A program made the position numbers and the translations under genes. A stretch of DNA of 63,903 nt, filler included, from a bacterium (lineage in GTDB: Bacteria > UBA9089 > CG2-30-40-21 > SBAY01): the NCBI GenBank assembly GCA_040757115.1. It is 6 parts of 6 records of this genome, joined end to end, with 100 filler letters (N's around TTAATTAATTAA, not from the genome) between each part and the next. Parts side by side here need not be neighbours in the genome. Positions count along the whole stretch, not along the records: positions 22,162 to 32,987 come from JBFLYA010000129.1; positions 33,088 to 43,721 come from JBFLYA010000130.1; 4 more parts are not named here. One strand, given 5' to 3'. Under the pieces are notes generated by a model that was not told the DNA's origin, ran no database searches, and saw nothing but the letters and a program-made list of their open reading frames with translations. Position 1 is the stretch's first letter. The number at the start of each line of letters is the position of its first letter. This document shows positions 1 through 63,903 of this stretch, piece after piece.

Positions 1-157
1 CCTTAATTTTGATATTTGCTCTTTGATTTTTGATATGATATTTGATATGTCATTTTGCATTTTAATATTTAATTTTTGATTTTGTATTACACAACTTGTT
101 GTGTTTGAAGTGGTTTCGCACTAAGTCTGTACCATTCATTTGTGCTCTCTGACCACG

Positions 158-551
158 CTAAACAGGTACTGACCTGTGGTCAGGATTAGTTTGTGCATAA
201 TGATTAGATTGATTCTCTTCCTTTTCAATAATATATTTCAATTCGTTTTTCAATACAGGAATATCCCTTTCAACCGCATCCCAAACAGCATCTATATCTA
301 CATCTAAATAATCGTGTATCAATTTGTCCCTCATTCCAGCCATTTTCTTCCGGGTATATTCGGATATTTATCTCTAATTGCTGAGTCAATTTTTTAGTTG
401 CTTCTCCAATTATTTCCAGTTCTCTTATAACACCTGCTTGAATCAGATTACTATTCATGAAATTACTGTAGTTTACTTCTTTAGTGTAGTCTTCAATGCG
501 GTGTATAGCATCAAAAATGTCTTTTAAGTAGATAGTGTCATCCTTATTCAT
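158..551 (-). pseudogene. HepT-like (DUF86/HEPN) RNase toxin, frameshifted
   Basis: ORF 270-551 gives the N-half (IRELEIIGEA) and ORF 158-343 the C-half (MAGMRDKLIHDY). Two single-base losses near 350-376 break the expected LRDKYPNIPWKKMAGMR. Confidence 0.8.
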
Positions 552-838
552 TCGTATATCACTTTCATTTCCTTTTTAATCCTGCCAATGAGGTATGGAC
601 TTATAGACCTCTCTGTGAGCAAATCGACCTTAATACCCAGGGTATCAGACAGTTCCTGCTCTATTCCAACAAGGTCAAGCAAACTTTTTCTTTCCGAAAA
701 TTCAACAATAATATCTATGTCGCTTTCTGGCTTTTCATCTCCTTTTACATAGGAGCCAAATAGTGCGGCCTTTTTTACTCTGTGTTTTCTCAGCACCCGA
801 ATAATGTTTCTTTGAATATTTTCAACTTGAGGATTCAT
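548..838 (-). CDS. Minimal nucleotidyltransferase (MNT) antitoxin
   Basis: LFGSY..G.....SDIDI motif; overlaps the HEPN gene by 4 nt; GAGG RBS. Confidence 0.9.
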   Translation of the reverse strand: MNPQVENIQRNIIRVLRKHRVKKAALFGSYVKGDEKPESDIDIIVEFSERKSLLDLVGIEQELSDTLGIKVDLLTERSISPYLIGRIKKEMKVIYE

Positions 839-1098
839 CTTCTACCACCTCACGGCTATTTGTGGAGTAATTTGAGCACCGTCAGTACGGTATTCAGGTT
901 AGACCTCGAAAGCAGAATTAACTATAACTGATAGAAATTTGCTTTCTGGAGCATTTTTTGCTTCGCAACATTTTGCTTACGCAACATTCTTACGAATTCT
1001 CGCTTTGCTCGAATTCGGATGTTACCTTCACTTTTGCCCATTATGGGAATATATTACCATAATCTTTCCCTATTGTCAACAAAATTCTTATCGGTTTC

Positions 1099-1426
1099 CG
1101 TAAGGCGTTAGCTATTGGTGGGAGAAAGGCACAAAGATTAAATTTCTCGCAAAGACGCAAAGAACACAAAGTACTCAGAAATTCCAAATTTCAAGCACCA
1201 AATTACAAATAAATTCCAAACACCACATTCTATTCGTTCAGAGTTCATTGTTTAAGACTCCTGGTTTATTCGTTCAACGAATAATGATAAATGGATTGAT
1301 GTGGAAGTTTAAATTTTAGCCATTGGGATTTATTTGTCCTTTGGAATTTGTGATTTGAAATTTCTTTGAGTCCTTTGCGTCTTTGCGAGAGGAATATCTT
1401 TTACCACCGATAACTGACCCATTACT
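1099..1426. mobile_element. Miniature inverted-repeat element with CGTAA-type ends
   Basis: Imperfect TIRs (cgtaaggcgttagctattggtgg / ccaccgataactgacccattac), flanking cggtttc duplicated, internal palindromic repeat arms. Confidence 0.55.
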
Positions 1427-1680
1427 CGGTTTCTTTAGTCCTTTGCGGTAAACAGGCTATAGATGGTGATACAGCCCAGGTTGGGCATGAATTGGCTGAG
1501 TTCTTAGATATAACGCAGGGCTCTTATGTGCGTAAGATATGCTCATTCAATCAAACCCCCACTGCAACTATGGTTGTAGAGAGGGTGTTAGAGGATGGCT
1601 ATGAGGTGCTTGAGGTCTCCTTACCAGCCTTATTTACTTGATAATCTGCGAAAATCTACATCCCATATCCAATCCTAAAT

Positions 1681-2031
1681 TCATTTAATAATCCCAATCT
1701 TTCCTATCTTCTTTCCTCCACCTCCGCCGGTGATGCAGTAGATATAGATACCTGAAGCAAGGTTTTTGCTTTGAATATCCCATTTCGGATGGCATTCGGT
1801 TACAGGTATCTCATCTATTAATTCACCGACAATGTTGTAAATCCGAATAGTTGAACCTTCGCTAACCCTGTCAAAATAGATATACCTTCCTCCATATTTT
1901 GAATCGCCTTTCTTCCATGGACCTGGATAGGCAAAGACATCATTGTTTGTTGGGGTAAAGATTACGCCTCCTGAGGTAAAGGTTGTAAAAGGTAGTAAAA
2001 TAAAACTCCGTAGAGTAAACTTATCTATCAA
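1681..2031 (-). pseudogene. Orphan C-terminal FlgD-Ig/T9SS-type sorting domain fragment
   Basis: VFAYPGPW...IRIYNIVGELI...WD...LASGIYIY...KIGIIK, similar to the end of 55331-61921; no signal peptide, REP elements upstream. Confidence 0.6.
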
Positions 2032-2047
2032 AAAGTCAAGCGGAAGT

Positions 2048-2108
2048 GTAAGGACAGGGCTTGTCCCTGTCCATTCCGTAAGCGGACAACCACAAGGGTT
2101 GTCCCTAC
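2048..2108. repeat. GTAG-family REP doublet
   Basis: gtaaggacagggcttgtccctgtcc...ggacaaccacaagggttgtccctac hairpin pair. Confidence 0.65.
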
Positions 2109-2251
2109 AACCCTAATTGCATGCAAATACACTGTAGCGGGATTTTCCGTGTTTCATCCGTGTTCATCCGTGGCTGAACAGTTACGATTTTTTAGTATAA
2201 TAAATAGCGGTTCCTGGGGAATTGAAATAATAGTTTTTTGTAACAGAAATG

Positions 2252-2637
2252 GTAACTATTCACCACGAAGAGCACGAAGGACACGAAGATGTTACAGAAC
2301 AAATCTCTTTATGCCTTCTTCCAATCTTTCCACGTGAATTCAAACAAACATGGCTCAAGAGTTCGATGCACCGCTATAGTGCATCCAATGACTCTATTCG
2401 ATAATTTGTAACCGTTCAGGTCTTGAGTTACTAATATTGATTGAGATTTCGGAACACTTACAAAATATTGAATGTAGAATGTTCAAAGTATAAAAACGGC
2501 CAAACAGAAAAATCCAGAAACTTCATCATTCTACATTCAGTATTCTACATTCGATATTCAATATTATTCTTGTGTTACCTGAACGATTACGATAATTTAT
2601 CAAATTTCACTTCGTGTCCTTCGTGGTGAATAATTAC
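2252..2637. mobile_element. IS66-end MITE containing a nested MITE (2408-2590)
   Basis: Outer TIRs gtaactattcaccacgaag / cttcgtggtgaataattac. Inner gtaaccgttcagg..cctgaacgattac is flanked by the 8-bp TSD gataattt. Confidence 0.85.
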
Positions 2638-2950
2638 CTCTATCTTTTATCTTTGCGGGTATTGCTCTGCTTGAGGGTTTTCCTCGCAATCTATGCGCTA
2701 TACCTGTATTACCTTCAACCTTAACCCTTTTACCAGCCTTTTTATTTGCCTTTTGCTTAAACCTAAAATATCTGCTGCTTCTGTCTGTTTTAGCTGTTTG
2801 TCCAATACCTTGCAAATTACATGTAATTGCCTCAGCTCCTTTTGATTCAACATGATAATATCCTTTTCTGCCATAACATACTCCTTTTTTGAAAGATATT
2901 ATAGCATCCTTAGGGGACATTTTCATTTTGGTAAAAGGTGACATTATCAT
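2600..2950 (-). CDS. Hypothetical basic protein, C-terminus runs into a MITE
   Basis: 116-aa ORF, no recognised motif. Confidence 0.3.
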   Translation of the reverse strand: MIMSPFTKMKMSPKDAIISFKKGVCYGRKGYYHVESKGAEAITCNLQGIGQTAKTDRSSRYFRFKQKANKKAGKRVKVEGNTGIAHRLRGKPSSRAIPAKIKDRGNYSPRRTRSEI

Positions 2951-2973
2951 ATTGGGATGACAGAAAAAAAAAG

Positions 2974-3002
2974 TTGACAGGAAACTGGAATTATGTTATG
3001 AT
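2974..3002 (+). promoter_or_regulatory. Sigma70-type promoter
   Basis: TTGACA-17 bp-TATGAT with extended -10 TG, upstream of ATG 3058. Confidence 0.7.
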
Positions 3003-3057
3003 AAAAATGTTTCCTGCGAACAGACTTCTAAAATTGACTAAAAAGGAGATAAAAAAT

Positions 3058-3627
3058 ATGGCTACATATACCTTGCCGCGAACAACCTATGATTTATTAA
3101 CAGAGGCATTAGGAGAAAAACAAAAGGCAGAGATTTTTGCTAAGTCAATAGAGTCAGTAATTGAAGCAATTGAGAAGAAGGCAGAAGAGATAATCGTAGA
3201 AAAGAAGAGCCAGATAAAAACTGAATTAAAAGATGAATTAAGAAATGAGCTGGTAACAAGAGAATTATTTGATGAAAGATTTAAAGCCCTTGAACATAAT
3301 GAGCTGGTAACAAGAGAGTTATTTGATGAAAGATTTAAAACACTTGAACATGAGGTGAATGAAAGATTTAAGGTTGTAGATGAAAAATTCAAGGCTCTTG
3401 AAAGTAAGATGGAGGAAAAATTTAATGTTGTAGATGAAAGATTCAAGGCTCTTGAAAGTAAGATGGAGGAAAGATTTAATGTTGTAGATGAAAGATTTAA
3501 GATTGTAGATGAGAAGTTCAAAAGCCTTAACTTTAGGCTTAATATCTTCATCGCCATTGCCCTTATTGCCCTAACCTTTGCTAATCCTACTTTTGTGAAA
3601 CTAATAGAAAAGGTTTTTGGGATTTAA
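3058..3627 (+). CDS. Coiled-coil repeat protein with C-terminal membrane anchor (DUF1640/Bdr-like)
   Basis: AAGGAG RBS before ATG 3058; DERFKALE/ERFNVVD repeats; hydrophobic C-terminus. Confidence 0.75.
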   Translation: MATYTLPRTTYDLLTEALGEKQKAEIFAKSIESVIEAIEKKAEEIIVEKKSQIKTELKDELRNELVTRELFDERFKALEHNELVTRELFDERFKTLEHEVNERFKVVDEKFKALESKMEEKFNVVDERFKALESKMEERFNVVDERFKIVDEKFKSLNFRLNIFIAIALIALTFANPTFVKLIEKVFGI

Positions 3628-3666
3628 GGCGGTAAGGGATTAGTGATTTGGGATAAAAGAAATCCT

Positions 3667-3832
3667 GTAACCGTTCAGATAGTAATTCACCGCAGAGACG
3701 CAAGAGTTCGCAGAGAAGACATAGAAATAAATTAGATAACATAAAAGATTATTGATGCAGACAGGGAAATACCTCTGACCTGCTTGCCGAATGTTCAGCA
3801 GGCAAGCCAGATTGGTTAATAATTTTAATGTT
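3667..3832 (+). mobile_element. Decayed GxxExxY-type MITE
   Basis: gtaaccgttcag end, accgcagagacgc arm, then atagaaataaattagataacataaaagattattg (degenerate [12 protein letters not shown]) and an attttaatgtt remnant of INFNV. Confidence 0.6.
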
Positions 3833-4049
3833 GCTGGACTCAAGAGATTGCCCTGATGAGAATCCTTATCCTTACCCACAAATTTTAGTGGACACCGTGA
3901 AGCGTGAGAAGAAAGGAGTTTTAATAATTGACAATTGACAATTCACCCATTCACCATTATTAAGAAAATTTAGGGAAAAAATTGTGAATTGTGAATGAAT
4001 GCATAGTTAATAATATTGTCCAGTAAAAGATGAAGGAGGTTGAATAAAA

Positions 4050-4913
4050 TTGGAAAAGGTAAGCATTGGAGTAATTGGAGGCAGTGGATTATATCAAATG
4101 GAGGAATTAAAGGAGATTGAGAAAAAACAAGTCCCTACCCCCTATGGTCTTCCTTCTAATGATATTGTCATTGGTAGATTGGGAGAAAAGAAGGTTGCTT
4201 TTTTACCCAGGCATAAAGAAGGACATTGTATTATGCCAACGGAGATAAATTCAAGGGCAAATATTTATGCCTTAAAATCATTAGGCGTTGAGCGGATAAT
4301 TGGCGTAAGTGCGGTAGGTAGTTTAAAAGAAGAATTGAAACCACTGGATATAGTTATTCCAGACCAATTAGTTGACCGAACTTTAGGTCTAAGACAACAT
4401 ACTTTCTTTGGAGAAGGTGCTGTTGGACATATAAGTTTTGCCGACCCTTATTGTCCAGAATTAAATAAGTTATTGTATGAAACTGGAAAAGAATCAGGCT
4501 ACACGATTCATCAAGGCGGAATTTATATCTGTATCGAAGGACCACAGTTTTCCACCCGGGCGGAATCTAATATTTATCGAAAGTGGGGATGTGATATTAT
4601 TGGTATGACTAACATCCCGGAGGCGAGATTGGCGCGTGAGGCGGAAATTTGCTATGCGACGATTGCTTTAGTTACGGACTACGATGTCTGGCATGAAACC
4701 GCAGAAGATGTAACCATAGAAATGGTCATAAATAATCTGATGAAAAATGTCGAGCATGCAAAACAGATGATTAAAAAGATAATTACTCAAGTTCCCGATA
4801 CCCGGCATTGTGTCTGTGCCACAGCACTTAAAGATGGAATAATTACAAAATCTGAATTAATTCCTCAAAGCACCAAAGAGAAATTAAAACTTATAATTGG
4901 AGAGTATTTGTAA
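4050..4913 (+). CDS. mtnP: S-methyl-5'-thioadenosine phosphorylase
   Basis: GVIGGSG, PRH, EGPQFSTRAES, GMT and VTDYD motifs. Confidence 0.93.
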   Translation: MEKVSIGVIGGSGLYQMEELKEIEKKQVPTPYGLPSNDIVIGRLGEKKVAFLPRHKEGHCIMPTEINSRANIYALKSLGVERIIGVSAVGSLKEELKPLDIVIPDQLVDRTLGLRQHTFFGEGAVGHISFADPYCPELNKLLYETGKESGYTIHQGGIYICIEGPQFSTRAESNIYRKWGCDIIGMTNIPEARLAREAEICYATIALVTDYDVWHETAEDVTIEMVINNLMKNVEHAKQMIKKIITQVPDTRHCVCATALKDGIITKSELIPQSTKEKLKLIIGEYL

Positions 4914-4930
4914 GACATAACGATTACCTG

Positions 4931-4979
4931 AAAAAAAAAGGGCAATCCCACTTCCGTGGAAGATTGCCCCTTTTTTTTG
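4931..4979. terminator. Bidirectional intrinsic terminator
   Basis: A-tract, gggcaatc..gattgccc stem, T-tract between convergent genes. Confidence 0.85.
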
Positions 4980-5001
4980 TCTTAATTCCCCTTTTTATTG
5001 T

Positions 5002-6279
5002 CTATCTTGAAATTGTCACTGGACATGGTGAGGGACATTTCGTCCTTATTACTGGACATTTAGTTTGCTCTTCTGGACATCTCGTCCTTATCATCGGACA
5101 TTTTGTCTTTATTACTGGACATTTAGTTTGCTCTTCTGGACATCTCGTCCTTATCATCGGACATTTTGTTGGTTCTTTTGGACATCTTGTCTGAATCACT
5201 GGACATTCAGTCCTTCTCACTGGACATTTGGTTTGCTCTTCTGGACATCTCGTCCTTATCATCGGACATGTGGTCCTTATTGGTTGTTGGGTGATATTAC
5301 ACGGGGGACATTGTGTATCTACAATTGGACATCGGGTTCTTATCTCAGGACATTTCGTCTGAATCACTGGACATTTAGTTGTCACTATTGGACATTTGGT
5401 GTTAATTGGTTCTTGAGTGATATTACACGGGGGACATTCTGTTTCTACAATTGGACATCGGGTTTTCATCTCCGGACATTTAGTCAGCACTGGTGGACAT
5501 TTTGTTTCTGCTTCTGGACAGCGAGTAAGCGGTTGTGGACACTTAGTCCTTTCTACCGGACATTTGGTGTTAATTGGTTCTTGAGTGATATTACACGGGG
5601 GACATTCTGTTTCTACAATTGGACATCGGGTTTTCATCTCCGGACATTTAGTCAGCACTGGTGGACATTTTGTTTCTGCTTCTGGACAGCGAGTAGGCAG
5701 TTGTGGACACTTAGTCCTTTCTACAGGACATTGGGTGTTAATTGGTTCTTGAGTGATATTACACGGTGGACATTCTGTTTCTACAATTGGACATCGGGTT
5801 TTCATCTCCGGACATTTAGTCAGCACTGGTGGACATTTTGTTTCTGCTTCTGGACAGCGAGTAGGCGCTTGTGGACACTTAGTCCTTTCTACGGGACATT
5901 GGGTGTTAATTGGTTCTTGAGTGATATTATGCGGTGGACATTCTGTTTCTACAATTGGACATCGGGTTTTCATCTCCGGACATTTAGTCAGCACTGGTGG
6001 ACATTTTGTTTCTGCTTCTGGACAGCGAGTAAGCGGTTGTGGACACTTAGTCCTTTCTACAGGACATTGGGTATTGACAGGTTCTTGAGTTGGAAATTGT
6101 GGTTCTGGTTCATTAGCTTGAACAACAACAATTCCAGTATTGTTGAACTGTAAGGCTGACTTTAAAGTGGATTTATAGAGTGGAGAATCATTCGCATCTT
6201 CAAAACTGCTGGCTTGTTGAACTCCAAAAGTCAAACTTCCTACCATCACAGCCGTTAACCATAGTAACCGTTTATTCAT
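5002..6279 (-). CDS. Secreted Cys/Pro/Thr heptad-repeat protein of unknown function
   Basis: N-terminal signal peptide, AGGAGG RBS, ~50 Cys in CPxxxT[KREQ] heptads, 168-nt higher-order repeat. Confidence 0.85.
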   Translation of the reverse strand: MNKRLLWLTAVMVGSLTFGVQQASSFEDANDSPLYKSTLKSALQFNNTGIVVVQANEPEPQFPTQEPVNTQCPVERTKCPQPLTRCPEAETKCPPVLTKCPEMKTRCPIVETECPPHNITQEPINTQCPVERTKCPQAPTRCPEAETKCPPVLTKCPEMKTRCPIVETECPPCNITQEPINTQCPVERTKCPQLPTRCPEAETKCPPVLTKCPEMKTRCPIVETECPPCNITQEPINTKCPVERTKCPQPLTRCPEAETKCPPVLTKCPEMKTRCPIVETECPPCNITQEPINTKCPIVTTKCPVIQTKCPEIRTRCPIVDTQCPPCNITQQPIRTTCPMIRTRCPEEQTKCPVRRTECPVIQTRCPKEPTKCPMIRTRCPEEQTKCPVIKTKCPMIRTRCPEEQTKCPVIRTKCPSPCPVTISR

Positions 6280-6482
6280 TTTATTTCACCTCCTTTCTTT
6301 TGGTAATTGGTAACTGGTGAATGGTAATTAGTTAGCAATTACCATTTAACCGATTACTTACTTTATAATTTCGTGAAGCCCTATTTTAGCACAACACTCT
6401 CAGATAAAACCTGTTCCTGTCCCTGATTAAATCAGGGATTCAGGAATTGAGTGTTGAGTGGTAATTAAACTACCAATGAGTT

Positions 6483-6511
6483 AGTATAGCATATTTTCTA
6501 TTCAGTGTCAA
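6483..6511 (-). promoter_or_regulatory. Sigma70 promoter for the Cys-repeat gene
   Basis: Minus strand TTGACA-17 bp-TATACT with extended TG. Confidence 0.75.
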
Positions 6512-6553
6512 TCTTTTTTTTATACCAAAATTAAAAAAACTTAATTTTTTTAA

Positions 6554-6582
6554 TTGACATTCCGATATTAATAATGTATAAT
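6554..6582 (+). promoter_or_regulatory. Consensus sigma70 promoter for the pil operon
   Basis: TTGACA-17 bp-TATAAT. Confidence 0.8.
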
Positions 6583-6620
6583 AAAATAAGGTTGATGATA
6601 TAAAGGGGTGAATAAAAATC

Positions 6621-8342
6621 TTGGAAAAAGAAATTAAGCAAAAAAAGAAAGAGGAAATTACTTCTCCAGAAACAGGAAGGAAAAAACTTAGACTGGGCGA
6701 AATGTTAGTTGAACGGGGAATTATCAATTATACCCAGCTTAATGAGGCGCTATCGGTCCAGAAGAAAAGAGGAGATAGATTGGCGTGTATCCTGGTAGAA
6801 TTAGGTCTTATGAAGGAAGATGATATTGCAGATTTCTTTTCACAAGAATTAAAAATACCGAGAGTAAAGGCAAAAGATTTAGATAAAATTGAACTGAGCG
6901 TAAAAAATATTATACCCGAAAATATTATGCGACGGGAATTAACTCTACCAATAAGTAAAAAGGACAATATATTAGTTGTAGCGTTAGTTGACCCTCTAAA
7001 TGTTATTGCCATTGATGAAGTAAGGTCACGAACTGGGTGTGAAATTAAAACAGTTGTTGCGACGGAAAGAGAAATAAGAAATGCCATCGAAAAACATTAT
7101 GGAAAAATCATCTCTATGGATGATTTGGTTAAAAAGATGGAGCATAAAGATGAGGTAGAAGTAGTTAAAGAAGAGGTAGTTATCCAGGAGGAAGATTTAA
7201 GTAACTTAGTAAAGAAAGGGACAGAACCATCCATTGTTGATTTAGTAAATTATATATTAGTCGATGCTATCAAATCAAGAGCATCAGATATACATATTGA
7301 GCCACAAGAAAAGTCTGTTAGACTGCGTAATAGAATTGACGGCGTGTTATATACAATTCCATCTCCACCTAAACGATTTCAAAATGCAATTATCTCAAGA
7401 ATAAAAATTATGGCAGGAATGGATATTGCCGAGCATAGATTACCACAAGATGGTAGATTTAAAGTTCGGTATGAAAAAAGGGATATAGATTTCCGTGTAT
7501 CAGTTATTCCAACTACTTATGGAGAAAAAGCAGTTTTAAGAATCCTTGATGCTAGTAATCTGTGTTTAGAGTTAGATGAGTTAGGTTTTGAACCAAAGGC
7601 ATTACCACTTTATAAAAAATATATCCGTGCACCTCATGGAATTATCTTAGTCACAGGACCAACCGGATGTGGGAAATCTACCACCCTTTATTCGACCTTA
7701 AGAACGATAAATTCAGAGGATCAAAATATAGTAACAGTTGAAGACCCAATAGAATATCTTTTGCCAGGAATAAGTCAGGTTCAGGTCAGAACAGAAATAG
7801 GATTAGATTTTACAGATGGACTGCGGCATTTTTTACGGCAAGACCCTGATATTATTATGGTAGGTGAAATAAGAGACCGTGAGGCGGCGGAAGTAGCCAT
7901 CAATGCCGCTTTAACTGGACATCTGGTATTTTCTACTTTGCATACTAATGATGCCGCAGGAGCAGTAACTCGATTACTTAATATGGGAATAGAGCCATTT
8001 TTAATCTCATCCACTATCTTGTTAAGTATTGCTCAACGATTAGTTCGAAAAATATGTCCAGAATGTAAAGAGTCTTATGAAGCATCCACGCAGACCTTGC
8101 GTAGTGTAGGAATTAAAGTTGAAGGAGATAAAAAATTTCCTTTATATCGCGGTAGAGGCTGTGATAGATGTAACAATGTTGGCTACAAAGGCAGAATTGG
8201 TGTATATGAAGTAATGATTATTAATGATGATATTCGCCAGCTTATTTTGAACCGTGAACCGGCACAAACAATTAAAGAATTAGCAGAAGAGATGGGAATG
8301 ATTTCTTTAAGAGAATCGGCATTAAGAAAAGTAATCCGCGGA
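6621..8342 (+). CDS. pilB: Type IV pilus assembly ATPase PilB/GspE (3' end in gap)
   Basis: MshEN-like RLGEMLV, ASDIHIEP, GPTGCGKSTT, LRQDPD, STLHTN, tetra-Cys Zn motif. Confidence 0.92.
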
Positions 8343-8465
8343 NNNNNNNNNNNNNNNNNNNNNNNNNNNNNNNNNNNNNNNNNNNNNNNNNNNNNNNNNN
8401 NNNNNNNNNNNNNNNNNNNNNNNNNNNNNNNNNNNNNNNNNNTTACCAGTGCAGGAGATAAAATT

Positions 8466-9551
8466 ATGTATAGTATGGAGTCTTTAGTTCATCTTATGGT
8501 AGATAGGGAAGCATCTGATATACATTTAGTGATAGGTGCTCCACCACAATTAAGAATTGATGGAGTTCTGGCACCAGTAGAAGATTGTGAAAAACTTACT
8601 CCAGATACCTGTCAACAATTAATTTATAGTGTCTTAACAGATGAACATAAAAGGCGATTTGAAGAACTATATGAATTAGATTTATCCTTTGGGGTTAAGG
8701 ATGTAGGCAGGATACGGATGAATGTCTTTCGTCAGCGCGGGACAGTGGGGGCGGCTTTAAGAAGTATCCCAAATGATGTCCCATCATTTGAATCATTAAA
8801 TCTTCCGCCAATAATTAAAGATGTCGCTGAATTACCAGCAGGATTAGTATTAGTTACAGGACCTACTGGAAGTGGTAAATCGACTTCACTGGCCGCGGTT
8901 ATTGATTATATAAATACTAATCGAAAAGAACATATTATTACGGTAGAAGACCCAATTGAATTCCTTCATAAACATAAAAGTTCTGTTATTTGTCAACGAG
9001 AAGTAGGTTCTGATACAAAGACTTTTGCCAATGCATTAAAATATATGTTAAGACAGGACCCGGATGTTATTTTAGTAGGCGAGATGCGTGATCTAGAAAC
9101 TATCGCGGCGGCATTGACTATTGCCGAGACAGGTCATTTAGTCTTTGCCACATTACATACACCTGATGCTATTCAATCGATAAATAGAATTGTTGATGTC
9201 TTCCCTGCTCATCAACAACAACAAGTTAGAGCTCAACTATCATTTGTTATCCAGGGGATATTTTCTCAAGTACTTATACCTCACGCCATGGGAAAAGGAA
9301 GGGCTTTGTGTTGTGAGGTGTTAATTGCTACCCCTGGAATACGGAATTTAATCAGGGATGGGAAAATACATCAAGCATACACCCTTATGCAATCTGGAAA
9401 ACAATATGGAATGTCAACAATGAATATGTCCATAGTAGAATTATATAATCGGGGATTGATTACCTATGAAGATGCATTAAATTATTCCCCAGAACCTGAA
9501 AGTTTAAAACAACTTTTAGGAACATCAAGAACTGCAAGAATGGGGTATTAA
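8466..9551 (+). CDS. pilT: Type IV pilus retraction ATPase PilT
   Basis: Own GGAG RBS and ATG after the gap; GPTGSGKST, LRQDPD, AETGHLVFATLHT. Confidence 0.92.
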   Translation: MYSMESLVHLMVDREASDIHLVIGAPPQLRIDGVLAPVEDCEKLTPDTCQQLIYSVLTDEHKRRFEELYELDLSFGVKDVGRIRMNVFRQRGTVGAALRSIPNDVPSFESLNLPPIIKDVAELPAGLVLVTGPTGSGKSTSLAAVIDYINTNRKEHIITVEDPIEFLHKHKSSVICQREVGSDTKTFANALKYMLRQDPDVILVGEMRDLETIAAALTIAETGHLVFATLHTPDAIQSINRIVDVFPAHQQQQVRAQLSFVIQGIFSQVLIPHAMGKGRALCCEVLIATPGIRNLIRDGKIHQAYTLMQSGKQYGMSTMNMSIVELYNRGLITYEDALNYSPEPESLKQLLGTSRTARMGY

Positions 9552-9575
9552 AGGGCTCCAGGAGGAAAAAGACAA

Positions 9576-10805
9576 ATGCCAACTTATACTTATAAAGCAA
9601 GAAATATGAGTGGAGGATTAGTAACAGGCACGATTGAGGCTGAATCACAGCGCTCCGTCATATTAAGACTTAAACAACAACATTTAATGGTTATATCCGC
9701 TGAAGAGGAAAAGGCTAATCCTATTATAGAAATATTAAATAAGTTCAGTGTAACCGCGCTGGGGAGAGTCGGATTAAAGGATTTAGTCTTATTCTCCCGT
9801 CAGTTATCTACATTAATAAATGCAGGGATACCAATCGTTCAATGTTTAAATGTTCTAATTGACCAGGTTGAAAATAAAAATTTTAAAAAAATAATTATGA
9901 CGATAAGAGAAGATATCGAGAAAGGGGCATCAATTACAATTGCGATGAGTAAACATCCAGGTGTATTTAATCAATTATACACAAGTATGGTTAAATCAGG
10001 TGAATCAGGTGGTGTGTTGGATGAAGTTTTAGAAAGAATTTCGTCATATTTAGAATCCGTCCAAACATTGCGGAGGAAGGTGCGAACAGCGATGGCTTAT
10101 CCTGCTGTCGTTTCATTCGTGGCAACAGGTATTGTCATTTTCTTATTAACTTTTGTTATTCCTGCTTTTGAAGGTGTTTTTGAGAGTTTTGGCGCAAAAT
10201 TACCATTGCCAACACAAATTCTGATTAATATTTCTCGACTATTGAGACACTATCTTCCCTGGATGGTTTTAATAGCAATAATAATCGGTATTATTCTTAG
10301 ATTGCTAATTACCAAGACAGAAAAAGGTAGGATAACCTTTGATTCATTATGTCTAAAATTACCTGTCTTTGGAACGCTTTTTCGCAAAATAGCCGTATCT
10401 CGATTTGCCAGAACTTTAGGAACATTAGTTCGAAGCGGTGTCTCAATCTTAGAGGCATTAGAAATAGTCGCCAAAACCTCTGGTAATAAAATAGTAGAAT
10501 TAGCCGTAATGGGTGCACGAAGCTCTATACGAGAAGGAGAAAGAATTACTGACCCGTTACGAGAATGTGGTGTTTTCCCACCAATGGTTATTCAAATGGT
10601 TTCAGTTGGAGAAGAAACCGGTGCTTTAGATAATATGTTAATGAAAGTAGCAGATTACTATGACCGCGAGGTAGATATGACTGTTTCTGCGTTAGCCTCT
10701 TTAATCGAACCTCTTTTAATTGTTGTTTTAGGTGTAGTAGTTGGAACAATTGTTATTTGTATGTATCTACCTATCTTTATGATGTCCAGTATCATCAGTA
10801 GATAA
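9576..10805 (+). CDS. pilC: Type IV pilus platform protein PilC/GspF
   Basis: FSRQLSTLINAG, GESGGVL, AMAYP, GEETGALD, LIEP. Confidence 0.93.
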   Translation: MPTYTYKARNMSGGLVTGTIEAESQRSVILRLKQQHLMVISAEEEKANPIIEILNKFSVTALGRVGLKDLVLFSRQLSTLINAGIPIVQCLNVLIDQVENKNFKKIIMTIREDIEKGASITIAMSKHPGVFNQLYTSMVKSGESGGVLDEVLERISSYLESVQTLRRKVRTAMAYPAVVSFVATGIVIFLLTFVIPAFEGVFESFGAKLPLPTQILINISRLLRHYLPWMVLIAIIIGIILRLLITKTEKGRITFDSLCLKLPVFGTLFRKIAVSRFARTLGTLVRSGVSILEALEIVAKTSGNKIVELAVMGARSSIREGERITDPLRECGVFPPMVIQMVSVGEETGALDNMLMKVADYYDREVDMTVSALASLIEPLLIVVLGVVVGTIVICMYLPIFMMSSIISR

Positions 10806-11527
10806 CAACAATTCGGGTGGTGTTTTAATCTAGCATAAAGGTTAAAATAGTGTGTAGGGTTCTGCAAAATAGGATTTGAGGGAGACAACAAATAAATATT
10901 AAATATCAAATATTAAATATCAAATATAAATATCAAAATGCAAAATTACAAATCAAATTTCAAAGAGGAAGTAGCAGGGTTNNNNNNNNNNNNNNNNNNN
11001 NNNNNNNNNNNNNNNNNNNNNNNNNTTAATTAATTAANNNNNNNNNNNNNNNNNNNNNNNNNNNNNNNNNNNNNNNNNNNNTTACGCAATTTGGTAATGG
11101 ACTAAATATAATCAATGAAATCTCAAAAAAGGTTAAAGATATATATAATTCTTTTGACATCGATGTATCAAATCTCTCCCCATAGTTATAACTTTTCGGG
11201 AATTTAGGTTATTAGTCAAAACTTTATTCAGAGTGGATAAGTAAAAAAAATCCCAAATCCCAAGCACCAAATCTCAAATAAACACCAAATTCCACATACC
11301 AAAAAGCGAATTAGAGATTAGTGAATTAGAGATTAGATTTTACTAATTCGCTAATTCGCTTAATTCACTAATTCACTAAATGGAATTTGGAATTTGTGAT
11401 TTGGAATTTCATAGCCCTATCTATGTCAAATTTCGATTAATAAGTGCTATAATGCGTGTCCATTTGTGACTAATTTCCTTAATTCTCTGTGAACTCGGTG
11501 CCTCTGTGGCTGAATGCTTACACATCT

Positions 11528-11938
11528 TTACGATATTAAACTTATTCCCATCATTGGAAAATGACGATCAAACCCAAACGCGTCATGAATGTTATAGCGT
11601 TGACACACAACAAAATTGGCACAATCAGTCAATGATAAGAGTGTACTTTCATATTGACGAAATACGGCGATCGATTCTTGAAAAAGGTCGTGATCAATAT
11701 ACACCACGCGTAAAATGCCTGTTTTACTCGTCAAGGTGATAATATCCAGAAATCGAATGGCGATATGATGACTGCTATCATACCTTAGTCGAGTCACGGT
11801 TTCGTCAAGAACATAATCTGTTGTGAGTAAATAGGCGCGTTGTTGCTTCAACCGGTTATAGAGCCGATTTGCCTCTTTATGATAGTGATCGTTACTATCG
11901 GTTAGAGCAATCCACGCTCCTGTATCGACAAAAATCAT
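11528..11938 (-). CDS. PIN-domain (VapC) toxin
   Basis: IFVDTGAW, DET, SLTD, FDRHF. Confidence 0.9.
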   Translation of the reverse strand: MIFVDTGAWIALTDSNDHYHKEANRLYNRLKQQRAYLLTTDYVLDETVTRLRYDSSHHIAIRFLDIITLTSKTGILRVVYIDHDLFQESIAVFRQYESTLLSLTDCANFVVCQRYNIHDAFGFDRHFPMMGISLIS

Positions 11939-12162
11939 GCTGCACCCCTTGTATATAAAATCTTATTATGATTTACTGAGGCATCCTCCTGATTGGTGTG
12001 ACATAAGCCAATCATTTGATCAAGCAACGCATAGCCGTCAGTCTCTTCAGTGGGTTCGATCACTTCGATATCCACCCAAATTTTCTGTTGTGGCATCGTT
12101 TTCACGATATCGATCATGGGAATATATAATCCATCCTCTCGTTTAATTGCTTCAACTTGCAT
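11935..12162 (-). CDS. Putative antitoxin of the PIN toxin
   Basis: 75 aa, 4-nt overlap with the PIN gene, C-terminal DASVNHNKILY. Confidence 0.75.
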   Translation of the reverse strand: MQVEAIKREDGLYIPMIDIVKTMPQQKIWVDIEVIEPTEETDGYALLDQMIGLCHTNQEDASVNHNKILYTRGAA

Positions 12163-12197
12163 AATATCTACCTCCCTCTCGTATAATATAAATTATG

Positions 12198-12658
12198 GTA
12201 AGCGTTCAGGTGGTGTAACAAAAGGAGATGTGGAGATTAAGGAGATAGGGAGATATTATTAAAAAAATTGGTAACTATTCACCATTCACAATTTCTTCCC
12301 TAAATTTCCTTAATAATGGTGAATGGTGAATTGTCAATTGTGAATTGTGAATTATCACTCTTCACGGTGTCAAGCAAACCTGGCCCAAGAGTTCGATGCA
12401 CCGCTATAGCGCATCCAATGACTCTATTCGATAATTCATCAAATTTCACTTCGTGCTCTCCGTACCCTTCGTGGTGAATAGTTACAAAAATTGAAATTAA
12501 TAGAAACTAATAGAAATTTATGGAAATTTGTTGTTTTCCCCAATCAATTTCTACCTAATTTCTATAAGTTTCAATCTATTTCTATTATCTTATCTCCATA
12601 TCACTCTTATCTCCTTATCCCCTTTCTTACACTTTTGATATATAGCCTGAACGGTTAC
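12198..12658. mobile_element. IS66-end MITE with a nested MITE at 12271-12485
   Basis: gtaagcgttcagg...cctgaacggttac. Inner element has the 8-bp TSD aaaaattg; the empty site is seen in the copies at 21939 and 51871. Confidence 0.9.
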
Positions 12659-12685
12659 GAAAATTCTACCTCATCTTTCATTTAA

Positions 12686-12807
12686 TGTCCCATAGGGACA
12701 ATATATCGGTAAATGGCTTTCCATAAATTTTCTACCAATATATCGTTCCTACGGAACTGATTGATTTGTCTATCTATTTCTACCGATATTATGTTCCTAA
12801 CGGAACA
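12686..12807. repeat. Triplet of short REP-like hairpin units
   Basis: gtcccatagggac / gttcctacggaac / gttcctaacggaac with ctacc.atat flanks. Confidence 0.55.
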
Positions 12808-13015
12808 ATTATTCTCATGCCTTATTTATGGGTATTATCCTATGTAAACTTCCAGTTAATAACTGCTATATCTTCTTTTTTGCAGACAATCTCTAATATC
12901 CGCATATACCACCACACTCTTAAGGTGTGACTCTAATTCTTGGCTGTTAAAAATGGAAAAATATGGACAGGGAGTTCAACTTGAACAATTAATTAGAAGG
13001 GATGTAAAGTGAGGA

Positions 13016-13387
13016 CTAATTTCCTTCTGCAACCATTTTTATGAAGTCTGTTGAGGTGAAAATACCGAGTGAACTTTTATCTTTTATGGTGATACGATGG
13101 AATTTATTGTCTGACATATACTTAGCCGCGGCTCTTGAATTCATTGTTTTTGCCTCTTCGACGCTAATTATTTTAAATTCTCTTTGCTCACAGAATTCTT
13201 TCAGATTTTGGTCTGACGGCTTATCATGTTCTGTAACTATCCCGAGAGTTTTACCTTCACGGTCAACAACAAACAAACAACTTCGATTCAATTCTTTCAT
13301 CCGTTGAAGGGCAAAATTGACGGTTCTATTCCAATCTACAGTCAGTAACGATTCAAATGTAGCGTAATCTGCGACAAATTTCTGCAT
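13016..13387 (-). CDS. CBS-domain protein
   Basis: CBS pair (VVDREGKTLGIVTEHD; GIFTSTDF); GGAGG RBS inside the qmoC 3' end. Confidence 0.75.
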   Translation of the reverse strand: MQKFVADYATFESLLTVDWNRTVNFALQRMKELNRSCLFVVDREGKTLGIVTEHDKPSDQNLKEFCEQREFKIISVEEAKTMNSRAAAKYMSDNKFHRITIKDKSSLGIFTSTDFIKMVAEGN

Positions 13388-13389
13388 TT

Positions 13390-14493
13390 TTACACCTCCC
13401 GTTGACATTGTTTTGCATAAACCATAGCCGCTGTCCGATAAAGTAAATGAGCGAGTTTAGAATATGGGGCATAGATAAATAGGTAAAATACACTGACTAA
13501 ATGGAGAAAGTAAATGGGATAAGCCAGGATGGTTATATTTGCCCATCGCGTAAATTGTGAAAGTATCCCGGTCAGGACAACTACGGCAATGACAACAATG
13601 AGTGACCAGTCAAAGTAAGACCCTAAACCTGTCTTTTCCTTGTTTTTCAACCGGTTACCAATGACCAATATAATTCCAATAAGCAATGTGAGAGCACTGA
13701 TATTGCCAATTATCTTTACTGGACTGAGTAATGGATAAGGGGATTCCTGTTTCAAGATATAGAGATAGAAAACGGCTAAAGCAGTTGTTATTGCCAGCCC
13801 AATAAATCCGTAAAAAACACCAAGATGGGCAATCGACCTGAGTTTGTTCACTTCGCATTTATTAAATCGGTTATGAGTTAATATCTCAACAATTGTTGAA
13901 ATAAGACTGGGAATTAAGCCTATCTTTGCATTTGGTCCAGATATATCTTTCCAATATCTGGTAATTCCCACACCAAAGACTATTGCCGCAAATAATGCCA
14001 CAGGTATAAAAATAGCATCAACATATTCCGTGGGCATAAACTTTGAAAAGATTATCTCGCCGGCAGGGATATTTAGATGACCGCTAATTCCTAAAACAGC
14101 CAACAACAATATTACTGGAAAGGCAATCAGAAGTGGCACATATTTCACCTGGCTAACCATTTTACCCAAAAATTTTGGAAAAGAATAATGGGTGATAACC
14201 GCTTTGCGGATAGCGGCCATTACCTCACCTGGTTTTGCCCCTCGTGGGCAATAAACCGTACAGTCGCTACACTGGTGGCAAAGCCAGATATCCGGGTCAG
14301 CCAACAATTTATCTTTTAGTCCCCACTGTGCCCAAATCATCTCTTTGCGTGGAAATGGGTTGCCATCAGGGGACAATTTACAGGTTACAGAGCAGGTGGC
14401 ACACTGAAAACATTTTTTTAGAGAATCTCCGCCAGCACAAATTGTCTCGCGGATAAATTTTAAATCAGGTTTAATTAACATTTTTCCCTCCAT
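13390..14493 (-). CDS. qmoC: Quinone-interacting membrane-bound oxidoreductase subunit QmoC
   Basis: CFQCATCSVTC and WLCHQCSDCTVYCP Fe-S motifs plus heme-b transmembrane part (PYSKLAH). Confidence 0.93.
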   Translation of the reverse strand: MEGKMLIKPDLKFIRETICAGGDSLKKCFQCATCSVTCKLSPDGNPFPRKEMIWAQWGLKDKLLADPDIWLCHQCSDCTVYCPRGAKPGEVMAAIRKAVITHYSFPKFLGKMVSQVKYVPLLIAFPVILLLAVLGISGHLNIPAGEIIFSKFMPTEYVDAIFIPVALFAAIVFGVGITRYWKDISGPNAKIGLIPSLISTIVEILTHNRFNKCEVNKLRSIAHLGVFYGFIGLAITTALAVFYLYILKQESPYPLLSPVKIIGNISALTLLIGIILVIGNRLKNKEKTGLGSYFDWSLIVVIAVVVLTGILSQFTRWANITILAYPIYFLHLVSVFYLFIYAPYSKLAHLLYRTAAMVYAKQCQREV

Positions 14494-14529
14494 TAATGGT
14501 CGGACAAGTCTGACTCGTTTGATGTTAAC

Positions 14530-16767
14530 TTAAAATCCCTTAAATGGATTTGGGCCTACCTTATCAATAGTTGCCATAAAATCCTTAAATATTCCTGGTA
14601 ACAAATCATATTCATTAATTGCAAGTTGAACCATTTTTACCCGGTCAGATTCAAGAGCCAATCTATTTAGCGTTTCCTGAACCTTACCGAGCCGATAATT
14701 GGCTAATTCACTTCCTTTGACAAAGTGGCATTGATAGTCATCCCCATATTTACAGCCAATAAGAAGAATCCCATCAATTCCTTTTGATAAGGCATCTGAA
14801 ATCCAGACAAGGTTAAAAGAACCAAGACATCTCACCGGGATAATCCGAATGAATGGGCTATATTCAAGTCGTTTAACCCCAGTCATATCCAGAGCCGGGA
14901 TGGCGTCATTTTCACACATAAAGGCAAGCACTCGTGGTTTATTTTCAAATTCATCCGGCACGCTCACGGCTTTAAATATAGATGAGATAATGTCAATCGA
15001 ATAATTTTTAAAATTGATTATCCTTTCCGGACAGGCACCCATACAGGTCCCGCATCTTCGACATCGAGTAATATTTGGTAAAGGATTGAATTTCTCATCC
15101 TCATTAATTGCTCCAAACGGACATTCATCCGTGCATCTTTTACACTGGGTGCATCTTTGCATAAAAAAGTCGGGATAACTGCGGTCACTAACCCTTGGGT
15201 GAACTGCTTCGCCTTTACTGATTAATTCGATACATTGAATTGCCTTCAACGCCGCTCCACTTGCATCCTCTATACAGGCGGCAATATCCATTGGCTGACG
15301 CACACATCCTGCCGCATATATGCCCGTTCTCCGCGTCTCATAAGGAAAACAAATAAAATGTGAATCCGGAAAACCATACTTTAATTGGGGCAATTCCGGT
15401 CCTTGCCGATAGTCCAGATTCAGAATATCTGATTTAATGATGGGGTCTTGAGGCAGAGTTGGTTCTTCTTTTTTACAGGCTTCTTCCTGGCATTCTATCG
15501 TCTCTTTTTTTATCAGCCTTTCAATTGCGGTTGTTGGCACCATTCCTGTTGCCAGAACAACTAAATCGGCTTCAATAACCATATCTTCGCCCAGCAATGT
15601 ATCTTTAATCGTGATTGTTAGATTATTCCCATCTATAACTTCTACCCCAACGACCTCTCCTTTAGTTAAAAAAACGCCTTCATCTTCTTGAGCCTTGATG
15701 TAAAAATCCTCATAAAGTCCCATTGTCCGCATATCCTTGTAAAATATGTAAGCCATTGCCTCCCGGTTTTGTTGCCGAACATAGAGGGCTTGTTTAAGAG
15801 AGGTCATACAGCAATAGGTCGAACAATACGGCAGACGCTCTTTATCCCGCGAACCAGCACATTGAATAAAGGCAACATTTTTCGCCGGTTGACCATCTGA
15901 CGGTCTGGTAATCAAACCCTTTTTAGCCAATTCCTCCATCTGAACATTGGTAATCACATTTGGCGATTTGCCAAAACCAAGATATTCAAGTCCACTGGCA
16001 TCATAAGGCTGGAATCCAGCGGCTAAAACTATTGCCCCAACCCGAAATTGGTTTGTCTTTTCATTTTGATTCACAGTAACATCAAATAAACCAGGACCAC
16101 CGGCAATCTTTTCTATTTTTGTCTCGGTATAAACCTTGATTCTCTGATTGGCAGAAATCTCTTTAATCATTTCGAGATGAATTGGTATTTGAAGTTCCTG
16201 ATATGGGGATTGGATAGGAAATTGTTTATGAAGTTTAGTCAGGAAACCACCCAGGTCTTTTTCTTTTTCAACTAAAATTACTGTTTGACCTGCTTTTGCA
16301 GATTCAAGAGCCGCCGTCATCCCGGTTATACCACCACCAACGACTAAAATATCCCGACTTATCTCTGTTTCAGGTTGATATGGGTCTAACAATTCTGTTT
16401 TTTGAGCCTTAACAATGCCCATTTTGAGATAATCTTCAGCCATCATTTGAGTATCTGGTTGATTTGGTGGCTGACACCAGATAACCTGTTCCCGCAGGTT
16501 GACCCGCTCCATAATTTTATCGGTATCAAACGCAAATACATCCTGGTTGACCCGTGGAGAGCAACCCGCAATAACAATAGTATTTATTCCATTCCCCTGG
16601 CAATCCTGATTAATTAATGCCAGACCATCTTGACTGCATAAGCTATGATGGGTTTTACAAACAGGGGTTTTGTATTCATTAATTGCGACATTTGATAGTT
16701 TTTCCAGGTCAATAGCTTCACCAATACCACAACCTGAACACAAGTAAACACCTAATTTCTTTTCCAT
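14530..16767 (-). CDS. qmoB: QmoB (HdrA-like with MvhD domain)
   Basis: VGGGITG, QCAGSRD, CSTYCC, two ferredoxin motifs, C-terminal MvhD (CENDA, VRCLG, GCKYGDDYQC). Confidence 0.93.
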   Translation of the reverse strand: MEKKLGVYLCSGCGIGEAIDLEKLSNVAINEYKTPVCKTHHSLCSQDGLALINQDCQGNGINTIVIAGCSPRVNQDVFAFDTDKIMERVNLREQVIWCQPPNQPDTQMMAEDYLKMGIVKAQKTELLDPYQPETEISRDILVVGGGITGMTAALESAKAGQTVILVEKEKDLGGFLTKLHKQFPIQSPYQELQIPIHLEMIKEISANQRIKVYTETKIEKIAGGPGLFDVTVNQNEKTNQFRVGAIVLAAGFQPYDASGLEYLGFGKSPNVITNVQMEELAKKGLITRPSDGQPAKNVAFIQCAGSRDKERLPYCSTYCCMTSLKQALYVRQQNREAMAYIFYKDMRTMGLYEDFYIKAQEDEGVFLTKGEVVGVEVIDGNNLTITIKDTLLGEDMVIEADLVVLATGMVPTTAIERLIKKETIECQEEACKKEEPTLPQDPIIKSDILNLDYRQGPELPQLKYGFPDSHFICFPYETRRTGIYAAGCVRQPMDIAACIEDASGAALKAIQCIELISKGEAVHPRVSDRSYPDFFMQRCTQCKRCTDECPFGAINEDEKFNPLPNITRCRRCGTCMGACPERIINFKNYSIDIISSIFKAVSVPDEFENKPRVLAFMCENDAIPALDMTGVKRLEYSPFIRIIPVRCLGSFNLVWISDALSKGIDGILLIGCKYGDDYQCHFVKGSELANYRLGKVQETLNRLALESDRVKMVQLAINEYDLLPGIFKDFMATIDKVGPNPFKGF

Positions 16768-16772
16768 AAATC

Positions 16773-17984
16773 TTATCCTTTTTGAATAGCCTTAAGTGCC
16801 GCTGAGGTAGCATCTTGAACTGATGAGGTAACATCTTGAGGTTTTTTCGCTACCCCTGCCGCATAAATTCCTTTTTCCGGAATAATAAATCCATTTTTAT
16901 CCTGCTGGATGAAATTTAAGCCTTGCCTGCCTGGTTCCATCCCGCAGGCTAAAACTACCAGGTCAACCCTTACCTTATTTTTATTTCCAGCCAGAATATC
17001 CTCCGCTTCAACAATCAATTCTCCGTTATCTTCCTCAACCGAGGCGACTTTGCCCTTGATTAATTTAACCTTTTCATCAGCCTGCACCCGATTATAAAAA
17101 TCCTCATATTTACCCGGGGTGCGAATATCAATATAAAACATAAAAGCCTCTGACTCGGGGATACCTTCTCTCAGATAAGTTATTTGTTTTAAAGAGGCAA
17201 GACAACAAACCGCTGAGCAATATGGCAGGTGGTTTTCATCCCGAGAGCCAGCACATTGGACAAAGGCAACCTTTTTTGGTTCTTTTTGGTCAGAAGGTCG
17301 CAGGATTTTACCGTTGGTTGGACCATTTGGTGCGGCAAGACGCTCCATCATCATATTGGTAATCACATCCTTGTATTTACCAAACCCAAGGTTATCAATC
17401 TTTGAGGCGTCGTAAGGTTGCCAGCCTGTCGCCACAACTATAGAACGGACATTAATTTGTTTTGTCTGTGGTTGCATCTCTAAATCAATTGCTTTGTATG
17501 GACAGGCATCCACACAAGAACCACATTTGATACAAACAGTATTGTCAATGACATATTTGTATGGAAATGCTAATTGATGGGGAAGATGAATGGTTTTGGT
17601 CTGGCTTAAGTTTAAATTAAAATCATCATTGCGGTCTGCTGGACAAACTTTAGCACATTCTCCACAGGCAGTACATTTTTCCGTAACAAATCGTGGATTA
17701 ATCCGCAGAGTAACATCATAATTCCCCTCCTGACCACTAATTTTTTCTACTTCTGTCAGGGTAAAATACTTAATTCGGTTGTTTGTTTTAATTCGACGGA
17801 GGTTTATCTCCATTCCACAGTATGGTGGACAGAGTTTAGGAAAATAGCGATTCATCATCACCACTTTGCCGCCCAGATACGGCTTTTTTTCAATAAGCGT
17901 AACATTATAACCCGCTTCACCCGCTTCAACTGCGGTGGTTATGCCGCTGATTCCGCCACCAATTACCAGGATATCCTTTAACAC
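16773..17984 (-). CDS. qmoA: QmoA (HdrA-like flavoprotein)
   Basis: ILVIGGGISG, YFPKLCPPYCG, QCAGSRD; GTG start after GAGG preferred over 18050. Confidence 0.92.
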   Translation of the reverse strand: MLKDILVIGGGISGITTAVEAGEAGYNVTLIEKKPYLGGKVVMMNRYFPKLCPPYCGMEINLRRIKTNNRIKYFTLTEVEKISGQEGNYDVTLRINPRFVTEKCTACGECAKVCPADRNDDFNLNLSQTKTIHLPHQLAFPYKYVIDNTVCIKCGSCVDACPYKAIDLEMQPQTKQINVRSIVVATGWQPYDASKIDNLGFGKYKDVITNMMMERLAAPNGPTNGKILRPSDQKEPKKVAFVQCAGSRDENHLPYCSAVCCLASLKQITYLREGIPESEAFMFYIDIRTPGKYEDFYNRVQADEKVKLIKGKVASVEEDNGELIVEAEDILAGNKNKVRVDLVVLACGMEPGRQGLNFIQQDKNGFIIPEKGIYAAGVAKKPQDVTSSVQDATSAALKAIQKG

Positions 17985-18068
17985 TAGTTCACCTCTTGAA
18001 GAGCTCAACGGGTGAGGTATCATAGGACATATATGTTTTATGTTCCCCACCCGTTAGCCATAAAATGT

Positions 18069-19994
18069 TTACTTTGGCACCAAATCCTTATGTGCCTTTT
18101 TGAATATCTCCCATTGAGCTGTCTTTGGGTCGTATTTCGAGTTGACAAAGCATTTCCAGTCATTATCATTAATCAGATTAAAATCTGACCGATAATAGAA
18201 TCCTGGATATCGGCTTTCTTGTCTAAACAGGATATGTCGCAGATGAATCTCTGCGGTCCAGATACGATGATAATTTTCCCAACATCTCATCAACTCATGC
18301 AGGTCTTTAGCGGCCATCTTTTTAGAATCTTCTTTAAGCATTTCAAGAAGGTTCAGTGCCGTTTCCAGCATAACTTTGTTAGTAATATAGTGAGTTTGGC
18401 AACCACCACCGTATTCATCCATAATCTTATTCAGACGAAACATTAACATTTTCGGTTTAATGTAATATGGGTTGACATCAGGGTCAACAGAATATCCTTT
18501 CTGATTCTCATAGTTAATGAACGGCAGGTAGATTTCATCCGCCAGTTCTCTTTTATCCTTAGTCACAGTTGGTGTAAAATCTTTACTGTCAAGGATAAAT
18601 TTAATTGCGGCTTTACCTGCGATTCTACCTTCACAATGAGAGCCAGATGAGAATTTATGACCTGATGCACCAACGCCGTCGCCAGCTGTGAATAACCCTT
18701 GAACTGTAGTCATACGATTGTAACCCCATTGCCATTCTGCAGGAGCAATATCCTCCGGACCACTAACCCAAATTCCACTGCAACCTGAGTGTGAACCTAA
18801 GAGATATGGTTCTGTAGGCATCAGTTCAGACATATTCGTTTCTGGGGCAATATTCATCCCTGCCCAGAATCCCGCCTGACCAATACACATATCGAGGAAA
18901 TCTTCCCATGCCTCTGATTCAAGTTCTCGACATTTCTTTGGCTCATTGTTATATTTGGCAAACAACTCTTTCATTGCTGTAGGTGTATCCATATAGACAG
19001 GTCCTCTACCTCTTCTCATCTCTTCAAGCATCTGATGATTTCGTAAACAGGTAGGAACTACTTTAGAACCACCATAGGGCATATAGTCATTAAGCAGGTC
19101 TTTATTTTTTACTGTATAATCCTCCCCCATTGCGTTTAAGGCTTTTGCCTTGAATAATAAGAACCATGCTCCGACTGGACCAGCACCGTCTTTAAATCTG
19201 CACGGGACAAAGCGGTTTTCCATCATTGTTAGTTCTGCCCCAACCTGGGTGGCCATCGTATATGTTGAGCCAGCATTCCAGATTGGATACCATGCCCGAC
19301 CCATACCTTCGGCAGTTGATTGTCTTGGTCTAAAGATGTTTACCGCACCGCCACAAGCCATCAGAATCGCCTTAGCCCGAAAGATATAGATTTTATTTTC
19401 ACGGACGCTAAATCCAACCGCACCAGCAATTCTATTTTGCTCTTTTTCGTCAAGCAAGAGTTTAACAATAAAAACCCTTTCATAGATATTTTCCATACCC
19501 AGTGATGCTTTAGCCGCTTCCGCAACGATGGTTTTATAAGATTCACCATTAATCATTATTTGCCATTTACCGGTTCTGACTGGCTTACCACCTTTTTCAA
19601 GGGGAATTCCTTCACTGCCATGTTCTTTCCAGATTGGCAAACCCCATTCCTCATATCTATGAACTGTGTCGTCCACATGACGGCCAACATCATAGATTAA
19701 ATCATCGCGAACTACACCCATTAAGTCATTGGAAACCATCCGCACATAATCTTCGGGTGTATTTTCACCAAGATAGGTATTAATTGCGGAAAGTCCCTGG
19801 GCAACTGCCCCACTTCTTTCCAGAGCGGCTTTATCCACAAGTGTAATTTTCATTCCTTCAGGTGCCCATCTTTTAGTTTCAAACGCCGCTCCACAAGCGG
19901 CCATTCCACCACCTACAATCAAGAGGTCAGTATTAACTTCTACAATTTGTGGGTCTTTACAAAAATGAGATGTTTCTGCAGTAACTACAGACAT
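18069..19994 (-). CDS. aprA: Adenylylsulfate reductase alpha subunit
   Basis: RSGAVAQGLSAIN, WQIMINGES, EAWEDFLDM, SGHKFSSGS. Confidence 0.97.
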   Translation of the reverse strand: MSVVTAETSHFCKDPQIVEVNTDLLIVGGGMAACGAAFETKRWAPEGMKITLVDKAALERSGAVAQGLSAINTYLGENTPEDYVRMVSNDLMGVVRDDLIYDVGRHVDDTVHRYEEWGLPIWKEHGSEGIPLEKGGKPVRTGKWQIMINGESYKTIVAEAAKASLGMENIYERVFIVKLLLDEKEQNRIAGAVGFSVRENKIYIFRAKAILMACGGAVNIFRPRQSTAEGMGRAWYPIWNAGSTYTMATQVGAELTMMENRFVPCRFKDGAGPVGAWFLLFKAKALNAMGEDYTVKNKDLLNDYMPYGGSKVVPTCLRNHQMLEEMRRGRGPVYMDTPTAMKELFAKYNNEPKKCRELESEAWEDFLDMCIGQAGFWAGMNIAPETNMSELMPTEPYLLGSHSGCSGIWVSGPEDIAPAEWQWGYNRMTTVQGLFTAGDGVGASGHKFSSGSHCEGRIAGKAAIKFILDSKDFTPTVTKDKRELADEIYLPFINYENQKGYSVDPDVNPYYIKPKMLMFRLNKIMDEYGGGCQTHYITNKVMLETALNLLEMLKEDSKKMAAKDLHELMRCWENYHRIWTAEIHLRHILFRQESRYPGFYYRSDFNLINDNDWKCFVNSKYDPKTAQWEIFKKAHKDLVPK

Positions 19995-20049
19995 ATTCTT
20001 TTCCTCCTTATCTTAAATTATGGCAAGCAGGGATGCTTGCACTAGTGTA

Positions 20050-20484
20050 TTACTTTGCCGGGGTAGGCAGTGTTTTTCCGACCTCGGTAAAAAAGTTTTG
20101 AGATTTAATATCATCCGCAGAGGGTTGTGCTTTTCCTTCATAAGGTTTAATCGACCCCTCTGGTGTAGTCCGAATAGGGAACTTAAATCTCTTGATATTC
20201 CCATTACGGAATTTTATTGTCCACATAATCGAATCAGTCCCTCGTAAGGGAATAATGCTACCTCCCATTGGGACAATATCGGCATACGCCCTGATTTCTA
20301 TTGCCTGTTGCGGACATATTTTTGCACAGGAATAACATTCCCAGCATTGCTCCGGCTCCTGATTGATTGCCTTGGTCTTTTCGTCATTCAATCTAAACAG
20401 GTCATTAGGGCAAATGTATTGACAGGCTGTTTTATCCTGTCCTTTGCAACCATCACATTTTTCTTTAATTACAAAACTTGGCAT
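20050..20484 (-). CDS. aprB: Adenylylsulfate reductase beta subunit
   Basis: CDGCKGQDKTACQYICP, CWECYSC, RFKFPIRTT. Confidence 0.97.
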   Translation of the reverse strand: MPSFVIKEKCDGCKGQDKTACQYICPNDLFRLNDEKTKAINQEPEQCWECYSCAKICPQQAIEIRAYADIVPMGGSIIPLRGTDSIMWTIKFRNGNIKRFKFPIRTTPEGSIKPYEGKAQPSADDIKSQNFFTEVGKTLPTPAK

Positions 20485-20672
20485 AAAATTTTACCTCCTT
20501 ATTTTTGGTAATTGGTAACTGGTGAATGGTAATTAAATACCGTTCGGCTGAGTTCAGGACGAAGATATTTAACCAATTACCAATTAACCGATTATTTGCT
20601 TTTAGTTTCCTGAAACCCTATCTTTATTTTTGATTTTAGATTTTGGGTTTTGGATTTTTTTCATCACCTCCT

Positions 20673-21896
20673 CTATTTTTCTCCCTTTGCATGCTTATGT
20701 AATTTAATCTCTATCTTTTCCGCCTCGTCCAGTTTAGCATAATACTCTTTTAAAATCGCTAATACCTCAGGTCGGCTAAAGTGGTCTGGGACATCCTGAT
20801 TTTCAGACAGGAGTTTTCGGAGCATAGTCCCGCTTAAAATCACCCGATACTGATTGTCATGAGGGCAGGTTTTCATTGAAGCCATACCATCACATTTGGT
20901 GCAATAGAAAGTATTATCGATTCTAAGTGGTTGAAGCAAAAGGGCATCTGATGGAATTTCATCAAAGATGTGGTGAGCATCAAAAGGTCCATAATAATTA
21001 CCCACACCAGCGTGGTCTCGACCGACCAGGAGATGGCTACAGCCGTAGTTTTGTCTGAAAACGCCGTGGAGTAAAGCCTCGCGTGGTCCAGCATAACGCA
21101 TCTCCATTGGATAAACCCCTTGAATACAGGTATCTTTGACAAAGTAGTGTTCTGCTAAGGTATTAATTGCTCTAACACGAATATCAGCAGGTATATCTCC
21201 TGCTTTCAGTTTACCCACCAATTGATGAATAAATACGCCGTCGCAAACCTCAACCGCTATTTTAGCCAGATATTCATGAGCTCGATGCATCGGATTTCGT
21301 AATTGAAGAGCGGCTACTTTACTCCAACCTTTTTCTTTAAAAAGTTCTCTTGTCTGTGCTGGTCTCATATAAAGCTCACCGTATTCCTGTGGATAATGGA
21401 GTTCATTCAATACTTTTACCGCACCGGCTAAATTTACCATTTCCTGCGATATAACTTTATGAACCCCTGGATGCTCATGGTCAATAGTTTTAAAAACCTG
21501 TTTGCATTCATGTTCCTTATCAATTATGTATTTCTCCTCAATCTTCATTGTGCCCATTAATTCGCCGCTTTCCTCGTCAATCAAAGCGACCTCTTCACCC
21601 TTTTTTAAACTATCTGCTTGACCTTCTGTGGTTGAAAGTGTAATAGGAATAGGCCAAAAAATACCATTTGTCATCATCATTTCATTGCAAACACCCTGCC
21701 AATCAGCTTTACCCATAAAACCGGTTAATGGTGTAAAAGCACCAATACCCATCATTATCAAATCAGATGTCTCTCGCGATGTCATCTTTATTTGAGTTAA
21801 AGTTTTGGCTTTCTTTTGCTCTTCCTTTAATTCATCACCCGTTAGCAACAACGGCTTTAATTCTTCACTCCCATGTGGTGCAATTAATTTTGACAT
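20673..21896 (-). CDS. sat: Sulfate adenylyltransferase
   Basis: [30 protein letters not shown]; start MSKLIAPHG after AGGAGG. Confidence 0.96.
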
Positions 21897-21938
21897 ATTT
21901 TTTCCCTCCTTAAATTGTTGATTTTTTAATTCGCAATT

Positions 21939-22283
21939 GTAAGCGTTCAGGTGGTGTAACAAAAGGAGATGTGGAGATTAAGGAGATAGGGAGATATTAT
22001 TAAAAAAATTGAAATTAATAGAAACTAATAGAAATTTATGGAAATTTGTTGTTTTCCACAANNNNNNNNNNNNNNNNNNNNNNNNNNNNNNNNNNNNNNN
22101 NNNNNTTAATTAATTAANNNNNNNNNNNNNNNNNNNNNNNNNNNNNNNNNNNNNNNNNNNNTTCCACAATCAATTTCTACCTATTTCTATAAATTTCAAT
22201 CTATTTCTATTATCTTATCTCCATATCACTCTTATCTCCTTATCCCCTTTCTTACACTTTTGATATATAGCCTGAACGGTTAC
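21939..22283. mobile_element. IS66-end MITE spanning a gap, upstream of sat
   Basis: Near-identical to the 12198 and 51871 copies. Confidence 0.8.
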
Positions 22284-22300
22284 AAATATTAAATATCAAA

Positions 22301-22414
22301 ATGCAAAATTACAAATCAAATTTCAAAGAGGAAGTAACAGGGTTTTTCAAAGAGTTGGAGGAATTTGGTAATATCTTTGCTTCAAGTATTTTAACGCTGA
22401 AATGTAGTAGATAG
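22301..22414 (+). pseudogene. Internally deleted four-helix-bundle (IVP-like) gene remnant
   Basis: MQNYKSNFKEE...ELEEFGNIFASSILTLK resembles the N- and C-termini of that family; flanked by heptamer repeats; same 5' part at ~10938-10982. Confidence 0.5.
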
Positions 22415-22626
22415 TTGATAGTTTATAGTTGATAGTAGATAGTTGATAGTTGAAGGACTATAAACCATAAACTATAAACCATAAACTATAAACTATAAAC
22501 GAGTTTTGCATTTTGCTCTTTGGAGGAAATTGATAAAAATAGAGGTTTTAAATACCCGCTTAAAAACTACAGTTTCTTAGTTTTGCAGAACTCTAAATTG
22601 CAAAACACAAAGGAGGATTAAAAATC

Positions 22627-25600
22627 ATGAAAAGAAGGATTAAACCAAAACCACTTGAGATGGAAAAAATTCTTAAAATGTCTGATATAGTCATGGTGCT
22701 TTTCCTTCTCATTATTATATTTATCAGTTATTTAGCCTATCAAGAAGGAATAGGTTATATGTTTATCCTTTGGGCACCATTATCCGCCTATATTGCTGTC
22801 TTTTATCTGTATTTACTTAATATCCTGAAACAACAAAACCAACACTTATCCAGACAAAATAAAGCCCTGGTTTTAGCCAATCAAAAGAAATCCGAATTTG
22901 TTTATAATTGCGCCTATCAACTTAGAACTCCATTGACAACGATAAAAGGTGCCATTGACCTTTTATTAGATAAGGCTTTGGGTGAAATAAGCCCTGGACA
23001 GGAAAGATTCTTATTTAACATTGATAAATCATTATTGCAACTTAACGGGTTAGTCTGTAATCTCTTAGACCATTCGATGATGACCTCCGGGAGGCAAGAC
23101 TTAGATATAAAGTTGACTAATATCCAGAGTTTAATAGATGATGTGCTGAGATTTTTTAAACCATCTGCTATGGAAAAAAATATCACCTTAGAATCTATTA
23201 TTCCCAAAGATATTTCAGATGTTCCTGCTGATTCAGAAAGAATCAGGCAAGTATTAGTCAATCTAATAGATAATGCGATTAGATTTACGCAAGAATCAGG
23301 GAAGGTAAGTATTCAAGCCAAAGAATGGAGTGATTGTATTCAGGTGGGCGTGATAAATACAGGTAAGGGATTGCAGGAAGAAGATTATGAGCGAATATTT
23401 GATGAATTTTTTAAAAAAGCCCCTCTTTATGGTGGGCAAGGATTAGGATTAGCTATCGCTAAGGGAATTATCGAAGCACATGGCGGGGAAATCTGGGCAG
23501 AAGGAGCCCCAGACAAAGGTAGCGGGTTCTATTTTATACTGCCAAAAGAAACAAAAGCATTAGACTTGATTAAAGAACGAAGAGAAATCTCCAGGTTTTT
23601 AAACCCAACTTTAACCCTCATAGATTATGTTGACCAGAAAACGCTTCAAAAAATTCTGGATAATTTTACTGAGGCGATTGGTCTGTCAATCTCAATATTA
23701 AATAATGAGGGAAACTATATAATTAAACCTGTTGGATTAAATAGATTTTGCAGTTTAATTCAAGGTTGTGCTAAGGGTAAAACAAAATGCAAACAATTCA
23801 GCGTAAAGGTTAGAAACGATAGTTTGCGAGATAATAGACCCAAGGCATACTATTGTTTTGCAGGACTGGCACATTTTGCCGCACCCATCATTGTTGAAAA
23901 TATACCTATGGGTTCTATAGAAATAGAGGGAACACAAATATTTACCCATATTAACCCAAAAAAAATTGAAAATATCGCACAAGAACTTGGGCTTGACCCG
24001 GATATCTTAATAGAAGCGGCTTCAGATATTAAAAAGTTCCCAGAAAATAGAATTTATGCCGCTGGAGAATTACTCCATTCAATAGCAAAAATCATCTCGT
24101 CATTATGTGCTCAAGAACATGAACTAACACATAAAATTGCAGAATTATCCACTCTAAGTCATATTGGTAAGGCAATTACTTCAAACCTTGACTTAGATAA
24201 ACTATTAGACTTAATACTTTATACCACGATTACTGTTCTTGAAGGAGATTCGGGTTCCATTATGCTTATAGATAAGGAGAAAGAGGAATTATATGTTAAA
24301 TCTGGCTACGGAATAACAAAAGAGGTAATTAAAGGAAGAAGGATTAAAATCGGTAAGGATATTGCGGGCTATGTGGCTAAAGAAAATAAACCATTGCTTA
24401 TAAATCGTGGTATAGATGATTCTCATTTTGTTAGCATTCTACATAGAGAAGGGCTAAAATCTGTGATGTCAATACCGTTAGTTATTAAAAATGAACTGGA
24501 AGGTGTATTTAATATTGACCGCACCAAAGGGAGAGATTTTACAGAGGATGATTTGAATATGTTTTGGGCATTAGCCGTTCAGGCAAGTATTGTTATAGAG
24601 GATGCATTCTTATATCAAGAACTTGAACATAAAACCTCTGAATTAACGGCATTTTCTAAAGTTGGCAAGGGTATCTTATCTACTCTAAGCATTGAGCGGG
24701 TTTTAAAATTAATACTTGACGCCGTCGCCGAGGTAATGAATACAAAACAATGTGTCATTAGAATCATAGATAAAAAAGAAGGTAAATTAATCTTACAAAA
24801 CTCAATAGGTTTGAATCAAAAAGAATTAGCCGTAGAAGAAAGGTTTGCCATACAATCCGCAGAACAGAAAAAACCTATTATTTGTGCGGATGTAAAGAAG
24901 GAATATCCAGAAGAAAAAATCGAAATCTTCTCATTATTAACTGTTCCTTTGATAATCCGGGAAAGGGTACTGGGGACTAATAGCGTTCTTTCAACAAAAC
25001 CACATCAATATACCCAACATGAAATAGATTTACTTTCTACATTTGCCGACCAATCCTCCATTGCCATTGAAAATGCAGGATTATTTGAGGCGGTTAGAAA
25101 GGGACTTTTAGAGACGGCTTCAGACATAGGTCAAACGATAGACCTCAAAGATGCCTATATAAGTGGTCATTCTGAGGAAAAGGCAAGATATGCCTATGAG
25201 ATTGCCCGAGCATTAAATATGAGTGAGTCAGCCGCAGAAAATATAAAAATGGCAACACTCCTGCATGATGTCGGTAAGATTGGTATTCCAGAAGAGATTT
25301 TGCTTAAACCAGGTAAATTAAGTGATGAGGAATTTGAAGCGGTTAAAAAACATCCTCTTATCTCAACCGAAATTTTAAAATCAATCGTATTTCCAAAAGA
25401 GATAATATGTGCTATTCGTCATCACCACGAAAGGTTTGATGGGAAAGGTTATCCAGATGGTCTGAGTAAAGATGAAATAGCTAAAGAGGCACTCATTATT
25501 GAGGCGGTAGATGCTTATGGTGCGATGACAAAAGATAGGCCTTATCGAAAAGCACTATCTAAAGAAGAGGCGGCTAAAGAACTAAAGAATGGTGCCGGAA

Positions 25601-25674
25601 CTCAGTTTGACCCGGAGGTAGTAGATGCCTTTATAAAGATATTAAAAACGGAAAAATCCTCAAAAGGAGCGTAA
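22627..25674 (+). CDS. Membrane signalling protein: degenerate HisKA/HATPase + PocR + 2 GAF + HD-GYP phosphodiesterase
   Basis: 2 TM; SEFVYNCAYQLRTPL; NLIDNA; GLGLAI; PocR (FCSLIQ..C..YCFAGL); LHDVGKIG; HHERFDGKGYP. Confidence 0.88.
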   Translation: MKRRIKPKPLEMEKILKMSDIVMVLFLLIIIFISYLAYQEGIGYMFILWAPLSAYIAVFYLYLLNILKQQNQHLSRQNKALVLANQKKSEFVYNCAYQLRTPLTTIKGAIDLLLDKALGEISPGQERFLFNIDKSLLQLNGLVCNLLDHSMMTSGRQDLDIKLTNIQSLIDDVLRFFKPSAMEKNITLESIIPKDISDVPADSERIRQVLVNLIDNAIRFTQESGKVSIQAKEWSDCIQVGVINTGKGLQEEDYERIFDEFFKKAPLYGGQGLGLAIAKGIIEAHGGEIWAEGAPDKGSGFYFILPKETKALDLIKERREISRFLNPTLTLIDYVDQKTLQKILDNFTEAIGLSISILNNEGNYIIKPVGLNRFCSLIQGCAKGKTKCKQFSVKVRNDSLRDNRPKAYYCFAGLAHFAAPIIVENIPMGSIEIEGTQIFTHINPKKIENIAQELGLDPDILIEAASDIKKFPENRIYAAGELLHSIAKIISSLCAQEHELTHKIAELSTLSHIGKAITSNLDLDKLLDLILYTTITVLEGDSGSIMLIDKEKEELYVKSGYGITKEVIKGRRIKIGKDIAGYVAKENKPLLINRGIDDSHFVSILHREGLKSVMSIPLVIKNELEGVFNIDRTKGRDFTEDDLNMFWALAVQASIVIEDAFLYQELEHKTSELTAFSKVGKGILSTLSIERVLKLILDAVAEVMNTKQCVIRIIDKKEGKLILQNSIGLNQKELAVEERFAIQSAEQKKPIICADVKKEYPEEKIEIFSLLTVPLIIRERVLGTNSVLSTKPHQYTQHEIDLLSTFADQSSIAIENAGLFEAVRKGLLETASDIGQTIDLKDAYISGHSEEKARYAYEIARALNMSESAAENIKMATLLHDVGKIGIPEEILLKPGKLSDEEFEAVKKHPLISTEILKSIVFPKEIICAIRHHHERFDGKGYPDGLSKDEIAKEALIIEAVDAYGAMTKDRPYRKALSKEEAAKELKNGAGTQFDPEVVDAFIKILKTEKSSKGA

Positions 25675-25679
25675 ATAAA

Positions 25680-26963
25680 GTGACTCTGAAGGCAAAAGCT
25701 AATGACGGGGAAATATCTGACGAGATACAACAAATAGCCAAAAGTGAAAATGTCACATTAGAATTTATTCAACAGGGGCTATGTGAAGGAACTATCGTTA
25801 TTCCTCATAATCCTAATCATAAAAAACTATCCAGACAATGCGGTATTGGAAAGGGACTTCGGACGAAAGTCAATGCCAATATTGGAACATCACCGAGTAT
25901 CACTAATCTTCAAGAAGAACTAAAAAAAACTGAAGTGGCAATCGAGGCGGGTGCGGATACGATAATGGATTTATCTATTGGTGGAGATATAAGAAAGATA
26001 AGACTTGAAATACTTAAGGATTTAGAAGTGCCTCTTGGAACCGTGCCAATTTATCAAGCCGCTATCGAAGCCGTTGATAATAAAGGGTCAATCCTTGAAA
26101 TGACCCCAGAATCAATCTTAAAGGTGATTGAAGAGCAGGCAAAAGATGGTGTTGACTTTATGACTATTCATGCAGGTGTAACTAAACACACGATTGAAAG
26201 GTTAAAAAATCAAGAAAGAATTATGGATGTCGTTAGTCGAGGTGGGGCATTTTTAATCGAGTGGATGATTTTTCATAACCAGGAAAATCCACTTTATCAA
26301 TATTTTGATGCTATCCTGAATATTGCTTTTGAATATGATATTGTTTTAAGTCTTGGTGATGGGCTACGGCCTGGTTGCTTAAAAGATGCCACTGATAGAC
26401 CACAAATACAAGAATTAATCACCTTAGGTGAATTAACTAAGCGAGCCTTTGAAAAAAATGTTCAGGTAATGATTGAGGGACCAGGTCATATACCGATAAA
26501 TCAAATTTCAGCAAATGTTTTATTAGAAAAAAGGCTATGTTACGAGGCACCATTTTATGTTTTGGGACCCCTTGTTACTGATATAGCCCCGGGTTATGAC
26601 CATATTACCGGGGCAATAGGTGGAGCAATTGCGGCCGCTTCTGGTGCTGATTTCCTGTGTTATGTTACCCCGGCAGAACATCTTAGACTCCCAACGATTG
26701 AGGATGTTAAGGAAGGAGTTATCACCTCAAGAATAGCCGCTCATGCCGGCGATGTCGCTAAAGGTATTCCTCATGCATTGGATAGGGATACACAAATGGC
26801 TAAGGCACGAAAAAAATTAGATTGGGAAACTCAAATTAAACTGGCAATTAACCCTGAAAGGGCAAGTAAATACCAACAACAATCTCCACCACTATCCGAA
26901 GGCTGCACGATGTGTGGGAAATATTGTGCGATGAAAGAGGTAGAAAAGTTTTTCAGGAGGTAA
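25680..26963 (+). CDS. thiC: Phosphomethylpyrimidine synthase ThiC (a BzaAB/F paralogue cannot be excluded)
   Basis: KVNANIG, MDLS, VSRGG, LGDGLRPG, EGPGH, CTMCGKYC. Confidence 0.88.
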   Translation: MTLKAKANDGEISDEIQQIAKSENVTLEFIQQGLCEGTIVIPHNPNHKKLSRQCGIGKGLRTKVNANIGTSPSITNLQEELKKTEVAIEAGADTIMDLSIGGDIRKIRLEILKDLEVPLGTVPIYQAAIEAVDNKGSILEMTPESILKVIEEQAKDGVDFMTIHAGVTKHTIERLKNQERIMDVVSRGGAFLIEWMIFHNQENPLYQYFDAILNIAFEYDIVLSLGDGLRPGCLKDATDRPQIQELITLGELTKRAFEKNVQVMIEGPGHIPINQISANVLLEKRLCYEAPFYVLGPLVTDIAPGYDHITGAIGGAIAAASGADFLCYVTPAEHLRLPTIEDVKEGVITSRIAAHAGDVAKGIPHALDRDTQMAKARKKLDWETQIKLAINPERASKYQQQSPPLSEGCTMCGKYCAMKEVEKFFRR

Positions 26964-26968
26964 AAAAA

Positions 26969-27757
26969 GTGGAGAAATACAAAATACAAAATACTAAATC
27001 TAAAATTAACCTATTAGTGTTTCTTATTATTTTAATAATAAATCCTGCATTAATCCTGGCAGAAGAATATTATGGTCCTAAAAAGAAAATTATTGTTGAG
27101 GATTTCTATGTTAATCTGAAGAATGTCCCTCCTCAAAGTGCTAAAATCTTTACTTCAAAATTTAGATTAGCATTACTTAACACAAATAGGTTTGTGGTTA
27201 AAAAGGCAAAAACTGAAGAATTTACTCAAATGACCGTTCGTGGGAAAATCTTAAAATGTCAGGAAGAAAAATTAACTAAATGGTATGAGAAAACCTTACC
27301 AGCTCGATTCAGAGGACCAAAGATTACCAGGGCATACATTGTAGTAGCAATAGACCTATGTGACCCCAATAGAGATCTGGTAATTAAATCCTTTCGGATT
27401 AAAGGAGATGCAAAAGTAAGCGAGGGAAAATTAGGGGAAAAACCCACTGTGGATGTAGAACATTCGGCACTTGTTATGTCCATTAATAAGGTGCTAACAA
27501 AAGTAATTGGTGTGATAATTGCAGAAATGGAAAAATACAAATGGGAAGCAAAAATAACCAGTGTAAATGGGAATAAGCTCTACATTGACAGTGGATTAGA
27601 GGCAGACATAAAGGCAGGAACGGTCTTTAAAATATATGATGGGGAAACATTCATCGGTGAAACGAAAATAATTGAAGTAAATAAAGATTTCTCAATTGGT
27701 CTTATGACAAAAAATGATGGAATTAAACCAAATATGAGCGTGAGGATGATGGAGTAA
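26969..27757 (+). CDS. Exported CsgG/FlgT-like protein
   Basis: Hydrophobic leader, LLNTNRFVV, C-terminal LYIDSG..AD.K.G.VFKI; GTG start after AGGAGG. Confidence 0.55.
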   Translation: MEKYKIQNTKSKINLLVFLIILIINPALILAEEYYGPKKKIIVEDFYVNLKNVPPQSAKIFTSKFRLALLNTNRFVVKKAKTEEFTQMTVRGKILKCQEEKLTKWYEKTLPARFRGPKITRAYIVVAIDLCDPNRDLVIKSFRIKGDAKVSEGKLGEKPTVDVEHSALVMSINKVLTKVIGVIIAEMEKYKWEAKITSVNGNKLYIDSGLEADIKAGTVFKIYDGETFIGETKIIEVNKDFSIGLMTKNDGIKPNMSVRMME

Positions 27758-27779
27758 ACCAATTATTTAAAATTTCTAC

Positions 27780-28071
27780 GTAACTATTCACCGCAGAGAC
27801 GCGGAGACACAGAGAAAAAATTAAAATCTATTGGTTATACGCTTAATTCCATCTCTTAGAACAGAAACATTAAAATTGATCAATAAACTTATCCTTTTAT
27901 TCATCATTTTTAGATAGGTTAAAAGTTGAGCTTCGTGAATCGGAAGTAGTTGCTCGACTGCTTTTAATTCTACGATAACTTTTTCTTCAACTAAAAGATC
28001 TATCCGGTATCCACAATCTAATTTAAATCCTTTTTTCTCTGTTCCTCTGCGTCTCTGCGGTGAATAGTTAC
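27780..28071 (-). mobile_element. IS66-end MITE carrying the 3' half of a GxxExxY gene
   Basis: Perfect TIRs gtaactattcaccgcagagacgc, 8-bp TSD atttctac, interior near-identical to 30803-31012. Confidence 0.92.
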
Positions 28072-28091
28072 ATTTCTACTATTATTGAGCA

Positions 28092-28763
28092 ATGATGAAT
28101 GACATCAAAATAGACAAAATAATTCGTTCTAAAAGAAGAACAATAGGTATTGAGATTACCTCGGATGCAAGCTTAATTGTGCGCGTGCCTCTGCGGACTT
28201 CTTTAGAACATATTAAAAAAATAGTTGATAAAAAGCGGTTTTGGATTCAAAAAAAACAGAAAACGGCTAAAGAGAAAAAAAGCATACCCAGAAAATTTGT
28301 CGAGGGAGAAAAATTCCTCTATCTGGGTAATACCTATCGCCTCTATATCTTTAATAATCCTTCCCCACCACTTTTATTTAACCAGAAATTTTTGCTTTCA
28401 AGAGATTATCTTCCTTATGCCCAGGACATATTTGTTGCCTGGTATAAAAACCAGGCATACTATAAGATTAAGGAGAGATTAGACTGGTATTCTACTTTAT
28501 CAGGATTGAAATATAATGGATTCAAGATAACGAATGCCAGAAAGCGGTGGGGTTCTTGCAATGGGAAAGACAGGTTATGTTTTAGCTGGCGGCTCATTAT
28601 GACACCGTTAAGTGTTATAGATTATGTCGTTGTTCATGAATTAACACATATCGTCGAAAAAAATCACTCAAAGAGATTCTGGCACAAATTAAAGATAATC
28701 CTCCCTAATTATGAAGAAAGTAAAAAGTGGTTGAAAGAGAATGAGTATTTGTTAGGGATATAA
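28092..28763 (+). CDS. YgjP/M48-like metalloprotease (DUF45)
   Basis: RSKRRT, RWGSC, IDYVVVHELTH, NHS..FW. Confidence 0.88.
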   Translation: MMNDIKIDKIIRSKRRTIGIEITSDASLIVRVPLRTSLEHIKKIVDKKRFWIQKKQKTAKEKKSIPRKFVEGEKFLYLGNTYRLYIFNNPSPPLLFNQKFLLSRDYLPYAQDIFVAWYKNQAYYKIKERLDWYSTLSGLKYNGFKITNARKRWGSCNGKDRLCFSWRLIMTPLSVIDYVVVHELTHIVEKNHSKRFWHKLKIILPNYEESKKWLKENEYLLGI

Positions 28764-28767
28764 TGAT

Positions 28768-30765
28768 ATGGATAAGATTTATCACATTTTGCAGAATAAC
28801 TTTGGCTTTAGCCAATTTAAACCAGGTCAATTAGAAATTATCCAGGAGATATTGGCGAAAAGGGATGTTCTGGGTATTTTACCAACTGCGGGTGGGAAAT
28901 CACTTTGCTATCAATTACCTGCAATTATCTCCTCTGGAGTAACTATCGTTATCTCGCCACTTATTGCCTTGATGAAAGACCAGGTAGATTCCTTTGAGGA
29001 GCTTGGTCATACAACGGCAACTTATATTAGCTCAGGGCTTTCTGTGAATCAAGTAAAAGTTCGATTAGAGAAAGTCAAACGAGGTGAATTTAAACTTCTG
29101 TATGTCTCTCCAGAGCGTATGCTTATGCCAGGTTTTAAAGAGGTATTATCCAGGATTAAAATTAGTTTATTTGTTGTCGATGAGGCACATTGTGTTAGTC
29201 AATGGGGACACGATTTCAGACCTGAATATTTAAAACTTAAAGGTATATTTGCCCAATATCCCAAAACCCCTATCTTAACTATTACGGCAACCGCTACCCC
29301 ACATGTCCAACAGGATATTATGACTCATCTGGGTTTGCGAAGAGCCAGGCAGGTAATTATAAGTTTTGACCGCCCTAATCTTGAATTTAGTGTCATTTCC
29401 ACCCGAGTAAGTGAAAAAAGTGAGCATTTATTAAAGATTTTAAAAGCAGAGCCAGGCAGTTTTATCGTTTATGTCGCCAGACAAAAAGATGCCGAAGAAG
29501 TAGCTAACTTCCTTAAAACAAATCAAATCTCTGCTCTACCATATCATGCGGGACTTGGGAATGAGACTCGATGGAAAACCCAGGAGGCTTTTATGTCTGG
29601 GGTAACGCGGGTAGTAGTCGCTACGGTTGCCTTTGGATTAGGTATTGATAAACCGGATATTCGCGGCATTATCCATTATCATACACCTGCCTCTTTAGAG
29701 GCTTACTATCAAGAAGCAGGTCGGTCAGGCAGGGATGGCAAAAAGGCAAAATGTATTCTCCTCTTTAATCGTAAAGATTTAGAGATTCACCGCTATTTTA
29801 TCTATCAATCTTATCCAAGTTCACGAGAAATCTACTGGATATATCGTCAGCTGTGTGACGGGCTTTCTCCACAACAAATAATCGCCGAGGGGAAGAATGT
29901 CCACGAAACAAAGATGAATGTGGTCCTGAGGTTATTGGAGGAAGCAAATTGTATCCAATTAGGCGACAACCTCAAAATAACTAAAGGACTGAGATGGCTT
30001 AATATTAACCTGACAAATGAAGAAAGACGCAAGATGATGGAGCTTGATAGATTAAAAAAGATGGTAGAATACGCTGAGAATAAAACCTGCCGTCGAGCAT
30101 ACATCCTTACTTATCTTGGTGAGCAAAATCTACATCCATCTTGTAATAATTGTGATGTTTGCCTTGGACTTACAACTGATGTCCAGAGTATTTATCAGGG
30201 AAAGATTGAAGCGATTATTTACGAGTGTGTTAAAGAATATGAAGGGAAAATGGGCAGACAGGGTTTTGCCCAATTACTTAATGGCAGTCAAAGTAACACT
30301 ATGGAAACCCTGAACTTAAAGACATCAGCGTTTTATGGAAAATTAAGGGATTTTACTCAAAAAGAGATTATCGCTTTCATTGACAATTTCATAAGTAAAG
30401 GTTCACTTGAAGTAATCACAAAGGATTATCCGCTACTATTTCTATCTAAAGAAAAGACCGTTGATAAACCTGTCCCTCGAAAAGTAGGATTAGAGATTCT
30501 GCGATTAGTCCATAACTGGAATGGTAAATTACCATCATCCAGTATCGCCAATATCCTGAGGGGGGTAGAAACTTCTGATGCCATTATTAAATATGGTCAG
30601 GATATTTTTGGAGCACATTTTGGTATACTTAAAGAATATGATTATCATCAATTAAAAGAATTTATTGACCTGATGCTTGCTAAAGGTTATCTTCAAAAGG
30701 AAAAGAATCAATTCTCCCTGAGCGAGGCAGGATTTGGTGTTTTGGGGATTAATCCTGAAGAGTAA
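28768..30765 (+). CDS. recQ: RecQ-family DNA helicase
   Basis: PTAGGKS, VDEAHCVSQWGHDFRP, TATAT, YYQEAGRSGRDG, Zn-binding CRR..CNNCDVC, RQC; stop codon supplied by the MITE end. Confidence 0.9.
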   Translation: MDKIYHILQNNFGFSQFKPGQLEIIQEILAKRDVLGILPTAGGKSLCYQLPAIISSGVTIVISPLIALMKDQVDSFEELGHTTATYISSGLSVNQVKVRLEKVKRGEFKLLYVSPERMLMPGFKEVLSRIKISLFVVDEAHCVSQWGHDFRPEYLKLKGIFAQYPKTPILTITATATPHVQQDIMTHLGLRRARQVIISFDRPNLEFSVISTRVSEKSEHLLKILKAEPGSFIVYVARQKDAEEVANFLKTNQISALPYHAGLGNETRWKTQEAFMSGVTRVVVATVAFGLGIDKPDIRGIIHYHTPASLEAYYQEAGRSGRDGKKAKCILLFNRKDLEIHRYFIYQSYPSSREIYWIYRQLCDGLSPQQIIAEGKNVHETKMNVVLRLLEEANCIQLGDNLKITKGLRWLNINLTNEERRKMMELDRLKKMVEYAENKTCRRAYILTYLGEQNLHPSCNNCDVCLGLTTDVQSIYQGKIEAIIYECVKEYEGKMGRQGFAQLLNGSQSNTMETLNLKTSAFYGKLRDFTQKEIIAFIDNFISKGSLEVITKDYPLLFLSKEKTVDKPVPRKVGLEILRLVHNWNGKLPSSSIANILRGVETSDAIIKYGQDIFGAHFGILKEYDYHQLKEFIDLMLAKGYLQKEKNQFSLSEAGFGVLGINPEE

Positions 30766-31220
30766 CTGTTCACCGCAGAGACGCAGAGACACAGAGGAAA
30801 AATTAAAATCTATTTGCTATACGCTTAATTCCATCTCTTAGAACAGAAACATTAAAATTGATCAATAAACCAATCCTTTTATTCATCATTTTTAGGTAGG
30901 TTAAAAGTTGAGCTTCATGAATCGGAAGTAGTTGCTCGACTGCTTTTAATTCTACGATAACTTTTTCTTCAACCAAAAGATCTATCCGGTATCCACAATC
31001 TAATTTAATTCCTTTGTATATTACAGGTAATTCAATTTGTCTTTTGAAAGCTAACCCCACCATAGATAGCTCATAACATAAACATTCTTCGTATGCAGAT
31101 TCTAATAGACCTGGACCTAATGTCTTATGTATTTCAATTGCTGCACCAATAATTTTTTCTGTTACCTGATTTATTTCCATGTTTTCTCTGTTCCTCTGCG
31201 TCTCTGCGGTGAATAGTTAC
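30762..31220 (-). mobile_element. IS66-end non-autonomous element carrying an intact GxxExxY gene
   Basis: TIRs gtaactgttcaccgcagagacgcagag / ctctgcgtctctgcggtgaatagttac tightly bracket the gene; no TSD visible. Confidence 0.85.
30803..31180 (-). CDS. GxxExxY protein (PD-(D/E)XK-like)
   Basis: [37 protein letters not shown]. Confidence 0.93.
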
Positions 31221-31925
31221 TAAAATATCAACCTTCAAATTCTCTTTTAATAAATTAATAATATTCCCTGGATTTCCCTTTTCAAGGTTAATTTCAGGAT
31301 TATATGGAATAATAGCAAGTATTGGCACTTTAGATAATGTCTGGATTATTTGAGGATTTGTCTTTTCAACTATCGTCGCCTCATCTTCTTTAAACATATT
31401 TATCACTACCCCAAAAATCCGAATTCCTTGTGATTGAGCCTGTTTGATAGTTAATAAGGTATGGTTTATCGTGCCTAAGGAAGGTTTAGCTACGATTAAA
31501 ATAGGCAGGTCTAAATCCTTGATTAAATCTATCATCAGGTAATTATCTTTAATCGGAACTAATATCCCACCCGTACCCTCAACTATAACTATATCATACC
31601 TTGATTTTAATTCACGGTAGGAGGCGAGAATTTTTTCAATATCTATTTTTACGCCCGTTATTTGACTTGCGACTAATGGTGCGACCGCAGGTTCTAAGCA
31701 GTAAGGATTTAACAATTTAACATCTTCCACAATCCCGGAGGTTTTAATCATCAACTCTAAATCCTGAGAGATAAGTTTTCCCTCTCTTTTAACCGCTCCG
31801 GTCTGGATAGGTTTCATCACACCTACTTTTAACCCTTTTTCTCTAAACAGCCCGGCTAACCCCGCCGCAATTACTGTCTTGCCCACCTCCGTATCTGTCC
31901 CTGTAACGAATAATCCTTTCACCAT
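31134..31925 (-). CDS. bioD: Dethiobiotin synthase; C-terminus reads into the MITE
   Basis: [30 protein letters not shown]. Confidence 0.92.
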
Positions 31926-32425
31926 AATATCTTCTTATTTTATCACAGATTGAGTATATCTCAATAAAATTCTTTTCCCTCCTGTGATTCAGACACTGGA
32001 GCATCAGACACAAGACTATAGACTCTATTTATGCAGGAAATTAGTGACATTTGGGAAACCATCCTCAAAACTTCACTCCCTGAATTTTTCCTAAGCCTTA
32101 CCTATGTCAGTGACAGTGTCAGTGTCGGTGAAGAAACTCCTTCAACTCATCCAACACTTCCAACTCTTTCTACTCTTTCAACTCTTCCAGCAGAAGCATA
32201 GGCAGGTCTCCCAAGCCTTCATTCTTCTGCAATTTCTGCCCGCTTTAGTCTGAGGTCTAATGTCTATAGTCTACTGTCTGAATCACAGAATATCTTTCCC
32301 CTTTTTCCCTACTTTTCCATTTTCCCTTACTTACACCTGAACGCTTACTCAAAACACTCTATTTATAATCTTGTAATTGCCATCAGGTAAAAGTTCTTTT
32401 TTAAATTGATACTTCGCCAGAAAGG

Positions 32426-32672
32426 GTAACCGTTCACCGCAGAGACACAGAGATGCAGAGAAAAAAATTAAAATCTATTCACCAGAGACAGAAATTTCCT
32501 TTTTTTTGTACATTTCGGGTCTTTCGTTGTTTATTAATCTTTTAATACTTACTTTTGACTAACTGTTTTTAAGCCTTTTTAAACACCGAAAAACGCGAAA
32601 AAGAGGGAAAAAAAGATATTTTCCTCTCTGTTTCTCTGCGTCTCTGCGGTAAAGGATTACCTGAACGGTTAC
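32426..32672. mobile_element. IS66-end MITE with only the GxxExxY 3' tip
   Basis: gtaaccgttcaccgcagagac...ttaaaatctatt...ctgaacggttac. Confidence 0.75.
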
Positions 32673-32807
32673 AAAGCTTTCAATCACGGCACACTCCCCC
32701 GCCGTCCACTGCAACGACTGGTTAAGCATAAAATTTCTCACTGCAATTCTCTTTCTCTTCTCTTCCCTTGCCGAACTATTGTCCATTCCATAATCAAGGT
32801 ACGACCC
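32673..32807 (-). repeat. Truncated attC plus leader in reverse orientation
   Basis: Minus strand gcttaaccagtcgttgcagtggacggcggggg, cut by the MITE; leader homologous to the array leaders. Confidence 0.6.
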
Positions 32808-33400
32808 TACTATTCCCCCTTTTAGGCAATAGATAAATAGGGAAAGATTCTTTCCTCTCCATTATAGCACAATAATTAATTATACGCAACTATTTTTTTG
32901 TCTCAGATCAACAGACAATCACCATTTTGTCAAAACAAAAGATTACCTCATTCATTCATGCCCCCCATTCATTTCCAGATGTTCTGTNNNNNNNNNNNNN
33001 NNNNNNNNNNNNNNNNNNNNNNNNNNNNNNNTTAATTAATTAANNNNNNNNNNNNNNNNNNNNNNNNNNNNNNNNNNNNNNNNNNNNCAAGAATAGTCAA
33101 TGGAGAAATAAATAATCACACAGAGACACAAAGTCACAAAGGAATTGAATAAAACAATAAACCTTTGTGTTCTTTGTGGCTTTGTGTGAGAAAATAAAAA
33201 GGAGATATTTTAGGAGATATTTTAGGGTCAACCGTGAATGTGGAATGCACAATAATTCGGTGAGGCAGAGGAAAAGGCAGCGAATTAAAGCTTTTGTCTA
33301 ACCCTGCGTTGCAGTTGACGGCGGGGGACTGTGCCGTGGTCAGAGTTTTGTGGTCTCTCAAAGAGAAAAATGGGGGACGCACACAATTATCTAAGAACGA

Positions 33401-33531
33401 TTCTAACAAATCGTTGCAGCGGACGGCGGGAGCTAACTGCTTTTCAAAAGTTTGTAGTTTATCAAAGTTTTGTCTTGCTTATAAAGTTTAGTGGCAATTC
33501 TCCCCGCCGCCGCTGAACTCAATCGTTAGGC
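33401..33531 (+). repeat. attC site
   Basis: ttctaacaaatcgttgcagcggacggcggg...ccccgccgccgctgaactcaatcgttaggc. Confidence 0.85.
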
Positions 33532-33655
33532 ATCTTGTCAAAGCTGAAGTATACTATGATGGTGGCGACGAGGTTAGCGCATTTTGGATTTAAACAATTA
33601 AGATTTTGAGTCTGTCCAGTATGATTTGTACTGTAGATACGAACGGTGATGAATA

Positions 33656-33892
33656 GTGATAGGATTTGAGATCATTGGTGAAATTAGAAATGTGGAGATA
33701 ATCGCAACGGGTCAGGGAGTACATATCCGCCGCTATCTGGATCGAACCTATGGCAAGGGACACTGGCGGAAAATGAAAGGTAGAGCAACTGTGCGATTAA
33801 TTGATGATACAATCTGTGAAGCCGAGATACACTGGTTTGAAGCACATGGTATAGGTCGTAAGGATTTCAAAGTCAAAAAGGTGATTCGATGA
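33656..33892 (+). CDS. Conserved hypothetical cassette protein (putative toxin)
   Basis: WRKMKG...AEIHWFEAHGIG; 4-nt overlap with the next gene. Confidence 0.75.
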   Translation: MIGFEIIGEIRNVEIIATGQGVHIRRYLDRTYGKGHWRKMKGRATVRLIDDTICEAEIHWFEAHGIGRKDFKVKKVIR

Positions 33893-34137
33893 GTACATTT
33901 GTAATTTGTATCAACAACGAGAGCAATCCAGCGAGTTTGATTATAGGCAAAGTTTACCAGATTCTGCCAGACGCAGAAGCAAAGGCACATAACATGTTGC
34001 GCATTATTGATGAAGACAAATCCGAGTATGATGGTTATCTTTACCCGGTATCAATGTTCGCACCGATCACTTTGCCAAAGATAGCGGAGAGGGTATTGAT
34101 GGCAACAGGTGAGAGAATACCCCTGTTGTCCCACTAA
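33889..34137 (+). CDS. Conserved hypothetical cassette protein (putative antitoxin)
   Basis: FVICINN..PASL..GKVY..RIIDE..GYLYP; translationally coupled to the upstream gene. Confidence 0.75.
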   Translation: MSTFVICINNESNPASLIIGKVYQILPDAEAKAHNMLRIIDEDKSEYDGYLYPVSMFAPITLPKIAERVLMATGERIPLLSH

Positions 34138-34232
34138 GTGCGATAAGATATTTTAGGGTCAACCGTCAATGTGAAATGCACAATAATTCGGTGAGGCAGA
34201 GGAAAAGGAAAAGACAGCGAATCAAAGCTTTT

Positions 34233-34364
34233 GTCTAACCCTGCGTTGCAGTTGACGGCGGGGGACTGTGCCGTGGTCAGAGTTTTGTGGTCTCTCAAAG
34301 TTTTATCTTGCTATCAAACTTTTGTGGTAATCCTCCCCGCCGCACCTGAACTTTATCGTTAGAC
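34233..34364 (+). repeat. attC site (132 bp)
   Basis: gtctaac...gttagac imperfect palindrome. Confidence 0.9.
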
Positions 34365-34383
34365 AGATGAAAAAGAGGTTTAA

Positions 34384-35733
34384 ATGAAGGCTATATTTAA
34401 GATTCTTTTATGGGTGAGTTTCGTCTTACTCATAGGTGGCTGCGCTGGCGGCAGATTACAAATAACAAAAGCCCAAATGCCACTACGCTCTTTTGAGGAT
34501 ATTCCCCAAAAGGATATTTCAATAGCAAGAGTCAAGCAAGAATTGAGAGAAGGACATTTTGATAGTGTTAAACGAGTGCTGGACGTTATCTCAAAAGAAG
34601 GATACGAAAATGAGATTGAGATTCATATGTATAGAGGGATATTATATTACTATCAAAACAGGTTACAATCTGCTCTTAATGAATTTGAAAAGTCCCTAAA
34701 TCTTCTGGTCCCAACGGTTGAACAAGCTATCCAGAAAGACCTTTATGAAAACGCAGGGTATCTATATTATGACCTCAATGACTATAAAAAAGCAGCGGTC
34801 TATCTTCGCAAATGCAAAGAGTTAGGTGGAGAAGTTGAGGAAGCCGATATTGAATTCTTTGAAAAATTTCAGGGTACTCCTTACCGGATTGAGACCCAAG
34901 ATCAAAGAGCGAACTTAAAGATGGATTACAAAGGAATTCCTATAGTCAAAGGCAGCATTAATGGAAGTAAGGAGCTAAGTTTTATAGTAGACACAGGAGC
35001 GCAGATGACCGTGTTGTCATCAGAGATGGCGAACAAGCTGAAGATAAAACCTCTTGTCTCTGGCAGCAAGGGAGCTGGAGCTGGTGGCGAATTTTCTGTT
35101 GATCTTGGGGTAATCGACTCATTAAGACTTGGTGATGTAATTGTCAGGAATGTCCCTGTTACTATTATTGATTCTAAGGAATTGACATTTAAGCTCTTTG
35201 GGCTTTTGACAATCTTTAAGATAGATGGGGTAATTGGACTTCCGTTACTAAAACAGTTTGATGTTACCTTTGATTACAAAGGCAAGAGACTCATCTTAGA
35301 TATTCCACAGAAGACTGAAGAACCCTCATCCTTTGAAGGCAATTTTTATCTTGTGCGTGATAAGATAATGCTACCCGTAGGCATAAATGGCATTGAAGGA
35401 TTTACATTCATGCTCGATACAGGTGGAGGTGGCGATCATGCTTCTATTACCCCTGAAGGTTTAGAGGAATTAAAGGATCAACAGTTAAAGATTTCTGAGC
35501 AATTAGGTGGAAGTTGGGGTGCTGGCGGTGGAGGAGTAAAGAAGATTAAAGATGTCAAGGATGTCTCCTTGAGAATGTGTGGGTTTGATATTCGGAATGT
35601 AGATCTGCGTGTAGATAAAGACCCTATAAAAGATAAACTCATCGAGATAGATGGTTTTATTGAGAATATGATATTAGAAAACTTCAAGGTAAAGATGGAT
35701 TTTAGAAAGATGCAAATAACATTAGTAGACTAA
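34384..35733 (+). CDS. Lipoprotein with TPR and two retropepsin-like aspartyl protease domains
   Basis: Lipobox LIGGC; FIVDTGA and FMLDTGG; DGVIG. Confidence 0.85.
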   Translation: MKAIFKILLWVSFVLLIGGCAGGRLQITKAQMPLRSFEDIPQKDISIARVKQELREGHFDSVKRVLDVISKEGYENEIEIHMYRGILYYYQNRLQSALNEFEKSLNLLVPTVEQAIQKDLYENAGYLYYDLNDYKKAAVYLRKCKELGGEVEEADIEFFEKFQGTPYRIETQDQRANLKMDYKGIPIVKGSINGSKELSFIVDTGAQMTVLSSEMANKLKIKPLVSGSKGAGAGGEFSVDLGVIDSLRLGDVIVRNVPVTIIDSKELTFKLFGLLTIFKIDGVIGLPLLKQFDVTFDYKGKRLILDIPQKTEEPSSFEGNFYLVRDKIMLPVGINGIEGFTFMLDTGGGGDHASITPEGLEELKDQQLKISEQLGGSWGAGGGGVKKIKDVKDVSLRMCGFDIRNVDLRVDKDPIKDKLIEIDGFIENMILENFKVKMDFRKMQITLVD

Positions 35734-35770
35734 ATTTGAGATGCTAAAGAGAGGTTTAATTTTTTGTTCT

Positions 35771-35902
35771 GTCTAACCCATCGCTGCACCTGACTGCGGG
35801 GGGCTGTGCCGTAATTAGAGTTTTGTGGTATCCCAAGTTTTTATCTTGTTTACAAAGTTTAGTGGTAATTCTCCTCGCAGCAGGTGAGCTTTATCGTTAG
35901 AT
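35771..35902 (+). repeat. attC site (divergent 132-bp variant)
   Basis: tctgtctaac is the exact reverse complement of gttagacaga at the cassette start. Confidence 0.9.
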
Positions 35903-35927
35903 TCAACACTCAGAAAGGAAAGGTATT

Positions 35928-36164
35928 ATGACTGTAACGGTTGAAAAGATTGCAAATGAAGTCAAATTGCTTCAGGAATGGGAGTTGAACGAGTTTCTGG
36001 CCTGGCTTACAGACTACGAGCTTGAACATTTTGACGAATGGGACAAGGAGATTCAACGCGATTCACAGCCGGGTGGACGCTTGCAGGTCATGCTGGATGG
36101 TGTTCGCGATGACATTTCCGCGGGAAGGACTAAACCTCTTGATGAAATCATTAACAACTCCTGA
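35928..36164 (+). CDS. Putative antitoxin
   Basis: WDKEIQRD...GRT pattern; overlaps the downstream toxin. Confidence 0.75.
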   Translation: MTVTVEKIANEVKLLQEWELNEFLAWLTDYELEHFDEWDKEIQRDSQPGGRLQVMLDGVRDDISAGRTKPLDEIINNS

Positions 36165-36402
36165 TTTCTGGAATTTATACTTTTCTTTGCCTCCTGAAAT
36201 CAAATCTCTAGCCAGAAGGATGTATCAATTGTGGAAGAGAAATCCGAGACATCCCTCTCTACACTTTAAGAAAGTTGGTCAGGTATGGTCTATCAGAGTC
36301 GGCGAAGGATTTCGGGCATTGGCCATGAGGGAAAGCGATACTTTCTTCTGGTTCTGGATTGGAAATCATGATGAGTATAAAAGACTTATTGGGAAGTTAT
36401 GA
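36142..36402 (+). CDS. RelE/ParE-like toxin
   Basis: MKSLTTPDFW...NPRHPSLHFKKV..WSIRV..FRAL..WFWIGNHDEY. Confidence 0.82.
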   Translation: MKSLTTPDFWNLYFSLPPEIKSLARRMYQLWKRNPRHPSLHFKKVGQVWSIRVGEGFRALAMRESDTFFWFWIGNHDEYKRLIGKL

Positions 36403-36565
36403 TTCGCGGAGGGTTCGCTGATTAAAGGAATGGAGATATCTAAGGAAGTTTTAGAGTCAACGGGAGATATTAGGGGCATGTCATTGACAGGTCAACCGTG
36501 AATGTGGAATGCACAATAATTCGGTGAGGCAGAGGAAAAGGAAAAGACAGCGAATCAAAGCTTTT

Positions 36566-36697
36566 GTCTAACCCTGCGTTGCAGTTGACGGCGGGGGACT
36601 GTGCCGTGGTCAGAGTTTTGTGGTCTCTCAAAGTTTTATCTTGCTATCAAACTTTTGTGGTAATTCTCCCCGCCGCACCTGAACTTTATCGTTAGAC
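36566..36697 (+). repeat. attC site (132 bp)
   Basis: Near-identical to 34233-34364. Confidence 0.9.
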
Positions 36698-36753
36698 AGT
36701 GTGATACAATTGTGTCTCAGATTTGCGATTGTAGAAAATTAGGAGGATGGACT

Positions 36754-36978
36754 ATGTTGACAAAAATGATTGATGTGCATGAAGTTCAATCTCATTTGCA
36801 AGGGTTGTTATCCCAAGTACTGACAGGTATGGAACTTATCTTTACGGACGGAGATAAACCAGTTGCTCGTCTTGTACCAGTTGCTGCACGAGTGGCAGGA
36901 TTACACGCAGGAGCAATTTGGACAAGCATGGATTTTGATGAGCCTTTACCTGAAGAATTTTGGATGGGAAATATATGA
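36754..36978 (+). CDS. Phd/YefM-family antitoxin
   Basis: KPVARLVP, DFDEPLPEEF; AGGAGG RBS. Confidence 0.85.
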   Translation: MLTKMIDVHEVQSHLQGLLSQVLTGMELIFTDGDKPVARLVPVAARVAGLHAGAIWTSMDFDEPLPEEFWMGNI

Positions 36979-37361
36979 AATTGCTCTTAGATACACACAC
37001 TTTCATCTGGTGGGATAGTGAGCCAACAAAACTTTCGGTACAAGTTCTTGCATTATGCCAGAACCGAGAAAATATGTTGCTGTTAAGCGTCGCCAGCATC
37101 TGGGAAATGCAAATCAAACTTCAATTAGGGAAATTGAAGTTTTCAGTGCCTTTAAAAGAAATCATCGAGACTCAGCAACAGACAAACAATGTTAAAGTGT
37201 TACCTGTTACCTTGCCACATGTGTTGGCAGTGGAGAAATTGCCTGTCTATCATAAAGACCCATTTGATCGTCTCCTGATTGCTCAAGCTACGGTTGAAGA
37301 AGCAGTGCTCGTTACAGGGGACCCGATACTTACCAATTATCCAGTGAAAGTGGTGTGGTAA
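36975..37361 (+). CDS. PIN/VapC toxin
   Basis: LLLDTH, SIWE, HKDPFDRLLIAQA. Confidence 0.92.
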   Translation: MKLLLDTHTFIWWDSEPTKLSVQVLALCQNRENMLLLSVASIWEMQIKLQLGKLKFSVPLKEIIETQQQTNNVKVLPVTLPHVLAVEKLPVYHKDPFDRLLIAQATVEEAVLVTGDPILTNYPVKVVW

Positions 37362-37476
37362 TTGTGTAAAAACTAAATAGAGAATTGAAGTATTAGGAGG
37401 GTCAAACCGTGAATGTGGAATGCACAATAATTTGGTGAGGCAGAGGAAAAGGAAAAGACAGCGAATCAGAGCTTTT

Positions 37477-37608
37477 GTCTAACCCTGCGTTGCAGTTGAC
37501 GGCGGGGGACTGTGCCGTGGTCAGAGTTTTGTGGTCTCTCAAAGTTTTATCTTGCTATCAAACTTTTGTGGTAATTCTCCCCACCGCACCTGAACTTTAT
37601 CGTTAGCC
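37477..37608 (+). repeat. attC site (132 bp)
   Basis: Near-identical copy ending gttagcc. Confidence 0.9.
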
Positions 37609-37638
37609 ACAAACTGCAATTAGAAAGAGAGGTTAAAT

Positions 37639-37899
37639 ATGCCAGAGATTAGTCGATTTTATGGTATAATCATTGGGATGTTTTATGATGATCATAATCC
37701 TCCTCATTTCCATGCTCGGTACGGAAAAGATAAGGCAGCTGTGGAAATCACTACTTTGCGGGTGTTGGAAGGGAAAATTCCTCCCCGATCATTAGGATTA
37801 GTGGTCGAATGGGCATCACAACACCAAGAAGAACTGTTACAGGATTGGGAGTTGGCCAAAAACAATCAGCCCCCCAAAAAGATTATCCCTTTAGATTAA
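37639..37899 (+). CDS. DUF4160-family protein
   Basis: MPEISRFYGI..DHNPPHFHA. Confidence 0.88.
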   Translation: MPEISRFYGIIIGMFYDDHNPPHFHARYGKDKAAVEITTLRVLEGKIPPRSLGLVVEWASQHQEELLQDWELAKNNQPPKKIIPLD

Positions 37900-37912
37900 G
37901 TGGAGGTTTTCA

Positions 37913-38179
37913 ATGATTCATGATGTTGTTTCAGCGGTTTATAAAGGCGGGTACAAGATAAAGTTAACTTTTGATGATGGGAAAAATGGAGTTGTTGATT
38001 TTGCAAAATACTTGACGGCAGGTGGAGTCTTCACGAAATTCAAGGATGTTGAATTCTTCAAGAACTTCACAGTGAATGAAGAGTTGGGTGTCATCACCTG
38101 GAATAATGAGGTAGATGTTGCACCGGAAACACTTTATTCTGAAGCTACAGGGTCTTCTTTGCCAAGATGGATGCAATAA
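37913..38179 (+). CDS. DUF2442-family protein
   Basis: LTFDDG..W.NEVDVAPETLY; usual partner of DUF4160. Confidence 0.85.
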   Translation: MIHDVVSAVYKGGYKIKLTFDDGKNGVVDFAKYLTAGGVFTKFKDVEFFKNFTVNEELGVITWNNEVDVAPETLYSEATGSSLPRWMQ

Positions 38180-38275
38180 CTATAATAGGGAGTATTAGGG
38201 TCAAACCGTGAATGTGGAATGCACAATAATTCGGTGAGGCAGAGGAAAAGGAAAAGACAGCGAATCAGAGCTTTT

Positions 38276-38407
38276 GTCTAACCCTGCGTTGCAGTTGACG
38301 GCGGGGGACTGTGCCGTGGTCAGAGTTTTGTGGTCTCTCAAAGTTTTATCTTGCTATCAAACTTTTGTGGTAATTCTCCCCGCCGCACCTGAACTTTATC
38401 GTTAGAC
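38276..38407 (+). repeat. attC site (132 bp)
   Basis: Near-identical copy. Confidence 0.9.
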
Positions 38408-38436
38408 TAACCACAAAAAAGGTAGAATTACACAAA

Positions 38437-38922
38437 ATGAAAAGATACATTTTTATTGCCTTAATATTAATATTTATTTTATGGGCGATAGGTGGATTAG
38501 CTGTATGGTTATTTTTACCAAATTGGTCCATTCGTGGTACCTTCGGTGATATGTTTGGAGCTATCAATTCTCTTTTTTCTGGATTAGCGTTAGCTGGAGT
38601 GATTATTGCAATACTTCTCCAGAAAACTGAACTTGAACTGCAAAGACACGAATTAGAAATGACCAGAGAAGAACTTCACCGTGCCGCTGAGGCTCAGGAA
38701 AAATCGCAACAAGCACTTAAGCAACAGGTAGAGAATCAAAAACTTTTGGCTCAACTTGAATCCATTAATGCACTGCTTGCTTCTTATGGTGATCAAATTG
38801 AGGGAATGAAGGGAAATAGTACAGTCGTAATGACACTAAAAGAACAGTGTGAAAAGAAGATAAATAAGTTGCGTGAATCTTTGGAAAAAGTACTTTCTGA
38901 CGCAGGGCTAAATTTAGAATAG
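38437..38922 (+). CDS. Two-TM plus coiled-coil cassette protein (N-terminus resembles putative Abi-type membrane proteins)
   Basis: GTFGDMFGAINSLFSGLALAG..LLQ..EL..Q..EL..TREEL. Confidence 0.7.
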   Translation: MKRYIFIALILIFILWAIGGLAVWLFLPNWSIRGTFGDMFGAINSLFSGLALAGVIIAILLQKTELELQRHELEMTREELHRAAEAQEKSQQALKQQVENQKLLAQLESINALLASYGDQIEGMKGNSTVVMTLKEQCEKKINKLRESLEKVLSDAGLNLE

Positions 38923-39110
38923 AAACTTAGAGAAGAATTGGAGTCATCTCCCGAATTGAGAATTAACGCAAGCAGGAAGAAAAGAGAATTGCAAAACAAA
39001 GTTTTTGTCTAATCCAGCGATGTTCCCTGATTTTTATGAGAGGAGGCTCTGACTTGCTTCGCGTGCCCGTGAGTTTTGTCATTATGACCAAATGATGTAT
39101 AGGAGACTAA

Positions 39111-39296
39111 ATGAAATTCAGTGAACTGGTTAGATTATTAGAAGAAAATGGATTTAGAATTGTGAAAGAAAAAGGCTCAATAAGATACTATGGAAAGACT
39201 GGGTGGAATAAAATGGTTCGACTTGATTACCACGGATCAAAGGAAGTTCCTACAGGCACTTGCAATAGTATCCTAAAGGCTGCAGGAATTAAATGA
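39111..39296 (+). CDS. hicA: HicA-family toxin
   Basis: LEENGF...KGS...HGSKEVPTGT..SILK.AG. Confidence 0.85.
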   Translation: MKFSELVRLLEENGFRIVKEKGSIRYYGKTGWNKMVRLDYHGSKEVPTGTCNSILKAAGIK

Positions 39297-39312
39297 CCAT
39301 AAGGAGGATAAG

Positions 39313-39564
39313 ATGATTGAATTACCATATTCATTAGTAATTGAAGCTACGGAAGAACCAGACTATTTTGGTTTCTATTCCCTGGATTTGGAAGGCTTTT
39401 CAGGCATAGGACATTCTGTAGAAGATTGTTTGTACCAGGCTAAGTGGGGAATGAAAGAACATGTTGCTTTACTAAGGGAACAAAGGATTCCAGTCCCTCC
39501 TGAGAACCCAAAAGCTAAGATTATTATTCAGAATGAAAGAAAATTAGATGTGGCAATGGTCTAA
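39313..39564 (+). CDS. hicB: HicB-family antitoxin
   Basis: YSLVIE..DLEGFSGIGHSVED..PVP. Confidence 0.85.
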   Translation: MIELPYSLVIEATEEPDYFGFYSLDLEGFSGIGHSVEDCLYQAKWGMKEHVALLREQRIPVPPENPKAKIIIQNERKLDVAMV

Positions 39565-39618
39565 CAAATCGCTGAAGCTGACGGTGCTTCGCACCGCAGC
39601 TTAGCTTTATCGTTAGAC
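39559..39618 (+). repeat. Short (60 bp) canonical attC
   Basis: gtctaacaaatcgctgaagctgacggtgcttcgcaccgcagcttagctttatcgttagac. Confidence 0.92.
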
Positions 39619-40190
39619 CCTGAGAGGAACAAGAGCATATGTCAAACTTTGAGCACATATTCGAGACCTATAGGAAAGCCGAAGTCAAGAAGTTCACAGA
39701 AATAGCGGACAATATTCGCTCTCTCGATGATCTTTCCTCTCTGCTCTTATGTCTCCTTTAATTATGCTTACTGAAAGAATAAGCGATATACATTTTATCC
39801 AGTATAATCGTCAACGCATCCTTTCTCTATTAACCTGCCTTTTTCTCGTCTGGCTTATGGTCAGGAGCTTTAAAGAGATGCAAACCATTGGTCAGATTTG
39901 TCCAGCAACCAGCTTGATTACATTCAGTAATCTCCTGATGAAGGACTACCTCTTTCCCCATTTGAGCTTACTTCAATTTTTCTCTCCTTTTATTTTTATA
40001 TTAATTTTAACTTTGGCCAGTCCTTCAGGAAGAACCGTATCTTCACGGTATACTATTCTACAATTTTTTTGAATAACTAAAAGATTTTTTTAAGTTTTAA
40101 TCTAAAAAATGGACTATCTTAACCCTAAATTTTAAATGAAGTTAAGGCAATATTAAAAATAAATTGCTATCTTATGCGGTTTTTTATTAC

Positions 40191-40607
40191 TTATTCCGCC
40201 TCAACGGGTGACCTTTTCCTGAACTTAAGCTTGATAAGAAATGTTGAAATCTTACAGGAGCAAATCGTTCTTAATTTGGAAATAATATCCATTATCTGCA
40301 TGCCTAATATAATTATTCCCAAGATTGCAAGGGAGATGAAAACAGTTCCAAATTTAATCGCAGAAGGTGAGTTGCCATAATAATTAGGCAGTGCCTTTGC
40401 AGAGAGCATAATGGCAAATGCCTGCAATGTAATCCATATCCCGCCTATAACCAATAAGGCGATAATTGTCTGTCTTAATACAAAATGCCACCTGTTACGA
40501 TTGCTCCGCCGACGCAACAACAATAATAACTCGTGAACCGGCATCAGTAAAGCCGACAAAAGATAAAATAATCCGCTTATTCCGCTCCCAGGTAGACCCA
40601 CTGCCAT
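40191..40607 (-). CDS. Small membrane protein downstream of the GT2 gene
   Basis: GLPGSGISGLFY plus three hydrophobic segments. Confidence 0.65.
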   Translation of the reverse strand: MAVGLPGSGISGLFYLLSALLMPVHELLLLLRRRSNRNRWHFVLRQTIIALLVIGGIWITLQAFAIMLSAKALPNYYGNSPSAIKFGTVFISLAILGIIILGMQIMDIISKLRTICSCKISTFLIKLKFRKRSPVEAE

Positions 40608-40608
40608 T

Positions 40609-41694
40609 TTAGTGTCCTTTCTCATACATGGCAAAACGCCGCCTCAATATTAATTCACTCCACATTGCCTCTAACATAAAAATACTGTTAATAGTGCGCA
40701 GGACGAAAAATGAGGAAATGCTTGTTAAAATCAACCCCCCTTCTTTCTTACTGCGCATGTGTAAAAGTGCCGGTATCAAGACTGCCGGTGCATCAATTAC
40801 ATACCCAAAAAGAAAAAGAGGGTTTGCAAATAAAATAGCCAATAAAGGCAAAAGCAGAAGATAGGCCACCGATGCAAAAATTCCATCCCACATAGCTATG
40901 GCAATAAGTAGACGCAGGTAGCGAATCCTTGCTATTTTGCTCCAATGCACGCACACATTTTGTATAAAACCGTGTGACCAGCGTTTTAGTTGTTTTTTCA
41001 TAAGTGAAAAATTATGGGGTTCAATAGGATAGGCAAACGCCTCAGGAACAAATACTACTTTGCGGCCTAATTCGTAAAAACTCCATGTCAAATCCACATC
41101 TTCTGCCAGAGTCCTATTAGACCAGCCTCCGTTTTGCTTTAAAATATCTGTTCTGTAGGCAGAAAAACAACCGGAGGAAATGAGGGGTTTTTCATAATAA
41201 TCCTGTATCTGCTTATAAAAGGAAAAAGCAAAGAGATATTCAATATAACGGCCGCGTTCCCAGACCGTCTTTACATAACGAGGGAGCACAAAACCGCAGA
41301 CTGCCGCAGCATTACTTGCCTTAAGGGCATTCAGCATTTTCTCCACTGCATCAGACTCCAAAATAGTATCAGCGTCAATGGCCATAGTGAATTGGGTAGT
41401 TACATCCTTTAAAGCGTAGTTCTGGGCACCTGCCTTTGAGCCAGTGTTATATGGCGGCCTGATAACTGTAACTCCAAGTTCAAGTGCTACTTCAAAAGTA
41501 TTATCAGTAGAACAGTCATCCACCACTATAATTTCATCAGGGGGAACTGTTTGATTCTTTAAACTCATTATTGTATCGGCTATGCTCTTTTCTTCATTGT
41601 ATGCCGGGATTATGACAGTCAAGTTACTCAATTTTTTTACTGATAGGAAATTGCTTTTTTGAGTGTTTTGGGTATTATATCCATTTGTGCCCAT
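40609..41694 (-). CDS. Processive GT2 glycosyltransferase (IcaA/PgaC-like)
   Basis: IPAYNEE, VDDCS, DAD, AED, QLKRW motifs plus C-terminal TMs. Confidence 0.88.
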   Translation of the reverse strand: MGTNGYNTQNTQKSNFLSVKKLSNLTVIIPAYNEEKSIADTIMSLKNQTVPPDEIIVVDDCSTDNTFEVALELGVTVIRPPYNTGSKAGAQNYALKDVTTQFTMAIDADTILESDAVEKMLNALKASNAAAVCGFVLPRYVKTVWERGRYIEYLFAFSFYKQIQDYYEKPLISSGCFSAYRTDILKQNGGWSNRTLAEDVDLTWSFYELGRKVVFVPEAFAYPIEPHNFSLMKKQLKRWSHGFIQNVCVHWSKIARIRYLRLLIAIAMWDGIFASVAYLLLLPLLAILFANPLFLFGYVIDAPAVLIPALLHMRSKKEGGLILTSISSFFVLRTINSIFMLEAMWSELILRRRFAMYEKGH

Positions 41695-41920
41695 TGTGAG
41701 GATATTTTACCACAAATTTTATCCTTTGTCAACAAAAAATTCAAAAAAATTCGACTCTTTTAAAAAAAATCCAAAAATTAGTATCGAAAATCTGCTCGAT
41801 TAGGACAAAATCATAAAAATGGACATTGCCAATAGTGATTTTGGACACACTTATCCTCCGGAAGGTCCTTGGAAGGTCATAAAAGAAAGGACTAAAAAGT
41901 AGGTGAGAATTATGAAGGGT

Positions 41921-42077
41921 ATCATCTTCCCTGCCAGAAACCATTATAAAACCATCTCTTCGTCCCTGGCATATTCTTCAGGATTTCCTCAATATCTTCT
42001 TTTTTGCAGATAATCTCTAACATCCGCATATTACCACCACATTCCGGACACTTCAATGGGTCGATACAAAAATATCC
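41921..42077 (-). pseudogene. IS91-like transposase C-terminal remnant
   Basis: IDPLKCPECGGNMRMLEII..KEDIEEIL; second decayed copy at ~12868-12925. Confidence 0.5.
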
Positions 42078-42705
42078 TAAAATCTTCTATACAAACCAAT
42101 GACTTTCCCCGCAATCTTTATATCCTCTGCAGATACCAGTATTGGTTCCATCTTAGAATTCGCTGGCTCTAATCTCACCAATGATGTGCTTTCACGATAA
42201 TAATATTTCACTGTAGCATCTCCTCCCACAAGTGCTACAACTATATCCCCATTATCGGCTATTTTTTGCCTTCTAACAATCACATAATCCCCTGACAAAA
42301 TCCCTGCTTCAATCATACTATTCCCTTCTACCTTAAGTGCAAAACACTTAGTATTGCTGACTAAATCTTTACCTAAGATAATCTCACCCTCAATATTCTC
42401 CAAAGCCAGTAATGGTAGCCCTGTCTGAATCCTTCCTACTTTTGGAACCTTCACATACTCATCTTCTAATCTCTGTCTTTTATGCTCAACCAACAATTCT
42501 ATAGCCCTGGGTTTGGTTGGGACCTTCCTCAGATAGCTTTTCTCTTGTAACGACTTGAGATGGGCAAAAGGTGCACAAGGAGATTTTAGTCCCAAATGAC
42601 TCTGTATCTCCCTTACCGTAGGTGGGTAACCACATCTCTGGATATTCTCCAGACAAAAGTCTAATACCTGTTGTTGTTTTTCGGTTAATTTAATTCCTTT
42701 GGCAT
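42077..42705 (-). pseudogene. lexA: LexA repressor frameshifted near codon 5
   Basis: LTEKQ..GYPPTVREI HTH and S24 domain (GNSM, ATVK). A tandem taatt duplication at 42686-42695 puts the RBS-linked ATG out of frame. Confidence 0.8.
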
Positions 42706-42924
42706 GCTCATCACCTCCAATTATTATAATACATATGTTCTAATTAGAATATACCATATAATCTTCAGAATGTCAAGTAATTTTTTGGAGGGTGTTGAAA
42801 AAGTCGTTTTTTAGGAAAGGGTAGTTTTTGGAGGGGTGAATTTTCTAAAAACTGCAAAACTGCCTCCCTCTTTGAATTTAAACCTCTCCTTTTTAACCTT
42901 TCTTTTTATTTTTCTTAATCTTTC

Positions 42925-43721
42925 GTAACTATTCAGCACAATTATTCGATCTGTGCGGTTAGAAGAGAAACTTCCCCGCATTAAGGTTAAAGACGTACTC
43001 TCCCTTCTCCGCCGCTGGCGGGGGGATTAAGGATGTGAAAATCTTCTCAACTACCATTTCAATACAGGTCGCAACTATTGCATAAACTCTGGCAATTGAC
43101 CTTCGAACAAGAGATTCAGACCCTGAATTGAACCAATTCCATTCTTCTTGCATGTCGAAATATAGCTCCGAATCCGGCAGAATATTTTAGCCCCTTCCAG
43201 CGACCTGAAACAACCAGAAATCTTTTGCTGAACTTTAGTCATACGAATATCATTTGGGTGTGGCTATTCTTAAACGACAGGAGATTTATTGTATCTCCTA
43301 TGGTTATGTAAAAAAGAGTTAATAAAAAAGTTCCCTCCGGGTATAGATATAAAGTAGCCATCTTAATATCTCTATCAGAGATAGTCTATTTTCAGTTATC
43401 TTTGTGTTCTTTGTGTCTCCTTTGAGAACTTTGTGTTTAATAATGTAGGTATCCTTAATTTAACCACAAACTTTACGAAGTTTTTCACAACGCTCACAGA
43501 GATATAGACTTATAATGTAATGTTCTTTATAAACAGATTCCTTAAAAAGGAACAGGAAGGCTGTTTTAACCGTCGTCCAAAAGTAGCCACACCCATATCA
43601 TTTTCACTCTGGTTGTTAGTAAAAGGAACATCTTTGTCTCCCATAAACCTTAATGTCTCATTCTCATAGTCCCTTAGCCGTTCCAGAAGATTATGTGCCT
43701 TTGTCTTCTTTGGTCTGCCCC
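42925..43721 (-). mobile_element. IS66-family (ISBst12-like) element, right part; transposase interrupted
   Basis: [57 protein letters not shown], stop at 43075; terminal gtaactattcagc at 42925. Confidence 0.88.
43256..43594. mobile_element. MITE with GGGTGTGGCTA TIRs inserted in the IS66 transposase
   Basis: gggtgtggcta / tagccacaccc, 9-bp TSD atatcattt. Confidence 0.9.
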
Positions 43722-44000
43722 NNNNNNNNNNNNNNNNNNNNNNNNNNNNNNNNNNNNNNNNNNNNTTAATTAATTAANNNNNNNNNNNNNNNNNNNNNNN
43801 NNNNNNNNNNNNNNNNNNNNNGAAATTTGCAATTGGGTCAGACAACTGTTTTTCAAAGAGCTTTTAATCTGGAGTTATCAACAAGGCAAAACCGGAAAAT
43901 CTATTGATTCTGTGTTGACAACTCTCTAAAAAACGCAAAAGTTTAGTTTACTATATCACAAAAAATATACTTTGTCAACAGGCTTTCAATCGGCTACCAG

Positions 44001-44201
44001 GTAACCGTTCAAGTAGTCCTTTACCGCAGAGACGCAAGAGTTCGCAGAGAAGACATAGAAATAAAGTAACTATTCAGCCACTGATTAACACGGATAAAAA
44101 AATAAAATCAGTGTTTCATCTGTGTCCATCTGTGGCTGAATAGTTACCAATAAATTTTAATTTTTTCTCTGCGTCTCTGTGCCTCTGCGGTGAACAGTTA
44201 C
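44001..44201. mobile_element. GxxExxY-derived IS66-end MITE with a nested MITE (44066-44147)
   Basis: 8-bp TSD gctaccag; retains atagaaataaa and aataaattttaa gene tips. Confidence 0.88.
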
Positions 44202-44680
44202 GCTACCAGAAACTGATTGACAATTTTTTGCCACTTCTCTTGTTTCGGAAAACAAATAAGGAATAAAACAAAAGATAGCCCGATTAAAAAATAAAATTCT
44301 CCTAACAGGCTACCTATTAAAAATAAAACAAGGCCGTATAAAGCAATGGTTTCACATAAAGCAAAGATAAGGATGTTTCCCGAGATTAATGGTCTTATAA
44401 TTTCATCAATTTTAGATTCTGATGTTAATGGAATTTTACCGGAATTATCTAAAAACCTTTTCAGGATAAGAATAACCACTATGGTTAAAGCAGAGATTAA
44501 ATAAAGTATGTTTTTAAGCCAGTCAAATTCTTTGAATTTAACTAAACCTTCAAAAGAGAAGTGGTGAAGTATATTTGGGATAAACAGATAAATAATCAAC
44601 GAAAGGATATTGGCAAAATATACTATTCGAATAGTTAAAAGGGCATGGTTAAATTTAGTTTTTGAAGTTGGTTCTAACAT
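44198..44680 (-). CDS. Four-TM hypothetical membrane protein
   Basis: Hydrophobic segments, ALCETIALYGLV; AGGAG RBS. Confidence 0.75.
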   Translation of the reverse strand: MLEPTSKTKFNHALLTIRIVYFANILSLIIYLFIPNILHHFSFEGLVKFKEFDWLKNILYLISALTIVVILILKRFLDNSGKIPLTSESKIDEIIRPLISGNILIFALCETIALYGLVLFLIGSLLGEFYFLIGLSFVLFLICFPKQEKWQKIVNQFLVA

Positions 44681-45083
44681 TGTATCTCTCCTGAAAATAG
44701 TTAATTAGAGATTAGAGAATTAGTGAATTAGAACCTGCACTCTTGCTAATCTCTAATCTCCAATCTCTAATCTCTATGCTCAATTTTCATCCTCGTTTGT
44801 GAACCGCAGGTTCATGCCTGGTTCTCCTGAAAATAATCCGCAGATTTCGCAGATTACACAGATTTTTATTTTTTTATCTCCCCACTGGCGGGAGATTAAG
44901 AGGTTAGGGGATTCTTTTATTCCCGAATCCCGAGTCCCTTAATTTTCATCGTCATTTGTGCCTTGGAGGGGCATGTCCGTTTCCCCTGAAAATCGGGACT
45001 CGGGACTTGGGGTTCGGGACTCGGGAAGGCTGGTAGCCGCAGGCTTCAGCCTGATTTCACCTGAAGCATCAAACCCTTGTTAC

Positions 45084-46826
45084 TTAAATTCTCATAAATC
45101 GTTTCTCCAGTTCATTTAAACTCATCTTGATTATTACTGGTCTGCCGTGTGGGCAGGTAAAAGGTAATTGTGTTTGTGATAATTGTAAAATCAATGCCTC
45201 TATTTCCTGTTGAACTAATTTATCACCAGCTTTTATGGCACAGTGGCAACTCATTGAGATAAGTATCTTCTCTCGAATTTCTTGAGGTGTCTTACTCCTT
45301 TCTATTGTTTGAATTTCATAAATAAGTTCAAAAATTAACTCCCTGGGCTCTCCTTTTTCTAATGCGGCGGGAACAGAACGAACAATAAATGAATTCTGTC
45401 CAAATTCTTCTATCTCAAACCCTAATGAATTAAAAATAGGTAGATTTTGAACCAGAACCGCTGTCTCTTTATAATCCGTCTCAAGGGTAATGGGGATTAG
45501 TAGAATTTGTGCAGGTAAAATCCGTTCATCAATGGCTTCCTTCATTAATTTCTCATAAAGGACTCGTTCATGAGCCGCATGCTGGTCAATGATAAAAATA
45601 TCCTCTTTACCCTGAGCAATAATATAGGTATTAAATACCTGACCAATAACCTGTAATTCAGCAGGAAGTGATAAGTGAGGAGAGGGTAGGGGAGGTATGG
45701 TTAGTGGTGAGGGTGGCGTCATAGTAGGTGTTTGTTTAATTGTGTAATCTGGAAGAGGTATTTCCTGTTGCATCATTGGTTGAGGTTTGACCCACTGTGT
45801 TTGAACTTCAGGAGGTCGGACATCAGGTATTAAACTCGCCCTGGATAGGGTGTTTCGGATTGCCTCTACCAATAAATTATGCACCTCATTCTCATTATGA
45901 AATCGTATCTCCCGTTTTGTGGGATGAACATTTACATCTACTTTGTCAGGGGCGATGTTTATAAAAATTATAACGATGGGGTGTTTATCTTTAGGAAGTA
46001 ATGTATGATACCCTTGATAAATAGCATGGGTAACAGTTTTATTCATCACATAACGGTAATTAACAAATATAGATTGGAGATTTCTATCAGGACGGGTATG
46101 AATCGGTTTGGCTAAAAAACCACTTACTTCAAGCAGATTACTTTTAAATTCAATCGGCAAAATGTCTTGTGATAATTCTTTTCCTAAAAAGTGAAGTATT
46201 CTTTCTTTAAAATCCGAACTGGCGGCAACATTGATTATCTCCTGATTATTATGAATTAATCTAAATGAAACCTGCGGATGACTGAGTGCATTTTGATAGA
46301 CAACATCATTGATATGAGCGATTTCGGTGATATTAGTTTTAAGGAATTTTTTTCGAGCCGGGGTATTGAAGAATAAATTTTCAACTTCAATTACCGTGCC
46401 TATTGCCGCACCTATTTCGGTTACCTCTTTGATTTTACCACCCTCAAGTTTGACTGATGTGCCAGAAATACTCTCTTTGGGTCGGGTAATAAGTTTGATT
46501 TGAGAGACAGCGGCAATACTGGGTAATGCCTCCCCTCTAAAACCAAAAGAACAAATTGCATCTAAGTCTTTTGCAGTAGAAATTTTACTTGTAGCAAATC
46601 GCTCAAAAGCTAATACAGCGTCTTCTTTACTCATCCCCTCGCCATTATCCGAGACTCGGATGAGACTTTTTCCGCCATCAATCACTTCAACCACAACTTT
46701 TGTGCTTTTGGCATCAAGTGAATTTTCGACTAATTCCTTGACAACAGATGCCGGTCTTTGCACCACTTCACCTGCGGCGATTTTATTCGCAATTTCCTCT
46801 GGTAAAATTTTAATCCTTGAACTCAT
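45084..46826 (-). CDS. mutL: DNA mismatch repair endonuclease MutL
   Basis: KIAAGEVV, GFRGEAL, DVNVHPTK, DQHAAHERVLYE, CPHGRP. Confidence 0.96.
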   Translation of the reverse strand: MSSRIKILPEEIANKIAAGEVVQRPASVVKELVENSLDAKSTKVVVEVIDGGKSLIRVSDNGEGMSKEDAVLAFERFATSKISTAKDLDAICSFGFRGEALPSIAAVSQIKLITRPKESISGTSVKLEGGKIKEVTEIGAAIGTVIEVENLFFNTPARKKFLKTNITEIAHINDVVYQNALSHPQVSFRLIHNNQEIINVAASSDFKERILHFLGKELSQDILPIEFKSNLLEVSGFLAKPIHTRPDRNLQSIFVNYRYVMNKTVTHAIYQGYHTLLPKDKHPIVIIFINIAPDKVDVNVHPTKREIRFHNENEVHNLLVEAIRNTLSRASLIPDVRPPEVQTQWVKPQPMMQQEIPLPDYTIKQTPTMTPPSPLTIPPLPSPHLSLPAELQVIGQVFNTYIIAQGKEDIFIIDQHAAHERVLYEKLMKEAIDERILPAQILLIPITLETDYKETAVLVQNLPIFNSLGFEIEEFGQNSFIVRSVPAALEKGEPRELIFELIYEIQTIERSKTPQEIREKILISMSCHCAIKAGDKLVQQEIEALILQLSQTQLPFTCPHGRPVIIKMSLNELEKRFMRI

Positions 46827-46916
46827 CCCTCAACTTTTATTGTATAATATTCATTTTATAATGTCAACTAAAAAATAGTTGCAAAGTAGAATTATTTGTG
46901 ATATAGTTAATCTACG

Positions 46917-48326
46917 ATGAAAATCTTATTAATCTCTCCACCTAAAATGAAAACACAGGATTCCCCCTTAATTGTCTTCGAAGAGGTGCCAAAATACTAT
47001 CCTCCACTGGATTTGATGTCTATTGCGGCTTGTTTGAAGAAAGATTATGATGTAGAAATTCTGGATGCACAGGTCTTAAATCTGAGTTATGAGGACATTC
47101 GTCAGGAAATAATAGCTAAATCCCCAAATATTATTGGAATCAAAACAACTATCTACACATTATTAGAAACGATTGATGTCGCTAAACTAATAAAAGAAAT
47201 AGACAATTCTATCCATATAAATTTATGCGGTCCTCATACTCATATTTTTCCAGAAATAATTAATTTACCCTGTATTGATTCATTAATTATTGGTGAAGAA
47301 GAGATTGTTTTTAGTCAATTAGTAAATTCTTTTCATAATCTAAGTCAGATAAAAGGTATAATTTATAAAGAGAATGGTCAAATTATTCACAGTCCTTCCC
47401 AGGAGGTAATTTTCAATCTTGATTCTTTACCTTATCCGGCTCGGGAGATGACTCCATACAAAAAATACACGATTAATTCAAACACGATTTTTACCACGAT
47501 ATTAAGTAGTCGGGGATGTCCTTATGATTGTCTTGAGTGTCATTTGCCTGCATTTAGTAAGAGTTTTCGAACAAGAAGCAGTGTGAATGTAGTTAATGAA
47601 ATACAAGAATGTTTAAAATTAGGTATTCAGGAGTTTATCTTTGTTGATGATGTGTTCACACTTAATCGCAAACGGGTTTTTGAACTATGCGACGAAATCA
47701 TAAGACGGAATCTAAAGATTAAATGGCGGATTAACGCCAGAGCCAATAATATCGATTATAGTCTGGTATTAAAATTAAAGGAGGCAGGTTGTCATTGGAT
47801 TCATTATGAAATGACGAGTGGTGTGCAGAGTATGTTAGATTTTTTAAAAAAAGAAATTACTCTAAAGCAAATCCAATACGCTATTAAAGTCACTCAGGAT
47901 GTCCGAATAACCAGTTCTGTAGATATTATCCTTGGATTACCTGCACAAACAAAAGAAGATGTTCAGGCGACTCTCAGAGTTGTTAATAAAATTAATCCTG
48001 ATTTTGTCAATTTTCTGCTTAATCTTCCATATCTAGGTCCGGAGGGTTCAAAAATCCTTATGTGGACACAAGAAACCAGTCTATCTCATTATTACAGGCA
48101 TCTAAATCTTTTCTTTGATTCTAATCTGGAATTTCCGTTACATCAAAATATCGATGAACTGATAACGCTATTAAAACTTGCCTATAAAAAATTTTACTTC
48201 AGACCAGGCTTTTTTATTAAACAGTCTTTAACTTCACATTCCTATGATGTGTTTAAAAAGCGGATAAAGATTAGCCTTAAGGTAATGGTCAGTGAAATGG
48301 GGGATTCTCCTGAAAGTAGGAAGTAG
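46917..48326 (+). CDS. B12-binding radical SAM protein
   Basis: N-terminal cobalamin-binding-like domain (YPPL..GPH); SRGCPYDCLEC; FVDDVF. Confidence 0.85.
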   Translation: MKILLISPPKMKTQDSPLIVFEEVPKYYPPLDLMSIAACLKKDYDVEILDAQVLNLSYEDIRQEIIAKSPNIIGIKTTIYTLLETIDVAKLIKEIDNSIHINLCGPHTHIFPEIINLPCIDSLIIGEEEIVFSQLVNSFHNLSQIKGIIYKENGQIIHSPSQEVIFNLDSLPYPAREMTPYKKYTINSNTIFTTILSSRGCPYDCLECHLPAFSKSFRTRSSVNVVNEIQECLKLGIQEFIFVDDVFTLNRKRVFELCDEIIRRNLKIKWRINARANNIDYSLVLKLKEAGCHWIHYEMTSGVQSMLDFLKKEITLKQIQYAIKVTQDVRITSSVDIILGLPAQTKEDVQATLRVVNKINPDFVNFLLNLPYLGPEGSKILMWTQETSLSHYYRHLNLFFDSNLEFPLHQNIDELITLLKLAYKKFYFRPGFFIKQSLTSHSYDVFKKRIKISLKVMVSEMGDSPESRK

Positions 48327-48508
48327 GAGAGTAGGAGAGTAGGAAAGTAGGAAAGGGGGAGACATTGCCCCCAGAAGAGGAATACCGTGCACATCCTTTA
48401 TCCCTTTCCTACTTACCTACTACCTACTTGCCTACTATTTTCATTGCTCTGTCCTCCGCAGGTTAATGTTTATTCCCCCAAATAACTGACGTATTACGCC
48501 TTAAGACA

Positions 48509-49261
48509 TTAAAGATTTAATCTCATCAAATCTTCAGATAATAAAAATTCGCCTGAGTAGTGCTTTTTGCATTGAGCGGCTAAATCATAATCATCACATA
48601 AAGGATAAAAATGGGTCAGGACTAATTTTTTACAATTAGACTCACTGGCAATCTTAGCGGCAAAATAAGGTGTAAGATGTCCTTCAACCTTAATCTCATC
48701 AGGAAAGGCACATTCCAAAATTAATAAATCCGTGTTTTGAGCCAATTTAACTATCTGCGGACAATAATCTGTATCACCAGAGATAGTTACACTTTTGCCC
48801 TCTTTGGTCTGGAATCTGTAACCAACACTATTTTCACTGTGGATGATAGGCATTGTCTTTAATCGCCAATTATCAAATTCAATCTCATTATCACGCACTT
48901 CTGTAAGGAAGAGATTATAACTTTGTGGGGTAATCCAATCACCATATACTTTAAGTAGTCTATCATAGAAATCTTTAAACCCAACAGGTCCGATTACTTT
49001 CAGGTCATTTTCTCTTAATCGTACTGGATTTTTGTAGGCAAAAAGGAATGAGACAAAATCAATCGTATGGTCTGGATGAAGATGGGTGTAAAGTAGATAA
49101 TCAATTTCTAAATAATCTAACTGTGCCTCTAATAATTTCCTTAGTGTTCCAGAACCACTATCAATGAGGATATTTTGATTTTCAATCTTTAAAAATATAG
49201 CCGGCGATGCCCGTTTTAAAGTAGGGATAGCCGTTCCTGAGCCAATAATGATTATTTCCAT
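48509..49261 (-). CDS. Metallo-beta-lactamase fold hydrolase (RNase Z/BN-like)
   Basis: GSG, THLHPDH, SGDT, LECAF, GHLT, LTHFYP. Confidence 0.88.
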   Translation of the reverse strand: MEIIIIGSGTAIPTLKRASPAIFLKIENQNILIDSGSGTLRKLLEAQLDYLEIDYLLYTHLHPDHTIDFVSFLFAYKNPVRLRENDLKVIGPVGFKDFYDRLLKVYGDWITPQSYNLFLTEVRDNEIEFDNWRLKTMPIIHSENSVGYRFQTKEGKSVTISGDTDYCPQIVKLAQNTDLLILECAFPDEIKVEGHLTPYFAAKIASESNCKKLVLTHFYPLCDDYDLAAQCKKHYSGEFLLSEDLMRLNL

Positions 49262-49290
49262 AAGTAAAATATACTATCGAGGCTTATTAT

Positions 49291-49500
49291 CTAAACTTTG
49301 GCAAAAAATATAAGAGACGACAGGAAAAAACTTAAAATTTAAAACTAAAAATGCAAAACTCGTTTATAGTTTATAGTGTATAGTTTATAGTGTATAGTTT
49401 ATAGTGTATAGTCCTTCCACTAACAACTATCAACTATAAACTATCAACGATTTTTAGTTTTAAGTTTTTCAAAGAAGTTTGCAAATTTGCCAAAGTTTAG
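49291..49500. mobile_element. MITE with CTAAACTTTGGCAAA TIRs
   Basis: Perfect 15-bp TIRs, flanking ttattat duplicated, internal tatag heptamer arms. Confidence 0.8.
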
Positions 49501-49513
49501 TTATTATCTGCCC

Positions 49514-51799
49514 TCATCTGGGTATTTTACCCTTTAATAGGGCGATTTTATCCTTAATTAATTCAGATAATTCACCTTTACCATAGATACTTGTCGGATA
49601 GGTTTTTTGGAGTTTTTCATAAATTAAAGCGGCTTTTTGATATTCACCTGCCTGTTCCTCACATTCTGCAATATGATATAAGGCATGCGGGACTAAATCA
49701 GAGGCAGGAAAGTTATCTGCGACCTTTTGCCACTGTTCTTTAGCCTTATCAAATTCTCCCATTGCATAAAATGTTTCTGCCTTTCCGTAGATAGCATAGG
49801 GACTCCAATAACTATCCGGATATTCATTAATAAGTTTATCATATTGAGTAATTGCCGAGTTATATTCACCATATTCTTGAGTTCTACGGGCAGTATCATA
49901 AAGGACTTTTGATTGTTCATCCTTTAGTTTATTTTCGGCAGTGGTCAGTAATTCTTTAGATGTATTAGCAAATTTAGTGTCAGGATAGGTATCTATTATT
50001 TTTTTAAATTGTAAAGCCGCATCTTGTAAATTTCCCTGTTCATAAAGGCGAAGGGCAAGATTATACTCTTCTTCGGCACTCTTTGGCGTTCCTTTTTTTG
50101 AAATAGCGACTAAGTTTTCCTCTGACTTTTTAGCATATTCCGTATTCGGATAATTTTCCTTTATCTCTTCAAACCATTCTGTTGCACTCTTATAGTCACC
50201 TAAGGCATAATATCGAAGGGCAATATCGAATTTGCGTTTAACTCGGTCGGTTTTCATTGCTTCTTCTGCCTCATTAATTCCAGATTGAGCCAATGTAGCA
50301 TATTCAGTATTGGGGTAGTTAGTGATAATTTGTTGAAAGGTATTTATTGCCAGAGGATAGCTTTTTTCTTTCATCAAAGTAAGTCCTTTTTTATATATTT
50401 TATAAGCCTCATCTTCACTTTCTTTGGTTTCTATTTCTAATAGTTTTTTCTGGGCATCTTCTTTATACTCAGTCTTTGGATATTCGGTGACAATTTCTTT
50501 AAATCCCTCTTTTGCCTTAGCCAATTTTTCCTCTTCATAAAGTTTCGTTGATTCCTCCCATTTCTTCTTAGCCTGTAAGTAATCTTTTTCTTCTTCAATC
50601 AAGGTCATTGCTTTTTCGGCTAATTTAGCATATTCACTTTCAGGGAATTCAAACATTACTCGTTTAAATTCGTGGATTGCCTCATCATAATTTTTTTGTC
50701 TTAGTGCTACCTCTCCTCGGTCATATATGGTGCGTGCCTCTTTGTATGAAGTAACCACTAAATCTTCATTAATTTTTGACAATAATCCTTTAGCCTCATT
50801 TATTAGTTTGCTATCAGGATATTTATTAATCAATCTGGTAATTTTCTCTTTAGATTCCTTGTATTTTTTATCGGCATAAAGAGAATTAGCCTGGTCTAAT
50901 AATTCTTTTGCCTGTTTTTCTTCATACTCTGCTTTAATCTTCTCAATTGCCTTTTGAGAAGAATCAACATATTTACTCTTTGGATATTCTTTTATTAATT
51001 TCTCAAATGAAGCGATAGCCTCCTGGTCATTCTCCAATCGGTATTGACACCAGCCAATAGAATATAAGCAATAATCAATATATTTACTTTCAGGATAATT
51101 TGTGATAACCTTTTTATATTCTTTTAATGCCTCCTCGAATTTATTTTGATAATAGAAAGATTCACTTATTTTCAATTGAGCGTAATGAGCAAAATTACTT
51201 GTTTTAAATTTCGTCAGGAAATCTCTAAATAAAGAAATAGCCTGTTGATAATCCTTTGCCTCATAAGATGCTTTCGCCTTTTGTAACAATTCTTCTTCAG
51301 TTTCAGTCTGTTGAATAGTCGGTTGCTGTGTAGTGGCTGTTGCTGTTACAGATTTAGAAGGGAGATATTTTTCTAATTCTGACAGGTTATATTCTGCGTA
51401 ATTTGCATCCGGGGTATCTGGATAGCGTGTTTTAATTTTAGTAAATGCCCTTTTCGCACCGGCATAATCGCCTAGTTTTTGGAAAGATTCACCAGCTCGA
51501 CTTAATGCCTGTTTTGCCATTTCTAACCCCGGGTATAAATCTGCCACTTTTTCAAAAAGCATTGCCGCATTTAAAAAATTTCGGAGTTGGTATTCGCATT
51601 CTGCTGATAGCAATTGGATATCAGAAACTTTTTCTCCAGACGGATGAAGGTCTAAGTATTTCTGGCAAAATTTATTTGCCTCATTAAAATCACCTTTGTT
51701 AAATGAATTAACTGCCTGGTCATAAATTTTAATCTCATCCTGAGCCCAAACATTTATACTTAGCCCTATTAATAATAAACAGATTAAAAATCTTCTCAT
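49514..51799 (-). CDS. Exported multi-TPR protein (BamD/CpoB-like repeats)
   Basis: Signal peptide; many YP.S/T.YA TPR units. Confidence 0.88.
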   Translation of the reverse strand: MRRFLICLLLIGLSINVWAQDEIKIYDQAVNSFNKGDFNEANKFCQKYLDLHPSGEKVSDIQLLSAECEYQLRNFLNAAMLFEKVADLYPGLEMAKQALSRAGESFQKLGDYAGAKRAFTKIKTRYPDTPDANYAEYNLSELEKYLPSKSVTATATTQQPTIQQTETEEELLQKAKASYEAKDYQQAISLFRDFLTKFKTSNFAHYAQLKISESFYYQNKFEEALKEYKKVITNYPESKYIDYCLYSIGWCQYRLENDQEAIASFEKLIKEYPKSKYVDSSQKAIEKIKAEYEEKQAKELLDQANSLYADKKYKESKEKITRLINKYPDSKLINEAKGLLSKINEDLVVTSYKEARTIYDRGEVALRQKNYDEAIHEFKRVMFEFPESEYAKLAEKAMTLIEEEKDYLQAKKKWEESTKLYEEEKLAKAKEGFKEIVTEYPKTEYKEDAQKKLLEIETKESEDEAYKIYKKGLTLMKEKSYPLAINTFQQIITNYPNTEYATLAQSGINEAEEAMKTDRVKRKFDIALRYYALGDYKSATEWFEEIKENYPNTEYAKKSEENLVAISKKGTPKSAEEEYNLALRLYEQGNLQDAALQFKKIIDTYPDTKFANTSKELLTTAENKLKDEQSKVLYDTARRTQEYGEYNSAITQYDKLINEYPDSYWSPYAIYGKAETFYAMGEFDKAKEQWQKVADNFPASDLVPHALYHIAECEEQAGEYQKAALIYEKLQKTYPTSIYGKGELSELIKDKIALLKGKIPR

Positions 51800-51870
51800 T
51801 TTTTACACCTCACTTTGGGAAGATATAATATTTTTATCATAAATTTCTTCTGCTGTCAAGAAAAAAGTTT

Positions 51871-52121
51871 GTAAGCGTTCAGGTGGTGTAACAAAAGGAG
51901 ATGTGGAGATTAAGGAGATAGGGAGATATTATTAAAAAAATTGAAATTAATAGAAATTTATGGAAATTTGTTGTTTTCCACAATCAATTTCTACCTATTT
52001 TTGCTTCGCAACATTTTTCGAATTCTATAAATTTCAATCTATTTCTATTATCTTATCTCCATATCACTCTTATCTCCTTATCCCCTTTCTTACACTTTTG
52101 ATATATAGCCTGAACGGTTAC
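51871..52121. mobile_element. IS66-end MITE
   Basis: gtaagcgttcagg...cctgaacggttac with 8-bp TSD aaaagttt. Confidence 0.93.
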
Positions 52122-52158
52122 AAAAGTTTGATAAGTTGATAAGGAATTATGTTTATTT

Positions 52159-53121
52159 CTACTGGATAGTAAGAATAAAGCTACCCGTTGAGGTAAATTT
52201 TTGAATACGGTGATTATAGGTATCTACGACATAAAGATTTCCTGCAGAGTTTCTGGCGATACCAGTTGGTTGATTGAACTCACCATCCGCAGAACCAAAC
52301 TTACCAAATTTAAGGATAAAACTTCCAAAAGGGCTAAATTTCTGTATTCGGTGATTATCGGTATCAAGCACAAAAATATCATCAGAGGCATCCGAACAAA
52401 TCCCTTGTGGTTGATTAAAATCTCCATCTTCACTACTTCCAAATTTACCCCATTTATGAAGATATAAACCCGTGGGGCTAAATTTTTGAATTCGATTATT
52501 GCCCATATCAACCACATAAATATTACTTAAGGAATCTACATCTACTCCTGAGGGATACCTAAACTGTCCCTCCCCGGTTCCAGCACTACCTATTTGAATG
52601 GTAAAATTTCCAGTTGAGGTAAATTTTTGTATCCGATGATTATAGGTATCGACAACATAGACATTATCATTCTTATCAACATAGATACTATAAGGTCGGT
52701 CAAACTCTCCCTCTTCAAATCCAGGTTGACCAAAAGTTAGCAGGAAATTTCCATCTCTATCAAACTTTTGTATTCGGTAGTTATTAGTATCCGCCACATA
52801 AATATTACCAACCGAATCTACTCCTACGCCGTAAGGGAATTTAAACTTACCTGTTTCTGTGCCCATACTGCCCAGTTTCATAATAATATCACCATTTTTA
52901 TTAAATTTACAGATTCGATGATTATTGGTATCCGCAATATAGATATTATCTTCTTTATCTATCGCAATCCCGTGTGGAAACTGGAGGTTATGGCGACGAT
53001 AAGTCCATTGAGATAAGGTATCATCACGGTATTCTTCACTTACATTAACAGGCACCTGCGGCGAAGAAGCACAACCAACGAGGATTAAATTAATGACTAA
53101 AAGGAATAAAATCTGTCTCAT
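52159..53121 (-). CDS. NHL-repeat beta-propeller lipoprotein
   Basis: Lipobox LVGC; six F..P.G..VD..GN.YV.DT.N.RIQKF repeats. Confidence 0.9.
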   Translation of the reverse strand: MRQILFLLVINLILVGCASSPQVPVNVSEEYRDDTLSQWTYRRHNLQFPHGIAIDKEDNIYIADTNNHRICKFNKNGDIIMKLGSMGTETGKFKFPYGVGVDSVGNIYVADTNNYRIQKFDRDGNFLLTFGQPGFEEGEFDRPYSIYVDKNDNVYVVDTYNHRIQKFTSTGNFTIQIGSAGTGEGQFRYPSGVDVDSLSNIYVVDMGNNRIQKFSPTGLYLHKWGKFGSSEDGDFNQPQGICSDASDDIFVLDTDNHRIQKFSPFGSFILKFGKFGSADGEFNQPTGIARNSAGNLYVVDTYNHRIQKFTSTGSFILTIQ

Positions 53122-53189
53122 TTATCTTGTAAAGAATTATAGCATTTTGAATTACAATTGTCAACTAATAAGAATACCCCAAAAAATCC

Positions 53190-53219
53190 TTGACAAATAA
53201 TGCGGTAATGTGATATACT
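53190..53219 (+). promoter_or_regulatory. Sigma70 promoter for tRNA-His
   Basis: TTGACA-18 bp-TATACT. Confidence 0.6.
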
Positions 53220-53241
53220 TATTATTAATAAGGGAAAATAT

Positions 53242-53318
53242 GGTGAGCGTAGCTCAATGGTCAGAGCGAAGGACTGTGGCTCCTTAGGCTGGGGGTTCGA
53301 ATCCCCTCGCTTATCCCA
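53242..53318 (+). tRNA. tRNA-His(GUG)
   Basis: G-1, D arm gctc..gagc, anticodon stem aagga/tcctt around GTG, GTTCGAATC, C73 and encoded CCA. Confidence 0.93.
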
Positions 53319-53332
53319 GAAGAGGCAAAAAT

Positions 53333-54112
53333 ATGCACTATGACACTGTATTCAATCGTTCTTTAATTATTTCTACTACCTTTCATATCTGCATAGTCAT
53401 AATTTTTTTCTTTATTACCTTCCACCCCCCTGTTCCTTTATTTAAAACAATCGAAATCTCAATTGTAAGACTTCCAGAAAAAGAAGAACCAAAACCAGAA
53501 ATTTTAAAACCTAAAATCACGAAAAAAATTAGTGGAGTCGTTAAAGAAAAACCTCGTTTAAAGGTCAAAAACTTACCACAAGCGATTAAAAAACCTATAA
53601 TTCCTCCTCCAATTAAATCAACCGGAATACAAGAAGTAAAAGAGATAATAACACCCCTTCCTTCTGCCCCGGGAGGGACTAAAATAGATGATTTTCATGG
53701 CGAAGTGCCTGTGCCGAAATCAACTACCCCACAAGAAATTATCTCTACTGGTGAAAAAGATACACAGGTAAGTTCAATTCTTCCTCCTCAGGAAGGGAAA
53801 AAAGATGGTGAAACAATAGGTCCTTATATTCATATTGGTGGACCGGCTGGTGAAAGAAAGGTGTTATATCAACCAAAGTTTAAAATCCCTTATTGGTTAG
53901 AAAAAAGTGGACAATCCATCAAGGGAAAATTAAAAATCTGGGTTCTACCGGATGGCTCTATTGATAAGGTCGAGATAGATGAATCCTTTGGTTATGCGGA
54001 GATTGACCGATTAGCCCAATCTGCGGTCTATAAATGGCGATTCTATAAACTGCCGTCGGATATTAAAAGAATAGATTGGGGCACGGTAATCATTACAATT
54101 AAATTAGAATAA
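53333..54112 (+). CDS. TonB-family energy transducer
   Basis: N-terminal TM with S..H, Pro/Lys-rich linker, C-terminal DG....ESFG..ID..A..AV.KWRF. Confidence 0.82.
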   Translation: MHYDTVFNRSLIISTTFHICIVIIFFFITFHPPVPLFKTIEISIVRLPEKEEPKPEILKPKITKKISGVVKEKPRLKVKNLPQAIKKPIIPPPIKSTGIQEVKEIITPLPSAPGGTKIDDFHGEVPVPKSTTPQEIISTGEKDTQVSSILPPQEGKKDGETIGPYIHIGGPAGERKVLYQPKFKIPYWLEKSGQSIKGKLKIWVLPDGSIDKVEIDESFGYAEIDRLAQSAVYKWRFYKLPSDIKRIDWGTVIITIKLE

Positions 54113-54114
54113 AA

Positions 54115-54310
54115 GTAACTATTCAGCCACGGATGGACACAGATGAAACACGGATTTTTTGTAACCGTTCAGGCTATATATCAAAAGTGTAAGAAAGGGG
54201 ATAAGGAGATAAGAGTGATATGGAGATAAGATAATAGAAATAGATTGAAATTTATAGAAATAGGTAGAAATTGATTGTGGAAAACAACAAATTTCCATAA
54301 ATTTCTATTA
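54115..54310. mobile_element. Nested IS66-end MITE fragments
   Basis: gtaactattcagccacggat followed at 54161 by an inverted partial copy of the 51871 element. Confidence 0.75.
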
Positions 54311-54528
54311 CTCGATGTTCAAGTTTTTGGATAGGACTCAATATGATAGAAGTTTTTGGCACGAATTAGCTAAATAAAGAAAGGTCTTTTGCCGATAGTA
54401 GAAATAGTGTGAAGACACGAAATTTACTNNNNNNNNNNNNNNNNNNNNNNNNNNNNNNNNNNNNNNNNNNNNTTAATTAATTAANNNNNNNNNNNNNNNN
54501 NNNNNNNNNNNNNNNNNNNNNNNNNNNN

Positions 54529-54979
54529 TAATGAAATTCTGGTTATCCTTCTTCACCAAACTCAATATGTCTATTTCCATCTCTTTTCCATTGCATCTTC
54601 TTCTCAGGTTTGGATTGGTCCATTCAATAGACATCCCTAATCCTTTGAATATTCTCTTAAAAGAAGCAAAGGCTAATCCCTCGGGGATTCTTCCTATCCC
54701 TTTGGTTACACCATCTACGGATTTAAGCAAATTCTCTATTTGTTTATCAACTTTCTTTTGTTCCTCCTCTCTCTTTTTGAACATAGCCCTTAATTCTTCA
54801 TCGGTTTTTTTAAGTTGCTCATCGGTCTTTTTTTGAGCCTCTCTAAGTTCCTCATTACCCTTTCTAAATTCTTCCTGACTCTTTCTAAATTCCTCTTCCT
54901 GACTCTTTCTAAACTCTTCCTGACTCTTTAAAAGCCGCTCTATCCTTCTATCTACATCCTTAAGTTCCGCTTTAGTCAT
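54529..54979 (-). CDS. Coiled-coil repeat + PD-(D/E)XK-like protein (DUF3782-like), runs into gap
   Basis: EEFRKSQ and QKKTDE repeats; G..PEGLA; MEIDIL. Confidence 0.65.
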
Positions 54980-55330
54980 TTTTAATCACCTCTTCATATT
55001 CTATTTTTTAACATTTATTATTTTATATTATTTTACCCCTTTTGTCAATAAATTTTTTTTGGTTCATCAAAACTTTAGCACAGTTACTTATTCCACTACC
55101 AGCTACCAATAAACTTTACCAGATAAAGAGGGGAATAACCCCCAATATTTAACTTATTCTTACCCACAAATTGGGTAGAAGGAGAGAAACAAAGAGAAAT
55201 ACCACGAAGGGCACGAAGGGCAGGGAGAAAAATTATTTTAGGAATGGATTTTTTGGGATTTGATGCATTATCGTAATTATTCAGCCACTGATGGACACGG
55301 ATTAACACGGATGAAATAGTCATAAGATAG

Positions 55331-58300
55331 AACTCAGAGGACAGCGGAATATTCTTTACTACTTTTACAGTTGATTACCAACCAGGCGGAACTACTACTC
55401 TAACCGCAACAGGGCTTAATTCCAATTTAGTCGCTACGGCTACCTTTGTAACCATCACCCAGCCAACTACCGTTATTGAGCAAGAAGACTTCTGGAGATA
55501 TACATATTCACCTAACTCTGGCTGGGAAACATTAGGATATGATGACAGTAGTTGGAGTAAAGGCAGAGCTCCTTTCGGAAATCAGTCTGATGGTGATTGG
55601 ATTCCTCATACAGATTGGCCTGCAGGGACGACACTATACCTTAGAAAGTATATTGATTTACCTGCATCTGCTAAATTGACTATCTATACTGGCGTAGATA
55701 ACGAAATCCATATCTATATAAATGGTGTTAATATTTTTAATGCCTCTGCTCATGGATTTACATATCGCTGGGAATATACATTTGACATTCCTAAAGGATA
55801 TATAAACCCAGGAAGAAATGTAATTGCTGTGCAAGCAGTGGATTGGGGTGGCGCGACAGGATTTGATCTGAAGGCTATTGCTGAGGTCAATATACCTCCA
55901 ATGGGTTCTATGGCAATTAGTTCTGTGCCTTCGGAGGCAAAAATTTACTCAGATGGAATGGATACAGGTAAACTCACTCCTGCTGTCTTGACCAATCTAT
56001 CCACAGGTAGTCATCAAATTGTCTTAACTAAGCCTTTGTATAACAATTGGGCTGAAACTGTTACTGTATCCTCGGGACAGACTACAGAAATAGATGTTCC
56101 TCTTAGACTTTCTCCAACAATTATCATTACCCCTATTTCTGGTACTGTTGGAATTATAATCACAGTTACAGGTGAAAACTTTAGTCCAATTGAGGCAATT
56201 AGGATTGATTTTGGTCTGATTTCCTCAATTACCATCGCCACTACTACTGCCTACGGCACCTTTGCCACTACTTTTACGGTATCTTCTCAACCAGCAGGAA
56301 CCACTACTATTGTGGCTACTGGTCTAACTTCCGGGTCAAAAGCCTATGCTACCTTCACGCTTACTACTCCACCGCAAGCAACACTGACTGTCCGCTTAGA
56401 CCAGATTGATGCCGCTAAATTCCCCACTATCGAATGCCATGTCCGTGTAACTCAAGGAACGACATCTATTGCAGGACTGACAGCGGATAATTTCCAATTA
56501 ACCGAGCAGTCTGAATTAGAATCTATACCGACCGTAGAGATAATCAGTGTCAGTGCAACTAATACTGGGGGTGTAGCTATTGCCCAGGTATTAGATAGAA
56601 GTGGTAGTATGCAAGGTCAGAAGATAACCGATGCTAAAACCGCCGCTAATTCCCTTGTTGATATGATGCAACCTCTGGATAGAATGGCGATAGTCTCTTT
56701 TGCTTCAAATGTTACTGTTGACCAATCCTTTACCAGTAATCAATCTGCCTTACATACCGCTATCAACAACTTAGTTGCCGATGGAGGCACGGCTTTGTAT
56801 GATGGCATATATATGGGAATAGGTCAATGCACACAAGAAATCGGTGTTAAAGCAGTTATTGCTTTGACTGATGGTCAGGAAAATAGTAGTTCACATACTC
56901 AGCAACAGGTGATTGATTATGCTATTGCCAGTGCTGTGCCTGTTTATACCATTGGCTTAGGTGGTGATGTAGATGCAGGGATACTTACGCATATTGCCAC
57001 ATCTACCGGTGGCACATACCATTTTTCACCAAACTCTACCCAGCTACAAGAGATATTTGCAGATATTAGAGAAGAGATAGAACAGCAGTATTTAGTTACT
57101 TATAATACTCATAACCCGAATTATGATGGCACACTGCGGAATGTAGTCATTACTGCGAGTTATAACTCTGCCATTGGCTCAGATTCGGGGACATATCGTG
57201 TAGATGAACCACCGAAAATTATCCGCACCCCAGAAACTATTGCCTTAGGTTCACAAAGTCAACCTGCCAACCAACCACTAACTATCGCCGCAACCATTAC
57301 TGATAATACCGCAGTTACTAATGCCACCTTATTCTATCGACATTCGGGAACACTAACCAGCTATTCTCAGCTGACTATGACTCATATAGGTAATAACCTG
57401 TATAAAACAACTATCCCAGCCGCAAGTGTTAATTACCCGGGCGTGGATTACTATATCACTGCCTCAGATGGTAGATTAGTCGCTTCAGACCCAAAGAACA
57501 ATCCTGAAACCTACCCATATCAGATTGCGGTATATCCAAATGAAAAACCAGTGATTATACATACCCCTGTTTCTGGAGCGTTAATTAACTCATCAGTAAC
57601 TATTACTGCCTATGCTACGGATACCACAGATTATATTACTTCGGTAACCTTATCCTATCGTATCAAGGGTTATGTGCTTTATGAGAATGTAGTTATGACT
57701 AAGGCAGGTAATACCTATACCGCTACCATACCGGCGAATAAGATGACCTTTGCCGGGGTCGAATACTATATTGTCGCGATGGACAATTATGGTTTGCGGG
57801 CATATCACGGCACCGATGTTAATCCACACTACATTCGTCCCAATGTTCCACCGAGTATAACTATTACCGCACCACCAGCACAAGGGGCTTATGCTACCAG
57901 TTCTTATACCATCGCCTGGGTAGATGCTGACCCGGATAATGATGCCCAAATATCACTCTACTATGATACCAATAACACTGGCTATGACGGCTCAACTATC
58001 ACTACTGGACTTTCTGAAGATAGCAGTATCAATAGCTATATCTGGGATATCTCAACTATCCCTGAAGGTAGTTACTACATCTATGCTAAGATAGATGATG
58101 GCACTAATACACCGGTCTATGACTACAGCAATGGACCATTAAATATTGATCATTCACTACCACGAGCAACCATTACTACCACCCCTGCGTCACCAATTAC
58201 TGCTACTGGCACAGTCTATGTTATCTTAACTGCCTCAGAAAAATTATCTGCCGTCTCACTGACATTTACTCCCTATGGTAAATCACCTATCTCTATACCG

Positions 58301-61300
58301 TTGACTACCACAGATTATATCACCTGGCAGGGTAATTTCCAGGTTACTCTTTATACTGGCGATGGGATAGGCACATTTAATTATACCTTGAAGGATTTAT
58401 TCGGTGTTGCTTTTCCAGGCAGCCAAACCCTGGAAATAGATGTTGCTGGTGTCATATTTACACAGTCGAATTATAGCTTCAATGTAGAAAAGGACTATAA
58501 CCAGCAAGGATTGGTCAAGGTTAAGAATATTGATAATGAAGCACATCAATTTTCAGCTCAGACGCTTAATGTCCCTGAAGGGATAGCGGTAGATTTTATC
58601 GGTGATGGCTCTGTAGATAGTCCTATTACCTTACAGCCTGGTGAAGAAAGAAATCTTATTCTATCCATACATACGCAATATGCCACCAAAACAAACTACT
58701 CATTACAAGGAACATTGACCAATGATGAAGGACTAATTTCGCATACGACAATAAATATTAATGTTCGGCTGCCCGAGGTTAGGTTTACGGTTAGTCTCAT
58801 CAGTGAAGACCCAATGACATTAGCCAAAACCTATAGAATTACCAATATAGGTGCTGACCCAATTCCGGATTTAACCATTGACCTGGGAACGCTTACAGAT
58901 AAGGTTATTATGCATCCGCTACTCTATACCATATATTTAGGGACACAGAGCTATGTTGAATTTAAGTTAGTGCCGATTATCAATGAGACTTTTACCGGGC
59001 TATCTGGCACCTGGAGTGTGAGTAGTGGGGATAAGGTGGTGGAGGTTCTTACTACCTGGCAGGTTACAGGGACGATATACAAGGTAACATTAAATCAGCC
59101 AAAACTCGTTTTTGACATTAGTTATCTCTATCAATATCAAGAGGGATATTATGTCTGGGTGCAATACTGCCCCAATCAACCACCACGCCGGGTATGGGTC
59201 GCAGACCCAAGGTTAATTAAGAGCATTGACCCATTCTATATACCAACAGGATTTGGGACTGCCAATGTCCAAAGTGCAAACTTGAGTATGCATTTTAGTC
59301 AAGGAAATATTCAGGCTAATCGTGATACCTATATTTATATAAATAATAATGAAGTGGGTAGATTACTAAATGTTAATCCGGAAGGGTATTATACATTTCC
59401 AGTTGTGCCAGAGTATTTTCTGTATCCCGACCCGTATGTTGGTAATCGCCGCAATGAGATAAATATGGAGACAAATATAAATACGGGGCACTTAGCCTGG
59501 GTAGGTAACTTTAGGGTGACCATACTCTTAGATAAGTTTGAGGTGTATGTTATTGCCACAAGTTCAGCGGCGGCTACGACTACTGCCTGGGCATTGCCTT
59601 ATGTGCATCATAATTCTGAGCAATTATTTGTTAATATTACTCAGCCACCGGCTGGCTTTGAGTATAAGAAAGGCACTAAGGTGTTGATTAAAGCTGAGGT
59701 CAAGGATGAGCATGACCTCTTCCAGTGGCTGTGTAATGTTCAGGCAAGTTTTACTAATAGCACCTCAACTTTGAATTTATATGACGATGGCATGCATAAT
59801 GATGCCGGTGTAAATGACGGTATTTATGCCAACTACTGGTATCCTGTAAGTGAAGGGACTGTTACTATCACTGTGGTTGCCAGTAACTGCAAAACACAGG
59901 CAACCGATACAGTTACCGGCACGATTATTGGAAACCGAGCACCTACAGTAGATATACTTACACCAACAGAACTACAAACATTACAAGGAACTACCACTAT
60001 CTCGTATCAAGCCACAGACCCAGATGGCGATAGTTTATACTTCTATATCTATTATAGTGCCTCTTCGATTGGTCCCTGGAATCTGTTCTACATCGGCGTA
60101 AATACCGCCTATCTCTGGAATACTAACATCCTGGAAAATGGTATTTACTATATTCGGGTAGTAGCCAGTGACCCTAGCGGATTGACAGGCTCAGATACCG
60201 TCAAGGTAACTGTAAAGAATAAAAAACCAAAGATTAGAGTTAATCCTACTGCTGGCTCTCAATGTGCCTTAGTTACGGTTTATGGTGAAGACTTTGGTGC
60301 GACAGAGACGGTTCAGATTGACTTTGGGCTACATCTTAATATTACTACTGGCATGACTAATGCCGAAGGCTCATTTACTACCTATTTTACCGTTGATACC
60401 CAGGCTGTAGGCACTATCTCAGTTGTCGCTACAGGTATAAATTCACACCTGAGGGCCTCTGCAGATTTCACTATTACCGCAATACACTATATCAAAGGAT
60501 ATATTCGCTATGCGAATGGTGAAGGAATTCCAGGCATCAAAGTCTATTTAATGAGCCCTATAGTAAATGATTGTTATATCACTTCTGCGGATGGTTATTA
60601 TGAATTTAATAATTTACCTACAGGATATTATCGCACCAGACCGTTCAAGGAGTGGTATACCTTTGAGCCGCCGGGTAGGGAATATTATCCTGTATTAAAT
60701 GCCAGTTATGATAATCAGAATTACATCGGGACACCACAGAGGTATTATATTAAAGGTAGATGTAAGACAGAGGCAGATGAAGGGATAGGTGGAGTGCAGG
60801 TAGTTTTATCAGGTTCTGTGCAGGCAACCTATACGACTAATGCCAGTGGATATTATGCCTTCTGGGATGTTCCGGGTGGCACATATACCATCACCCCTTA
60901 TAGGCAATTCTATACCTTTGTTCCGGCAAATAGAATCCTTCCTAACATAGATTTCCATCAAGCAGGACAGGATTTTGTTGGCACATCTACAACTGTAGAA
61001 AGATATTATATCAAAGGAACTATCACGGATATGAGTCATAATCCGTTAGCCGGGGTAAGGGTATATCTGTTAGGCACGATGGATAATGTTTTTATCACCA
61101 GAGCAGATGGTTATTATGAATTTAGCAATCTTGTGCCAGGTTATTATCGAACCAGTCCGTGGAAACAAGGATATACCTTCAGACCATCTGGCAAAAGATA
61201 TGAATACCTGTGTAGCCATTATGAGCATCAAGACTTTGACGATGATGGTCCACCACAAGGAATTCAACCACCACCACCTACCAGTACACTCACATCGCTA

Positions 61301-61921
61301 TTCTTTGTAGTAAAGGATAATGCAGGAAAAGGAATAGCAGGGGCACAGATTACACTGACGCCATTAAATGTAGAAAATGTAGTGAGGGTCTTCAGACCCG
61401 TTGGGGAAAACGCATCTAAAGATGCTCACTACAGACCCGTCTCGGCTGGCATTATCACTGATGCAGATGGTATGGCAGATATTATCAAACCTATCTCAGA
61501 ATTGTATGGCCACTATAAAATAGAGGTGGCAAAACCAGGCTATAACTGCGAAGCTCAGATGATTACTATTACCGAAGAGACGATAGCACTGGATATTCCT
61601 CTACTCCTACAGCCAATTATTTTACTCCCAACTGTAAATAAACTTTACCAGAATTACCCAAATCCATTCAATCCCAATCAGGAAGAAACACAGATTTCGT
61701 ATGATTTAGCCGTGAATGCTCATATAGTCATTAAGATTTACAACATTGCTGGAGAATTAGTCAGGACATTAGAGGAAGATAAACTTGCTGGGTCAAATAT
61801 TACTACCCTATGGAATGGTAGAAACGATGATGGTGATATAGTTTCATCAGGCGTCTATTTCTATCAATTACATATTGGTGGAAGTGTAGTTGGGACTAAG
61901 AAGATATTAGTAATAAAATAG
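55331..61921 (+). CDS. Very large multidomain surface protein (beta-sandwich, PEGA, vWA, Ig/CnaB-like repeats, FlgD-Ig/T9SS-like CTD), 5'-truncated
   Basis: Frame is open from 55331, upstream of the called TTG; PEGA SSVPSEAKIY; vWA DRSGSM/TALYD/LTDG; CTD QNYPNPFNP..IYNIAGELVR..WNGRND.G..SSGVYFY..KKILVIK. Confidence 0.85.
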   Translation, partial: NSEDSGIFFTTFTVDYQPGGTTTLTATGLNSNLVATATFVTITQPTTVIEQEDFWRYTYSPNSGWETLGYDDSSWSKGRAPFGNQSDGDWIPHTDWPAGTTLYLRKYIDLPASAKLTIYTGVDNEIHIYINGVNIFNASAHGFTYRWEYTFDIPKGYINPGRNVIAVQAVDWGGATGFDLKAIAEVNIPPMGSMAISSVPSEAKIYSDGMDTGKLTPAVLTNLSTGSHQIVLTKPLYNNWAETVTVSSGQTTEIDVPLRLSPTIIITPISGTVGIIITVTGENFSPIEAIRIDFGLISSITIATTTAYGTFATTFTVSSQPAGTTTIVATGLTSGSKAYATFTLTTPPQATLTVRLDQIDAAKFPTIECHVRVTQGTTSIAGLTADNFQLTEQSELESIPTVEIISVSATNTGGVAIAQVLDRSGSMQGQKITDAKTAANSLVDMMQPLDRMAIVSFASNVTVDQSFTSNQSALHTAINNLVADGGTALYDGIYMGIGQCTQEIGVKAVIALTDGQENSSSHTQQQVIDYAIASAVPVYTIGLGGDVDAGILTHIATSTGGTYHFSPNSTQLQEIFADIREEIEQQYLVTYNTHNPNYDGTLRNVVITASYNSAIGSDSGTYRVDEPPKIIRTPETIALGSQSQPANQPLTIAATITDNTAVTNATLFYRHSGTLTSYSQLTMTHIGNNLYKTTIPAASVNYPGVDYYITASDGRLVASDPKNNPETYPYQIAVYPNEKPVIIHTPVSGALINSSVTITAYATDTTDYITSVTLSYRIKGYVLYENVVMTKAGNTYTATIPANKMTFAGVEYYIVAMDNYGLRAYHGTDVNPHYIRPNVPPSITITAPPAQGAYATSSYTIAWVDADPDNDAQISLYYDTNNTGYDGSTITTGLSEDSSINSYIWDISTIPEGSYYIYAKIDDGTNTPVYDYSNGPLNIDHSLPRATITTTPASPITATGTVYVILTASEKLSAVSLTFTPYGKSPISIPLTTTDYITWQGNFQVTLYTGDGIGTFNYTLKDLFGVAFPGSQTLEIDVAGVIFTQSNYSFNVEKDYNQQGLVKVKNIDNEAHQFSAQTLNVPEGIAVDFIGDGSVDSPITLQPGEERNLILSIHTQYATKTNYSLQGTLTNDEGLISHTTININVRLPEVRFTVSLISEDPMTLAKTYRITNIGADPIPDLTIDLGTLTDKVIMHPLLYTIYLGTQSYVEFKLVPIINETFTGLSGTWSVSSGDKVVEVLTTWQVTGTIYKVTLNQPKLVFDISYLYQYQEGYYVWVQYCPNQPPRRVWVADPRLIKSIDPFYIPTGFGTANVQSANLSMHFSQGNIQANRDTYIYINNNEVGRLLNVNPEGYYTFPVVPEYFLYPDPYVGNRRNEINMETNINTGHLAWVGNFRVTILLDKFEVYVIATSSAAATTTAWALPYVHHNSEQLFVNITQPPAGFEYKKGTKVLIKAEVKDEHDLFQWLCNVQASFTNSTSTLNLYDDGMHNDAGVNDGIYANYWYPVSEGTVTITVVASNCKTQATDTVTGTIIGNRAPTVDILTPTELQTLQGTTTISYQATDPDGDSLYFYIYYSASSIGPWNLFYIGVNTAYLWNTNILENGIYYIRVVASDPSGLTGSDTVKVTVKNKKPKIRVNPTAGSQCALVTVYGEDFGATETVQIDFGLHLNITTGMTNAEGSFTTYFTVDTQAVGTISVVATGINSHLRASADFTITAIHYIKGYIRYANGEGIPGIKVYLMSPIVNDCYITSADGYYEFNNLPTGYYRTRPFKEWYTFEPPGREYYPVLNASYDNQNYIGTPQRYYIKGRCKTEADEGIGGVQVVLSGSVQATYTTNASGYYAFWDVPGGTYTITPYRQFYTFVPANRILPNIDFHQAGQDFVGTSTTVERYYIKGTITDMSHNPLAGVRVYLLGTMDNVFITRADGYYEFSNLVPGYYRTSPWKQGYTFRPSGKRYEYLCSHYEHQDFDDDGPPQGIQPPPPTSTLTSLFFVVKDNAGKGIAGAQITLTPLNVENVVRVFRPVGENASKDAHYRPVSAGIITDADGMADIIKPISELYGHYKIEVAKPGYNCEAQMITITEETIALDIPLLLQPIILLPTVNKLYQNYPNPFNPNQEETQISYDLAVNAHIVIKIYNIAGELVRTLEEDKLAGSNITTLWNGRNDDGDIVSSGVYFYQLHIGGSVVGTKKILVIK
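61379..61432. repeat. GTAG-type REP doublet inserted in frame
   Basis: gtagtgag-ggtcttcagacc...gcatctaaagatgc-tcactac, 54 bp. Confidence 0.7.
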
Positions 61922-62012
61922 GACGCAGATGTACAGGATTTACAGGATTTTTAAAAAATATTATCCTAATAATCTGCGAAAATCTGCGTCCCAAAAAAGG
62001 AGGTAAAATAAA

Positions 62013-62930
62013 ATGTTAAACAAAACTATTTCGTTAATTCTAACAATACTAACTTTTCCCATAATTTGTCAGGCGGCTTCTGATACCGGCGCTGATTTCT
62101 TGAAATTAGGTATTGGTGCCAGACCTTCAGCTCTGGGTGAGGCATTTTGTGCCCTGGCAGATAGTGTTGACTCTATCTATTACAATCCGGCAGGATTAGC
62201 CCGGCTGAAACAAAAAGAGGTTTCTGCAATGTATGGCGATAAACGAGAGGATACTGCCCGCACATCATTAGTTTATGCCCAGCCACTACAAGAATGGGAA
62301 GCTGGCGGTGTATTAGGAATAGGTATCATCTATCAAGACTTAGGTGAGATAGAACTGCGTAATAAATTTAATCACCCACAAGGTTCTATCAATCCCGCTG
62401 AGTTTGCCGTGATTTTCTCCTATGCGAAAAAGTATTATGAAAATCTATTATTAGGTGGGAATGTAAAATACATCCAACGCGAGCTTAAGAAAATAAAGGC
62501 TAAAGGCGTTGCCTTTGACCTTGGTCTCCTATATTTCCCGCAAATCCCAAAATTCCTGAACCTGTCAGGAACAGGTTTAACCACAGGTCTGTGTCTGGAG
62601 AATATAGGTAGTAAGATAAAGGGTGATGAGTTGCCGTTAAACTTACGGCTTGGTGTGGCGTATTCGCCTTTAAATAATCTCTCCTGTAGTTTAGATGTGA
62701 ACCAACACCTTTATAATTCCGACTTATGTTGGAATCTTGGGCTTGAATATAGATATAGTTTGTTGGCTGTAAGACTGGGCTATTTTGACAAAGGAAGACA
62801 GATAAAGGGATTGAGTTATGGATTTGGAATAAAGTATCTGGGCTATCAGCTTGACTTTGCCAATCTTGCCAGTGGTGAGATGGAAAATGCAGAAGATATG
62901 AACCGCATATCCCTCTCAGTGAGTTGGTAA
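62013..62930 (+). CDS. PorV/PorQ-like (UPF0164) outer-membrane beta-barrel
   Basis: Signal peptide; FLKLGIGARPSALGEAF, YYNPAGLA; C-terminal RISLSVSW beta-signal. Confidence 0.85.
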   Translation: MLNKTISLILTILTFPIICQAASDTGADFLKLGIGARPSALGEAFCALADSVDSIYYNPAGLARLKQKEVSAMYGDKREDTARTSLVYAQPLQEWEAGGVLGIGIIYQDLGEIELRNKFNHPQGSINPAEFAVIFSYAKKYYENLLLGGNVKYIQRELKKIKAKGVAFDLGLLYFPQIPKFLNLSGTGLTTGLCLENIGSKIKGDELPLNLRLGVAYSPLNNLSCSLDVNQHLYNSDLCWNLGLEYRYSLLAVRLGYFDKGRQIKGLSYGFGIKYLGYQLDFANLASGEMENAEDMNRISLSVSW

Positions 62931-63146
62931 CCGCAGGCTTTGTATGTGTTTAGCGTGTTCTGAATGACGCTAATTTAAGGCGTAACTCTTTGGTAAATAA
63001 TAGGCTTTTTAAAAATTCTCTGCGTCTCTGTGTCTCTGCGGTGAAAAACTTCTCTCTTCAAACAAAAGCAAAAAGGAGGTGGTAAGATATTTCAACGCTG
63101 GCGAAGAGTTGACATAAAAATCTAAAACAAAAGGAGGTGAAAAAAA

Positions 63147-63809
63147 ATGAAAAAACTAACATTACTTACTATGCTTGTCCTTGGGCTACTTGCTACCGCT
63201 ACCTATACAACTACAGTATACGCAGAAGATACACAAGCTTATCTTACCCAAACTAATCAAGCTACTGACTATGCTTGGGGATTAGGAAAAGTTACTCCCT
63301 GTCACTATGATGGTCCAGGTCCATATGTATCTACTATGACCCATACCTATTTCTATGGATCAAGAACAAGTTTAATCGTAGATATTGCTGACCAACATCT
63401 CGAGTGGGAAGCTATAGGTCTACCAAATGATTACATGATCAGGTGGACAAATATTTATGCACGGGCACTTTCCATAAGAGAACCATTCTATTTAAGGATG
63501 ACGGTAGATGGGTGTGCAGATGTACTGAGAATTGGTGGTACGCAAACTATCCCCACATACTATGCTGTAGGAACTGCAAGTGGTAGTCATCCTGGGCCAG
63601 GTGATTTTGTTCGTGCGAATGAATTTAGGAGTTTAGTGGGACCTCCCCATGGGGATTATAGAACACCAAATGCAAGGATACCATCTTCCGGCGGAGGATC
63701 CGCCATTCGCTATAACAAAGACTTATGGGCAAGGGTGGTTCCAGATGATAGTACTCTTACAGGTAGGTATGAGGATATATTCCTTATTACCTTTGTAGTA
63801 GAGTTCTAA
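63147..63809 (+). CDS. Secreted hypothetical protein
   Basis: AGGAGG RBS; signal peptide ending VYA; C-terminal GRYEDIFLITF beta-strand. Confidence 0.75.
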   Translation: MKKLTLLTMLVLGLLATATYTTTVYAEDTQAYLTQTNQATDYAWGLGKVTPCHYDGPGPYVSTMTHTYFYGSRTSLIVDIADQHLEWEAIGLPNDYMIRWTNIYARALSIREPFYLRMTVDGCADVLRIGGTQTIPTYYAVGTASGSHPGPGDFVRANEFRSLVGPPHGDYRTPNARIPSSGGGSAIRYNKDLWARVVPDDSTLTGRYEDIFLITFVVEF

Positions 63810-63855
63810 ATCTTGACAGAGGAGTATTTGTGAGGAAGTATTCCAGCGACTGACG

Positions 63856-63901
63856 AGAGAGACCTGTTTCCTTCTTGTCTGAGAGGGGCAGGTCTCTCTT
63901 T
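63856..63901 (+). terminator. Probable intrinsic terminator
   Basis: agagagacctg...caggtctctct stem followed by Ts. Confidence 0.6.
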
Positions 63902-63903
63902 GC

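Follow-up and report, generated by a model that had tools for sequence, protein, structure and literature searches.

The systems closest to the locus analysed here are the sedentary chromosomal integrons (the VCR arrays of Vibrio) and CALIN, in which cassettes of one or two genes, many of them toxin-antitoxin pairs, form a same-strand array with one dominant attC type in many copies, inverse cores RYYYAAC and GTTRRRY, a folding bottom strand and crossover at G|TT. The present array shares all of these features. Homology between attC sites normally stops at R''. Unlike in VCR arrays and CALIN, about 90 nt beyond R'' (hereafter the leader) were conserved here, on 42 of 56 units, on several attC classes and throughout a candidate phylum; unlike in VCR arrays, the window contig carried no intI. 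A literature search did not find such a conserved flank on attC described. Other elements associated with attC are kilobase-sized, namely IS1111-attC insertion sequences and group IIC-attC introns, which encode their own enzyme, interrupt attC and are discussed in models of cassette formation. Short ORFs are also known to aid the translation of cassettes, as do ORF-11 in attI1 and the leader peptide of cmlA.

Like the leader, these attC-targeting elements (cf. PMC3001079) are foreign mobile sequences with a fixed place relative to attC; unlike them, the leader is 90 nt long, is non-coding and abuts R'' but leaves it intact. REP/REPIN sequences and RAYT (TnpA-REP) transposases constitute the 'REPtrons' (PMC8266576; PMC3116915; PMC3337134, in the parts consulted), which share with our data a Y1/HUH gene between inverted repeat copies, (G)TAG at the 5' foot, many extragenic copies and palindromic doublets, the last present here in related genomes. 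They differ in that the leader has only one intact arm, fixed beside attC, that the protein found here has a DnaA-C-like HTH and lies below the NCBIfam RAYT cut-off, and that G001, the genome nearest to the window, has at least four loci, not one. The consulted portion of PMC8266576 mentions integrons solely as an analogy for hairpin recognition and not as a physical link. The gene-less cassette families of Vibrio are highly repeated and conserved between species, and the consulted part of PMC1382264 proposes that they are selfish or useful to the integron and invokes gene conversion. Leader blocks resemble these families in being gene-less, repeated and conserved, but the segment lies mostly within gene-bearing cassettes, between gene and attC, and has recognisable transposase-end homology.

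The window, meaning the whole analysed stretch of 63,903 nt, consists of five or more contigs joined via N..TTAATTAATTAA..N linkers. The initial annotation had placed five near-identical leader+attC units at 33225, 34156, 36490, 37399 and 38198 on the plus strand, and all five were recovered. Repeat comparison within the window revealed a family of 63 nt in five copies (81-100% identity) and one of 225 nt in four copies (90-100% identity), to which the leaderless protease attC was 61% identical. The genes 5' of the units were unrelated (two ORFs without a Pfam match, a ParE-like pair, Phd/PIN and DUF4160/DUF2442). The leader is purine-rich, and its 5' limit, formerly set at GGGTC, had to be moved because conservation begins 10-15 nt further 5', at a 'foot' of the form GGAGATATT(TT)AG. 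A diverged homologue on the minus strand was also present as described, with altered limits and 74-76% identity; it lies on a different contig because the window joins contigs by linkers, and its attC part is cut off by a GGTAAC-type hairpin repeat. The positions of all features are given in Table 1.

Table 1. Leader, attC and cassette features of the window, with redrawn limits of the five leader+attC units
Positions	Strand	Feature	Unit limits
32685-32820	-	Diverged leader (32729-32820) and first ~45 nt of attC (32685-32728), on another contig	
33089-33200	+	Gene-less cassette content: imperfect hairpin of CACAAAG-type units	
33201-33295	+	Leader copy 1; foot tandemly duplicated (GGAGATATTTTAG x2), purine tract with 6-nt deletion	33201-33363
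33296-33363	+	Truncated type-A attC, first 68 nt only; R'' 33296-33302	
33401-33531	+	Separate full-length attC, different subtype (R'' TTCTAAC, R' GTTAGGC), without leader	
33656-34137	+	Cassette of two short ORFs that overlap (78 aa, 82 aa), Pfam: none	
34145-34232	+	Leader copy 2; junction bridged by X1 contig	34145-34364
34233-34364	+	attC type A; R'' GTCTAAC 34233-34239, R' GTTAGAC 34358-34364	
34384-35733	+	TPR + aspartyl-protease gene; cassette leaderless	
35771-35902	+	Protease-cassette attC, 82% identical to type A; leader absent upstream	
35928-36402	+	Two-ORF cassette, ORF 2 ParE-like	
36432-36565	+	Leader copy 3: degenerate repeated feet 36432-36488, core 36489-36565	36432-36697
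36566-36697	+	attC type A	
36712-37361	+	Phd-like antitoxin + PIN-domain toxin cassette	
37388-37476	+	Leader copy 4	37388-37608
37477-37608	+	attC type A, R' GTTAGCC	
37639-38179	+	DUF4160 + DUF2442 cassette; 97% identical to G001:C490	
38183-38275	+	Leader copy 5	38183-38407
38276-38407	+	attC type A; bottom strand folds, R and L boxes paired	
38437-38922	+	DUF6082-like cassette gene	
38940-39013	+	Additional, seventh leader copy: decayed, type-B-like diverged remnant ending in R''-like GTCTAAT; remaining attC decayed	
39111-39564	+	HicA/HicB-like pair	
39559-39618	+	Short attC, 60 nt, leaderless, last of the contig	

The earlier description of the R' and R'' boxes was correct, including the leaderless protease cassette, in which gttagacaga (34358-34367) and tctgtctaac (35768-35777) are perfect reverse complements of each other. 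In three of four leader-closed cassettes, the cassette's own TTRRRY start and R'' GTCTAAC showed one mismatch. These differing R' ends had been taken as the sign of a special process, which is not needed because IntI crossover at G|TT leaves the final 6 nt with the following cassette, as confirmed by comparison between genomes.

Distribution analysis contradicted the view of a leader welded to five near-identical sites. Of the 56 assessable attC units of G001 and the window, 14 lacked a leader; in 23 the leader was of type A and full, in 2 it was of type A but truncated, and in 17 it had diverged. The expectation that the leader always precedes attC held for most of the 46 leader hits in these two sources, with a complete attC next to 36 and a truncated one next to 4; one was a fragment and five ran into a contig end. 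In the relatives, both R boxes were present in 19 of 32 leader cases, about four others had an attC with a mutated R', and the leader could also be found directly 5' of the R'' of very different short attCs (about 50-60 nt). A leader sequence model matched 16 of 24 genomes of the phylum, with 57 matches in G001, and none of five genomes outside it; leader-bearing public contigs were mostly titled Candidatus Desantisbacteria. IntI above the TIGR02249 cut-off was detected in 7/24 relatives versus 0/14 control genomes. All genomes were fragmented MAGs, in which no array joined to intI was seen.

The flank consisted of two parts. The first, of about 45 nt, was of REP type, with the foot GGWRRWATT-(G/T)TAG followed by GGGTCARACC-KYGAAT..., and the second was a purine-rich spacer, unstructured and variable in length, which ended in GACAGCGAAGCAAAG directly before R''. 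G001 contained 48 occurrences of the REP core and none of the reversed control. The suspected REP/HUH-type boundary at GGGTC unexpectedly gained support, as the 5' 30-45 nt of the leader match the inverted terminal repeats flanking RAYT-like (Y1/HUH) transposase genes in G001, G005, G014 and G009, and the match takes in the (G/T)TAG foot and short tandem duplications. Inverted GGGGTCARACC repeats surrounded RAYT-like genes in G005:C35, G014:C31, G009:C65 and G006:C93. The left end of G001:C335 agreed with a G001 leader at 34/36 positions, duplicated foot included, and the left ends of G005 and G014 agreed with a G009 leader at 28/29 and 32/34 positions and with G001 type-B leaders at 27/30.

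This homology gives substance to the proposal of the initial annotation that leader+attC is copied as a unit onto genes. At the (G/T)TAG foot, a RAYT-like HUH enzyme would cut single-stranded DNA, and it would join or swap the REP-spacer-attC block 3' of arbitrary genes, by which a gene would become an IntI-mobilisable cassette. The 5' edge of the block corresponds to the left end of a RAYT-like gene, and short tandem duplications occur at six RAYT-like gene ends as well as at leader edges (window 33201-33229; L084, L076, L083, L091, L071, L195). Three REP subtypes of G001 leaders parallel three RAYT-like left ends (C335, C615, C509), one cassette is known with and without the block, with its breakpoint at the block edge, and stand-alone blocks that may serve as donors exist. 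While active copying by an HUH enzyme is thus a plausible reading of the sequences, cassette-building of this kind appears unlikely as the main explanation. A right-end REP is absent after attC, and leader+attC is therefore neither a REPIN nor an IS200/IS605-like unit. RAYT-like genes did not lie beside arrays in the available contigs, 4 of 18 Y1 loci had any arm motif within 1.5 kb, and the association of RAYT-like genes with the leader across genomes was weak (hits in 8/16 leader-positive versus 2/8 leader-negative genomes). The leader-rich G008 and G010 (31 and 13 leaders) had no close RAYT-like homologue with the single query used, the protein scored 68.5 against NCBIfam REP_Tyr_transpos (cut-off 80) and, to our knowledge, movement of cargo by RAYTs has never been demonstrated.

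Leader and attC did behave as a unit, although not one tied to a single attC type. The type-A leader accompanied the type-A attC in 23/56 units, six type-A attCs had another leader or none, and three type-A leaders preceded another or hybrid attC (e.g. L074_1147, L084_2143, L069_9019). Such mosaic units show recombination between cassette ends and suggest that homologous recombination is enough to account for the near-identity. Comparison of the same cassette in another genome revealed a presence/absence polymorphism: in G001:C490, neither leader nor attC follows the DUF4160/DUF2442 genes, and identity with the window ends 3 nt past the stop codon, at or within 3 nt of the unit start.

On balance, the leader is probably a purine-rich flank of REP origin, inherited with attC as a block and homogenised in a large chromosomal cassette array. 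The segment is the cassette-proximal flank of attC in the integrons of this lineage, passed on together with attC at cassette 3' ends, whole cassettes being moved by IntI crossover at the G|TT of R'. Since all cassette ends in the array share homology from the REP foot through R', homologous recombination between them may keep the 210-225-bp block uniform even where the preceding genes are unrelated; the window contains five copies of the dominant 'type A' block. We infer that the flank works in cis, at the DNA level, either as a REP-type site adjoining the recombination hairpin or as a trace of how attC became joined to genes; a role as leader RNA is less likely. A fusion of REP and attC would link two DNA-hairpin machineries and bears on the origin of gene cassettes. 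Several results count against a REP-derived flank, namely the lack of a RAYT-like match in G008 and G010, the unfolded REP part and the MAG arrays never joined to intI. Between orders, primary sequence identity was 75-80% over the full 90 nt, which exceeds that of a neutral fossil and therefore indicates some function that a REP-derived flank does not name. Homologous recombination is inefficient at 75-80% identity and accounts for spread among close variants only. Mean type-A identity was 0.92 within the window, 0.92 within G001 and 0.91 between them, which gives no sign of ongoing genome-specific homogenisation.

Gene-less units could be found as well. The CACAAAG-hairpin sequence of the window occurred 5' of 14 type-A leaders in G001 and the window, seven leader cassettes had less than 150 nt of other content, and stand-alone leader+attC cassettes were represented by L018 (12 nt content), by L085, in which the fused R' reads GTTAG|GGTC, and by the joints 35900>38193 and 35900>37400, leader joints being present in X1 and X2. 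These cassettes, together with the highly paralogous conserved non-coding cassettes of Vibrio arrays (PMC1382264, consulted part), would suit a selfish gene-less cassette that multiplies via IntI and fuses to upstream cassettes, either by loss of the upstream attC or by IntI recombination at its starting pseudo-core TTAGGG. Such an origin is improbable, as no attC remnant was seen between gene and leader in any of 23 type-A units, the conserved block starts about 10 nt 5' of TTAGGG, and repeated precise loss of a whole attC is unlikely.

The leader is not a structured RNA. Folding and covariation, raised in the initial annotation, yielded 0 pairs with RNAalifold on 24 diverse leaders, the single-sequence folding z-score was -0.81, no Rfam family was matched, and the REP part did not form a stable hairpin (mean z -0.70, 5/33 below -2). 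A mini-ORF with the consensus M-N-I-E-F-T-I-V-R was found in it; TTG, GTG or ATG serves as its first codon in 46 of 49 distinct versions, and in 35 its length is exactly nine codons plus stop. Its retention fits an RNA or translation role and speaks against a REP-derived flank. If translated, it could act on the polycistronic cassette RNA with the A-rich unstructured tract that follows it, either by loading ribosomes or by countering polarity before the attC hairpin. Its stop codon alternates between TAA and TGA, CGG alternates with CGA, a 2-nt insertion creates ATG in one version, an SD-like GGGG/AGGG/AAGG lies 7-9 nt 5' of the mini-ORF, and among leader cassettes whose ORF reaches 50 aa or more, 36/38 have the sense orientation. 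ORF-11 and the cmlA leader peptide are likewise very short ORFs near a recombination site in a cassette transcript; they lie 5' of the gene served, whereas the mini-ORF follows its cassette gene, lies 45-50 nt upstream of attC and is missing from one leader subtype. We consider such an expression element rather unlikely. The ORF is absent from G001 type-B leaders (5 sequences unanchorable), nine versions are open and three begin with TTA, third-position changes are not in excess, and nucleotide conservation runs 45 nt beyond the stop codon. Moreover, its first half is the REP arm, also conserved at RAYT gene ends without such an ORF role, an alternative RNA structure for attenuation is absent, and gene-less cassettes carry the leader too.

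Collapsed or chimeric repeats of metagenome bins could create apparent gene-to-leader junctions, the window being a concatenation of short contigs in which repeat-bin depth is 10-200 times that of unique parts and cassette order in the array is not verifiable from contigs. An assembly artefact is nevertheless highly improbable, as the same architecture was found in 16 genomes and in public records of other assemblies, and gene-to-leader junctions were bridged by independent contigs. Record 1, an independent contig of run X1 (702 nt, 0 differences), covers 33503-34204 and crosses such a junction, and record 5 extends 30 nt into the leader at 36490.

The array carrying the leaders, the conserved segments of about 90 nt on the 5' side of R'' of attC, could be placed on one of the contigs of approximately 11 kb that make up the window. 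ORF listing and Pfam analysis revealed one- or two-gene units following one another on the same strand of this contig, beyond which a glycosyltransferase gene and a LexA-like gene lie on the opposite strand. Every unit closes with a site of inverse cores, GTCTAAC ... GTTAGRC. When R'' (RYYYAAC) and R' (GTTRRRY) were sought 50–150 nt apart, six complete sites could be found in the window (132, 131 and 60 nt), and the leader hits in the fetched contigs fell into attC length classes of 50–61 nt and 131–137 nt. In the minimum free energy fold of the bottom strand at one site, GTCTAAC is base-paired to GTTAGAC and the paired L arms contain bulges, with a z score of only −1.5. The series is an ordinary integron cassette array. 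Since no integrase occurs among the ORFs of the array contig, the part of the array in the window is CALIN-like. IntI fragments were present at contig ends in the nearest genome, G001, and attI-like cores, GTTAGGG and GTTAGCC, in two relatives (G005 and G008). The LexA-like gene lies 2.5 kb past the last attC, and the palindromes ACATATGTTC and GTTCTAATTAGAAT upstream of it could be LexA boxes.

Coordinates of the features in the window and in loci (L) on contigs of related genomes
Feature	Locus	Position	Remark
Linkers N..TTAATTAATTAA..N	window	11026, 22106, 33032, 43766, 54473	
Array contig	window	33089–43721	
Leaders, near-identical	window	33225, 34156, 36490, 37399, 38198	+; attC follows
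Leader homologue	window	32685–32820	−; 74–76% identity
Seventh leader	window	38940–39013	decayed
Duplication at leader edge	window	33201–33229	
Bridged gene-to-leader junction	window	34146	
Folded attC region	window	38186–38410	bottom strand
Two small ORFs	window		array unit; no Pfam hits
TPR/aspartyl-protease gene	window		array unit
ParE-like pair	window		array unit
Phd/PIN	window		array unit
DUF4160/DUF2442	window	37579–38176	array unit
DUF6082	window		array unit
HicA/HicB	window		array unit
LexA-like repressor gene	window	42077–42595	−
Palindromes ACATATGTTC, GTTCTAATTAGAAT	window	42700–42760	
Intergenic inverted repeats	window	27780–28071, 32425–32661, 44066–44147, 12254–12502, 1145–1390, 22405–22500, 49338–49472	
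Leader with R'' only	L133	1946–2060	
Leader with R'' only	L125	3630–3740	
Two-SAM IntI	L121 (G008:C109)	4329–5576	−
Two-SAM IntI	L120 (G008:C16)	1516–2880	−
Element in leader	L193 (G001:C769)	566–2680	
Element in leader	L026	1447–1601	
Type-A leader and attC	L096 (G018:C27)	7596–7822	
Hairpin element in attC	L087 (G001:C397)	~2700–2740	
Hairpin element upstream of attC	L138 (G001:C490)	2470–2640	
Recurrent cassette start	L120 (G008:C16)	3040–3218	
Recurrent cassette start	L130	9690–9800	

The five near-identical leaders were recovered where the initial annotation had placed them, and its observation as a whole could be confirmed. GGGTC, where it had placed the 5' boundary, lies inside the block of leader and attC; conservation begins 10–15 nt earlier, at a foot GGAGATATT(TT)AG. 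In the first copy the foot is duplicated, 6 nt are deleted and the attC is cut after 68 nt, and a separate, complete attC without a leader follows. The diverged minus-strand homologue was also recovered; it sits on the adjoining contig, where another repeat truncates it. One gene-to-leader junction is bridged with 0 differences by an independent contig of a public sequencing run (X1 record 1). Such junctions are thus not confined to a single assembly, which speaks against the collapsed-assembly artefact that had been named as a refuting condition. The order of cassettes within the array is that of one assembly, and the independent contigs support the junctions only. The DUF4160/DUF2442 cassette had a depth of 129, compared with approximately 330–350 for the adjoining cassettes, in another contig of this run (X1 record 7), which extends past the cassette by 834 nt absent from the window; this cassette probably occurs in more than one context within the sampled population.

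A search of G001 gave 43 matches to the 211-nt unit and 22 to the leader alone. From 33 fetched contigs of this genome and the window, 56 attC units with at least 110 nt upstream were extracted. A full leader of the dominant class (type A) preceded 23 of these, a type-A leader truncated on its 5' side 2, and a diverged leader (e.g. type B, GGGGTCAGACCTCGAATTGAGAATTAAC...AAGAAAAGAAAAAAGACGGCGGAGTGCAGCTTTTTCTAAC) 17, while 14 had no leader. The truncation at locus L081 was caused by an IS-like end, which also cuts a gene in G001:C734, and other truncated leaders were interrupted by a MITE flanked by a 9-nt target duplication. A small inverted-repeat element with ends TAAGCGTTCAGGT.../...AGCTGAACGCTTA was seen at the same spot in three leaders with a duplicated AAGACAGCG, and looks like a MITE targeting the leader.

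In other genera, families and orders of the phylum, a leader of about 85 nt with 75–80% identity lies directly before R'' of different attCs of 50–61 nt. A sequence-only leader model (R1) detected the leader in 16 of 24 phylum genomes and in none of 5 genomes outside the phylum, with the hit numbers 57 in G001, 31 in G008, 17 in G006 and 14 in G004. The leader is thus general, with 42 of the 56 units having some leader and several attC classes involved, and the idea of a module special to five attCs could not be maintained. An exact-pattern scan of species-representative genomes yielded 48 loci, 25 of which match the leader profile (about 23 full leaders), from MAGs titled mostly Candidatus Desantisbacteria or 'bacterium', together with a few under other labels. 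One type-A leader with its attC was 94% identical in a genome of a different family in the phylum (L096), which suggests cassette exchange or mis-binning.

Adjacency of leader and attC was counted by an R-box criterion together with sequences read by eye, using 78 leader profile hits in the fetched contigs (46 in G001 and the window, 32 in relatives). Among the former, 36 were followed by a complete attC (33 by the criterion and 3, with R' GTTAT, by eye), 4 by a truncated attC, 5 ran off a contig end and 1 was a fragment. Both R boxes were found in 19 of the relatives' hits and an attC with a mutated R' in about 4; 4–5 kept only R'' with a gene or other DNA next, 2 ran off contig ends and 2 were cut. 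On the question whether the leader always precedes attC, the full leader is almost always joined to an attC on its R'' side, but its first 15 nt also occur elsewhere. Seven leaders of relatives and G001 (L133, L203, L202, L125, L135, L102 and L199) retain R'' (YCTAAC) and lack the rest of attC, with a gene or unrelated DNA directly after CTAAC; this junction at R'' is recurrent.

Integron integrase (TIGR02249) scored above the curated cut-off in 7 of 24 phylum genomes, and none of the 14 control genomes did so. As to the suggested co-occurrence of leader and IntI, leaders were present in 9 of the 10 genomes whose IntI hit reached E ≤ 1e-40; seven leader-positive genomes, all fragmented MAGs, had no hit at this level. 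A second N-terminal Phage_int_SAM_4 domain was observed in IntI proteins of 380–460 aa (L121 and L120), and the same type occurs in G009:C4, G005:C43 and G007:C324 (two matched stretches). This SAM-like domain was considered as a leader binder and rejected, as the 317-aa IntI of G014 does not have it and this genome has leaders, while leaders are few in G005, G007 and G009, whose IntI does have it; no correlation could be seen between presence of the domain and of the leader.

Related genomes contain perfect intergenic palindromes in which each arm is the first ~25 nt of the leader. A search for Y1 transposases with reading of their flanks revealed a 323-aa gene in G005:C35 bordered by GGGGTCAGACCTCGAAAGCAGAATTAACT ... 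AGTTAATTCTGCTTTCGAGGTCTGACCCC. Its product matched Pfam Y1_Tnp at 50 bits (cut-off 23) and has an extra DnaA-C-like HTH; the best NCBIfam model was the REP-associated tyrosine transposase, at 68.5 bits under a cut-off of 80. Homologues with the same arrangement were found in G014:C31, G009:C65, G006:C93 and G001 (C335, C615, C194), and inverted repeat copies flank the gene at both ends in G005:C35 and G014:C31 and are also present in G009:C65 and G006:C93. The ends of these RAYT-like genes are often tandemly duplicated, and short duplications of this kind also occur at leader edges, including one in the window. GTAG precedes GGGGTC in three of the ends (G014:C31, G001:C335 and C615) and is found in the leaders L069_7762, L076 and L099_8475, while the window copies have TTAG. 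The left end of G001:C335 matched a G001 leader at 34/36 positions, duplicated foot included; those of G005 and G014 matched a G009 leader at 28/29 and 32/34, RAYT-like left ends matched G001 type-B leaders at 27/30, and that of G001:C615 matched another leader subtype at 19/20. The REP core had 48 copies in G001, many of them on contigs without known arrays, 17 in G002 and 16 in G005, with 0 for the reversed control. Because of the left-end matches, the shared duplications and the copy number of the core, the 5' half of the leader would represent a REP-type repeat of the RAYT-like system.

A RAYT-like HUH enzyme could in principle make cassettes by attaching a portable REP-spacer-attC block 3' of genes, which IntI would then mobilise. 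The end homology favours such a link. However, the proposed co-occurrence of leader and Y1/RAYT genes was weak, a RAYT-like hit being found in 8 of 16 leader-positive and 2 of 8 leader-negative genomes, and no RAYT-like gene was found in the window or beside an array. The arm motif lay within 1.5 kb in only 4 of 18 Y1 loci, and G008 and G010, which have many leaders, gave no RAYT-like hit with the query used. We regard this route as unlikely. If true, two single-strand-hairpin machineries would cooperate, providing the long-sought cassette-making route in the chromosomal integrons of this phylum. A reverse-transcriptase model was rejected, as RVT_1 was not found in G010 and G014, both of which have leaders. 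A decayed right REP arm within the leader was likewise rejected on a hairpin that is not significant (mean z −0.70, 5/33 below −2), and perfect doublet hairpins occur only in relatives.

The leader was also evaluated as an RNA, regulatory or coding element. The proposal to fold it and look for covariation gave no support for a structure: RNAalifold predicted 0 pairs on 24 diverse copies, and a single copy had z = −0.81. No relevant Rfam match was obtained by gathering threshold or in E-value mode, and a structured cis-regulatory RNA or known RNA family was discarded on these grounds. No promoter or terminator site lay within any leader, with counts not above shuffles. An insulating role in attC folding was rejected, since deleting the leader changed the R-box pairing probability only from 0.355 to 0.325 (n = 30, p = 0.37), and an ORF running through attC is accidental, as all three classes modulo 3 are represented among the attC lengths. 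A 9-codon ORF covers the conserved core, and its start is TTG in 34, GTG in 11 and ATG in 1 of 49 distinct versions. An expression role for this ORF as a coding element is suggested by the retained starts and by the length of exactly 9 codons in 35 of the 49; yet it is absent from one leader subtype, nine versions have no stop and read on, its codon positions vary evenly, and its first half is simply the REP arm, so that we consider this role very improbable. Its stops interchange between TAA and TGA. A leader-peptide attenuator was rejected for want of a predicted structure.

Comparison of the same cassettes between genomes, as the initial annotation had proposed, could be made for one with/without pair: the DUF4160/DUF2442 cassette has the block in the window and is without it in G001:C490, with the break exactly at the block edge. 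Blocks also stand alone, directly after an R'. Because of these two features, the block is considered to be gained or lost as a unit. The cassette is 97% identical in the two places, identity begins at GTTAG|CC after a different attC, and within the window no synteny with the G001:C490 flank could be detected. The DUF6082-HicAB stretch has a 98% identical counterpart in G001:C734, where identity stops inside R' at CGTTA|. These limits place the crossover at G|TT of R', the position used by all integrons, so that the six final R' bases belong to the next cassette. Mismatched cassette ends, noted earlier, were verified: in 3 of 4 leader-closed cassettes, R'' GTCTAAC is mismatched at one position to the cassette's own TTRRRY. 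Small as these numbers are, they fit an R'' side that was replaced or homogenised separately from the start of the cassette.

In 23 units a type-A leader is paired with a type-A attC. A different leader, or none, precedes six type-A attCs, in which similarity begins 4–13 nt into the site, and three type-A leaders have hybrid or other attCs. Such mosaics are the expected product of recombination between homologous cassette ends, which is enough to explain a 210–225-bp block behind unrelated genes. Genome-specific homogenisation was rejected, as identities within and between genomes are equal. Gene-less units between two IntI crossover points are a minority (L018, L085 and joints in public-run contigs); 7 units have less than 150 nt of other content, and most units follow genes. 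The earlier interpretation was retained for the block as a unit and its REP-type edge and abandoned for the special five-site module. On balance we lean towards a purine-rich flank of REP origin, inherited along with attC and homogenised in the array, with a putative cis function.

Among described systems, those nearest to this one are chromosomal integrons with their homogeneous attCs, the non-coding paralogous cassettes found in Vibrio (PMC1382264) and the REP/REPIN-RAYT systems (PMC8266576, in which integrons are named only as an analogy). What appears to be new here is a phylum-conserved flank carrying attC homology about 90 nt past R'', and the homology of this flank to RAYT-type ends. 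Within the literature library searched, no paper linked REP/RAYT to attC or dealt with integrons in Desantisbacteria. The way in which cassettes gain attC is described as unresolved in PMC8352920. In this lineage a conserved flank accompanies attC, and its outer edge would be an end recognised by another DNA-hairpin enzyme. This flank offers a concrete junction, the (G/T)TAG foot, a candidate enzyme and natural with/without pairs. Even as a fixed REP relic, it shows that attC homology can reach well beyond R'', and provides a lineage marker for cassettes of these uncultivated groundwater-type bacteria.

Long intergenic inverted repeats are abundant in the window, and their arms begin with GGTAACYRTTCA followed by periodic units of 7–8 nt (CAGAGACG, CACAAAG, GTTGATA). 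Other Y1 transposase genes, in G001:C509 and G008:C424, have the same GGTAAC ends nearby, and these repeats are probably a second REP/RAYT family. Another hairpin element, with ends CCACCTGTGCGATTAGAC..., disrupts the type-A attC of L087 at nt 74 and is also present just upstream of attC in L138. A recurrent cassette start, TTAGACTTACAAGAGAGCGTAAGATATTACTC..., is followed by AAGATA-rich repeats with a period of about 21 nt (L120), and could be observed immediately behind the attI core of G008 as well as behind many attCs of G006, G008 and G011 (e.g. L130).
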